Shown piece by piece: positions 1-64,000 of a DNA stretch of 64,000 nt (its first letter is position 1; each line of letters opens with the position of its first letter). The notes below the pieces were generated by a model. It had not been told where the DNA came from. It ran no database searches and saw nothing but the letters and a program-made list of their open reading frames with translations. The stretch is taken from contig CAVQXV010000008.1 of NCBI GenBank assembly GCA_963718005.1, positions 82,557-146,556 of the forward strand, given 5' to 3'. Both the position numbers and the translations under genes were made by a program. Source of the stretch: an uncultured Gemmatimonadales bacterium. GTDB lineage: Bacteria; Gemmatimonadota; Gemmatimonadetes; Gemmatimonadales; JACORV01.

Positions 1-1608
1 GTCGGGCACGTCGCGCCAGATGATCAGGCGGTCGGACACGCTGGTGCGGCGGTCGAGGAGCGGCGGCGCCTGCAGGGTCCACGCGAGCAGCAGCCGGCGC
101 GGCAGGCCGCCCAGCCTGAGGCCCGACGGCCCGGCGGCCGGCGCCGGCTCGTCGGGACCGACGACGGCGAGCTCGGCGCCGTGGGCCAGGAAGCGGATGC
201 GGCCGTCGGCCCGCGCGAAGGGCTGCGGCACGGCGCTCGTCCCCGACGCCGGATCCAGCGCGCCGAAGAAGCGCAGCGAGCCGTCGCCCGCGGCGCCCGC
301 CGCCACGGCCACCGGGTCGCCGGCCCAGGCGAGCGGTCCGCGGTGCAGCGCCGTCCAGCCGGCGGGACGGGCCGCCCGCCGCAACGCGAGCACGTCGGTC
401 TCCGGGACGGCGAGCGCCACGAAGGCCGGCGCGCCTCCGGCGCCGGGATAGGCGTCGAGGGTGGTGCTCCAGGCGCGCGGGCGGCTGCTGTCGGCCAGCG
501 CCGCGTTCAGGGCCGCGTCGAGCAGCCCGGGCTCCGCATCCCAGGGCGAGAGACCGTCGAGCGCGCGCCGCACCGCCTCGAGGCTTTCCGCCGGCAGCGC
601 CGCGCGCGACCGGCGGCTGCTCCTGCCGCACGTTGTCGAGCACGCCGAGGCCGGCCCGGGAATAGCGGTCGGCGTACTGCGCCAGCGCGAGCTGGGCCGC
701 GAGGTCCGGCTTGCCCCGCCACGCGTCCGACAGGTAGGGCGCCACGTAGCGCCCCACCAGCGCGCCGACGGCGAGCGTCACCCACATCGCCAGCAGCAGG
801 CCGTGGCGGCTGAGCCGCAAGGTGGCGACGGTGCCCGCCGCCACCACCAGCGCGAGCGCGGCGAGCGCCGTGGCGGCCGGGATGCGCACCGCCCGATCGG
901 CCGCGGCGAGCGCGCCGTCGGCGCTGCCGCCCCCGCCCACGAGCGCGAACGCGTCGAGCTGGAACCCCCAAGCCACGACCAGCGCCAGCAGCGCGGCGAG
1001 CAGCACCAGGTGGGTCCGCGCGTGCGGCGTCATCCTGAGCCGCCGCTCGGCCACGCGTGATGCTGCCGGTCATGGCGTAGAGGGCCGTCGCGACGAACGC
1101 CGCCGAACAGCACCAGCAGCAGGGCGGCGAGGTGAGCGGTCTCGAGCAGCGGCAGGCGCGCGACGTAGAAGACGGCGTCGTGCCCGAGCACGGGTTCCTG
1201 CAGGTTGAGCGGCACGGCGGAGCGGTACAGGGCGACCAGGGCGGGAACGTCGGTGAACGTCGCGGCGGTGACGAGGCCGAGCACCAGCGCCAGCAGGCCG
1301 GCGATCCAGCGCAGCACCCGCCGGGGCACCGCCTCGGCGATCTCGAGGTTGCCGACCCGGCGCGGCAGGTGCACCGCGCCGATGGAGCGGTACACGGCGA
1401 ACGTCTGGGCCGCGTACCACAGCGTGGCCGTGGCCGCGACGGCCAGCTGCCACAGCAGGTCGTGCACCAGGCGCGACCAGTAGAGCGCGGAGAAGCCGAG
1501 GTCGGCGTACCACGAGGCCTCGGTGTACCGGATCGCCGTCCAGCGGCCCCCGAACAGCACGACGAAGACGGCGGCGACGGCGTACAGCGCGACGCGACGC
1601 CGGCTCAT
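1..1608 (-). CDS. UPF0182-family membrane protein (runs off the window start; frameshifted)
   Basis: [51 protein letters not shown] matches the UPF0182 N-terminal pattern; ATG overlaps the PMM stop. Confidence 0.75.
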
Positions 1609-2990
1609 GCCAGCCCGCCGACCCCCTGGGCGCGCAGCACCTGCTCCGCCTCTCGGCGGATGGTCTCCAGGCCCGCGGCGCTCCTGGCCTCGAACCGGAG
1701 CACCAGGAGGGGCTGGGTGTTGGACGCGCGGATGAGGCCCCAGCCGTCGGCCGTGCGCCAGCGCACGCCGTCGATGCGTGACGGTCGTGTAGCGCTCGGC
1801 GAAGTGCTTCGCCGCGGCCGCCACGACGGCGGTCTTCCGCTCGCTCGGGGCAATCCACCCGGATCTCGGGGGTGGACACGTACTGCGGCAGCGCGCCGCG
1901 CAGCGCGGAGAGCGGCTGCGGCTGGCCCGCCACGATCTTGCAGCAGCCGCGCCGCCGCGTACAGCGCGTCGTCGAAGCCCAGGTAGTCGGGCGGCCCGAA
2001 GAACATGTGCCCGCTCATCTCGCCGGCCAGCACGGCGCCGCTCTCCTTCATCTTCCGCTTGATGAACGAGTGGCCGGTCATCCACATGGTCGGCTTGGCG
2101 CCCACCCGCTCCAGCGTCTCGACGAGCGCGTCGGAGCACTTGACGTCGAAGATCACCTCGCGGCCCTTGCCCAGGCGCCGCACCAGGTCGCGTGCCGAGC
2201 AGCGCCAGGATCTGGTCGCCGAACAGCACCACGCCGCCCTCGTCCACCGCGCCGATGCGGTCGCCGTCGCCGTCGAAGGCGATGCCGAGGTCGGCCTTGA
2301 CGGCCTTCACGCGCGCCTGGAGATCCACGAGGTTGGCCAGGACCGTCGGATCGGGATGGTGGTTGGGAAAGCGTGCCGTCCGACTCGCAGTACAGCCGGT
2401 CCACCCTGGCGCCGAGGGCCTCGAGCACGCCGGGATAGGTGAGGCCCGGCACGCCGTTGCCGCAGTCCACCACCACGGTGAGCGGGCGCGCGAGCTTGCC
2501 GATCCGGGAGACGATCTCGTCGCCGTAGGCGTCCCGCACGTCGTGCGCGGTGGCGCCGCCCTTCCCCGCCGCGAAGCGGCCCGCCTCGATGCGCGCGCGC
2601 AGGCCCTGGATGTCGTCCCCCGCGAACGGCAGGCCGCCCAGGACCATCTTGAAGCCGTTCATCTCCGGCGGATTGTGCGAGCCGGTGACCTGTACGCCGC
2701 CGTCGGCCGAGAGGTGGTGGATGGCGAAGTAGAGGGCCGGGGTCGGCACCAGGCCCACGGTCGAGCACCTGCGTGCCCGCGGAGGTGAGGCCCTCGACCA
2801 GGGCGCCCAGCAGCGATTCGCCGGAGGGCCGGTTGTCGCGCCCGACCGCCAGCGTGGCGGGCCGCCCGAGCCGCTCCCGGGCCTCCGCGCCCATCGCCGC
2901 GCCCACCAGCCGCGCGGCGTCCGTCGTCAGGTCCACGCCGACGGTGCCCCGGATGTCGTATTGCCGGAAGATGACGGGATCGATGCGCAT
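1605..2990 (-). CDS. phosphomannomutase/phosphoglucomutase (frameshifted)
   Basis: [17 protein letters not shown] (catalytic Ser), FDGDGDR, GEMSGH, RASNTQP motifs across frames. Confidence 0.93.
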
Positions 2991-3023
2991 CGTGTGGCGG
3001 CTCGGGCTCGCGCGCCCGCCTCG

Positions 3024-4557
3024 CTAGTTGGCGACCGGTACCGGGGCGGAGATCGTGGTGACGTTCGCGGGCAGGAAGGCGTGGGAGCCCGCGCGCGCCG
3101 CGTCGAGGACCCGGTTCGGGCCACAGGCCGAAGATCACCAGCGCCGCCACCATCACCGCCAGCGTGAACCCGGTGAGTCGCGGCACCAGCACCCCGGCGT
3201 GGGCCTGGTCGTGGGTGCGGGGCTTCATGTACATGGCCATCACGACGGGGAGATAGTACCCCGCCGACACCACGCTGGTCAGCACCAGGATCGCGGCCAG
3301 CGACGCCGTAGCCGCCGCCGGTGGCCGAGACGAGGATGTACCACTTGCCGATGAAGCCGGCCGTGCCGGGGAAGCCGAGCAGCGACAGCATGCAGACCGT
3401 CAGGCCGAGCGCGAGCGCGGGGCGCGACTCGGCGAGCCCGGCGAGGTCGTCCACGAGGACGTCGCGCTCGCCGCCGCGGCCCATCAGGGCGAGGATGGCG
3501 AACGCGCCCACCGTCATCAGCGTGTAGAACAGCAGGTAGAAGAGGAACGCGGCCGCGCCGGCGGTCGTGCCCGCGACCAGCGCCGTCAGCAGGTAGCCGG
3601 CGTGGGCGATGCTCGAGTACGCCAGCATGCGCTTGACCGACCGCTGGACCAGGGCCACCAGGTTGCCCACGATCATCGTGAGCGCGGCCAGCCACCAGAT
3701 CACCTGCTCCCACACCTGGTGCATGCCGAAGCTGCCGAACGCCTCCAGCAGCACGCGGAACAGCGCCGCGAACGCGGCGGCCTTGACCGCGGCGGCCATG
3801 AAGCCGGTCACGGGCGTGGGCGCGCCGTCGTACACGTCGGGCGTCCACATGTGGAACGGGCACCGCGGCCACCTTGAAGCCGAAGCCGATCAGCAGCAGC
3901 GCCAGGCCGGCGAGCAGCATCGGGTGATGGGTCAGCGACAGCGGCTGGATCTGCGCGGCGATCATCGGGAGCCGGGTCGAGCCGGTGGCGCCGTAGAGCA
4001 GCGCGATGCCGTAGAGGAGGAACGCCGACGCGAACGCCCCGAGCAGGAAGTACTTGAGCGCCGCCTCCCCGCCCACCTTGCTGCGCCGGTCGATCCCCGA
4101 GAGCACGTACACCGACACCGACATCAGCTCCAGGCCGAGGAACAGCACGAACAGGTCCTCGCCCGCCGCCAGCAGCATCATGCCCACGGCGGCGAACAGG
4201 ACCAGCACGTGGTACTCGGGGATCGCGGATCGCCTCGCGCTCGAGGTAGTCCACGGAGAACAGCACGGCCAGCGCCGCGGCCAGCAGCACGATCAGGTCC
4301 ACGGCGAAGCGGAACGGGTCCACCGCCAGGCTGGTGGAGATGCCGGCGACCCGTGCGCCCGACGCCCACAGCCAGCACGGTCGCCGCCGCGGCGAGCGCG
4401 ATGCCCACCAGGGCGAGCAGGCCCGTGCGGCGCTGCGCCCCCGGCTCCTTGTGGTGCCAGGCGGCGTCGAGCAGCAGCAGCATGGCCCACAACGCGAGCA
4501 CGGTCTCGGGAGAGCCGCCCGCAGGAGGTCCCAGCCGCGGTCGAGGTCGAGGGGCAT
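3024..4557 (-). CDS. nuoN: NADH-quinone oxidoreductase subunit N
   Basis: [44 protein letters not shown]; operon position. Confidence 0.95.
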
Positions 4558-6164
4558 CACGGCAGCCTCGCGTCGGCCACCGCGCCGGAGGACTCGCGTC
4601 CGGCGACGCCGGCGTGCCCTGCGCCTCCGCGGGCGCCACACGGCCCTGCACCGCCTCGATGAAGTGGCGCGCCGACGGCTCCATCCGCCGCAGCACCGGG
4701 CCCGGAGACAGGCCGAGCCACAGGATGACCGCGAGAGCGGCACCAGGACGCCCCACTCGCGGCCGGTGAGATCGGTGAGCGCCTGGTTCTCCGGCTTGTC
4801 GAGCTTGTAGTAGATCACCCGCTGCAGCGCCCACAGCAGGTACGCCGCGGCGAAGATGACGCCGGTGGCGGCGATGCCCGCGGCCACGGGATGGGTGCGG
4901 AAGGTGCCGAGCAGGACCAGGAACTCGCCCACGAACCCGTTGGTGCCCGGCAGCGCCGATGCGACGACAGGCGACCAGCGTCAGGACGGCCGCGAACATC
5001 GGCACCACGCGGGCGATGCCGCCGAAGTCCGCGATCAGGCGGCGTGTGGCGGCGCTCGTAGATCATGCCGACCAGGAAGAACAGCGCGCCGGTCGAGATG
5101 CCGTGGTTGATCATGACCATCAGCGCGCCCTGCACGCTCTGCACCGTCATGGCCCAGATGCCGAGCACCACGAAGCCCAGGTGGCTCACCGACGAGTAGG
5201 CGACGAGCTTCTTGAAGTCGGGCTGCACCATCGCGACCAGCGCGCCGTAGATGATGCCCACCACCGCCAGCGTCGACGACGACGGCGCGCACCGTGCGGT
5301 TCATCGCCACGTCCGGGAACAGCGGCAGCGCGAACCGCAGGAAGCCGTAGGTGCCCATCTTGAGCAGGATGCCGGCCAGGATCACCGAGCCCGCCGTGGG
5401 CGCCTCGACGTGCGCGTCGGGCAGCCAGGTGTGGAACGGGAACATCGGCACCTTGATGGCGAACGCCAGGGAGAAGGCGCCGAACAGCCAGAACTGGGTC
5501 GTGCGGCGGCAGCGTCGCGTACTGCGCAGGATGTGCGTCGTAGTCGAAGGAATACGGTCGCGCCGGCGCGCGCGGCCCGCGTTGAAGTAGAGCACGAGGA
5601 TCGCGACCAGCATCAGCAGCGAGCCGAGCATCGTGTAGATGAAGAACTTGATGCTGGCGTAGAGCCGCCGTTCGCCGCCCCACACGCCGATGATGAAGTA
5701 CATCGGGATCAGCATCACTTCCCAGAACACGTAGAACAGGAACAGGTCGAGCGCCACGAACACGCCGAGCATGCCGGTGGTCAGCACCAGCAGCAGCGCG
5801 TAGTAGCTCGTGCTCGCGTCGCGTGATGCCCGCCCAGCTGCCGAGCACGGCCAGCGGCATCAGGAAGGTCGTGAGCAGGACCATGAACAGCGAGATGCCG
5901 TCGATGCCCACGCGGTAATCGATGCCCCAGGCCGGGATCCACGGGACGTCGACCCGCCGACCTGCACCGCCGGCCCGGCGGGATCGAAGGCCCACCACAG
6001 GCCGAGCGACACGACGAACTCGAGCGAGCGGCGACGGCGAACGCGACCCGCTTGGCCGCGGCCGCCGGCACCGCCCACAGCACCAGCGCGCCGGCCAGTG
6101 GAATCAGGAGCAGGGCGCTGAGCGCCCAGCGCGTGTAGTGGATGTGGACGAGGAACTCGTTCAC
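4557..6164 (-). CDS. nuoM: NADH-quinone oxidoreductase subunit M
   Basis: [50 protein letters not shown]. Confidence 0.95.
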
Positions 6165-6170
6165 GGTGAC

Positions 6171-8234
6171 CTAGCGGAGCAGCGCCGCCGAGCACGAGCG
6201 ACGCCCCGATGACGAAGAAGACCACGTAGGTGCCGAGCTGGCCCGACTGCAGGCGGCTGCCGAGCCATCCCAGGCCGCGCGCCACCGCGGCGGAGCCGTT
6301 GACGCCCAGCCGTCGTCGATCACGCCGGCGTCCAGCCCCTTCCACAGCACCACGCGCGAGAACCGCACCAGCGGCCGCACGATCACCGCGCCGTAGATCT
6401 CGTCCACGTAGTACTTGTCGCGCGAGCAGCCTGGCGAAGCCGGTCTCGGCCGCGGATGCGCGCTCGGGCGGCGAGCAGCGCCTCGGCTTGAGGACCCGGG
6501 TACGCCGAGCCAGATGGCCGCCGGCCGCCGATCAGAGGCGGCCAGCGTCATCAGCGCGGAGCTCGCGTGCCGGTCGAGGGCGCCAGCGCGCGGGAGCAGC
6601 GCCGCGCTACGCTCGGTCAGCGGGCTCGAGCGCAGCGCTGGCAGCGGCATCGAGCGTGCGGCAGGTTGAGCACGCCGCCCAGCAGCGGTGAGCACGCCGA
6701 GCACGACCAGCGGCCCGGTCATCACCCACGGGCGCCTCGTGCAGGTGCGGCGCGGCGCCGTTCGCCCGTGCGGTTCGGGCCGTGGAACGTGTAGAGCATC
6801 AGCCGCGTCATGTAGAACGCGGTGAGGAGCGCCGCCACGAGTCCCGAACACCCAGACGCACGGTAGCCAGAAGCGGGTCGGCACGTCGCCGCGCGGCGAA
6901 CGCGGCGCCGAGGATCTCGTCCTTCGAGAAGAAGCCCGCGAGCGGCGGGATGCCGGCGATGGCGAGCGTGGCGATCCACATGAGCCCGCGACGTCCACGG
7001 CAGGTAGGCCGCAGGCCGCCCATGTTGCGCATGTCCTGCGCGTCGTCGTGGCTGTGCGTGTGCGTGGTAGGCGCGCGTGCATCGCGTGGATCACGCTGCC
7101 GGCGCCGAGGAACAGCAGCGCCTTGAAGAAGGCGTGCGTGACGAGGTGGAAGACGCCGGCGGCGTAGGCGCCCGCGCCCGACGCCGAGGAACATGTAGCC
7201 GAGCTGCGAGACGGTGCTGAATAGGCGAGGACCTTCTTGATGTCCCACTGCTTGAGCCCGATGGTCGCCGCGAACAGCGCCGTGAGCGCGCCGACGCCGG
7301 CCACCACCGCGCAGGCCACCGGCGAGATCGGCGAACAGGAAGTGCTGCGCGCGACGAGGTACACGCCCGCCGTGACCATCGTGGCGGCGTGGATGAGCGC
7401 CGAGACCGGCGTCGGGACCCGCCATCGCGTCGGGCAGCCACACGTAGAGCGGGATCTGGGCGCTCTTGCCCGTGCAGCCCGAGGAACAGGAACGAGCGCG
7501 ATGGCCGTGACCGTGCCGCCGCCGGCCGACCAGGCTCGTGCGGCGCCCGGGCGAACACCTCGCGGAAGTCGAGCGAGCCCAGCGTGCGCGAAGAGGAGGA
7601 ACATCGCGACCAGGAAGCCGAAGTCGCCGATGCGGTTGACGATGAACGCCTTCTTCCCGGCGTCGGCGTTGGCCTTCTCGCTCGAACCAGAACCCGATCA
7701 GCAGGTACGAGCAGAGCCCCACGCCCTCCCAGCCGACGAACATCACCGGGTAGTTGGCGCCCGAGCACCAGCACGAGCATGAAGAACACGAACAGGTTCA
7801 GGTACGCGAAGTAGCGCGCGTAGCCCGGGTCGTCGCTGCATGTAGCCGACGCTGAAGACGTGGATCAGCGAGCCGACGCCCGGTGACGACCAGCATCATC
7901 ACCACCGAGAGCTGGTCGAGCTGGAAGCGCGGCGTCGACCTGGAGGTCGCCGACCGGGATCCAGCGGTACCAGCAGGGTGCGCACGTCACGGCGTCGGCG
8001 GCGGTGCGCCCGCGAGAGCACCGCCGAGGAACGACCGCCACCCCGAGCCACGAACGGCGGCGGCGCACGTGCTGCCGACGCCCGACCACGCGTCGACCGG
8101 CGCCGCTTGCGCGCTGCGGCCGCGACGGAAGGCGCCAGCGCCCGCGTTCGACCAGCGAAGCCCGGCGAACGGGAGCAGGACACGGAGCGCAGATCCACGT
8201 CGGCCGGCGACGCGCCCGGGACGGCGGTCGTCAT
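6171..8234 (-). CDS. nuoL: NADH-quinone oxidoreductase subunit L
   Basis: [57 protein letters not shown]; heavily frameshifted. Confidence 0.93.
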
Positions 8235-8530
8235 AGCCCTGCAGCAGGTTGATGTTCTGGAGGTTCACGCGTGTCCCGGTGCCGGAAGACCGCGATGATG
8301 ATCGCCAGGCCGACCGCCGCCTCGGCGGCGGCCACGGTCATGACGAAGAACACGAACACCTGCCCGGCGAGCCCGAGCTGCTGCGACAGCGCGACGAACG
8401 TGAGGTTCACGGCGTTGAGCATCAGCTCGACGCACATGAAGATCACGATCGCGTTGCGGCGGAGCAGCACGCCGACCACGCCGAGCGAGAACAGGACCGC
8501 CGACACGGCGAGGGACGGGCCGAGCAGCAC
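8231..8530 (-). CDS. nuoK: NADH-quinone oxidoreductase subunit K
   Basis: [33 protein letters not shown]. Confidence 0.95.
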
Positions 8531-8531
8531 G

Positions 8532-9059
8532 CTACAGCCTCCGCTTGCGCGAGCACGACGGCGCCGACGATGGCCGCCAGCAGCAGCATGCACGTGATCT
8601 CGAACGGCAGGAGGTACCCTGGAACAGCGGGCTGCGCCACGGCGCGCACGGCGCCGCGCGTGCCGCCACCATCCCGGCCAGCGTGCCCGCCGGGAGCGTC
8701 AGGTCGCCGGGCGGGCCGACGAGCCGCAGCGCGATCGAGCTCGGCGACCAGGACCAGTCCCGCGACGCCCGCCACCAGCCCGGCCCCACGGGCCCGTCAT
8801 GTCGGCGTCCCGGCTGTGCCCGAGGTTGAGCAGCATGATGACGAACAGGAACACCACCATGATCGCGCCGGCGTAGACCAGCACCTGCGATGACGGCGAT
8901 GAACTGCGGCGTCGAGCAGCACGTAGAGCGCCGCCAGGCAGAACAGCGTCATCACCAGCCACAGCGCGCTCGCCACCGGGCTCCGGCGCGTCACGCACAG
9001 GAAGGCCGACGCGATGGCGATCGCCCGGCGAATGACCCAGAAGAGCGATGAGCGGTCAC
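8532..9059 (-). CDS. nuoJ: NADH-quinone oxidoreductase subunit J
   Basis: [29 protein letters not shown]. Confidence 0.92.
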
Positions 9060-9063
9060 GGCA

Positions 9064-9571
9064 TCACTCCCCCTTCGGGTCGGCCGGGATCCCACAGCGT
9101 CGAGACCGGATGCGTCTGCGCCATGAGCCGCTCGAGGTCGTACACGAAGCCGTCGCGGCTGTACTCCGCGTTCTCGTAGTGGCACGCCGACGTGGATCGC
9201 CTCCTCCGGGCAGACCTCCTGGCAGTAGCCGCAGAACACGCAGCGGAACTCGTCGATCTCGTAGACCAGCGGATAGCGGTTGCCCTTCTCGTCCTCGCCC
9301 GGCACGAGCTTGATGCAGTTCGCCGGGCACACCTGCGGGCACAGGCCGCAGGCCACGCACTTCGCCTTGCCGGTCTCGTCCACGCCATGCGGTGCGTGCC
9401 GCGCCACCGCTTGGAGAGCGTCCATCCGCCGTGCTCGTCTGCTCCGGGTACTGCATCGTCCACTTCTGTGGCGAACAGGTGCTTGAACGTGAGCGCCATG
9501 CCCTTGAGGGTGGCCCGCACGTACGAGCTCTCGGACTCGGGCCGCGCGAGGGCCTTGACCGTGATGGCCAT
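9064..9571 (-). CDS. nuoI: NADH-quinone oxidoreductase subunit I
   Basis: two 4Fe-4S motifs CVACGLCPQVCP and CVFCGYCQEVCP. Confidence 0.95.
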
Positions 9572-10801
9572 CAGGCCGCGTCCCCGTCTCGCGCGTCGCG
9601 TCGGCGCGCCACCGCGTCCGCTGGCGCGACGCCGACCCGCCGATGACCCGGTTGCGGTCGAGGCCCCACAGCAGCACGGCGACCGAGCACCAGGCTCACC
9701 CCGGTGAGCGACAGCGCGTAGCGGATGCCGAACGGGACGCCGGCGGACTCGAGGGCCCAGCACCAGGACGGCCACGACCATCACGTACGCCAGCGCCACC
9801 GGCAGCAGGACCTTCCAGCCGAGGCCATCAGCTGGTCGAAGCGGAACCGCGGGAGCGTCCAGCGCACCCACATGTAGATGAGCAGGAACAGCACCACCTT
9901 CGCCCAGAACGCGCCGAGCGTGGCGAGCGAACTTGAGCACCGTCCACGGCGGCGTGTTGTCCCATGCCGTGAAGGGGATGTCCCAGCCGCCGAAGAACAG
10001 CGTCACCATCAGCGCGCGACGCCGTCACCATGTTCGAGTACTCGGCGATGTAGAACATCGAGAACTTCATCGCGCAGTACTCGGTGTGATAGCCGGCGAT
10101 CAGCTCGGCCTCCGCCTCCGGCAGGTCGAACGGCAGCCGGTTGGTCTCGGCGAAGCTGGCGATGAAGAAGGTGAAGAACGCGACGAACAGCGGCAGCACG
10201 TACCACAGGCTCTGCTGCTGCCGGGCCACGATCGTCGTTCAGCGTGACGTTGCCGGCGAGCAGCAGCACCGCGACCGCCGACATCCCCATGGCGATCTCG
10301 TACGAGATCATCTGGCGCTCGAGCCCCGCAGGCCGCCCAGCAGCGAGTACTTGTTGTTCGATCGACCAGCCCGCCAGCACGACGCCGTACACGCCGAGCG
10401 AGCCGATGGCCAGGATGTAGAGGAACCCGACCGGCAGGTCGGCGACGGCGCTGTTCATCAGCCCCCAGGGCGTGGGCAGCGGCGAGGCGAAGGGCATCAC
10501 CGCGAACGTGAGCAGGGCCGGCATGAAGGCCATCACCGGCGCGAGCATGAACAGGAAGCGGTCGGCAGAACGGCCGGCAGGGTCTCTTCCTTCAGGAAGT
10601 TCTTGAGCCCGTCCGCCGCCGGCTGGAAGAGCCCTTCCGGGCCGACGCGGTTGGGCCCCAGCCGGTCCTGGATCCATGCCCGCGCCGCCGGCGCTCCACC
10701 CAGGTCCAGAAGGCGATCAGGGAGAGGAGGCCGCCGAACACGACCAGGATCTTGACCACCGAGATCCACACGACTAGGGGCGCACCGCTCAGCGGGCTCA
10801 T
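9571..10801 (-). CDS. nuoH: NADH-quinone oxidoreductase subunit H
   Basis: [42 protein letters not shown]. Confidence 0.95.
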
Positions 10802-12252
10802 GCGCGGCTCCGCCACCCGGGCGACCAGCGCGGCGCGCAGCGCTTCCAGGATCCACGCGCGCCGGGCGCGCCATGCCGGGGGCGGCCTTGGCCTGGCCGT
10901 AACGCTGGCGCGGCCCGCGCAGGTTCTGGAAGGTGCCTTCCTCCTCCGCCATGTTGGCGCACGGCAGCACCACCGCGGCGGCGCGCGCGCCCGTCCGGCA
11001 GCACCGTCCCCACGTACGATCAGCCGACCAGCGGTGACCGGCGCGGCCACGCCCTCGAGGTCGTCGTCCAGGACGAGCACGATGCCGGCGGCCTTGGCGC
11101 GCAGGACGGCCGCGTCCCAGTCGCGCGCGAACCCGGCCGCGACGGCGCCGTGCACGTTGGGCGCGCGCTCCGTGCGCAGCGCGAGGTCGGGGACGCCGGC
11201 AGCGGCTGCCTCCGGGCCCTCGCGCACGCGGAAGGCGCCGCCGCCGCGCTTCGGCTCCAGCAGGCGGGCGAGCCGCCTCGAGCGCCTCGCAGGAGGCGCC
11301 GGCGACACCAGCGCCACCCACGGCTCGGCGGTGGCGCCCGCGAGCCGGCCGCCCGCTCCAGCGCCTGCTCCCAGTCCACCGGCACGAGCCGATCGCCCTG
11401 GCGCACCAGCGGCGCCTCGATGCGGTCGCCCCGGTTGAGCCAGGCGTAGTTGAGGCGGCCCTCGTCGCACATGCACCAGCGGTTCACGGCCGTGGTTCGG
11501 CCGGGGCCGCACCCGCACGACCATGTTGTCGCGCGTCTCGAGCATCGGTGTTGCAGCCCTGCGTGCAGCCGGGGCAGACGGACGAGGTCCGGTCGAAGTC
11601 CCACGACCCGGGCCTTGTTGAGGAAGTCCTTGGAGAGGAGCGAGCCCACCGGGCAGAGGTCGACCACGTTGCCCGCCCACGGGTGGTCGAGCGCCTTGCC
11701 CTCGAACATGCCGATGAGGGCGCGGTCGCCGCGCTCCTCGACGTTGAGCACCGGCTCCTGCGCCACGTCCTCCATGAACCGCACGCAGCGCGTGCACAGG
11801 ATGCAGCGGTTGGGCACGTACAGGATGTCGGGCCCGAAATCCTCGACCGGGTTGTAGCGCTTGGCGTAGTCGGCGTAGCGGCCCGACGCCCGGCCCTCCT
11901 GGTACGCGTAGTCCTGCAGCTCGCACTCGCCCGACTTGGTCGCAGATCGGGCAGTCGAGCGGGTGGTTGATGAGCAGGAACTCGAGCACGCCCTGGCGCG
12001 CCGCCTTGGCCTGCTCGCTCGAGACGTGGACCACCATGCCCGTCGCGCGACCGGCGTGGCGCACGAGGGCGACGGGCTTGGGGCTCTTCTCGACGTCCAC
12101 CAGGCACATCCGGCACGAGCCGGCCACCGGCAGGCCCGGGTGGTAGCAGTAGTGCGGGATCAGGACGCCGGCCGGCTTGGCGGCCTCGAGCACCGACGTG
12201 CCCGCGGGCACCTCGACCTCACGGCCCTCGATCGTGAGCTTGACGAGGTCGC

Positions 12253-12256
<4 letters not shown>
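10798..12256 (-). CDS. nuoG: NADH-quinone oxidoreductase subunit G (short form, ~490 aa)
   Basis: [51 protein letters not shown]. Confidence 0.9.
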
Positions 12257-13560
<1,304 letters not shown>

Positions 13561-13565
13561 GGCGC

Positions 13566-14112
13566 CTACCGGTACGCGGGCGACGAGGGCGGGCACCGAC
13601 GCGGCGGTCACGCTCTCGACGAAGTCGTCGTTGATCATCACGGGCGTCGCGAAACCGCAGGCGCCGAGGCATTCCACCTCGATCGACGGTCCACCGGCCG
13701 TCCGGGCTGGTCGCGCCCGAGCGCCTTCGCGCCGGTCTGCCTTGAGGAACGCCTCGCACCACCCCCTCGGCGCCGCACACGTTGCAGGGCGACGTCGTGC
13801 ACACCTGGACGAAGTACTTCCCGACCGGATGCTGGTGGTACATGGTGTAGAACGTCACCACGCCCTTCACGTAGGCGGGCGTGAGCTCGAGGACGTCGGC
13901 GACCTCCGCCATGCCCGCCGGCGAGATCCAGCCGTGCGCCTCCTGCACCATCCACAGGGCCGGCAGCAGCGCCGCCGGCCTTGGCCGGGTAGCTGCGCGA
14001 GCAGGGCGTCGAGCTGCTTGCGCCCCTCGCCCACGAAGACCGGCGGCAGCTCGGCCGCCGCCGTGCCGTGCGTCTGCGCGTCCGTGCCGTCCGTGCGCCT
14101 GCGCCGGCTCAC
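13566..14112 (-). CDS. nuoE: NADH-quinone oxidoreductase subunit E
   Basis: VVTFYTMY, VCTTSPCNVCG, ECLGACGFA 2Fe-2S motifs. Confidence 0.93.
14061..14105 (-). repeat. degenerate octamer tandem repeat (RCGCACRG; family C) in the nuoE 5' end
   Basis: minus strand GCGCAG GCGCACGG ACGGCACGG ACGCGCAG ACGCACGG CACGG; same unit as 56714-56745. Confidence 0.55.
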
Positions 14113-15406
14113 CGGTCGATCTCCCCCATCACGATGTCGACGCTCGCGTTGATGGCGATCAGGTCGCGACAGCAGGTGGCCCTCGGCCATCTTGGGGAGC
14201 GCCGCGAGGTTGAGGAAGGACGGCGGCCGGATGCGCCACCGCACCGGCTTGGCCGATGCCGTCGGAGACGAGGTAGGTGCCCAGCTCGCCCTTGGGGTTC
14301 TCCACCGGCACGTAGACCTCGCCGACCGGCGGCCGCGGACGCCCTCCATCACCTGCTTGAAGTGATGGATCATGGACTCCATGTCGCTCATCGCCCGCTG
14401 CTTGGGCGGCAGGATCACGCGCGGGTCGTCGACGTTGATCGGGCCGTCCGGCAGGCGGTCCAGGGCCTGCAGCGAGGATGCGCACCGACTGCCGCATCTC
14501 CTCCATGCGCACCAGGTAGCGGTCGTACACGTCGCCGTGCTCGCCGACCGGCACCTCGAAATCGTACGTCTCGTAGCCGAGGTACGGGTGGTCCTTGCGC
14601 ACGTCGTACGCCACGCCGCTGGCGCGCAGCATGGGGCCGGAGAGCGAGTAGTTCGATCGCCTCCGCGGCGGTCATGACGCCCACGTCCTGGGTGCGGCCG
14701 AGCCAGATGCCGTTCCTGGGCAGCATCCGGTCGACCTCGTCGAGCGTCTTCGGGAACTTGCGCGCACCACTCGCGGAGCCGCCCGGTCCAGCCGTCGGGG
14801 ACGTCGGCCATCAGGCCGCCGACGCGGGTCAGCGTCGTCGTGAGGCGCGCCCCGGTCCACTCCTCGATGCAGGTTGTAGATGCGCTCGCGCTCCTGGAAC
14901 ATCCACAGGAACGGCGGTGAAGGCGCCGATGTCGATGGCAGGTCGTGCCCGAGCCCACACCAGGTGCGAGATGATGCGGCTCAGCTCGCACGCGATGACG
15001 CGCAGCACCGTGCAGCGCTCGCGTGATCTCGATGCCCATCAGCTGCTCGGCCGCGAGCGCGAAGGCCACGTTGTTCGCCGGGCGCCGAGAGGTAGTCGGT
15101 GCGGTCGGTGAGCGGGATGATCTGGTTGTAGTGGCGGTACTCGCCGAGCTTCTCGAAGCCGGAGTGCAGGTAGCCGATGTGCGGGATCACGCGCACCACC
15201 ATCTCGCCGTCCAGCTCGACCACCAGCCGCAGCACGCCGTGGGTGGCGGGATGCTGCGGGCCGATGTTGATCAGCATGTGGTCGGTCTTGAGGTCGGGCT
15301 CGCCGCCCGGCGTCGTCGGCCACCAGCGGGATGCGCGCGCGGATCGCCGGCCGCGTCCACGCCGGGCGTCGGCCAGCGCCAGCTCGAGCACCGTGCGCTC
15401 GGCCAT
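14109..15406 (-). CDS. nuoD: NADH-quinone oxidoreductase subunit D
   Basis: [44 protein letters not shown]. Confidence 0.95.
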
Positions 15407-16048
15407 CAGCGCTCCGCCTCGCCGCGCTCCGCACGCGAGCCGCTCCCGCACGTCGGCGGGCAGCGTCGTCGTAGGCGTCGGCGATGGACAGCTCTTCCAT
15501 CGAGTAGTGGGCCTCGGGCCCGGCGCCCAGGGCCTGCCGCACCTGCTCGGACGCGGCTGAACCGGCCCCGCAGCGGGAAGTCCTTCCGCAGCGGATAGCC
15601 CTCGGCGTAGGTCTCCCACATCAGGATGCGCCGGAGGTCCGGGTGGCCGCGGAAGCGGACGCCGAACATGTCGTAGCATCTCGCGCTCCAGCCAGTCGGC
15701 GCCGTGCCAGAGGTCCACGACCGAATCGCACTTCGAGCGGCGCCGCCCTTGGGCAGCAGGATCTTGACCCGGAGGATCGCGCTGCGCGCCGAGCGAGCGC
15801 AGCTGGTAGACCACCTCGAGCGGGCGCTCCCGGTCGCGGTACTCCACCGCGGTGACGTCCACCAGGTAGTCGTAGCGCTCGTCGGGCGCGTCGCGGAGCC
15901 AGGCGCAGGATCTCGTGAGCGCTGGTCCGACGGCCACGGTGCGACGATGGTCTCGCCGTTCACCACGGCGCCGCTGCGCCCGACGGCGCGCGCCGAAGCG
16001 TCGCCGCGCAGGCGTGGCGACCGAGGGGTTCGGGGCGGCGCCGCTCAC
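15406..16048 (-). CDS. nuoC: NADH-quinone oxidoreductase subunit C
   Basis: [44 protein letters not shown]. Confidence 0.92.
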
Positions 16049-16055
16049 GCCGGCG

Positions 16056-16694
16056 TCAGGCGGACCGCGTCTGGTGGACCGAGTTGCCGAACGGCTCGGA
16101 CAGCTCGTCGATCGCCGCCGGCGTCGAGATGCAGAGCCGCGCTGGTCGGCGAGCTGCTCGACCGCGGAGCGAGCGGATCGAACAGCGACTCGCTCCTTGA
16201 TCTTCTTCTGCAGCAGCATGATGCCGTAGAGCAGCCCTTCCGGGCGCGGCGGGCAGCCGGGCACGTAGACGTCCACCGGCACGATGGTGTCGATGCCCTG
16301 CACCATCGCGTAGTTGTCGAAGATGCCGCCGGTCGAGGCGCAGGCGCCCATCGAGATGCACCACTTGGGCTGGGGCATCTGGTCGCCAGACGCGGCGGAT
16401 CACCGGCGCCAGCTTGAAGGGGAGCCGGCCGGCGCAGATCAGCACGTCGGCCTGGCGCGGCGAGAAGGCCATCCGCTCCATCCCGAAGCGGGCGAGGTCG
16501 AAGCGGCTGGCCGCCGTGGCCATGAACTCGATCGCGCAGCAGGCCGTGCCGAACGGCCATCGGCCAGAGCGAATTGGCGCGCGCCCAGTTGACGAGGTCG
16601 TCGAGCCGCGTCGTCACCCAGTTCGGGGGAGACGAAGCCGCTCGCGCAGCGCCGGGTCCTGCCCGGCCGGGCCCACCGGCCCCGTCAGTCCCAC
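16056..16694 (-). CDS. nuoB: NADH-quinone oxidoreductase subunit B
   Basis: [36 protein letters not shown]. Confidence 0.95.
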
Positions 16695-17066
16695 TCCAGC
16701 GCTCCCCGCTTCCAGACGTAGACGTACCCCACGGCCAGGATCAGCGACGAACACCAGCCATCTCCACCAGGTCCCGCCGGCGATGCCCATCGCCGAACAG
16801 GTCCGAGCTGCCGGAAGGCCACCGCCCACGGCATCATGAAGACCATCTCGATGTCGAACACGATGAACAGCATGGCGACGAGGTAGAACTTGACGTAGAA
16901 GCGCTCGCGCGCGTCGCCCAGCGGCGGCATGCCGGACTCGTAGGGCAGCGACTTGATCGGCGGTGGGGCGGGACGACGAGAACAGATGCGAGAGCGCGAC
17001 CATCATCACCGCGTTGGCGGCGACGAACCCGAGCAGCAGCAGGAGCGGAATGTAGGGTTGCAGCAT
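16685..17066 (-). CDS. nuoA: NADH-quinone oxidoreductase subunit A
   Basis: [27 protein letters not shown]. Confidence 0.95.
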
Positions 17067-17190
17067 GCGCTCCGGCGATGCGTGAGAACGGTCGTCCCGG
17101 AACTCGCGGGCAGCGAAAGCTAGTGGCGCGCCGAAATCGGAATGTCAAGAAATCGGTCATATTGTCGCACCCCCTCCACCGCGGGAGCCC

Positions 17191-17747
17191 ATGACCATCA
17201 AGTCCGACCGCTGGATCCGCCGGATGGCGCGCGAGCACGGGATGATCGAGCCGTTCGCCGACGCGCAGGTCCGCGACGGCGTCATTTCCTACGGCGTCTC
17301 GAGCCTACGGCTACGACATGCGGGTGGCCCGGGAGTTCAAGATCTTCACCAACGCGCTGTCGGCCGATCGTGGACCCCAAGAACTTCGACCCCAAGTCGT
17401 TCGTGGAGTTCGAGGGGGACGTGTGCATCGTCCCGCCCAACTCGTTCGCCCTGGCCCGGTCGGTCGAGTACTTCCGGATCCCGCGCGACGTGCTCACGAT
17501 CTGCGTGGGCAAGTCCACCTACGCGCGCTGCGGCATCATCACCAACGTCACGCCCTTCGAGCCGGAGTGGGAGGGCTTCGTGACGCTGGAGATCTCCAAC
17601 ACCACGCCGCTGCCGGCGAAGATCTACGCCAACGAGGGCATCGCGCAGGTGCTGTTCTTCCAGGGCGACGAGCCGCCGGAGGTCTCGTACGCCGACAAGA
17701 AGGGGAAGTACCAGAAGCAGCAGGGGGTGACGTTGCCGAAGCTGTGA
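17191..17747 (+). CDS. dcd: dCTP deaminase
   Basis: [37 protein letters not shown]. Confidence 0.96.
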
Positions 17748-17751
17748 CGGC

Positions 17752-17893
17752 GTGAGGAGTGAGACGTGAGGGGTGAGAAGGATAGGTGAGAGGTGAGAGG
17801 TTGAAAGGCGTGAGAAGGCGGGCCGCGCCTTCTCACGCTTCGTACTTCTCACTTCTCACTTATCCTCCTCACCCCTCACGCCTCACCTCTCAC
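17752..17893. repeat. family A heptamer-built palindromic element, copy 1
   Basis: GTGAGNN array, core hairpin GCGTGAGAAGGCG-GGCCG-CGCCTTCTCACGC, mirrored NNCTCAC array; between convergent dcd and globin genes. Confidence 0.9.
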
Positions 17894-18354
17894 CTTTTCC
17901 TCACGATTTGCCCTCGAAAGCCGTTCAGCGCGTGCAGCAGCTCCCGCTCCTCGTTGGGGCCGACGCCCGCGTGATCCAGCGCCCCCGCCAGATCCTCGAT
18001 CAGCGCGTCGAAATCCGCGTCGCTGATCTGCATGTCGGCGTGCGCCTCGCGCATGCCCTTCCCGGTGTAGCGGCAGGGACCGCCGGTCGCCTCGCAGATC
18101 TGGTCGGTGAGCTTGGCCTTCAGGCTGTCGAGGTCCACGCCGCGGAAGAAGGCGTTGATGCGCGCGTCGGCGGCCACCCGGCCGAGGAAGTCGCCGACCA
18201 CCGCGCGGATGGCGGTCACTCCGCCCAAGCGGGTGTAGAGCGAGGGCCCGGTCGGAATCGCGGCGGGCGCGGCGGGCGCCGGCGCCGGCGGCGCGGCGTG
18301 CCGGCAGGCCGGGAGCAGCAGCGCCCCGACGAGCAGCGCCGCCGCCGGCCTCAC
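17890..18354 (-). CDS. group I truncated haemoglobin with lipoprotein signal peptide
   Basis: SLYTRLGG, INAFF, TGGPCRYTGKGMREAH (proximal His); N-terminal LLLPAC lipobox and Pro/Ala linker. Confidence 0.88.
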   Translation of the reverse strand: MRPAAALLVGALLLPACRHAAPPAPAPAAPAAIPTGPSLYTRLGGVTAIRAVVGDFLGRVAADARINAFFRGVDLDSLKAKLTDQICEATGGPCRYTGKGMREAHADMQISDADFDALIEDLAGALDHAGVGPNEERELLHALNGFRGQIVRKR

Positions 18355-18773
18355 AGATCGAGCTCCTTGAGAACGTCGTCCGCGTCGTCGGTCTTGGGGC
18401 GCACCAGCACCAGGATGGCGGCCTGGGGCACCACCAGGTACTTGGAGCCCTCGAACGTGATTTCGACCGCCGCCTTCCGGAAGAACAGGGCGTAGTCGCC
18501 CACCCGGGCCTGGATGGGCACGTATCGCCCGCCCTCGCGGGCGTGGATCTTCCACGGCTCGTCGTCCAGGCTCGCGGGCTCGGCCAGCGGCGTGCCCGGG
18601 CCGGTCGCGATGATCCGTCCCCCCTGCACCGCCAGGGCGTCGATCGCGGTCTGCGGGAGGTAGAGTCCCACCCGGGTGCGCTCCTCCCCTTCCTCCGGGG
18701 TGACGAGCACGCGGTCGCCCACCACGATCAGGCGCTTCGGGCCCTTGTCCATCGGCGCCTCCGCGTCAGGCAT
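18351..18773 (-). CDS. GroES/Cpn10-family paralogue
   Basis: VVGDRVLV, GLYLP, IIATGPG, VGDYALF, KYLVVPQAAIL; extra DDEPWK insertion; no groEL in window. Confidence 0.8.
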   Translation of the reverse strand: MPDAEAPMDKGPKRLIVVGDRVLVTPEEGEERTRVGLYLPQTAIDALAVQGGRIIATGPGTPLAEPASLDDEPWKIHAREGGRYVPIQARVGDYALFFRKAAVEITFEGSKYLVVPQAAILVLVRPKTDDADDVLKELDL

Positions 18774-19062
18774 AGTTGACGGCGAACATCTCGTGCAGGT
18801 CCACGGACAGGAGGCCCGCCCGCACCATGGGCTGGTTCTCCACCAGCTGCTCCGCTTCCTTCAGCGACTGGACGTCGTAGACCACCAGGCCGGCGGAGTG
18901 GTCGGCGAGCGGGCCGGAGAGGAAGATCTCCCCGCTGCGCTGCAGGCTCGCCAGGTACTCCTTCTCGCGCTGCATCAGCACGTCGTCGCAGCGCGACGTG
19001 AAGATCTCGGGGGCGACGCAGACCTTGACCCACCCCATGATCATCTTGCGCTCAGTGGACAT
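18766..19062 (-). CDS. YciI/muconolactone-isomerase-like small protein
   Basis: 98 aa; YLASLQRSGEIFLSGPLADHSAGLVVY..AEQLVENQPMVRAG resembles YciI. Confidence 0.65.
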   Translation of the reverse strand: MSTERKMIMGWVKVCVAPEIFTSRCDDVLMQREKEYLASLQRSGEIFLSGPLADHSAGLVVYDVQSLKEAEQLVENQPMVRAGLLSVDLHEMFAVNYA

Positions 19063-19174
19063 CTTGCGCCTAGCTTAGGGACCACCTTGCGTTGCGCGCA
19101 AGGCATCGGGGAATATTCAGGAGCCGCTGGAACGTCGTGAGACCCGCGCCACCCGAGGTCGCAATGGTGCCCGC

Positions 19175-19861
19175 ATGACCGCCACCACCGCCGCATCCCT
19201 CCCCCGCCTCAGACTCCCGTACGTTGCATCGACGATCGGCCGCAAGGTGGTGATGGCGGTCACCGGCCTGATCCTGTTCGGCTTCGTGCTCGGTCACTTC
19301 GTGGGCAACCTGACGCTGTACCTCGGCCCCGAGGCCATCAACCACTACAGCGAGTTCCTGCACGGCTTCCTGCACGGCGGCGGCCTGTGGGTCGCGCGCA
19401 GCGGCCTGCTCGTCTCGGCGGTCCTGCACGTGTGGAGCGCGACCAGCCTCACCCTGGAGTCCTGGGCGGCCCGGCCCGAAGGGCTACCGGCGCTGGACGG
19501 CGAAGGACTCCACCTACGCCTCCCGCACCATGCGCTGGGGCGGCGTGATCCTGCTCGCGTTCATCGTCTTCCACCTGATGAACCTCACCTTCGGCAACGC
19601 CCACCCCGACTACGTCCGCGGCGACGTCTACCACAACGTCGTCGCCGCCTTCCAGGTGTGGCCGGTGTCGGTGTTCTACATCGTGGCGATGGTGGCGCTG
19701 GGCCTGCACCTCGACCACGGCGTGTGGAGCATGTGCCAGACGCTCGGCCTGAGCCATCCGCGCTACAAGCGGTGGGCGCGGCGGGCGGCCCTGGGCTTCG
19801 CGCTGCTCATCGTGGTGGGCAACTGCTCCTTCCCGATCGCCGTCCTCGCCGGATGGGTCCG

Positions 19862-19865
<4 letters not shown>
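19175..19865 (+). CDS. sdhC: succinate dehydrogenase cytochrome b subunit
   Basis: STIGRKVVMAVTG, GHFVGNL, LHLDHGVWS; b558-type single anchor. Confidence 0.92.
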
Positions 19866-21787
<1,922 letters not shown>

Positions 21788-21788
<1 letters not shown>

Positions 21789-22573
21789 TGCGCCTGACGC
21801 TGCACGTGTGGCGGCAGCGGGCGCCCGGACGCCGCGGGCCGCTTCGTCACCTACCCGTCGACGGACGTCAGCCCCGACATGTCGTTCCTCGAGATGCTCG
21901 ACGTGGTCAACGAGGGGCTGATCGAGCGGGGCGAGGAGCCGATCGCGTTCGACCACGACTGCCGCGAGGGCATCTGCGGCACCTGCGGCATGGTGATCAA
22001 CGGCCGGCCCCACGGCCCGCGGGAGCGCGACCACCACCTGCCAGCTGCACATGCGCAGCTTCCGCGACGGCGACGAGCTCGTGGATCGAGCCGTGGCGGG
22101 CGCGGGCCTTCCCGGTGGTCAAGGACCTGGTCGTCGACCGCGAGCGCCTTCGACCGCATCATCGCGGCCGGCGGCTACGTCTCGGCGCCGACCGGCAGCG
22201 CGCCCGACGCCAACGCCATCCCGGTCGCCCAAGGAGAACGCCGACCTGGCGATGGACGCGGCCGCGTGCATCGGCTGCGGCGCCTGCGTGGCGGCCTGCC
22301 CGAACGCCTCGGCGATGCTCTTCACGGCCGCCAAGGTCTCCCACCTCGGGCTGCTGCCGCAGGGGCAGCCGGAGCGCGCCGAGCGGGCGCGGAGCATGGT
22401 GGCGCCGCATGGACGCGGAGGGCTTCGGCAGCTGCACCAACCACGGCGAGTGCGAGGCGGCCTGCCCGAAGGGGATCAGCGTCGCGTTCATCGCGCGGAT
22501 GAACGCCGACTTCCTGAGGGCCAGGCTGACCGAGGGACGCCGCGTCGCCAAGGTTGGAGAAGGCGGAGCGTAG
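21788..22573 (+). CDS. sdhB: succinate dehydrogenase iron-sulfur subunit
   Basis: [33 protein letters not shown]. Confidence 0.95.
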
Positions 22574-22730
22574 TTGCGAGGGCAGTTGCCAGACGCCAAG
22601 TTGCAGTGGTTACCAGATGGCGAGTGAAGAGGGGCCAGTCCAGTTGTCAGTACTGGCAACTGGTCTGGCCCCTCCGTCTCCCGACTGGTGACCACTCGCC
22701 ACTCGGCGTCTCGCAACTACCCTGCGATCT
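22571..22730. repeat. family B palindromic element (full two-armed copy)
   Basis: left arm GGGCAGTTGCCAGACGCCAAGTTGCAGTGGTTACCAG pairs with right arm CTGGTGACCACTCGCCACTCGGCGTCTCGCAACTACCC; inner stem GAGGGGCCAG..CAGTTGTCAG-TA-CTGGCAACTG..CTGGCCCCTC; between convergent sdhB and mdh. Confidence 0.85.
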
Positions 22731-22753
22731 GACTTCGGAGTTCGGATACCGGT

Positions 22754-23680
22754 TTAGAGCTTGACCATCGCGATGGACTCCCTGACCGACTCCGCCGACT
22801 TCCCGAGCGCCACCCGCTCCTTGGGCGTCAGCTCCACCTCGAGGACCTGCTCGAGCCCGCCGGCGCCGAGCTTGCAGGGCACGCCGAGGAAGATGCCGCG
22901 GTGCCCGTACTCGCCCTCCAGCCACGCGGCGCAGGGCAGGATCCGCTTCTTGTCCCGGGCGATCGCCTCCACCATCTGGGTGGCCGCCGCGGACGGCGCG
23001 TAGAACGCGGAGCCCGTCTTGAGGAACGAGACGATCTCGGCGCCGCCGTTCTTGGTGCGCTCGATCAGCTTCTCGATCACGTCGGGCCGGAGCAGCTGGC
23101 CGAGCGGGATGCCGGAAACGGTGGTGTAGCTCGCCAGCGGCACCATCGTGTCGCCGTGCCCGCCCAGGACCATGGCCTGGATGTCCTCGACGCTGACGTC
23201 GAGCGCCTCGGCGATGAACGACCGGTAGCGCGCGGTGTCCAGCACGCCCGCCATGCCGATCACCCGCTCGCGCGGCGCGCCGAGCGTCTCCTTCATCACG
23301 TAGCACATCGTGTCGAGCGGGTTGGAGACCACGATCACGATCGCGCGCGGCGCGTGCTTCTTGATCTCGAGCCCCACCGACTTCACGATGTCCACGTTGG
23401 TCCGCAGCAGGTCTTCCCGGCTCATGCCGGGCCGCCGCGCGATGCCGGCGGTGACCACGAACAGCTCGGAGCCCTCGGTGGCGCCGTAGTCGTTGGAGCC
23501 GATCACCCGCGTGTCGAAACGCTCGATCGGCGCCGATTCCCACTGGTCGAGGCCCTTGCCCTGCGGGGTGCCCTCGATGACGTCCACCATCACGATCTCG
23601 CGGGCCAGCTGCTTCTCGGCCAGCCGTTGCGCGGTGGTCGCCCCGACGTTCCCCGCCCCGACCACGGTAATCTTGTTCAC
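22754..23680 (-). CDS. mdh: malate dehydrogenase (LDH-like)
   Basis: [36 protein letters not shown]. Confidence 0.95.
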
Positions 23681-24171
23681 CGCTCGACCCCCGCCCGCTC
23701 CCCGCGGCTTGGTGTGGTGGATGACGCCCGGTCCGCCTCCAGGCCCCGCAGCGCGTGGTACAGCGCGATCCCCGCCGCGGTCGCCAGGTTCAGGCTCCGG
23801 ACCGGCCCCGACATCGGTATCCGGAACACGCGCTCCGGGTGCTTCTCCCGGATCCGGAGCGGCAGCCCCGTGGATTCGTTGCCGAACACCAGGCACGAGC
23901 CGTCGGGGATCTCCGCCTCCCACAGCGACCGCTCGCCGTGGGCCGAAAAGTACCAGCACCGCTCGCGCGCGATGGCCTCGCGGAAGTGCCGCCACGTGGG
24001 ATGGATCCAGGTGTCCACGGCGTCCCAGTAATCCACGCCGGCCCGCCGCAGCTCGGCATCGTCGAGCGCGAATCCCAGGGGCTCGATCAGGTGCAGTGCG
24101 GTCTCGGTCGCCGCGCACAGGCGCGCGATGTTCCCCGTGTTCGGCGGGATCTGCGGCTCGATCAGCGCCAC
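23677..24171 (-). CDS. trmL: tRNA (cytidine(34)-2'-O)-methyltransferase
   Basis: [29 protein letters not shown]. Confidence 0.93.
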
Positions 24172-24184
24172 GTTCAGCGCCCGG

Positions 24185-24619
24185 CTACCCTCCCCCCGTC
24201 TGCCCGTCCACCCAGCGTGACTCGCCCGAGACGAACCGCTCCTTCTTCCAGATCGGCGCGCGCCGCTTGGTCTCCTCGATCAGGAACCGCGAGGCCGCGT
24301 AGGCGTCCGCGCGGTGCGGCGCCGCCGTCACGATGGCCACGCTGGCCTCGCCGAGCGGCACCAGGCCGACGCGGTGCCGGAGGGCGATGCGGGCCAGCGG
24401 CCAGCGGGCCAGCGCCTCCGCGACGATGCGGTCGAACTCGGCCTCCGCCATGGCGTCGTACGCGGAGTACTCGATCGCCGTGATGTCGCCGTCCTCGGCG
24501 GAGCGCCGCACGGTCCCCAGGAAGGCGACCGTGCCGCCGCTGCCCGCGGACGCGACGGCGGCCAAGAGCTGGCCGACGTCGATCGGCCGGTCGGTCAGCC
24601 ACGGACTCATGGGCCACAT
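24185..24619 (-). CDS. moaE: molybdopterin synthase catalytic subunit
   Basis: FLGTVR, EYSAY, HRVG, APHR, APIWKKE. Confidence 0.93.
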   Translation of the reverse strand: MWPMSPWLTDRPIDVGQLLAAVASAGSGGTVAFLGTVRRSAEDGDITAIEYSAYDAMAEAEFDRIVAEALARWPLARIALRHRVGLVPLGEASVAIVTAAPHRADAYAASRFLIEETKRRAPIWKKERFVSGESRWVDGQTGGG

Positions 24620-24667
24620 AGTTATGCGGCGGCTCCGCCGCGGGCAAGCCTCGCGCGGGCGCCGCGC

Positions 24668-24940
24668 TCAGCCGCCGGCGACCGGCGGGATGATGGCCAC
24701 CTCGTCGCCGTCCTCGAGCGCGACGTCGCCGCCCGCGTAGCGCCGGTTGACGGCGACGGCCGGGCTCGGCGGGAGGCGGGCCGCCCACGGCCGCCTCCGG
24801 ACCTCGGCGAGCGCGTCGGCGGCCGTCGCGCCGCCGGCGAGCGAGAGGTCGAAGGACTCGAGCCCGGCGGCTTCCGCGTACGACGCGAACAGCCGGACCG
24901 TCACCTTGATCGCGCCGGAACCCGGCGCCGGCCCGCTCAC
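24668..24940 (-). CDS. moaD: molybdopterin synthase sulfur carrier
   Basis: VRLFASY..AVAVN..DGDEVAIIPPVAGG with C-terminal GG. Confidence 0.92.
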   Translation of the reverse strand: MSGPAPGSGAIKVTVRLFASYAEAAGLESFDLSLAGGATAADALAEVRRRPWAARLPPSPAVAVNRRYAGGDVALEDGDEVAIIPPVAGG

Positions 24941-26698
24941 GGCCGCGCTCCCGTGATCGCCTCGAAAATCGCCCGTGCCTCGGCCGTCGCCGCCGGATCG
25001 GGGCGCAGCGCGATGCTGCGGGCGACCCGCACGCGCACCGTGCCGGAGCGCGTCACCAGGCGCCCCTCGTGCCGCCAGGTCAGCGCGATGGGGCGGCCGT
25101 CCGCGTCCGCGTAGCGCGACTGGAACTGCAGGGGCCAACTCGGATCGCCGGTCGCGACCTCGCCGACCTTGAGCAGCACGTCGCCGGGGGCGAGGCCCAC
25201 CGCGTCGGCCAGCGATCCCGGCACCACCTCGCTCACCAGCGCGCCGCCCTGCTCCAGCTTCGCGGTGCCGACGCCGACCATCGGGATCCGCTGCTCGTGC
25301 CGCTCGACGGCGATGCCGCCCCCGGGCAGGATGCTGTCGTAGGGGAGCGGCTCGCGGCCACGGATGAAGCGCCGGTAGAAGTCGTCCACGCCGCCGAACC
25401 ACGGCCGGATGGCGTCCAGCAGGTCGGCGGTCGTGAAGCCGCGTCCCCGCCGCCAGTCGTTCTCCAGCAGCGCGCGCATGACGTCGTCGAGGGAATGGCG
25501 GTTGCCCGTGGACTCGCGGATCCGGATGTCGAGCATGAGGCCGAGGAGGGCGCCCTTGGGATAGTAATACTGGGCCTCGTCCACCCAGGTGGGGTGGATC
25601 CAGGTGTCCACGCTCGCGTCCTCGACCGAGACGATCTCCGCCGCGTCCTCGACCTGCTGGACGTCGGCGTTCATGCCGTCCACGAACTGCTGCGCGGTCC
25701 ACAGCCGGCTGCGCGCCAGGGCCACGTCGGCGTAGTAGTCGGTCACGCCCTCCGACCACCACAGCAGCGGCGTGACCTGCCGGCGGGAATAGTCGTACGG
25801 CCACATGGCGGCCGGCCGGATGCGCTTGACGTTCCACAGGTGGAAGAACTCGTGCGACAGGAGCGGCAGCGTGAAATCGCCGAGAATGCCGCGCCGCCGG
25901 TCGCTGGCGAAGAACCCCATGCTGATGATGTCGAGCTGCGAATTGTGGTGCTCGAGACCGCCGGCCCAGTCGAGGTCGGCCGCGGGCGCGTACACCAGCA
26001 CCGTGTAGCCCGAGTCCAGCTGGCCGCCCATGATCCGGTCCTCGGCGGCGGCGATGCGACGCAGCGCGTCGCCGACCGTGTCCCAGACGGCGGGCGTGAG
26101 GGCGGAATCGGGATAGATGGCGAGCCGGACCGGCCGCCCGTCCACCGCCACGCTGTCGAGCGCGAAGTGGCCCAGGAACGTGGGAGCGTCCACGAGATCG
26201 TGATAGCTGGCCGCCCGGTAGTGGCCGGTCCCGCCCGCGGGCGTGAGGCCGGTGGCGATCCGCCAGTCGGCCGGCACGTCCAGCACGAGGTCGCACGGGA
26301 AGTCGAAGCCGGCGCCGTCCGGATAGAGAAACAGGTTGGTGCCGTTGAACCAGGCGAAGCCGGGCTCGATGCGGCTCAGCTCGAGGGCCACGGAATCGGG
26401 GTCCGTCTCGAAGTCCACGCTCACGCGGCTCGCGCCGCCCGTGACGATCCGCCAGGTGTCCTTGTCCGCCTTGTTCCACGCGAGCGGCCGGCCGTCGGCG
26501 GCGGAGGCGGAGAACGTGTGCACGTAGCGGGCGTAGTCCATGATCTCGTACGACCCCGGCGACCAGGCGGGGAGCGAGACCAGCAGCGTGTCGCGACCGG
26601 CGGCGACCGGGAATTCCGCGTGCACGTGGAAGGTGCGGTCGCGCGTCCCCCACGCGGACGCGATACGAGATGCCCTGCGCCTGGAGGGCGCAGGGCAT
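24937..26698 (-). CDS. M61-family glycyl aminopeptidase with PDZ domain
   Basis: PAWSPGSY, GGLEH, HEFFHLWNVKR, WWSEGVTDYY, YYPKG, C-terminal PDZ (GLAPGDVL). Confidence 0.9.
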
Positions 26699-26727
26699 CA
26701 GGAAAGCGGCGACGAAGCCGATGCGAC

Positions 26728-27231
26728 CTAGAACAGCACGCCTCCGGTGAGCACGATGGCGCTGCCGGTCCTGAGCTCGAGGCGCAGCTCCGCGAACGGC
26801 GTGACCTTACCCAGCGGCTGGAAATTGGTGCCCGCGAGCAGGTTGAGCCCGACGTTGGTGGTGCTGGCGGAGCCGAAACCCGTGACGGTGACGCTGGTGT
26901 GGGCGACCACGAGGCCCGCGCCCACGTATGGGGCGATCGTCTTCAAGCCCTGGATGTCGAAGTGATACGTCCCGTTCGCGTTGACCTCGAAGTAGTTCAC
27001 GCCGCTGCCGGGGAAGAAGAAGTCGAACGACCCGGTCACGCCGAGACCCTTCACCGACGGAATGGCCTTCGCGAGGCTCATTTCGGCGCGGGCGCCGATG
27101 CCGATGCCGATGCTGTTGCTCGCCCAGTTCAACTGCGGGCCGAACTGCACCTGCGCCTGGGCCGGGCGCGTGGCCGCGAAGGCCAGACCGACGATGCCGA
27201 CCAGCGGGAGAATGCGCATGCGGGTACTCAC
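26728..27231 (-). CDS. small outer-membrane beta-barrel protein
   Basis: signal peptide (..PAQA), alternating beta strands, PYVGAG, C-terminal Phe. Confidence 0.8.
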   Translation of the reverse strand: MSTRMRILPLVGIVGLAFAATRPAQAQVQFGPQLNWASNSIGIGIGARAEMSLAKAIPSVKGLGVTGSFDFFFPGSGVNYFEVNANGTYHFDIQGLKTIAPYVGAGLVVAHTSVTVTGFGSASTTNVGLNLLAGTNFQPLGKVTPFAELRLELRTGSAIVLTGGVLF

Positions 27232-27321
27232 GAGCCCCCCTAGGAGTTGTGAAGTGGAACGGGATCTCTATTCGCCAAGGTCCGGCCAATATAACTTCGC
27301 GTCGCCGCGAAAGGAGTAGCG

Positions 27322-27772
27322 ATGCCCATGTTCGGACCGGCGACGTCACCGGCCACGGTCGGGCGCCTGATGCTCGGCATGGCCACCATCTTCACCGCCG
27401 TGCTGGGCCTGGCGGGCGATGCGCGCTGGTTCGCCGCCTCGGGGGCGCTGGGCACCGCGTGGTGGGCCTGGGACTGGCTGTTCGCCAACCTGGTCGGCCC
27501 GGCCGCAACCTGGTTCCTCGGCATGTTCACCGGGGAAAGCGGCGTGGAGGAAGCTCCCGACCTCTCCCTCGACGACACGATCCGCCTGCTCGAAGACCAC
27601 CTCGCCGCCGAAGGCGTCACGCGGCACGTGCAGATCCAGTCGGCGCTGCGGCTGGCGGAGATCTACCGGCTCAACCAGCACGACGGCCAAGGCGGACGAG
27701 GTGATCCGGCGGGTCGCGGAACGGTGGCCCGATGCGCCGGAGCTGAAGATGTTTGAAAAAGGTGAGCCGTGA
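27322..27772 (+). CDS. hypothetical membrane protein (frameshift near 27685)
   Basis: N-terminal hydrophobic helices then a helical soluble part; stop lies inside repeat A2. Confidence 0.6.
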
Positions 27773-27850
27773 GGGGTGAGATGTGAGAAGGATGGGTGAG
27801 AGGTGAGAAGACGAAGTGAGGAGCCGCGCCGCAGCCTTCTCACGCCTTCA
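27762..27850. repeat. family A element, copy 2 (right arm truncated)
   Basis: GTGAGCC GTGAGGG GTGAGAT GTGAGAAGGATGG GTGAGAG GTGAGAA GACGAAGTGAG..CCTTCTCACGCCTTC. Confidence 0.85.
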
Positions 27851-27853
27851 GAG

Positions 27854-27889
27854 ACAGAAACGGCCGGCTCCGCGATGCGGAACCGGCCG
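27854..27889 (-). terminator. intrinsic terminator downstream of hup
   Basis: minus strand CGGCCGGTTCCGC-ATC-GCGGAGCCGGCCG followed by TTTCTGT. Confidence 0.7.
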
Positions 27890-27914
27890 CCGTAGCTCGC
27901 TGGGCCGACAGGAA

Positions 27915-28235
27915 TCAAGCCTTGGGCGCCATCTGCTCGTCGCGCTCGGCGACCATGGCCCGCAACTCCTTGCTGGGCTTGAAGACCGGGACCGGCCGCG
28001 CCGCCACCTCGACCGGATCGCCCGTGCGGGGATTGCGCGCCATCCGCGTCTTCCGGCTGCGGATCTTGAAGGTCCCGAAACCGCGTATCTCGATGTTCTT
28101 CTGCTCAGCTAGCGCGTCTTTGACCGCGTCCAGGAAGCTGTCCACCACGCGGGCGCAGTCCTTCTTGCTGATCATCGGGCCGGCCGTGCGCGCGATCTGC
28201 GCAGTGACCCTTTCGACCAGGTCGGCCTTGGTCAT
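27915..28235 (-). CDS. hup: HU/IHF-family DNA-binding protein
   Basis: MTKADLV, IEIRGFGTF, ARNPRTG, FKPSKELR. Confidence 0.92.
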   Translation of the reverse strand: MTKADLVERVTAQIARTAGPMISKKDCARVVDSFLDAVKDALAEQKNIEIRGFGTFKIRSRKTRMARNPRTGDPVEVAARPVPVFKPSKELRAMVAERDEQMAPKA

Positions 28236-28286
28236 CAGCTCCTCCCGAGTCCACAGGATGACCCCCGGAGGGGGTACGGGAGGGCT

Positions 28287-28315
28287 AATGTGGAAGCTTA
28301 CTCGTTTAATGTCAA
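28287..28315 (-). promoter_or_regulatory. sigma70-type promoter for hup
   Basis: TTGACA-N17-CACATT on the minus strand in an AT-richer stretch. Confidence 0.55.
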
Positions 28316-29431
28316 GGGGTTGAGGACATCAAGCGCAGAAACTCCGCGAAGTGGTGCCTCGCGTCGTGCGGTCCGGGGCTGGCTTCCGGGTGGTACTGCA
28401 CGGCGAAGATGGGCAATTCCCGGTGCCGGACGCCTTCTACGGTGTGGTCATTGAGGTTACGGTGCGTGACCTCGAGCGCGGGGGCTCCCGGAACCGCCAC
28501 GGAGCCCTCTGCCGCCTCGACGGCGAAGCCGTGGTTCTGGGAGGTGATCAGCACGCGGCCGTTCTCGAGCTCGCGCACGGGGTGGTTTCCGCCCCGGTGG
28601 CCGTAGGGGAGCTTCACCGTGCGCGCCCCGAAGGCGAGACCCAAGAGCTGATGGCCGAGGCAGATACCGAAGATCGGCATGCCGCTCGCCGCCAGGTCGC
28701 GGATGATTTGCGGCGCGTAGGTCACGGCGGCCGGATCGCCCGGCCCGTTGGAAAGGAAGACCCCGTCCGGCTTCCGCTCCAGGACCGCGGCGGCGGGCGT
28801 CTCGGCTCGGCACCACCGTGACCTGGCAGCCGGCGGCCGCGAGCAGCCGCACGATGTTGCGCTTCATGCCGTAGTCGTAGGCCACGACCTTGAAGCGCGC
28901 GTCGTCCGGGCCGACGGTCTCCCACGCGGTGCACGTTACGCGCGAGGCGAGGTCGAGTCCTTCCATGCGCGGCGACGCGGCGAGCGACCCGGCGCGCCTC
29001 GTCGGACGGCTCGTCGCCGGTCGCGATGCACGCCCTGCATCGCGCCCTTCTCCCGGATGTGCCGCGTGAGCCGCCGGGTATCGACCTCCGAGACGACGGC
29101 GACGCCGTAGCCCTCGAGCCACTCGCGCAGCGGGCCGGTGGCGCGCCAGCTCGACGCCTCGCGCGCCAGCTCGCGCACCACGACGCCGGCCACGCTGGCC
29201 TTGCCCGACTCCATGTCTTCCTGGTTGATGCCGTAGTTGCCGATCATCGGCGCGGTCATCGTCGACGATCTGGCCGGCGTACGAGGGGTCGGTGAAGACC
29301 TCCTGGTAGCCGCTCAGGTTGGTGGTGAAGACCACCTCGGCCGCCTGGGCAGCAAACGGGGCGCTCGTCGCGCCCCGGTACCAGGTGTCGTCTTCGAGCA
29401 GGACGTAGGCCGGCAGCAACCGCTCGCTCAC
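28312..29431 (-). CDS. carA: carbamoyl-phosphate synthase small subunit
   Basis: [50 protein letters not shown]. Confidence 0.95.
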
Positions 29432-29513
29432 TGCCTCAGCGCGCCGGCGGAGGTTAACTGGCCGCCTTCGCGTTCTCCGCGCCGCCCGCTCGATCCCGAG
29501 CGCTGGACCAGAA

Positions 29514-29915
29514 TCACCGGGCCGGAGTGGAGGACTTGGCCGGCGCCGGCGAGGTGCCCAGCGGCGGAGCCGGGGCGGTCGTCGGAGCGGCCTTGCCGTT
29601 CTCCAGCGGCAGCGCCGGCAGCGGAGCCGGAGCGGCCTGCTGGGCCTGCTGGGTCTCGAACACCGACCGCGGCGCGGAGGACGAGCGCATCGAGAGCAGC
29701 GAGAGGATGAAGCACAGCCCGAGGAAGATGCCGCCGCCCCACCAGCTCGCCTTGGTGAGCAGGGTCGCGGCCTGGCGGTTGCCGACGAAGGCGTCGGTGC
29801 TCGACGCGCCGCCGAACGACGCCGCCAGCCCACCGCCCTGCCCCGCCTGCAGCAGCACGGCGGCGGCGAGGACGACGGCGTCCAGAATGAGCAGGATCAG
29901 GAAGAAGGTGTACAT
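29514..29915 (-). CDS. secG: preprotein translocase subunit SecG
   Basis: VLLQAGQGGGLAASFGG, LLTKAS; follows tpiA. Confidence 0.92.
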   Translation of the reverse strand: MYTFFLILLILDAVVLAAAVLLQAGQGGGLAASFGGASSTDAFVGNRQAATLLTKASWWGGGIFLGLCFILSLLSMRSSSAPRSVFETQQAQQAAPAPLPALPLENGKAAPTTAPAPPLGTSPAPAKSSTPAR

Positions 29916-29924
29916 GTAAGTGCC

Positions 29925-29954
29925 AATCTACCGGGGTGAGGCGGAGATGGTCAA
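29925..29954 (-). promoter_or_regulatory. sigma70-type promoter for secG (near-leaderless)
   Basis: TTGACC-N18-TAGATT, 9 nt upstream of the ATG, no SD. Confidence 0.5.
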
Positions 29955-29959
29955 CCTGG

Positions 29960-30099
29960 GTGAGAGGTGAGCGGTGAGAGGTGAGACGGATAAGTGAGAG
30001 GTGAGAAGACGAAGTGAGAGGCCGCGCCGCCGCCCTCTCACGCCCTTCGACCTCTCACCTCTCGCTTATCCTCCTCACCCTTCACTCCTCACTACTCAC
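29960..30099. repeat. family A element, copy 3
   Basis: GTGAGAG GTGAGCG GTGAGAG GTGAGACGGATAA GTGAGAG GTGAGAA GACGAAGTGAGAGG..CCCTCTCACGCCCTTCGAC then CTCAC array; between tpiA and secG. Confidence 0.9.
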
Positions 30100-30105
30100 C
30101 TGGCA

Positions 30106-34728
<4,623 letters not shown>

Positions 34729-34751
<23 letters not shown>

Positions 34752-35209
34752 CGGCCTGCGGCTCGGCGAGGCGCTTGACGGCGTCGGCCAGGAGCTCCTC
34801 CAGCCGCTCGTAGGTGGTGCGGTACTCGTCGAGGTCGCCGCCGAACGGGTCGTCCACCTGCGCGGTCGCGCCGTGACGGCCGGCGAACGCGCCCAGCAGG
34901 TGCGCCTTGCCCTCGCCCTCCGAGCGCCTCGGCCCGCTCGACGTGGTGCAGGCTCATGCCCAGCACGAGGTCCGATCCCGCCACCAGGTCGGTCGTGAGC
35001 TGGCGGGCGCGGTGCGCCGACAGGTCGAGGCCGTGCTCCAGCGCGATGAGGTACGCGCCCTCCGACGCGGGCGCGCCGTCCCACGCGGCGGTCCCCGCCG
35101 ACGACACGGCCACGTCCGCGAGGCCGCGCGCGTCGAGCAGCTTGCGGGCGATGGCCTCGGCCATCGGGCTCCGGCAGATGTTGCCGGTGCAGACGAACAG
35201 GAGCTTCAT
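34729..35209 (-). CDS. low-molecular-weight protein Tyr/Arg phosphatase
   Basis: LFVCTGNICRSPMAE, SAGT; DPFG in the shifted frame. Confidence 0.9.
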
Positions 35210-35212
35210 GGG

Positions 35213-35859
35213 CTAGGGCGCCAGCGCGGGGACGATGCTGGCCAGCCGCTGCCGCGGGATGGCGCCTTCGCGCACCACGCGGGGCGCGCTGCCGGTGCAA
35301 TCCACCAGCGTCGAAGGCGGCGACTCGGGCAGCGTGCCCGCGTCGAGCACGAGCAGCGTCCCGTCGGCGACGGCCGCGGCGAAGTGCGCTCGATGGCCGG
35401 CGCCTCCATCAGCGACGGCTGGCCCGGGCGGTTGGCGCTGGTGGACGTGATGGGCGAGCCCAGCGTCTGGATGAGCTGCGCGGCGCCGTGATGCGACGTC
35501 CAGCGCACCGCCACGCCGCCCTCGGGGCCGCGCAGCGCGTCGGGCAGCGTGCCCTCGCCGCCGGGCAGGACCAGCGTGAGCGGGCCCGGCCAGAAGGCGG
35601 CGGCGAATCGCTCGGCCGCGTCGGTGAGCCTGAGCCCCACGGCGGCGAGCATCCGCCGGTTCGAGACCAGAACGAGGAACGGCTTGCCGGGCTCGCGTCC
35701 CTTGAGCGCCGCCAGCTTCTCCACGGCGGCGAGCGCCGTCACGGAGCCGAAGCCGTACACCGTCTCGGTGGGATAGGCGATGAGCCCGCGCCGCGCGAGG
35801 TGGGCCACCACGGTCGGCAGCGCCGCCGTCACCTGCTCGGCGGTACGGAACGGGATCAC
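35213..35859 (-). CDS. tsaC: threonylcarbamoyl-AMP synthase (Sua5/TsaC)
   Basis: AYPTETVYG, KGR..KP, WPGPLT, STSAN. Confidence 0.9.
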
Positions 35860-36560
35860 GCGGGCACCTCCGCCGCGAGCGCTTCCGCCAGCGCGAAGTC
35901 TTCGGCGGTCGTGACCTTGATGTTGCGCGCGCTGCCCGCCACGATGCGCACCGGGTGGCCGAGCCGCTCGCACAAGGCGGCGTCGTCGGTGGCGGCGCCG
36001 GTGGCCGGATCGGTCCGGGCGCGTTGGTGCGCCGCCTCCAGCATCGCGCGGGGGAACGCCTGCGGCGTCTGCACGGCGACCAGCCGCTCGCGCGGCACGG
36101 TGCGCACCACCAGGCCCGCCGCGTCGGTCTCCTTCACCGTGTCGGAGAGCGGCAGGCCCGGCACGGCGGCCGCGCCGCCCTCGGCGACGGCGAGCACGCG
36201 GTCGATCAGCTCTCGGGCCACGAACGGCCGGGCGGCATCGTGCACCAGGACGAGCGAGGGGCCGGGCGGCAGGCGGGCCAGTCCGTGGGCCACCGACTGC
36301 TGGCGGGCCGCGCCGCCGGCGGTGACGAGCAGGCGATCGGACAACTGGGCGCGCAGCCACTCGGGCGGCGAGGCCGCGTGTTCCGGCGGCAGGACGACGA
36401 CGATGGGCCCGACGCGCGGGTGCTCGGCGAACGGCCGGATGGCGCGGAGCAGGAGCGGGACGCCGCCCACCAGACGGAACTGCTTGGGCTCCGCGTCGGC
36501 GCCCCCCTGGGCGCGGACGCCGCGGCCCGCCGCCACGATGACCGCACCGACGTCAGGCGG
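35856..36560 (-). CDS. ispD: 2-C-methyl-D-erythritol 4-phosphate cytidylyltransferase (start approximate)
   Basis: AAGRG..PKQF, VHDAARP, QTPQAF, TDDA, NIKVT. Confidence 0.93.
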   Translation of the reverse strand, partial: PPDVGAVIVAAGRGVRAQGGADAEPKQFRLVGGVPLLLRAIRPFAEHPRVGPIVVVLPPEHAASPPEWLRAQLSDRLLVTAGGAARQQSVAHGLARLPPGPSLVLVHDAARPFVARELIDRVLAVAEGGAAAVPGLPLSDTVKETDAAGLVVRTVPRERLVAVQTPQAFPRAMLEAAHQRARTDPATGAATDDAALCERLGHPVRIVAGSARNIKVTTAEDFALAEALAAEVPA

Positions 36561-37932
36561 CGAGGCGATGGGCCAACTCTCCCAGGTGCTCGATGCGCAC
36601 CAGCTCGAGGCCCGGCGAGGCCTGCTTGAGGCCGGTCCGGGAGCCTACGAACGCGCGGCGGAAGCCGTGCCGCGCCGCCTCGGCGAGCCGGCGGTCCACC
36701 GCCGGCCACGGCCCGCACCTCGCCGCCGAGCCCGACCTCGCCGAGGAACAGCGCGTCGGCGGGCAGCGCGCGGTCGTGGACGCTGGAGATCAGGGCCGCC
36801 ACGACGGCCAGGTCGCTCGACGGCTCGCTCAGGCGCACGCCGCCGACCACGTTGACGAAGACGTCGAGGTCGCCGAACGGGAGCGAGGCGCGGCGCTCCA
36901 GGACCGCGAGCAGGACGGCGAGCCGGCGGTGGTCCACGCCCGCGCTCACCCGCTGCGGCGTGCCGAAGCCCGCCTTGGAGGCCAGCGCCTGGATCTCGAT
37001 CAGCATCGGGCGCGTGCCTTCCATCAGGGCGGTGACGGCGCTGCCCGAGATCCCGTCGTGCCGCGCGGCCAGGAAGGCGGCCGACGGGTTCGCGACCGGC
37101 AGCAGGCCCGCCGAGGTCATCTCGAACACGCCGATCTCGTCCACGCCGCCGAACCGGTTCTTGGTCGCGCGGAGGATGCGGTGGTCGAGCGAGCCCTCGC
37201 CCTCGAAGTAGAGCACGGTGTCCACGATGTGCTCGAGCGTCTTGGGCCCCGCGATGCCGCCGCCCTTGGTCACGTGCCCCACCAGCAGCACGGCCGGGCC
37301 CGATTCCTTGGCGAAGCGCATCAGCCGCGCGGCGCATTCGCGCACCTGGCCCACGTTGCCGGGCGCGCCCTCGAGGTCCGCGGTGTAGGCCGTCTGGATG
37401 GAGTCCACCACCACGACGCGCGCGCCGAGCTTCGCGGCCTGCTCGATCACGCGCTCGAGCACCGTCTCGGCGAGGACGTGCACGCGGCCCGCCGGTTCCT
37501 CGAGCCGGTCGGCGCGGAGCCGCACCTGCTCGGGCGACTCCTCGCCGCTGGCGTAGAGGGTCGGCACGCCGGCGGCCTCGAGTCGCGCCGCCACCTGGAG
37601 CAGCAGCGTGGACTTCCCGATGCCGGGCTCGCCGCCCACCAGCACCAGCGAGCCGGGGACGATGCCGCCGCCCAGCACGTAGTCGAACTCGGCGAGGCCG
37701 GTCTTGTAGCGCGGCATGGCGTCGGCCGCGATGGAGTCGAGGCGCACCGGCTCGGGCCCGCCGCCGAGCCGAGCCCGGACGCCGGACCCCGGGCCCCGGC
37801 CTTCGGCCGCCGCGCCGCAACCTCCTCGACCAGGCTGTTCCACGCCTGGCACGCCTCGCAGCGCCCGGTCCACTTCGGCTGGTCGGCCCCGCACTCGGTG
37901 CAGCGGAAGACCGAATGCGCCTTAGCGGCCAT
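36553..37932 (-). CDS. radA: DNA repair protein RadA/Sms
   Basis: zinc finger [32 protein letters not shown]. Confidence 0.96.
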
Positions 37933-39344
37933 TCCCGCCTTCCCCGTTGTCGCGCGCGGTGTAGTTGTCGAACCGGGTGTACGCCTTGTGGAAGTGGAGC
38001 TTGATGGTGCCGGTGGGCCCGTTGCGCTGCTTGCCGATGATGACCTCGGCCTGGCCCTCGATGTTCTCGCCGGTCTTGGGGTCCTCGGTGCCGGAGTACA
38101 TCTCCTCGCGGTAGATGAACAGCACCACGTCGGCGTCCTGCTCGATCGCGCCCGACTCTCGCAGGTCGGAGAGCTGGGGCCGGCGGTGCTCCCCGCCCCG
38201 CTGCTCCGGCGCGCGCGAGAGCTGCGAGAGCGCGACCACCGGCACGTCGAGCTCCTTGGCCAGCGCCTTCAAGGCGCGCGAGATCGCGCTGATCTCCTGC
38301 ACGCGGTTCTCGCTCTGCTCGGGCGAGCGCATCAGCTGCAGGTAGTCCACGATGATCAGCCCGACGTTGTGCTCGGCCTTGATGCGCCGCGCCTTGGACC
38401 GCAGCTCGAGCGGGGTCAGCGCCGCGCTGTCGTCGATCCAGATGGGCGCCGAGCGAGAGGATGCCCGCGGCCCGCGCCAGCAGCGCGTAGTCGGCGTCCT
38501 TCAGCATGCCCTGCCGCAGGCGGTGCGCGTCCACCCGCGCCTCGCTCGTCAGCAGCCGCTGCACCAGCTGCGCCTTGGACATTTCGAGGCTGAAGATCGC
38601 GACCGGAATGCCTTTCTCGATCGCCGCGTGCTGCGCGACGTTGAGGCACAGGGCCGTCTTGCCCATGGCGGGCCGCGCCGCGACGATCACCAGGTCCGCA
38701 TTCTGGAACCCCGCCGTCTTGTCGTCCAAGTCTGCGAAGCCCGACGGCACGCCGGTAATCGATTGGCCGCCGGCATGGAGCGATTCGATGCGCTCCATCG
38801 TCGGCCACAGCAGCTCCTTGAGGCGGACGAAGCCCTCGGTCTTGCGCGTCTCCGAGACCAGGAAGATCCGCTGCTCGGCGCTGTCGAGGACCTCGTCGGC
38901 GAGGCGCTTGGCCTCGTAGGCCTCCTGCACGATGCCCGTGGCGGCCTCGATCAGCCGGCGGAGCAGCGCCTTGTCGCGGACGATCTTCGCGTGGTAGTCG
39001 ATGTTCGCCGCGGTGGGCACGACGTCGAGCAGGTAGGAGAGGTACTCGATGCCGCCCACGCCCTCGAGCTCGCCCCGCCGGTCCACCTCGTCACGCAGGG
39101 TGACCGGGTCGATCACCCCCCCGCGCTCGATGATGCCGTGCATGGCGCGGAACAGCCGCCGGTGGCCCTCGCGGTAGAACATCGCGTCGTCGAGGAGCTC
39201 GGTGCCGCGGAGCGCCGCGTCGCCGTCGAGGAGCATCGCGCCGAGGACCGCCTGCTCGGCCTCGGCGCTGTAGGGAGGCTGGCGGCCGCCGAACGCGTCA
39301 GGCGGCGTCGCCATCGTAGATTCGGCGCGCGATGCGGATGTCAT
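37922..39344 (-). CDS. dnaB: replicative DNA helicase
   Basis: [46 protein letters not shown]. Confidence 0.96.
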
Positions 39345-40180
39345 CCCAGGTCGGACGCTTCCAGTTCGGGTTACGGAGCAGGGCTGCCGGGTGATAGGTG
39401 ACGATCAGCGGGATGCCCCGGTAGCGGTGGAGCTTTCCCCGCAGCTCGCCCAGCGACAGGTTGACGCCCAGCAGCGCGTGCGCCGCCGGACGGCCCATGG
39501 CCAGAATCACCCGCGGGCTGATGAGCTCCAGCTGCCGATGGAGATACGGTGAACAGGCCGTGACTTCAAGCGGCTCCGGATCGCGGTTCTCCGGCGGCCG
39601 GCACTTGAGCACGTTGCAGATGAACACGTCCTCGCGCTTGAAGTCGATCGCCTTGAGGATGTCGTCGAGGAGCTTGCCCGCGCGGCCGACGAACGGGCGG
39701 CCGGTTTCGTCCTCGGTGGCGCCCGGCGCCTCGCCCACCACCACCAGGCCGGCCTTGGGATTCCCCTCGCCCGGCACGCTGCGCGTGCGGGAGTGGCCGA
39801 GCTGGCACTTGCGGCAGGCGTCGATCACCGGCGCGAGCGCATCCAGCGTCGCGAGCTGGCGCAGCGGATCGGCGGCGAACAGGTCGTCGCCGGCGCCCGG
39901 CGCCTCGGCCACGATCCCGGCGGCGAGCGGCTTCAGGTGCGCCGGCGTCTCGCCCGGCGGGGTCGGCGCCGCGGGACGGGGGCTCGCCGCAGGCGGCTGA
40001 GCCGCCTGAGGTGGTTCACTCGCTCCTGCCGTCTCTCGACTCGTAACCACTGATGTACTTGGCGTCTCGGAACTGTTCTGCATTCGGCCTTCTCCCACCG
40101 GTTTCCGACCGGACAGGACCAGGTCCGCCTCCCCCATCTCCATCAACTGTTCGAGGTATCGCTTGCCGCAGGTCATCCAC
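39298..40180 (-). CDS. udg: uracil-DNA glycosylase, family 4
   Basis: CRKCQL, GEAPG, GRPFVGRAG, KCRPPENR, YHPAALLR; long N-terminal linker. Confidence 0.92.
40028..40083 (-). repeat. family B single arm, in frame inside udg
   Basis: minus strand TGCAGAACAGTTCCGAGACGCCAAGTACATCAGTGGTTACGAGTCGAGAGACGGC aligns with 56021-56074. Confidence 0.8.
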
Positions 40181-41378
40181 GCTTGGAAAGTAACATCCCG
40201 ACCCGGTCCAGGATCGCCTCGGCGACCTGTTCCTTGGGCATCAGCGGGAGCGACTCCGCGCCGTCCTTCCCGATCACGGTGACGCGATTGGTGGCGACTT
40301 CCGGCCCGGCGCCCGGCTCGCTCGCGTCGTTGGCGACGACGACGTCCAGCTGCTTCGCCTTGAGCTTGGCCTGCGCCTTCGCCACGGCGTCGCCCGTCTC
40401 GAGCGCGAACCCGACGATCACCGCCCCCTTCTTCCGGTGCGGCAGCGTCTCGGCGAGGATGTCGCGCGTGGGTTCGAGGTCGAGCTTCAAGGCGCCCTCG
40501 CCCCGCTTGGACTTCTCGGCCAGGGGCGCCGCCGGGCGGTAGTCCGCCGGCGCGGCGGCCATCAGGAGCACGTCGGCGAGGGGCAGCGCCGAGGCCACGG
40601 CGGCGGCCATGTCGGCCGTGGACTCGACGCGCACGACCTCGACGCCGGGCGGCGGCTCGAGCGCCGCGGGCCCGCTCACCAGCGTGACCTCCGCGCCCCG
40701 GAGCCACGCCTCGTGCGCCAGCGCGTAGCCCATCCGGCCGCTCGAGCGGTTGGTGATGACGCGGACCGGATCGAGGCGCTCGCGCGTGGGCCCGGCGGTG
40801 ACCAGCACGCGGCGCCCCTGCCAGGGCGCGGCGCTCCGCAGCAGCCGCTCGGCGTGCGCCACGATGGTCTCGGGCTCGACCATCCGGCCCGGGCCCTCGC
40901 CCTCGCCGCGCGCCAGCGGCCCGGTGACGGGGCCCAGCACGTGCACGCCGCGCGAGCGCAGCAGCGCCAGGTTGGCCTGGGTCTCGGGGTGGGCGTACAT
41001 CTGGTCGTTCATGGCGGGGCAGATGAGGAGCGGCGCGCGGCGGGCCAGCAGCAGCGAGGTGAGGAAGTCGTCGGCCATGCCCTGCGCCACCCGGGCGAGC
41101 AGGTGGGCGGTGGCGGGCGCGACCACGATCAGCTCGGTCTCGCGCCCCAGCCGCACGTGATCCAGCGCGCGCGACGGCTGCCACAGCGAGGTGACGACGG
41201 GACGGCCGGTCAGCGCCTCGAACGTCACGGGCCCCACGAACTGGCTCGCCGCCGCCGTCAGCACCGTCTCCACCTCGGCGCCCGCCTCGGTCAGGCGGCG
41301 GGCGACGACACACGACTTGTAACAGGCGATGCCGCCCGACACGCCGAGGACGACGTGCCGGCCGGCGAGGCGGGTCAC
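40173..41378 (-). CDS. coaBC: phosphopantothenoylcysteine decarboxylase/synthetase
   Basis: GVSGGIACYK, PAMN, TAGPTRERLDPVR, NRSSGRMG, GFALET. Confidence 0.95.
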   Translation of the reverse strand: MTRLAGRHVVLGVSGGIACYKSCVVARRLTEAGAEVETVLTAAASQFVGPVTFEALTGRPVVTSLWQPSRALDHVRLGRETELIVVAPATAHLLARVAQGMADDFLTSLLLARRAPLLICPAMNDQMYAHPETQANLALLRSRGVHVLGPVTGPLARGEGEGPGRMVEPETIVAHAERLLRSAAPWQGRRVLVTAGPTRERLDPVRVITNRSSGRMGYALAHEAWLRGAEVTLVSGPAALEPPPGVEVVRVESTADMAAAVASALPLADVLLMAAAPADYRPAAPLAEKSKRGEGALKLDLEPTRDILAETLPHRKKGAVIVGFALETGDAVAKAQAKLKAKQLDVVVANDASEPGAGPEVATNRVTVIGKDGAESLPLMPKEQVAEAILDRVGMLLSKRG

Positions 41379-41588
41379 GCCTCCTGCCTGCGCCGCCGGG
41401 TGATCTTGTACTTCAGGTCGCCCGCCCGCCAGCTCTTCGAGCGACGTCGTGGTGAGCTTCTTCTCGCGCTCGATGACGCGCTCCTTCGGGAAGTCGTTCA
41501 CGTACCGGGCGAACTTCGCGGCGACCAGCACGCCGATGTACTTGTTGCCCGCCTGGTGCGCGATTTCCGTGGGGGTGAACACCCGCAT
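41375..41588 (-). CDS. rpoZ: RNA polymerase omega subunit
   Basis: ~70 aa, NKYIGVLVAAKFAR; canonical gmk-rpoZ-coaBC position. Confidence 0.85.
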
Positions 41589-41589
41589 C

Positions 41590-42245
41590 CTACGCCTCCT
41601 TCTTGGTGGAGAGCCGGTCCGCCAGCGCCCCGATGTCGCGGCCCAGCGCGGCCAGGTCGTCCGCCAGATCGGGGTTCCGACGCGGGCGGCGGCACTCCGC
41701 GTCGAGAATGGCGGCCACTTCGGCGACCGCCTCGGTCCGGTCGGCGTTGACGACCACGTAGTCGTACGCCAACGCCTCGTTCAACTCGGTCACGGCGCGT
41801 GCGCAGCCGCGCCTCCAGCGAGCCCGCGCGCGAGCCCTTCGTGCCGCCCAGCCGCTGCAGCAACTCCTCGGCCGAAGGCGGCACGACGAACACCAGCACC
41901 GCCTCGGGATAGGCGGCCCGCACGGCCGCCGCGCCCTTGATCTCGATGTCGAGCACCACGTGGCGGCCCGACGCGAGCACCTTGTCCACCTCGGCCTTGA
42001 GCGTGCCGTACAGCTGGCCGCTGTACTCCGCCCACTCCAGGAACTCCCCGTGGCGTACCTTCTTCTCGAACGCCTGGCGCGAGAGGAAGTGGTAGTCCGC
42101 GCCGTCGCGCTCCTTGGGCCGCGGCGGCGCGGGTCGTGGCCGAGACCGAGTAGCCGACGTCGTCGCGCGCCGCGACCAGCGCGTAGGCGATGGTGGTCTT
42201 GCCGCCCCCCGAGGGCGCCGAGAGGACGAGCGGATACGGCTTCAC
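41590..42245 (-). CDS. gmk: guanylate kinase
   Basis: LSAPSGGGKTT, SVSATTR, LDIEIKGA, YDYVVVN. Confidence 0.94.
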
Positions 42246-43118
42246 TCCAGGTTCTCGACCTGCTCGCGCAGCTTCTCCAGCTCGGTCTTCATCACGATGA
42301 CGGCCTCCGCGATCGCGGCGTCGTTCGCCTTGGAGCCCATCGTGTTGACCTCGCGGCCCGCCTCCTGGAGCAGGAAGCCGAGCCGGCCGGCCCACCGCCT
42401 CGCCGCCGCGCAGCGCCAGCCGCATCGCGCCGAGGTGCGTGTCGAAGCGCACCAGCTCCTCGGTGATGTCGATCCGGTCGGCGATGAGCGCGATCTCCTT
42501 CGCCAGCCGGTCGGGGTCCAGGGCCACGCCGCCGGCCAGGGACTGCACCGACGCCGCCAGCCGGTCCCGCTCGCGCACCAATCGCGCCGGCGCCGCCGCC
42601 GCCACGCGCTTGGCCAGCGCCTCGAGCGTGTCGAGCCGGCGCGCGAGGTCGGCGCACAGCGCCTCGCCTTCCTTCTCGCGCGTCGCCACGCACGCCTGCG
42701 CCGCGCCATCGAGCACGGCCAGGACGCCCGAGGAGTCCGGCGCGTTCTCCCCCCGCTGCACCCGCACCACGTCGGGGAGCCTCGCCACGGCCGCGAGATC
42801 CAGCTCGCCGGGGACGCCCAGCGTCTTGCCCAGGCTCCGCAGCGCCGCGACCAGCGCCCGCGCGCGCTCCGCGTCCACCTCGACCGTCTCCTCCTGCGGC
42901 GGCGCCTCCAGCCAGCGGCCCGAGACGGTCACGTGCCCGCGCTCGAAGTGCGCCCGCAGCCGCTCGCGGAGCGCCGCCTCGCAATCGGCCAGCTCCCCCG
43001 GCATCTTGAGCTGAACGCTCAGGTGCCGGTGGTTCACGGAGCGGATCTCGAGGCGGAGCCGGCCGCCGGCCACTTCGCCGTCGGCGGTCCCGAACCCGGT
43101 CATGCTCCGGGCGCTCAT
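42242..43118 (-). CDS. yicC: YicC/YloC-family endoribonuclease
   Basis: SMTGFG, RSVNHR, DITEELVR, FLLQEAGREVNTMGSK, REQVENLE. Confidence 0.93.
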
Positions 43119-43162
43119 GCGGTGCGCATCCCAGGCAAGCCTTGTAAGATAGCCCCACCCCC

Positions 43163-47831
<4,669 letters not shown>

Positions 47832-47982
47832 TGGCTCCTGGCATCGTGCATGGGAGGGACGAGGGGAGCGCGAGGGCTCCCGAGAAACGTCATATGGAAG
47901 TCGGCAAACGTAATCGGGGGAACAGCTTAGGGCAACGGGGCAAACAGTCTCCGGCGGCGGCGCTGCGGCGAAGCCGAGATCG

Positions 47983-48393
47983 CTAGGCGTGGTCTGCCGG
48001 GTAGTGGAACTTGTGGAGCAGGCGGTGCACGCCGGGAGCCAGCAGGATGGCGGCCGTCACCAGGAAGACGAGGCCGGAGTAGAGCGCGTAGCAGCCGGCG
48101 AAGAATTTGCCGCCCGCCGTCAGCGGCATCTCGACGGGCCCCATGCCGCCCAGGAGCATCGTGGCGTTGAGGTAGGAATCGAGCCAGCCGAGGCGCTCGA
48201 AGTGGTGGTAGCCTGCCATGCCGATCAACAGCGAGACGAAGACGAAGGCGCTCGCGATGGCGAAGTGACGCGCCAGCCGGCGCAGGAACATCGCGCGCGA
48301 GATGGGCGGGACGTGGCGCGGCTCATAGAGCCGGCGGCGCCGTGCGGGTGGGGCCGGCGGGCCGGCGGCGGCGGGGCTCCCTGGCTGCTCCAT
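47983..48393 (-). CDS. small two-TM protein resembling a K+-channel pore module
   Basis: TM1-GYHHFERLGWLDSYLNATMLLGGMGP..GKFFAGCYALY-TM2. Confidence 0.6.
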   Translation of the reverse strand: MEQPGSPAAAGPPAPPARRRRLYEPRHVPPISRAMFLRRLARHFAIASAFVFVSLLIGMAGYHHFERLGWLDSYLNATMLLGGMGPVEMPLTAGGKFFAGCYALYSGLVFLVTAAILLAPGVHRLLHKFHYPADHA

Positions 48394-48403
48394 GACCGTG
48401 GGC

Positions 48404-48631
48404 CTATGCCGCCGAGGCGGCCGGTTCTCCCGCGTCGGCCGGCGCCGACTCGTCGAGGAGCGCGATGGCCTCGACGAAGGTCCGGGGCGAGAGGCCGCGC
48501 CGGGCCATGCTGGACGCCAACTCCAGCATCGCCGCCTGCAGCGCATGCCGGGTTTCCCTCGTCCGGTACAGCTCCGGCTCCCATGACGGCTCGACGAGGC
48601 CGTCCGGCTCCTCACCCCATGCCCTGGTCAT
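48404..48631 (-). CDS. hypothetical protein (75 aa)
   Basis: ATG with upstream purine-rich tract; divergent from the HTH gene. Confidence 0.45.
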   Translation of the reverse strand: MTRAWGEEPDGLVEPSWEPELYRTRETRHALQAAMLELASSMARRGLSPRTFVEAIALLDESAPADAGEPAASAA

Positions 48632-48653
48632 GGCGGATCCCCCCGGCCTGGCG

Positions 48654-48677
48654 ATAGTAGTTGCCAGCGACTATTAT
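48654..48677. promoter_or_regulatory. imperfect inverted repeat, candidate operator
   Basis: ATAGTAGTTGC-CA-GCGACTATTAT (9 of 11 complementary) in an AT-rich divergent intergenic region. Confidence 0.4.
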
Positions 48678-48740
48678 GCGCTAGAGCGCTATGGCGCGCA
48701 AGAGCCCAATAGCTAGCTTGCGGGAACCGGACGGCGGGAC

Positions 48741-48947
48741 ATGGGAGTTCGACTCGATCTGACGGCATTGCTGCGCACGCGGGGACTCACGCGGTACGCG
48801 CTGGCGAAGCGGAGCGGCCTCAGCCTCTCGGCGATCTACCGGATTGCCGGCCGCTCGGGGCGCTTCACCCGGCTCGAGGCGGACACGATTGACCGGCTGT
48901 GCAGCGCGCTGCGCTGCACCCCGGGCGAGCTGATCCGGCGGGACTAG
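48741..48947 (+). CDS. Cro/C1-type (HTH_26) transcriptional regulator
   Basis: 68 aa, RGLTRYALAKRSGLSLSAIYRI..TIDRLCSALRCTPGELI. Confidence 0.85.
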   Translation: MGVRLDLTALLRTRGLTRYALAKRSGLSLSAIYRIAGRSGRFTRLEADTIDRLCSALRCTPGELIRRD

Positions 48948-49080
48948 CCGACTGTTGTTCTCCCCGTTGAGACCGATGATCAGATTCGACGAAGCGAGGC
49001 GCGTAACGCCTCCCTAACGCCCCGGCCCTACCCTTTCCGCCGCGCCGGTCGACCTGACCGGCGAACCAAAGGGGGAGCCT

Positions 49081-49467
49081 GTGCGCCGGTTCTTGATCCT
49101 GTCCGCCGTGGGCGTGGCGTTCCTGGTGGGTTGTAAGGACTCCACGAAGCCCCAGGCCGCGCCGCCTTCGATGGCCGGCCACTGGGTCGGCACCTTCAGC
49201 GCCGGCTCGTCGGTCTCGCTCGACATCACGCTGTCGGTGAGTGGCCAGACGCTCAATGGCAGCGGCACGATCACGGGCGGCGGTCGTTCGACCCCGCTGA
49301 CGGCGACCGGTCTCTACATCGAGCCCAGCGTTACGCTGGGGCTCGCCATCACCGGCTACGCGGCCGCCACGATCACGGGGACCTGCAACGCCGCCGAAAC
49401 CGAGATCACCGGGACGATCAGCGGGTCCGGCTTCTCCGGCCAGGCGGTGACGCTGGACAAGGAATAG
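49081..49467 (+). CDS. beta-rich lipoprotein
   Basis: lipobox FLVGC, MAGHWVG (GxW) motif, good SD. Confidence 0.75.
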   Translation: MRRFLILSAVGVAFLVGCKDSTKPQAAPPSMAGHWVGTFSAGSSVSLDITLSVSGQTLNGSGTITGGGRSTPLTATGLYIEPSVTLGLAITGYAAATITGTCNAAETEITGTISGSGFSGQAVTLDKE

Positions 49468-49485
49468 GGGGCGCCACCCGGCCGG

Positions 49486-50377
49486 CTAGCGCCAGGTCAC
49501 GCCCAGGAAGATCCCCGTCATCGCGGGGCCCTTGTCCTCCATGCCGGTGCCGGCACCCGACAGGTACAAGTTGGTGCTCGTCGAACCGATGAAGGCGTAG
49601 CGCACTTCCGGCCGCAGCGTCAGGTGCGGGGTCCGGATGGTCAACCCTGCCACCAGCGGCACCGTCAGGACGCGCTCGTTCCAGCCCTTACCGTACATGG
49701 ACGTGCTGTTGTCGCCGAATCCCCACAGGTCGCTGAAGTCCACGCCCAGCCCGACGTACGGCTTCAGGCTCGCACCTGGGTTCGGGTTCAGCGGCAGCCG
49801 CAACGTGGCGGCGATTCCGCCCGAGAGCGAGCCGTTGGTCAGCGACGAACCGTTCCCCACGTAGCCGCTCCCCGCGTCGTTCGAGGCGCCGCCGGTGCCG
49901 ACGTGCGCCTCGAGACGGAACCGCGTTTGCAGGGCGCCCAGTCGGAGGGGCATGCCCCCTTCGTAGAAGCCGCTCACCTGGACCTGGCTCCACGCCTGCC
50001 ACGCCGAGGCGCCGCCGCCGTAGAACCAGTAGCTCGTCTTGTACGACGCGTAGCCGAGGCTGAGGCCGAACGCTCCGCGTTCAGTCGCCAGCGGGATCGG
50101 GGCGGCGGGTATCGGGTGCGGCGGAGGCCGCGATCGGCGTCGGCTTGGTCGGCGTGGTTGGCGCCGGAGCGGCGGAGGGAGCCGGCAGCGTCTTGGCGAC
50201 GCCGGCGTGCTTCGCGCAGGCGGTCGTTGCCGTGGAAGCGGTGGAGTAGGTGCCGTCCTTGCAGAGGAACCGGGCGCCGGCGGGTGCGGCCTGCGCCGCG
50301 AGCCAGGACGGTGACGAGACGAGCATCGCCAAAGCGGCGATCGCGGCCCAACGGCCGGCTCGGGTCTGGGTTTTCAT
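49486..50377 (-). CDS. secreted protein: Cys motif (DUF3761-like) + Pro linker + OM beta-barrel (one frameshift near 50110)
   Basis: signal peptide, CKDGTYS..ACAKHAGV; barrel frame open upstream to ~50110; PYVGLG, LRPEVRY, C-terminal GVTWR. Confidence 0.6.
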
Positions 50378-50600
50378 CGGTGAACTCCTCGAGTGACGTG
50401 GAGACCTGGACGAGCGAGCCCCGGCGGTCTGCCACTGTCCGCCGGCGGGCGCCGCTCGCGTCGAGTCTCCAACAACGCGGTCACACTATAGCGTGCGGGC
50501 GTTAGGGGAGCGTCATGACAATCGGCGGGAATACGGGGCGCGTGCGGTCGGGATTCGGAAGGGCGCTTGCCCTACGCGCGCATCAGAGTGCTCGAGGAGA

Positions 50601-50616
50601 TGGCACGTTCGGTGCG
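50601..50616 (+). promoter_or_regulatory. candidate sigma54 promoter
   Basis: TGGCACGTTCGGTGCG with GG-N10-GC spacing, ~90 bp upstream of the lipoprotein ATG. Confidence 0.4.
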
Positions 50617-50704
50617 CGTGGATGGAGCTGAATGCTGTTCGCGATCGGCGGGCGTGGCCCGCGGCCGAGGAGCGACGCTGCTCACCCAGGAAATGAGGCT
50701 TCAG

Positions 50705-51164
50705 ATGCGGCACCCCATCCCGTTCGCCTGCTCGTTGCTCGTCCTGGCCGCGGCTTCCTGCGCACCGACGCCGCCACAGGCGAAGCCCATCGCCCCGCAG
50801 GATTTCGCCTACAAGGTCGCGCCGGAACGCGTGTGGAACGCTCTGTTGCTCGTCTACACGGATCTGAACATCCCCATCGAGAACATGGACAAGGCGAGCT
50901 GGTTCATGCGCAGCCGGGAGATGCTGCTGCAGAACGCGGATAGGATCGCGTGGATGGACTGCGGGTCTGGCGGTCCAAAGGGCGTGAGCGTCCGGGTCAT
51001 GGTGACCACCCTGTTGCGCCCCTCCGCCGACACCACCCTCATGCGGCTGAACCTCCACGTGGAGGCGACACGGATGGCGAGCGGCAGCCTGGTGCCAGAC
51101 CACGTGCATCAGTCGCGGAGTGCTCGAGCAGCGGATCGTCGAGTCGGTGCGGCAGCGCCTCTAG
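50705..51164 (+). CDS. lipoprotein of unknown function (frameshift near the 3' end)
   Basis: lipobox AAASC, ERVWNALL, MDCG..CISRGVLEQRIV. Confidence 0.7.
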
Positions 51165-51226
51165 CGGCGCGCCCTGCCCTCGCGCCGCGGCCCGTCGGCT
51201 GGGCCCCGATCGGCGCGGGGACGCAG

Positions 51227-51309
51227 TGCCCGAGGAGAGAGTCGAACTCTCACGCCGTTGCCGGCACGGGATTTTGAGTCCCGCGTGTCTGCCATTCCAC
51301 CACTCGGGC
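51227..51309 (-). tRNA. tRNA-Leu(CAA)
   Basis: GCCCGAG acceptor stem, GGAATGGCAGAC D loop, CTCAAAA anticodon loop, long variable arm, GTTCGAC T loop; CCA not encoded. Confidence 0.96.
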
Positions 51310-51445
51310 GAGTGCGGGAATATATCCTCGCCACGAGCCTCCGGCGCGCCACAACCAGCCCCTGAAATTCCAAACCCCCGGCCGATTGCTCCGGGGGCTT
51401 GGTGCGCTCCTGCATGCGGTACGATGCCACCTCACGATCTCGGGA

Positions 51446-52052
51446 TTACCGCGACCCCGGGCCAGGGCGGTCAGCCGGAGGTTGACCCTGTAAGCCGGGC
51501 CTTCCTGCCGGCGCACGCCACCGTCCCTCACGGATCGTCTGAATCCGCTGCATCAGCATCTGCCGCATGTACAACAGCCGGGCGCGCTGCACCGGCGTCA
51601 GGAACTGCGCCAACTCCCGCTGCTCCTGCTGCTCGAGCTGGGCGCGCGCGACGTGGTTCTGCACCAGCGCGTCCTGGAGCCGCGCCAGGCTGTCCTGGTT
51701 CGCCGCCACCCCCGGCCGCATCTGCTCGGCGATCGCGACCCGGAGGTCGCGCTCGTGATCCTGCACGTGCAGCCGGCGGTCGCGGTCCGCCCGCCACGCC
51801 GTCTGCAGCTTGTCCATCTGCTGGTCGTTGAGGCCCAGCTCGGTCTTCACCCGCTGCGCGAACCGCATCTCGATCTGCGCCCGCAGCTGCTCGCGGCGCG
51901 CCCCCATCATGCCCGGCCGCGCGCCGCCCATCTCCATCGGAGCGCCGCCCGATTCCGGCGGCGCGCCGTGCGGCGGGTTCTGTGCGCCCGACGGCCGTGG
52001 CGGCGCCGAGCGCCAGCGCGAGAGTGGCGGCCTGCCAAGTGAGCTTGTTCAT
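51446..52052 (-). CDS. Spy/CpxP-like periplasmic protein
   Basis: signal peptide, LGLNDQQ and LTPVQR motifs, Gly/Met-rich linker. Confidence 0.75.
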
Positions 52053-52059
52053 GACACCA

Positions 52060-52536
52060 TCAGCCTTCCGCACCGCCCAGCGATGCGAGCAGAGTTTGCA
52101 GTTGATCTTCCGTCAGGTCGTCCAGCGACGCGCCGGAGGGCGCGGGCGGCTCCGTATCGGCCACCGCCTTGAGCTGCGCCGTGGCGTCGAGCACCGCCTC
52201 GAGCTGGCGCGCGCTGAGCGAATCCATCGCCGGGATCGAAGCCGGTAGCGGGAGCGAGGCGGCCGGCCTGGAATGGTCGGCCAGATTCATCACCAGCCCT
52301 GCCCCCACCAGCACCACGACCGCCGCCGCCGCCCTCAGCGCGGGCGGCGACATCCACAGGACGCGCCGCCGCTCCACTTCCCCGCTGCGCAGCCGCTCCA
52401 GCACCCGCGCCGCCACCCGCTCCACGTTGACCTGGGCGGCCCGCCGCGCGGCCTGCGCATTCAGCGCCTCGAGCGCCGCGTCGAGCGCGGGAGGCAGCGC
52501 CTCGTCGTTCATCCGGTCGTCGTTCATCCGATCCAT
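52060..52536 (-). CDS. putative single-pass anti-sigma factor
   Basis: overlaps the ECF stop; one TM (AAAAVVVLVGAGL); LDDLTEDQLQTLL. Confidence 0.65.
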   Translation of the reverse strand: MDRMNDDRMNDEALPPALDAALEALNAQAARRAAQVNVERVAARVLERLRSGEVERRRVLWMSPPALRAAAAVVVLVGAGLVMNLADHSRPAASLPLPASIPAMDSLSARQLEAVLDATAQLKAVADTEPPAPSGASLDDLTEDQLQTLLASLGGAEG

Positions 52537-53069
52537 GCCTTGAGCCTCTTGACGGCGTGGTGATAGTGGACCCGTGCCGCCCCTTCACTGATGCCCAGCC
52601 CACTCGATATCTCGTCGTACCCCAGCCCCTGCTGCGCCCGCATCAGGAACACCTCGCGCTGCAGCCGCGCCAGCTTCCCGATGCCCTCCTGCAACCGCTC
52701 CGCCGCCCAATCCGCCTCGGCGTGCGCCCCCGGATCTCCCGAGGGGTCGCGAATCTCCGGCGTCAGCTCCACCACCAGGTTCCGGCGCCACTGCCGCCGC
52801 CGGTCCTTGAGGACGTTGCCGCCGATGGCGAGGAGCCAGGTCCGGAACGACGCCCCTCCCCGAAACGACCCCAACGCCCGGAACGCCTTGAAGAACGTCT
52901 CCTGCGTCACGTCTTCCAGCTCGTCGTCCGGCGCGCCCTGCGAGGCCACGTAGCGGGCCAACGCGGTCGCGTGGCGGCGCACCAGCTCGGTCGCCGCTTG
53001 ATCCTCGCCCGCGAGATACCGGGCGATCAGGTCGCCGTCAGCCGCGACGGCGGGCGCTGGAAACCCCAT
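52524..53069 (-). CDS. ECF RNA polymerase sigma factor
   Basis: EDVTQETFFKAF, FRTWLLAI, QREVFLMR..YDEIS..GAARVHYH. Confidence 0.92.
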   Translation of the reverse strand: MGFPAPAVAADGDLIARYLAGEDQAATELVRRHATALARYVASQGAPDDELEDVTQETFFKAFRALGSFRGGASFRTWLLAIGGNVLKDRRRQWRRNLVVELTPEIRDPSGDPGAHAEADWAAERLQEGIGKLARLQREVFLMRAQQGLGYDEISSGLGISEGAARVHYHHAVKRLKAWIG

Positions 53070-53123
53070 GCGACAACGAGTTAGACGCGGCCTTGCGCAT
53101 CCCGTTAAGCCCCCGCGATATTG

Positions 53124-53139
53124 TCGAACAATCGTTCGA
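53124..53139. promoter_or_regulatory. palindromic TetR operator (PaaR-like)
   Basis: TCGAAC-AATC-GTTCGA just downstream of TTGCGC..GATATT promoter-like hexamers, 17 bp before the TetR ATG. Confidence 0.65.
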
Positions 53140-53156
53140 AACAATCCCGAGGCTGA

Positions 53157-53747
53157 ATGCCGGATTTCGATCGCCGCCGAGATGGACTCTTGGCTGCCGC
53201 CGCGCGCGTGTTCGCCGCGAGGGGGTACCACCGGACGAGCATGCGCGACCTCGCGCGCGCCAGCCGGATGAGCCTGGCGGGAATGTACTACTACGTCGCG
53301 GGCAAGGAGGACCTGCTGCTCGAGATCCAGAAGGGATCGTTCGAGCGGGTCCGGCGCGGCGCGGAAGAGGCCGTGGCGGGCGCGACGACGCCCGAAGAGC
53401 GGCTGCTGGCCTTCATCCGGCACCACGTCCGGTTCTTCGCCAGTCACATGGACGAGATGAAGGTGCTCTCGCACGAGGCGGAGTCGCTGACGGGCGCTCC
53501 GCTGGAAGAGGTCCGCCGGCTCAAGAAGGCGTACGTGGGTCTGCTGCTCGACCTGCTGGCGGCGCTCGACGCGCAGGACGGCGGCCACCGGATGGACCGG
53601 CACGTGGCCGCCTACACGCTGTTCGGCATGATGAACTGGATCTACACCTGGTACGACCCCGCCGGACCGGTCGGGGTCGAGGAGCTGGCGGAGTCCATCT
53701 GCCGGCTGTTCCTGAACGGCTACGCTGCGGAGGTACACGTCCGATGA
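53157..53747 (+). CDS. TetR-family regulator (PaaR/KstR2-like)
   Basis: FAARGYHRTSMRDLA, YYYVAGKEDLL, FGMMNWIYTWY. Confidence 0.92.
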   Translation: MPDFDRRRDGLLAAAARVFAARGYHRTSMRDLARASRMSLAGMYYYVAGKEDLLLEIQKGSFERVRRGAEEAVAGATTPEERLLAFIRHHVRFFASHMDEMKVLSHEAESLTGAPLEEVRRLKKAYVGLLLDLLAALDAQDGGHRMDRHVAAYTLFGMMNWIYTWYDPAGPVGVEELAESICRLFLNGYAAEVHVR

Positions 53748-54569
53748 CGGCGACGATGGAGCAGGACACGAAGACGGCGAAGCGGCTGGTGGACGTCACC
53801 AAGCAGGACGGGATCGCGATCATCGCGCTCGAACGACCCGCCGGCCAACACCTACACCTACGAGATGAACCGCCAGCTCGACGAGGCGATCCTCGACGCG
53901 CGGATGGACGAGGGCGTGTACGTGATCGTGCTCCGCGGCACCGGCAACAAGTTCTTCTCGGCGGGCGCGAACATCAGCATGCTGAATTCCGTGACGCCGA
54001 CGTTCAAGTACTACTTCTGCCTCCACGCCAACGAGATGCTGAACCGGCTGGAGCACACGCCCAAGCTGGTGATCGCGGCCCTGAACGGCCACACCGTGGG
54101 CGGCGGGCTCGAGATCGCGATGGCGGCCGACATCCGCATCGCCCGCCAGGAAGCCGGGAAGATCGGCCTGCCCGAGGTGAACCTCGGCGTGCTCCCGGGC
54201 ACGGGCGGCACGCAGCGGCTCTCGCGCATCGTGGGCAAGAGCCGCGCGATCGAGATGATGGTGACGGGCCAGACGTTCTCGTTCGAGAAGGCGCAGGAGA
54301 TCGGCCTGGTGAACGAGGTCTGGGACGGCAAGCCCGAGGAGTGGTGGGAGCGGGTGATGCTGTACGCGAAGCAGTTCTGCCCGCCCAACAAGGCCTCCAA
54401 GGCCGTGGGCAACATCAAGCGCGCGGTCTGCTCGGGCCTCGAGGTGCCCTTCGAGAGCGCGCTGGCCATCGAGCGGGAGCTGCAGCAGCTCCTCTTCCAG
54501 AGCGCGGACGCCAAGGAAGGCATCGGCGCGTACGTCGAGAAGCGCGTCCCGGCGTTCAAGGGCAAGTAG
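53744..54569 (+). CDS. enoyl-CoA hydratase/crotonase (two catalytic Glu)
   Basis: FSAGANI, GGGLEIA, GLPEVNLGVLPGTGGTQRL; distinctive YYFCLHANE. Confidence 0.92.
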
Positions 54570-56004
54570 TGCGCCTCGACCATTACATCGGCGGCGCGTT
54601 CGCGCCGTCCGCCGGCGGGAAGCGCTTCCCGGTCGAGAACCCCGCCACCGAGGAGATCCTCGGCCAGGTGGCCCTGGCCGAGGCGGCCGACGTGGACCGC
54701 GCGGTGGCGGCGGCCAAGGCGTGCTTCGAGTCGGACGGCTGGCAGAAGCTCGAGCCGCGGCGCCGGGGCCAGATGCTGACCAGGGCGGCCGACCTGCTGG
54801 AATCGCGGCTCGACGAATTCGCGAAGCTGGAGACGCTGCAGAACGGGAAGCCGTTGTTCGAGTCGAAGATCGACGTGGCGATGACCGTCGAGACCCTGCG
54901 CTACTACGCCGGCTGGGCCGACAAGATCACGGGCGCCACGCTGCCGGTCGGGTCCGGCTCGTTCGTCTACACGCTGAAGGAGCCGCTGGGCGTCGTGGGC
55001 GCGATCGTGCCGTGGAACTTCCCGCTCAACCTGGCCTCGTGGAAGTTCGCGCCCGGCGCTGGCCGCGGGCTGCACCGTGGTGCTGAAGCCCGCGTCCGAG
55101 ACGCCGCTCACCGCGCTGCTGATGGCCGAGGTGATGGAGGCGGCGGGCCTCCCGGCCGGCGCGTTCAACGTGGTGGCGGGCGACGGCCGCACGGCCGGCG
55201 CGGCGCTGGTCCGGCATCCCGGACGTGGACAAGATCGCGTTCACGGGCTCGACCGCCGTCGGCCAGGGCATCATGCGCGAGGCGGCCGGAACCGTGAAGC
55301 GCATCTCCCTCGAGCTGGGCGGCAAGTCCCCCAACATCGTCTTCGCCGACGCGGACGTGACGGCCGCGGTCAAGGGCGCGCAGACCGCGATCTTCTACGG
55401 GAAGGGCGAGGTGTGCGCCGCGGGCTCGCGCCTGGTGGTGGAGCGGAAGGTGCACGACCAGGTGGTCGAGCAGCTGGCCGCTCGCGCGAAGAAGCTGGTG
55501 CCCGGCGATCCGTTCGACAAAGCCACCCGCCTCGGCGCCGTGGTCTCGAAGAAGCAGCAGGAGACGGTCCTCGGCTACATCGCCAAGGGCGTGGGCGAAG
55601 GCGCCGCGCTCGTGGCCGGCGGCAACGCCGCCAAGGTGAACGGCAAGGGCTACTACGTCGAGGCCACGGTGTTCGACGCCGTCACGCCCGAGATGACCAT
55701 CGCCCGCGAGGAGATCTTCGGGCCGGTGCTGGCCGTGCTCGCCTTCGACGACGTCGAGGAAGGCATCCGCCTGGCCAACCAGTCCATGTACGGGCTCGCG
55801 GCCGGCATCTGGACGCGGGACGTGTCGAAGGCGCACCGGGTGGCGCGCGCGCTCAAGGCCGGGACGGTGTGGATCAATACGTACAACGTGTACGACTCCG
55901 GCGCGCCCTTTGGGGGCTATAAGGCGTCCGGGTTCGGCAGAGATCTGGGGCGAGAAGGGCTGGACGGGTACCTGGAGACGAAGACGGTCTGGGTCGGGCT
56001 GTAG
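54569..56004 (+). CDS. aldehyde dehydrogenase
   Basis: [34 protein letters not shown]. Confidence 0.95.
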
Positions 56005-56020
56005 CGGCAGGAATACAGAC

Positions 56021-56074
56021 TGCAGAACAGTTGCCAGACGCCAAGTTGGCAGTGGTTACGAGTTGCCAGAGGGC
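56021..56074 (+). repeat. family B single arm, intergenic (ALDH-thiolase)
   Basis: TGCAGAACAGTTGCCAGACGCCAAGTTGGCAGTGGTTACGAGTTGCCAGAGGGC; 21-nt core identical to 22583-22603. Confidence 0.85.
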
Positions 56075-56077
56075 GGT

Positions 56078-57425
<1,348 letters not shown>

Positions 57426-57436
57426 CCGGGAGCGGC

Positions 57437-58232
57437 ATGAGCGCATACACGCAAGTCGCGGTGAAGGTTGATGGTCCGGTGGGCACCATCACCTTGAACC
57501 GCCCCGACAAACTCAACGCCTTCACCGTGGACATGGTGCAGGAGTTGAAGGAAGCGCTCGGCATGCTCGCCGGCTCCTCGGCCGTGCGCGTCATCGTCCT
57601 CACCGGGGCGGGCCGGGCGTTCTGCGCGGGCGCGGACGTCGGCCTGCTCAAGGGCCTGATCGAGCGGTTCGACGAGGCCACGGGCCGCCGCCTGGTGGAC
57701 GGCATGCGCGGCGTGTCGGCCATCATGCGATCGGCGCCGCAGCCGGTCCTGGCCTCGATCAACGGCGTGGCCGCCGGCGGCGGGGCCAATCTCGCCCTCG
57801 GCTGCGACCTCCGGATCGCGGCCGACACGGCGCAGATCGGGCAGGTGTTCACGAAGATCGGGCTGCACCCCGACTGGGGCGGGACCTTCTTCCTGCCGCG
57901 GCTGGTAGGACCGGCGAAGGCGCTGGAGCTGCTGATCGGCGCCGAGATGGTGGGCGCCGCCGAGGCCGAGCGCCTGGGCCTCGTGAACCGGGTGGTGCCG
58001 GCCGCGCAGCTGGCCGAGGCGACGCGCGGCGTGGGCGCGGCAGATCGCGGCGGCGCCGCCGCTCGCCGTGCGCCGGCTCAAGGCCGCCGTGTACCTGAGC
58101 GAGCGCGCCTCGCTGGAGGAGGTGCTGACCTACGAGCTGGACGCCCAGCTCGCGTGCATGCAGAGCGCGGACGGCAAGGAAGGCATTGCGGCATTCTTCG
58201 AGAAGCGGCCCCCCCACTTCACCGGGCGCTGA
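57437..58232 (+). CDS. PaaG-like enoyl-CoA isomerase/hydratase
   Basis: LNRPDKLNA, FCAGAD, GGGANLALGCD, FTKIGLHPDWGG (Asp-type, no catalytic Glu). Confidence 0.85.
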
Positions 58233-58244
58233 GGAGACGGTTCC

Positions 58245-59363
58245 ATGATGCGGGTGCACACGTTCGACGAGTGGATCGACTACTTCCGGGTCTGGCAGGC
58301 CGACCTCGGCCTCGAGGCCAAGGAGCTTCGCGAGTTCAAGTTCGAGACCAAGTTCGGCGAGCCGGAAGCCGAGCAGATCGAGTTCGGGCACTTCAAGGGC
58401 CAGCGCAAATGGCCCACGGTGATGCACATCCCGGATCAGCGCATCCGCGACGCGCTCCAGAACCTGATCGTCTACCAGGGCGACACGGAGTTCGCCTCGG
58501 TCGAGCAGCAGCGCTCGCTGCTCGAGAACCCGCCGTCGTCCTACGACCTGCTCTCGATCATGCGGGTGATGGCCGAGGAGATGCGGCACGGCTGGCAGAT
58601 GTCGTACCTGCTGGTCGAGCACTTCGGCGAGGAGGGCAAGCGGGAAGCGCAGAAGCTGCTCGAGCGGCGCGCCGAGGAGGGCAAGCGGCTGCTGGGCTCG
58701 TTCAACGAGCGGGTGGACAACTGGCTCGACTTCTTCACCTACACCCAGTTCATCGACCGCGACGGGAAGTTCCAGCTCAAGATGCTCTCGACCTCGGCGT
58801 TCCATCCGCTGGCGCGCTCGATGGGCCCGATGCTGAAGGAGGAGTCGTACCACCTGGGCACCGGGAACAACGGCCTGCTCCGGATCGTGAAGGCCGGCCG
58901 GATCCCGACCGAGATCATCCAGCGGTTCTTCAACAAGTGGGTGCCCACGGCGTTCGACCTGTTCGGCACCGACAACTCGTCCTCGGCGCAGTGGGCCTAC
59001 GAGTGGGGCCTCAAGGGCCGGTTCGACGAGCGGGAGAACCAGGCCGACGCGAACAAGGCGCACCTCAACGAGGCGTCGCGGGGCCTGTATCGCGACGAGA
59101 TCTGCCGGCTGGTGGACCGCCTCAACCAGCTGATCCCCGACCGCGAGCGCTGGCTCGAGGTGCCCGCGCTGCAGTTCAACCGGCGCATCGGGCAGTGGGG
59201 GCAGCAGTGCTTCACGGTGGACGGCAAGCCGATGGAGCGCGAGCGCTACGCCGCCTATCTCGCCTCGGTGACCCCCAGCCCGGCCGACCGCGCGCAGTTG
59301 GTCGAGCTGTTCAAGGAACCCGACTGGATAGCCCCGAAGAAGGGCGATAGTATGGACGCGTGA
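58245..59363 (+). CDS. BoxB-like aryl-CoA diiron epoxidase (short, 372 aa)
   Basis: QGDTEFASVEQQR, EEMRH, DRDGKFQL, PLAR..EESYH follow the BoxB ligand pattern. Confidence 0.85.
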   Translation: MMRVHTFDEWIDYFRVWQADLGLEAKELREFKFETKFGEPEAEQIEFGHFKGQRKWPTVMHIPDQRIRDALQNLIVYQGDTEFASVEQQRSLLENPPSSYDLLSIMRVMAEEMRHGWQMSYLLVEHFGEEGKREAQKLLERRAEEGKRLLGSFNERVDNWLDFFTYTQFIDRDGKFQLKMLSTSAFHPLARSMGPMLKEESYHLGTGNNGLLRIVKAGRIPTEIIQRFFNKWVPTAFDLFGTDNSSSAQWAYEWGLKGRFDERENQADANKAHLNEASRGLYRDEICRLVDRLNQLIPDRERWLEVPALQFNRRIGQWGQQCFTVDGKPMERERYAAYLASVTPSPADRAQLVELFKEPDWIAPKKGDSMDA

Positions 59364-60049
59364 GCCGGCCGCTCATCATCGCGCACCGCGGCGCCGCGGG
59401 CTACGAGGTGGAGAATTCGCTCGCCGCGTTCCGGGCGGCGGGCGAGCTGGGCGCCGACGCGGTCGAGCTGGACATCCACTCCACCGCGGACGGCGCCCTC
59501 GTCGTGCATCACGGCGAGACGATCGGCGACCACCACATCGCCCACCTGTCGCTGGCCGACATCCGCGAGCATCCGCTGGCCAACGGGGAGCCCATCCCCA
59601 CCCTGCCCGAGGCGCTGGCGCTCATCGTTCCCAGGATGATCGCCTACGTCGAGATCAAGTTCGTGGCCAAGGCGTGGGACGACCGGCTGTTCGAGGCGAT
59701 CGAGCGCTCGGGCGCCCCGGAGCGCATCGCGCTGCACGCCTTCGACCACCGCATCATCCGGCGCATGGGCGAGAAGCGGCCGTTCATCCGGCGCGGCGTG
59801 CTGTCGGCGTCGTACCCGGTGTATCCCGTGCGCACGCTCGAGGACGCCGACGCGACCATCCTGTGGCAGCACCATCACCACGTGGACGACGCGCTGGTCA
59901 CCAAGCTGCACGGCGCCGGCATGACGCTGCACGTCTGGACGGTGAACGATCCGGCCGAGGTCCGGCGCTTCCTGGCGCTGGGCGTGGACGGGATCTGCAC
60001 CGACTATCCCGACGTGGCGCGGGCGGCCTTCACCGGCCTGCCCGCGTGA
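59360..60049 (+). CDS. glycerophosphodiester phosphodiesterase family protein
   Basis: IAHRG, ENSLAAF, ELDIH, EIK, WTVND, GICTDYP. Confidence 0.92.
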   Translation: MSRPLIIAHRGAAGYEVENSLAAFRAAGELGADAVELDIHSTADGALVVHHGETIGDHHIAHLSLADIREHPLANGEPIPTLPEALALIVPRMIAYVEIKFVAKAWDDRLFEAIERSGAPERIALHAFDHRIIRRMGEKRPFIRRGVLSASYPVYPVRTLEDADATILWQHHHHVDDALVTKLHGAGMTLHVWTVNDPAEVRRFLALGVDGICTDYPDVARAAFTGLPA

Positions 60050-60904
60050 GCGACGTCGCGGCCGTCGCCGTCATCGGCGCCGGCACGATGGGCCACGGCA
60101 TCGCGCAGGTGGCGGCGCAGGCGGGCTACGCGGTGCGCCTGACCGACACCGTGCCCGGCGCGGTGCGCGCGGGGCTGGAGCGGATCCGGGCCAACCTCGA
60201 CGGCGGCGTGCAGCGCGGCAAGCTGACCGCGGCCGAGCGCGACGCCGCGCTGGCGCGCATCGAGCCCGCCGCCGGCCCGGCCGAGGCGGCCCGGGGCGCT
60301 GGTCTCGTGATCGAGGCCGCGCCGGAGGACCTCGAGATCAAGCGCGCCCTGTTCGCCGCGCTCGCCGTCGCGGCGCCGGCGGCCGTGCTGGCCACCAACA
60401 CCTCCTCGCTCTCCGTCGCCGCCATCGCCTCCGCCGCCGCACGCCCCGAGCGGGTCGTCGGGATGCACTTCTTCAACCCGGTGCACCTCATGAAGCTGGT
60501 CGAGGTGGTCACGCACGCGGGCACCAGCGCCGCAGGCGCGCGACACCGCGGTCGCGGCCGCGGGCCGCATGGGCAAGGAGCCGATCGTCGTGCGCGACTC
60601 GCCCGGCTTCGCGTCGAGCCGGCTGGGCGTGGCCATCGGGCTCGAGGCGATCCGCATGCTGGAGGAGGGCGTGGCATCGGTCGAGGACATCGACCGCGCG
60701 ATGACGCTGGGCTACAACCACCCGGTGGGGCCCCTCAAGCTCACCGACATGGTCGGACTCGACGTGCGGCTCGCCATCGCCCGCTACCTGCACGCGCAGC
60801 TGGGCGCGCGCTTCGCGCCCCCCGCCCTGCTCGAGCGGATGGTGGCCGAGGGCAAGCTGGGCCGGAAGAGCGGCCAGGGGTTCTATCCGTGGCCCGACCG
60901 ATGA
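60046..60904 (+). CDS. 3-hydroxyacyl-CoA dehydrogenase (PaaH/Hbd-like)
   Basis: GAGTMGHGIA, TNTSSL, GMHFFNP, DMVGLD, GRKSGQGFY. Confidence 0.93.
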
Positions 60905-61833
60905 GCGCGGCGAGTGGCGCGCCCCTGGACCCGGGCACCCGTGCTCTGGCAACCACCGGCAACTTGCCGTCTGGCAACTCGCTTCCGGGCATTACGGACG
61001 TCCACGTGCACATCCAGCCGTGGCGCCAGATGAAGCCGGAGGTGATGGAGGCGATGCGCCGCGGGAAGGAGGATCACTGGGAGTTCCTCCTCGCGCTGAT
61101 GGACGACCCGAAGGCCCTGCTCGACGTGATGGACCGCGCCGGCGTGTGGCGCGTCGGCCTGGTGAACTACCCGAGCCCCGACCTGATGGGTTTCACCGAC
61201 GAGACCAACGCGTTCGCGGTGCGCTACGCCGAGGCGGCGCCCGACCGGCTGCTTCCCTACGGCGGCGTGCACCCGCGCTTCACGGGCGACATCAAGGGCC
61301 ACGTGGACGAGCTGCTGGAAATCGGCATCCGCTGCCTCAAGATCCATCCGCCGCACCAGCTCTTTCCCGCCAACGCGCACACCCAGGGCATGCAGACCCT
61401 CGGCGCGCTGTACCGGCGCTGCGAGGATCGCGGTTTGCCGGTCATGGTGCACACCGGCACCAGCGTGTTTCCCGGCGCGCGCTGCAAGTACGGTCACCCG
61501 ATGGAGCTCGACGACGTCGCGGTGGACTTCCCCGACCTCACCATCCTGATGGCGCACGGCGGGCGGCCCCTGTGGATGGACGAGGCGTTCTTCATTCTCC
61601 GCCGGCACAAGAACGTGCACCTGGACGTCTCGGGCATCCCGCCGCTCAAGCTGCTGGAGTATTTCCCGCGGTTGGAGGAGGTGGCCGACCGGGTGCTGTG
61701 GGGCACCGACTGGCCGAGCCCCGGGGTGCACGAGATGCGGCGCAACATCGAGCAGTTCCTGTCGCTCGACCTGCCGAAGCAGGTCCAGGACCAGATCACC
61801 CGGGACAACGCGCTGAAGGTGTTTCCCGCTTAG
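60901..61833 (+). CDS. amidohydrolase-2 family metalloenzyme
   Basis: DVHVH, KIHPP, VHTG, AHGGRP, WGTDWP. Confidence 0.9.
   Translation: MSAASGAPLDPGTRALATTGNLPSGNSLPGITDVHVHIQPWRQMKPEVMEAMRRGKEDHWEFLLALMDDPKALLDVMDRAGVWRVGLVNYPSPDLMGFTDETNAFAVRYAEAAPDRLLPYGGVHPRFTGDIKGHVDELLEIGIRCLKIHPPHQLFPANAHTQGMQTLGALYRRCEDRGLPVMVHTGTSVFPGARCKYGHPMELDDVAVDFPDLTILMAHGGRPLWMDEAFFILRRHKNVHLDVSGIPPLKLLEYFPRLEEVADRVLWGTDWPSPGVHEMRRNIEQFLSLDLPKQVQDQITRDNALKVFPA
60943..60980 (-). repeat. family B single arm, in frame inside the amidohydrolase N-terminus
   Basis: minus strand GAGTTGCCAGACGGCAAGTTGCCGGTGGTTGCCAGAGC vs CAGTTGCCAGACGCCAAGTTGCAGTGGTTACCAGATG. Confidence 0.8.
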
Positions 61834-62198
61834 GCCGGCGGCGGCGCTCCGCCCGCGGACGGCGGGCTCGCGGCGCGTCGGCGGCCTGGCCCGCGTCTGG
61901 GCGGCGCTCGCGCGGCGGCCGGGGTTCCGCGCCGCTTCACCTCCGCGATCTGCGCCTCGAGCCGCGCGGCGGCCTCCTCGCCCTCGGCGATGCGGCGCGT
62001 GAGCGACTCGACGTCGCCCGGCGCCGGCGGCGTGCCCTTGGCCTGCCGGTAGGTGACGTAGCCCAGGTCTCGCGCGGCGGCATCCATGCGCCGGCGCACC
62101 CGTGCCAACTCCACCCGCAGCTTGCCCTCGTCGAGCGCCTGGTTGGCCTTCTTCCCGAGGGTCTCGAGTCCGGCGGCGAACCTGTCGAAGAGACTCAT
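61830..62198 (-). CDS. hypothetical coiled-coil protein
   Basis: SD GGAGG; amphipathic helices MSLFDRF..KLRVELARVRRRMD..DLGYVTY. Confidence 0.7.
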   Translation of the reverse strand: MSLFDRFAAGLETLGKKANQALDEGKLRVELARVRRRMDAAARDLGYVTYRQAKGTPPAPGDVESLTRRIAEGEEAAARLEAQIAEVKRRGTPAAARAPPRRGPGRRRAASPPSAGGAPPPA

Positions 62199-64000
62199 GG
62201 CGTCCTCCCGTGGGATACCCTACGGGCCCCGCCGGGTGCGGGTTGCAGCGGATCGAGCACGACGCCTTCCCAGACGGTGACGTCGTCCACCAGGGACAGC
62301 GTGCCGATGGACCGGCCGGCGATCACCAGCGTCCAGCGGGACCCGGGGGTCGCGCTCACGTGCGCCGGCGGCACCTCCTCGATCCCGTCGGCGAACCAGC
62401 GGACCTGTCCGCCCGGATAGGCGACCAGGCGATAGCGATGCCAGGCGCCGTCGGCCAGGCGGCGCGGCAGGGGCACGAACGTGGAGGACGGGCCCGCGTC
62501 CGAGACCACCGCCATCATCTGGCGACGGGCGTCGTTCGGGTTGGGAGCCTCGAGCGAGACGGCCGCCACGTTCGACGCCGGCTCCGGCCCGTACCCCTGG
62601 TGGAAGGAGTCGGCGGGCGCGGTGTAGAGGCCGACCTTGACCGACTGCCACAGCGGCCGGCCGACGGGTATCTGGGCCCAATACTCCACCGTGAGGCCGC
62701 GGTCGAGCGAGAGCGCTCTCTTGAGCGCGATGCCGCTGGCGTGCGAGTACGAGCCGCGGTTGAGGAAGCCGCTCGAGCCGTTGCGGCCGGATCCGACGAC
62801 GACCTCGGGCAGCGGGGTCCCGTAGATGCGCCATTGGGCCGGATCGAGGCCGCGCTCGAAGTCCTCGGTCAGCAGGACGCGCGCCGGGATCGCATCCACC
62901 CGGACGTACGAGGTGTCGTCGATCCGCTCGAGGCCGGTGCTGGCGATGACGGCGGCGCTGCCCCGGCCGATCGGCGATCACGACGCCGTCCTCGTCCACC
63001 CGCACGACGGAGGAGTCGGTCGTGAGCCACTGCACCTGCTCCGGACCGAGCCGCTCCCCGGACGGGCCCACGCCCTCGACCCGCAGCGTGCGGGAGTCGC
63101 CGACGGTGAGCGTGAGCGAGTCGGGCTCGACGTTCAGCTTGTGGAGCGGCGGCGCGGAGCCGGGGGTCGTCCAGGCCACCAGGCGCGGCGGCGCCGCGAA
63201 GCTCGCCACGAGGCGGGGCTCGTTGCGTCCGTCGCGGTCCACCACGTACACGCCCGGCGCCCGCCCGCCCACCGACACCGCCACGTAGCGCCCGTCGGCC
63301 GACCAGACGGGGCCGCTCACGACGGCGCCCGGGAACGTCACGTTGGTGGGCCAGCTCTGCGGCCGGGCCACGCCGAGGCGCAGGACGTGGGTGTCCTCGA
63401 GCAGGCAGGCGAGCCGTTCCCCGTTCGGCGACCAGGTCACCTTGGTGGAGCGGTCGCACCAGTCGATGACGGCGAGCACCCGGCCCGACAGGTCCACGAT
63501 CGCCGCCTCCGAGCGCCGGTCGCGGGTGCGGAGCAGCAGGATCTTGTCGCCCATCGGGGACGACCACGCGCCGTCGTAGGCCGCGGAATCGCGCGAGATG
63601 GTGCGGATCACGCGGCCGCCGGCGTCGAGCAGCAGCAGGTCGTGCGCGTACCCGCCGCCGGGCGTCGCGCGGCCGCGCAGCACGATGAGGGCCGAGCCGT
63701 CGGGCAGCCAGCCGACGGGGGCCACGTCGCCGTCGAACTTGGCGAACAGCGCGGTGGCTCCGGTGACCAGGTTGCGGAGGCACAGGGCGACGGGGTCCAC
63801 GTCCGGCAGGTTGCAGACGACGGCGGCGGCCTTGAGATCGGGCCGGATCGTGTTGGGGTACAGGCCCTCGCGCGTGGGCGCCGGCAGCGAGCTCAGCGGC
63901 GCGGCGCTGCCCGACGAACGCGGCGTTCACCGTGAGCGCGCGCACGGAGTCCGGCCGCCCCGGCATCCCCCAGCCGATGGCGATGTTCGCGCCGCCGAGC
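62195..64000 (-). CDS. large protein with TolB-like propeller, Ig-like (Big_2) and LamG/ConA-like domains (5' end outside window; frameshift near 62970)
   Basis: WLPDG/WSPNG/WSADG repeats; VEPDSLTLTVGD..W.TTDSSVVRVDEDGVV; LTEDFE..DGAWHRY..VDDVTVW. Confidence 0.7.

Follow-up and report, generated by a model that had tools for sequence, protein, structure and literature searches.

A conserved Gemmatimonadota operon with a short BoxB-type diiron protein: a predicted variant of the box-type CoA-ester pathway

What does a BoxB-like diiron protein do in an operon without BoxA, BoxC or the paa partner genes? The question is raised by positions 53157-61833 of the window (the whole stretch of 64,000 nucleotides that was analysed) from a soil bacterium, where Pfam and NCBIfam profile searches place nine genes, all on the plus strand and in the order of Table 1, bearing out the gene content given in an earlier note made from the DNA alone. 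Overlaps of 4 bp (ATGA or GTGA) occur at four junctions: TetR/ECH1 and along diiron/GDPD/HCDH/Amidohydro_2. The probable operator is one mismatch from the family consensus palindrome TTCGAAC-N4-GTTCGAA, and the palindrome recurs directly before TetR in almost every one of 57 related upstream regions compared. In G065, a complete genome of the same genus, the operon palindrome is the only site with at most one mismatch, and the reversed-pattern control gives 0. The best reading of the locus as a whole, judged from its sequence, is a TetR-controlled catabolic unit. With the exception of the generic thiolase subfamily, no operon protein reaches a curated equivalog cut-off.

Table 1. Features of the operon and its upstream region, with positions in the window
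Feature	Position	Strand	Evidence
Probable TetR operator	53123..53140	.	18-bp palindrome GTCGAACAATCGTTCGAA, directly 5' of TetR gene
TetR-family regulator, 196 aa	53157..53747	+	TetR_N 51 bits, TetR_C_24 99 bits
ECH1, two-Glu crotonase, 273 aa	about 53744..54569	+	ECH_1 165 bits
ALDH, generic ALDH1/2-type	54569..56004	+	Aldedh pieces 158 and 345 bits
Thiolase	about 56063..57297	+	Thiolase_N and Thiolase_C; nearest 3-oxoadipyl-CoA thiolase (PcaF/PaaJ)
ECH2, PaaG-like crotonase or isomerase	57437..58232	+	ECH_1 171 bits
Short BoxB-like diiron protein (predicted oxygenase), 372 aa, PaaA_PaaC/BoxB-like, unbroken frame	58245..59363	+	TIGR03225, 3PER match
GDPD-family phosphodiesterase, 229 aa	59360..60049	+	GDPD 127.5 bits; GTGA overlap at each end
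HCDH, short-type 3-hydroxyacyl-CoA dehydrogenase	60046..60904	+	3HCDH_N 165 and 3HCDH 110 bits, in two frames
Amidohydro_2 protein, uncharacterised subfamily	60901..61833	+	Amidohydro_2 121 bits

The diiron protein scores 225 bits with the BoxB model TIGR03225, against a cut-off of 499, and matches the BoxB structure 3PER with 181 bits, against 28 bits for PaaA. With the BoxB model, the scores are 100-234 bits for six representatives of the short form and 509-908 bits for three canonical proteins. The six iron ligands of BoxB are all kept (E120, E150, H153, D211, E240 and H243), as are five of the eight named BoxB pocket residues (Q116, T119, S123, F193 and F203). The other three are substituted (F206Y, F208Q and T210I), and these changes, together with the altered motifs EEMRHGWQM and KEESYHLGTGN, are kept across the short-form clade. 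The structure model (pLDDT 93.9) has the BoxB fold: its TMq is 0.87-0.89 with BoxB and about 0.5 with 4MUD and with PaaA. Four BoxB segments are missing, the absent parts including the N-terminal end, the tail and three insertions. In the tree, the short-form clade is separate from canonical BoxB on a long branch (support 100/99). We conclude from these comparisons that the protein is of BoxB type and belongs to a clade of its own beside canonical BoxB, with a predicted function. The earlier note had called it a stand-alone BoxB-type enzyme, and BoxB-like yet not canonical it is; the note had also considered nesting inside BoxB and box genes under the same operator, but the tree places the protein outside and no such genes were found. 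Its description as single-subunit marks no departure, because BoxB itself is monomeric according to a passage of PMC4498308.

The absence of boxA, boxC, the paa partners and a CoA ligase, reported earlier for the window, holds there and also beyond it. The best BoxA match in the window and beyond has 34 bits (cut-off 459), the sole PaaA match is the diiron gene itself (about 44-45 bits against a cut-off of 280), and in all six genomes of the genus that were searched nothing exceeded the PaaZ cut-off and PaaK gave no match at E <= 1e-20. The complete genomes searched yielded none of BoxA, BoxC, PaaA, PaaZ or PaaK. AMP-binding matches in the genome amount to six pieces at five places, none on contig C8. 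No reductase or ferredoxin occurs in any of 80 neighbourhoods, nor was one identified elsewhere; a single FNR-type module is present in G000 (C5:303474). We note that G186, a relative whose BoxB and BoxC are canonical, likewise has no BoxA above the cut-off, and a missing BoxA is therefore not a peculiarity of the short form. Benzoate-CoA ligase exceeds its cut-off in one of four short-form genomes (G036, but not G065, G123 or G138). Of 18 assessable loci in the divergent short-form clade P0137, 11 have an AMP-forming ligase at most 1.2 kb from the diiron gene.

The protein could be a trimmed but ordinary benzoyl-CoA 2,3-epoxidase, with the substrate and product of BoxB, in a minimal benzoate box operon that relies on a housekeeping reductase. 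The iron ligands, the five shared pocket residues and the fold agree with this, the canonical pair of G186 also does without BoxA, the JGI label for the family is boxB, and the downstream enzymes suit a route from 3,4-dehydroadipyl-CoA semialdehyde to 3-oxoadipyl-CoA. We nevertheless consider it unlikely in view of the score, less than half the BoxB cut-off, the long separate branch, the pocket and motif changes that run through the whole clade, the scarcity of benzoate-CoA ligase among short-form genomes and the absence of BoxC.

ECH1 offers a candidate for the missing BoxC. It has both catalytic Glu motifs and is itself the best BoxC match beyond the window, at 75 bits against a cut-off of 712; it gives the top score with the BoxC model in G000, as it does in G065, G123, G138 and G036, all of the short form. 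Aligned with the catalytic N-terminal domain of one real BoxC, it shows 30% identity over 227 aa with the Glu motifs in register, and scores 82 bits against 46 for ECH2. The earlier proposal that the two crotonases act as a split BoxC finds no support in this comparison, as ECH1 alone aligns to that domain. The Asn of 'AGANI', found in the one BoxC compared, is present in 54 of 55 ECH1-type rows, and Asp occupies the same position in 47 of 57 ECH2- and ECH3-type rows. Overall, ECH1 is nearer to ordinary hydratases (2PPY: 240 bits, PaaF: 135 bits, BoxC: 83 bits). Passages of PMC4498308 describe the BoxC active site as having two Glu positioned as in PaaF, and BoxC as co-purifying with BoxB and relieving its product inhibition. 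In predictions of a diiron-ECH1 complex, the median score was 0.33 (runs 0.01, 0.42 and 0.33) and that of the best control 0.00, with at least 52% of contacts in agreement and a partner pLDDT of at least 89. Among reference cases, 58 out of 80 solved complexes reach this mark, as do 2 out of 110 mismatched pairs; at 0.60 or less, only 7 of the 80 reach it, and so do both mismatches. The prediction thus lends weak support to the pairing. We propose that ECH1 may be a BoxC analogue that fills the role of the catalytic N-terminal domain. Since the partner of this shortened BoxB relative is a simple crotonase and not BoxC, the operon probably encodes a CoA-dependent ring-opening pathway of a variant kind.

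The remaining enzymes are compatible, as the earlier note had supposed, with the oxidation of an aldehyde followed by β-oxidation, the last enzyme here being 3-oxoadipyl-CoA-thiolase-like. The generic ALDH of that note is indeed generic, of ALDH1/2 type, and is not BoxD- or PaaZ-like: its top PDB matches are ALDH1/2 enzymes (500-514 bits), its best 60 PDB matches do not include 2VRO, the ALDH of the box pathway, and an intact orthologue scores 565 bits with the StyD model (cut-off 800). An intact thiolase orthologue comes close to two 3-oxoadipyl-CoA thiolase models (535 bits against a cut-off of 605, and 518 against 597). ECH2 is PaaG-like as described, matching 2EJ5 (156 bits) and E. coli PaaG (134 bits) in the PDB and, on a 220-aa piece, the PaaG model (162 bits, cut-off 345). 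'PaaH-like' fits the HCDH loosely, since at about 286 aa it is of the short type and the PaaH model has 503 positions; an intact orthologue (291 aa) is nearest to PRK09260 (313 against 429 bits). The Amidohydro_2 protein has no NCBIfam family, and its sole PDB relative is the uncharacterised protein 3IRS (66 bits).

Such a set would also serve an ordinary hydratase-dehydrogenase-thiolase cycle in which the diiron protein, as a hydroxylase or desaturase of a non-aromatic acyl-CoA, replaces a missing acyl-CoA dehydrogenase. Neither the operon nor the recurrent neighbour clusters contain an acyl-CoA dehydrogenase, ECH1 resembles an ordinary two-Glu hydratase, the HCDH is of the short butyryl-CoA type, and a passage of PMC5489048 places desaturases within the ferritin-like diiron family. 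However, the BoxB residues that contact the benzoyl ring and thioester are mostly kept, the conserved ALDH would be superfluous in plain β-oxidation and the thiolase comes closest to enzymes of the dicarboxylate (3-oxoadipyl-CoA) type, and we judge this alternative quite unlikely.

We suggest instead a box-like CoA-ester epoxide pathway variant, its function predicted, and give this reading an even chance. In the variant pathway proposed by the earlier note, gene content, family placement, conservation, fold and the kept ligands stand as observed, and the split BoxC is unsupported; we infer the chemistry, that is, substrate class, epoxidation, ECH1 role and order of steps, as follows. The diiron enzyme, supplied with two electrons by a donor encoded away from the operon, would most likely use O2 to epoxidise or otherwise oxygenate the ring of a benzoyl-CoA-like thioester, probably other than plain benzoyl-CoA; the ligase neighbour in clade P0137 and the 3-oxoadipyl-CoA-like thiolase point to a CoA ester. 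ECH1 would accept the reactive product and open it by hydrolysis, giving an aldehyde for the ALDH to oxidise. β-Oxidation by the PaaG-like ECH2, the short HCDH, the thiolase and, in some cases, a third crotonase would complete the route. GDPD and Amidohydro_2 are members of the unit to which we assign no step despite their strong conservation.

Among known systems, BoxB/BoxA/BoxC/BoxD of Azoarcus evansii and Burkholderia xenovorans shares the oxygenase fold, the six ligands, most benzoyl-pocket residues, a two-Glu crotonase adjoining the oxygenase, and an ALDH followed by β-oxidation to a 3-oxoadipyl-CoA-type thiolase. The operon differs in its oxygenase, which is about 100 aa shorter, below the equivalog cut-off, in a separate clade and altered in the pocket; in its single-domain crotonase of 273 aa, half the size of the two-domain BoxC (about 550 aa); in an ALDH that is not BoxD-like, with BoxA not found and no linked benzoate-CoA ligase; and in the TetR regulator and the additional GDPD and Amidohydro_2. 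The PaaABC(D)E/PaaG/PaaZ/PaaF-H-J pathway resembles it in ECH2 (PaaG), the thiolase (PaaJ/PcaF) and the analogous hydratase and dehydrogenase steps, but the similarity to PaaA is weak, partners PaaB, C, D or E are lacking, PaaZ and PaaK are missing from the six genus genomes searched, and the HCDH is short, not of the 503-position PaaH type. For bacteria without the PaaZ fusion, an alternative oxepin-CoA hydrolase of crotonase type (NF046063) has been described. Much as we propose here, ring opening after oxygenation falls to a free-standing crotonase and aldehyde oxidation to a separate ALDH; that system acts behind PaaABCE, whereas the operon's crotonase sits with a BoxB-type enzyme. ECH1 (117 bits) and ECH2 (138 bits) fall outside NF046063, whose cut-off is 300. 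The uncharacterised PaaA/BoxB-like SSO1313 of Sulfolobus (PDB 4MUD) is another short relative of the ferritin-like kind, with 66 bits and a TMq of 0.49, but is much shorter (235 aa) and more distant.

The operon is a conserved co-oriented unit, as the earlier note had it: gene order is kept in about 90-100% of assessable relatives at diiron identities of 62-92%. Each gene is present at nearly all assessable loci (ECH1: 60/60, TetR: 56/58, ALDH: 59/62, thiolase: 68/72, ECH2: 70/74, GDPD: 72/77, HCDH: 68/74, Amidohydro_2: 63/67), and ALDH and Amidohydro_2, at 70-85% identity (70-80% for Amidohydro_2 alone), are conserved as well as the diiron protein. ECH1 is the only partner that accompanies the diiron gene into other phyla, being about 70% identical in loci of Acidobacteria gp13, where the module comprises TetR, ECH1, a C26 amidase, (ECH2), diiron and ECH3, and of Rokubacteria, where one contig keeps only ECH1 of the operon genes near the diiron gene. 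ALDH, thiolase and HCDH do not accompany the diiron gene outside Gemmatimonadota, and part of the synteny may therefore reflect inheritance, not function. Taken to its limit, this would reduce the functional module to the diiron protein and ECH1 (with TetR), leaving ALDH, thiolase, GDPD, HCDH and Amidohydro_2 as unrelated genes with inherited synteny; that GDPD and Amidohydro_2 have no obvious role fits such a view. We think it very unlikely, given the 4-bp overlaps that tie the last four genes together and TetR to ECH1, the order retained at such diiron identities, and the conservation of ALDH and Amidohydro_2.

Seven frame changes within 8.7 kb, not mentioned in the earlier note, affect five genes: ECH1 (a 1-bp insertion at 53830 that disrupts the N-terminus), ALDH (twice, insertions near 55055 and 55223), thiolase (twice, errors at 56710-56733 and 56912), ECH2 (insertion near 58030) and HCDH (insertion at 60534). 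With the relative L022 as reference, each break is one extra base here. The base at 53830 is absent from the contigs of all four runs and that at 60534 from three; public contigs, which are relatives at 90-99% likeness and not necessarily the same strain, lack one base at 53830, 55052, 55217, 56712, 56911, 58024 and 60534. The rpoB of the source genome is likewise broken, into 12 matched pieces. Because rpoB is shattered too, and L022 and the public contigs lack the extra bases, we conclude that the breaks are assembly errors and that the operon is intact in the organism. Despite the number of disturbances, a decaying pseudogene array with real frameshifts is scarcely credible, given an essential rpoB broken to the same degree, the missing extra bases in relatives, GC3 of at least 0.9 in every piece, and orthologues that are unbroken both in the 100%-complete G065 and in assemblies from short reads. 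The source genome, a Gemmatimonadota MAG, is 58% 'complete' with only 10 contigs.

A TetR regulator and eight further co-oriented genes occupy window positions 53157-61833. The earlier note had described them as a TetR, two crotonases, an ALDH, a thiolase, a BoxB-like diiron protein, a GDPD, a dehydrogenase and an amidohydrolase, and Pfam and NCBIfam assignments confirm this content. The reading that we favour, at about even confidence and from sequence comparison, is that the operon may encode a box-like pathway of CoA-ester oxygenation and ring opening, which would use a new BoxB subfamily together with a single-domain analogue of BoxC. ATGA or GTGA overlaps occur at four of the operon junctions. 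A promoter and terminator scan returned no promoter-like site and one terminator-like site, the latter within the amidohydrolase gene, and shuffled sequences gave more. Upstream lies a divergently transcribed ECF sigma-factor gene (52530-53069, minus strand), and the convergent genes downstream include a large AAA_16/STAND-type NTPase gene (62204-63999, minus strand), which has frame changes of its own at about 62962 and at 63910-63920.

Features of the operon in window coordinates, with the number of loci carrying each gene. The best 80 of 596 related places in species genomes were fetched, and counts are given over the loci whose contig reaches far enough to be assessed.
Feature	Position	Strand	Assignment	Present/assessable loci
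Near-palindrome, 18 bp, ahead of the nine co-oriented genes	53123-53140			
TetR	53157-53747	+	TetR_N, score 51 (Pfam gathering score 24)	56/58
ECH1, first crotonase	about 53744-54569	+	Pfam/NCBIfam	60/60
ALDH	54569-56004	+	Pfam/NCBIfam	59/62
Thiolase	about 56063-57297	+	Pfam/NCBIfam	68/72
ECH2, second crotonase	57437-58232	+	Pfam/NCBIfam	70/74
Diiron protein	58245-59363	+	Pfam/NCBIfam	
GDPD	59360-60049	+	PF03009, 127.5 (gathering score 23.6)	72/77
HCDH, short 3-hydroxyacyl-CoA dehydrogenase	60046-60904	+	Pfam/NCBIfam	68/74
Amidohydro_2	60901-61833	+	PF04909, 120.7 (gathering score 26.4)	63/67
ECH3, third crotonase				37/71

The state of the assembly made evaluation of the individual genes more difficult. 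Several change frame internally in a GC3 frame plot, and Pfam finds gene halves in different frames. Comparison with the intact orthologues of L022, a short-read contig 90% identical, located single extra bases at 53830, 55055, 55223, 56912, 58030 and 60534 and one disturbed patch at 56710-56733, that is, seven frame disturbances within the 8.7 kb of the operon, and every single-base break is an insertion in the window sequence. The essential rpoB of the same genome (G000:C3:333097-337485) is split into 12 matched pieces. In four public peat and wetland runs, Logan contigs have, among the indels listed, one base fewer at 53830 (four of four runs), 55052 (one), 55217 (three), 56712 (two), 56911 (two), 58024 (four) and 60534 (three); being only 90-99% alike, these contigs come from close relatives and not necessarily from the same strain. 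Taken together, the split rpoB, the restriction of single-base breaks to insertions and the public contigs without the extra bases rule out a decaying pseudogene array, and we attribute the breaks to assembly error. With single-base insertions so frequent, the gene calls of the window need a frame-tolerant reading. The genome (3.19 Mb in 10 contigs) has a completeness rating of only 58%, a figure that probably understates it. GC content of the window is about 70%, and the nearest relatives of its genes are all from Gemmatimonadota MAGs.

The diiron protein is related to BoxB (PDB 3PER, 181 bits) and much more weakly to 4MUD (66 bits) and PaaA (28 bits). On the 471-position BoxB equivalog model TIGR03225, it scores 225.4 bits in three stretches against a cut-off of 499.1 (194.7 bits for the gene in the search of the genome), where three canonical representatives score 509-908 bits and six short-form representatives 100-234 bits; a 495-residue Planctomycetota protein scores 157 bits on this model. 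On the PaaA model (TIGR02156), it reaches 44.4 of the 280 bits required, and no PaaB, PaaC or PaaE partner accompanies it in the window. In our alignment, the short form is collinear with BoxB but starts ~20 residues later, has no C-terminal tail, and is missing three internal insertions, and flanking motifs differ consistently between the four canonical rows and the short forms. The AlphaFold model (pLDDT 93.9, pTM 0.91) has the BoxB fold, with Foldseek retrieving 3PM5 and 3Q1G at E ~5e-22 and TMq 0.87-0.89, compared to TMq of ~0.5 for 4MUD and PaaA. A maximum-likelihood tree of 37 rows places the protein outside the canonical BoxB clade, since a branch of length 2.7 with 100/99 support parts it from the four canonical rows; several distant rows sit on long branches and their positions are unsure. 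These observations bear out the earlier suggestion of a BoxB-type enzyme that stands apart from BoxB: it falls below the model cut-off and outside the canonical clade, yet keeps the fold and the metal ligands.

All six BoxB iron ligands (E120, E150, H153, D211, E240, and H243; PMC5489048, in its available part) are identical in the 3PER alignment and in our own, as E82, E112, H115, D171, E200, and H203. Of the residues that the same part of PMC5489048 assigns to the benzoyl pocket (Q116, T119, S123, F193, F203, F206, and T210), the first five are unchanged, while F206 is replaced by Tyr, T210 by Ile, and the neighbouring F208 by Gln, and these changes are conserved across the clade. The protein could be a trimmed but ordinary benzoyl-CoA epoxidase, to which the five unchanged residues might be fitted; with three clade-wide substitutions in and beside the pocket, we regard this as rather unlikely. 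A hydroxylase or desaturase acting on a non-aromatic acyl-CoA is another alternative; it has to be set beside the largely retained pocket residues, and we rate it a little lower again. A 367-residue homologue from a Myxococcota MAG (P0194) has lost several ligands in our alignment, with His at the position of E120, Asn at E150, and Ser at H153; judged by these substitutions, it may be a non-catalytic, PaaC-like form.

The partners known from the box and phenylacetate routes were sought in the genome of the window and its relatives. No BoxA exceeds the cut-off in any of the five comparison genomes or in that of the window. BoxC does so only in G186, a relative that carries canonical BoxB, and in neither the window's genome nor the four short-form genomes, so that a boxA and boxC partnership of the diiron gene was not found in these six genomes. 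PaaA is over the cut-off in none of the five genomes, where the sole match to its model is the diiron gene itself (39-48 bits). In six genomes of the genus, no PaaZ is over the cut-off and no PaaK matches at E <= 1e-20. These searches extend to whole genomes the lack of partners that the earlier note had seen in the window: BoxA, BoxC, and PaaA were not found in the window's genome and the short-form genomes covered, nor PaaZ and PaaK in the six genomes of the genus. Benzoate-CoA ligase is over the cut-off in G036 (a short-form genome) and G186 and not in G065, G123, or G138 (the other short-form genomes). The window's genome has AMP-binding matches at five places, none of them on the contig of the operon, and one FNR-type module (C5:303474). 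In G186 (G186:C2:653000-672900; following positions are within this locus, all on the minus strand), BoxB (7148-8593, 858 bits) adjoins BoxC (8600-10447, 882 bits), with a benzoate-CoA ligase (16377-17939, 721 bits) 6 kb from the pair; about 1 kb between 10447 and 11495 is free of gene calls. This genome has canonical BoxB and BoxC yet no BoxA over the cut-off (best match, 27 bits), and absence of BoxA is therefore not diagnostic in Gemmatimonadota. By their gene complement, canonical box genes in Gemmatimonadota, too, seem to depend on a different reductase.

We suggest that the partner of the diiron protein would be ECH1. Both of its catalytic glutamates (E124 and E145) are invariant in 36 orthologues, and its GGGLE and LPE motifs correspond to GGGYE and FPE in the N-terminal crotonase domain of G186 BoxC, to which it is 30% identical over 227 residues with both motifs in register. 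BoxC has a single active site with two Glu positioned as in PaaF, co-purifies with BoxB, and is required to overcome product inhibition (PMC4498308, in its available part). The Asn of the BoxC "AGANI" motif, taken from the one BoxC sequence of G186, is present in 54 of 55 ECH1-type rows; in ECH2- and ECH3-type rows, the position is Asp in 47 of 57 and the pattern is unmatched in the other 10. ECH1 is the top match to the BoxC model in the window's genome and in each of the four short-form genomes. At 273 residues, it is not itself a BoxC, scoring 75-90 bits on TIGR03222 where the two-domain protein of ~550 residues requires at least 712, and overall it is nearest to ordinary hydratases (2PPY, 240 bits; PaaF, 135; PaaG, 93; BoxC 2W3P, 83). 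Prediction of a diiron-ECH1 complex from the intact pair of locus L047 gave a median score of 0.33 (runs of 0.01, 0.42, and 0.33) against 0.00 for the best control, the runs agreeing in at least 52% of contacts with a partner pLDDT of at least 89. Of 80 solved complexes, 58 reach the mark of 0.33, as do two of 110 mismatched pairs; among those at that mark, scores of at most 0.60 belong to only seven of the 80 solved complexes and to both mismatches. The modelling thus lends the predicted complex weak support.

ECH2 is PaaG-like (2EJ5, 156 bits; Escherichia coli PaaG, 134 bits and sixth in the PDB list). Its 220-residue window piece scores 161.6 of the 345 bits required by the PaaG model TIGR02280, and an intact orthologue matches no NCBIfam family at E <= 1e-75. 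Its alignment with BoxC is poor and scores only 46 bits, for which reason the earlier proposal that the two crotonases act as a split BoxC is rejected. The hybrid-pathway interpretation to which that proposal belonged is thus partly supported: the BoxB-type oxygenase and its missing partners stand, and the split BoxC does not.

Intact orthologues of the thiolase, ALDH, and HCDH reach no NCBIfam equivalog cut-off. The thiolase is nearest to the 3-oxoadipyl-CoA thiolases PcaF/PaaJ (TIGR02430, 518 of 597 bits; NF006551, 535 of 605) and passes the generic subfamily model TIGR01930 (445 against 241 bits). The ALDH orthologue is nearest to StyD and BADH in NCBIfam and to ALDH1/2 in the PDB; it is of neither PaaZ nor BoxD type, as the best PaaZ-model match in the genus is 125 bits against 563 and the box ALDH 2VRO is absent from its 60 best PDB matches. 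HCDH has ~286 residues in the window, and its N-terminal piece scores 154 bits on TIGR02279, the model for PaaH (~500 residues, at least 669 bits); the orthologue is of a 291-residue type whose best family is PRK09260 (313 against 429 bits). No NCBIfam family covers the Amidohydro_2 protein, whose sole PDB relative is the uncharacterised 3IRS and whose matches in the Protein Atlas are only "Amidohydrolase 2 family protein" clusters, all from Gemmatimonadota.

Conservation is highest for ECH1, ALDH, the diiron protein, and Amidohydro_2 (~70-88% identity to L047) and lowest for GDPD and ECH2 (45-66%). The recurrent neighbour clusters of the best 80 of the 596 loci include no reductase, ferredoxin, CoA ligase, or acyl-CoA dehydrogenase. 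Downstream in many relatives are genes for M16 peptidases, Amidohydro_1/3, a citrate/sulfate-type transporter, and an aminotransferase, which we left out of the operon as variable and missing from the window. A smaller diiron-ECH1 module embedded among unrelated genes might be read from three Acidobacteria gp13 contigs and one Rokubacteria-labelled contig, which have only ECH1 (~70% identical) and other crotonases beside the diiron gene, with C26 amidase, macro domain, zinc ADH, and KAS III-ACP fusion genes as extras; set against the recurrence of the other operon genes in the table, this is the least probable of the three functional alternatives. In the Rokubacteria-labelled locus (L087, diiron gene at 8242-9357), the neighbourhood differs, yet the diiron protein is nested among those of Gemmatimonadota (100/99 with P0120, P0042, and others), which points to transfer of the gene or to a contig binned wrongly.

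Of 57 upstream regions, nearly all have the palindrome TTCGAAC-N4-GTTCGAA close ahead of the TetR gene, with a variant in Acidobacteria. When one mismatch at most is allowed, G065 and G036 have the site at the operon and nowhere else, G123 has it at the operon and (with one mismatch) at one other place, G138 lacks it, and the window's genome has it at the operon and at three other places; a reversed-pattern control gave no sites. One extra site (G000:C3:439513-439530; L104 3014-3031; GTCGAACATTCGTTCGAA) is one spacer base off the operator of the operon and ~100 nt upstream of a CoA-transferase gene of the acetyl-CoA hydrolase/transferase family (L104:3131-4462). The orthologue in G065, which is of the same genus, is 93% identical, and its operator core, with two mismatches, sits at the corresponding position. 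This CoA-transferase may belong to the regulon and serve substrate activation in this genus only; we keep it as a lead, because searches at E <= 1e-40 found no such gene in G123, G138, G036, or G186. A second extra site (G000:C4:160562-160579; L105 3063-3080; TTTGAACGATGGTTCGAA) is an operator-like palindrome. On one side it has a PadR-family gene and on the other a stretch with TetR_C_24, 2Fe-2S, and xanthine-dehydrogenase-family molybdenum domains (genes at L105 2345-2971 and 3408-5255), and the site probably belongs to a paralogous TetR controlling a molybdenum hydroxylase. No gene is called at the third site.

The CoA-ester ring epoxidases characterised so far are BoxB and PaaA, and the available part of PMC5489048 names no others. 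We tentatively propose, as a possibility that we hold well below our favoured reading, that the short forms could constitute a third class of CoA-ester ring oxygenases. The window-clade enzyme would then pair with the single-domain BoxC-like crotonase as a two-protein machine, its substrate would be a substituted or heterocyclic aryl-CoA rather than benzoyl-CoA, and its electrons would come from a general ferredoxin. In this genus, the CoA-transferase under the same operator might feed the pathway in place of a ligase, and Amidohydro_2 and GDPD would catalyse new, substrate-specific steps. As the TetR operator is clear, the inducer, and from it the likely substrate, could be screened for cheaply.

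The family is large, and it is common in Gemmatimonadota of soil and peat. Of 8,000 candidates scored in a word-indexed protein search, at least 7,534 matched at E <= 0.001, the best 120 being 70-92% identical to the diiron protein and mostly ~370 residues long; an exhaustive search of 50%-identity representatives gave 929 matches at E <= 0.001, of which 135 reach E <= 1e-30, and fragments are frequent among them. The gene is matched in 53 of 201 Gemmatimonadota genomes, a count that takes in the window's own genome and the unpublished G153 and G178; 45 of the matches are strong but below the cut-off (172-209 bits), two are canonical BoxB, and six are weak. Source databases name the family "benzoyl-CoA 2,3-dioxygenase component B", "Phenylacetic acid catabolic protein", or "PaaI", and since pipelines apply such labels, metagenome surveys may be taking it as evidence of benzoate or phenylacetate degradation. 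In the literature searched, we found no description of a short BoxB form, and the available text of PMC10581226 and bioRxiv 10.1101/2025.11.25.690425 mentions benzoyl-CoA genes in Gemmatimonadota at annotation level only. Were the family to have its own substrate and a minimal BoxC analogue, this would correct such ecological inferences, add a new branch to "hybrid" aerobic aromatic catabolism, and offer a simpler two-protein system in which to study epoxide hand-over between oxygenase and crotonase.

The family is also found in Acidobacteria, and more distant short forms occur in Burkholderiales and Myxococcota MAGs. Among full-length groups, P0137 diverges most (45% identical, 45 metagenome loci, L109-L153) and has no crotonase; in 11 of 18 assessable loci, the diiron gene has an AMP-forming ligase within 1.2 kb, and in 12 of 18 a GcvT-family gene, adjoining a Liv-type ABC transporter, within 3.5 kb. 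The ligase and transporter connect the wider clade with imported acids and their CoA thioesters, and these Burkholderiales-type loci are a second uncharacterised context of the family. In some of their contigs (for example, L123 7303-15779), the GcvT-family folate-binding protein is fused into proteins of 789-933 residues, and in some loci a luciferase-like monooxygenase lies directly upstream.
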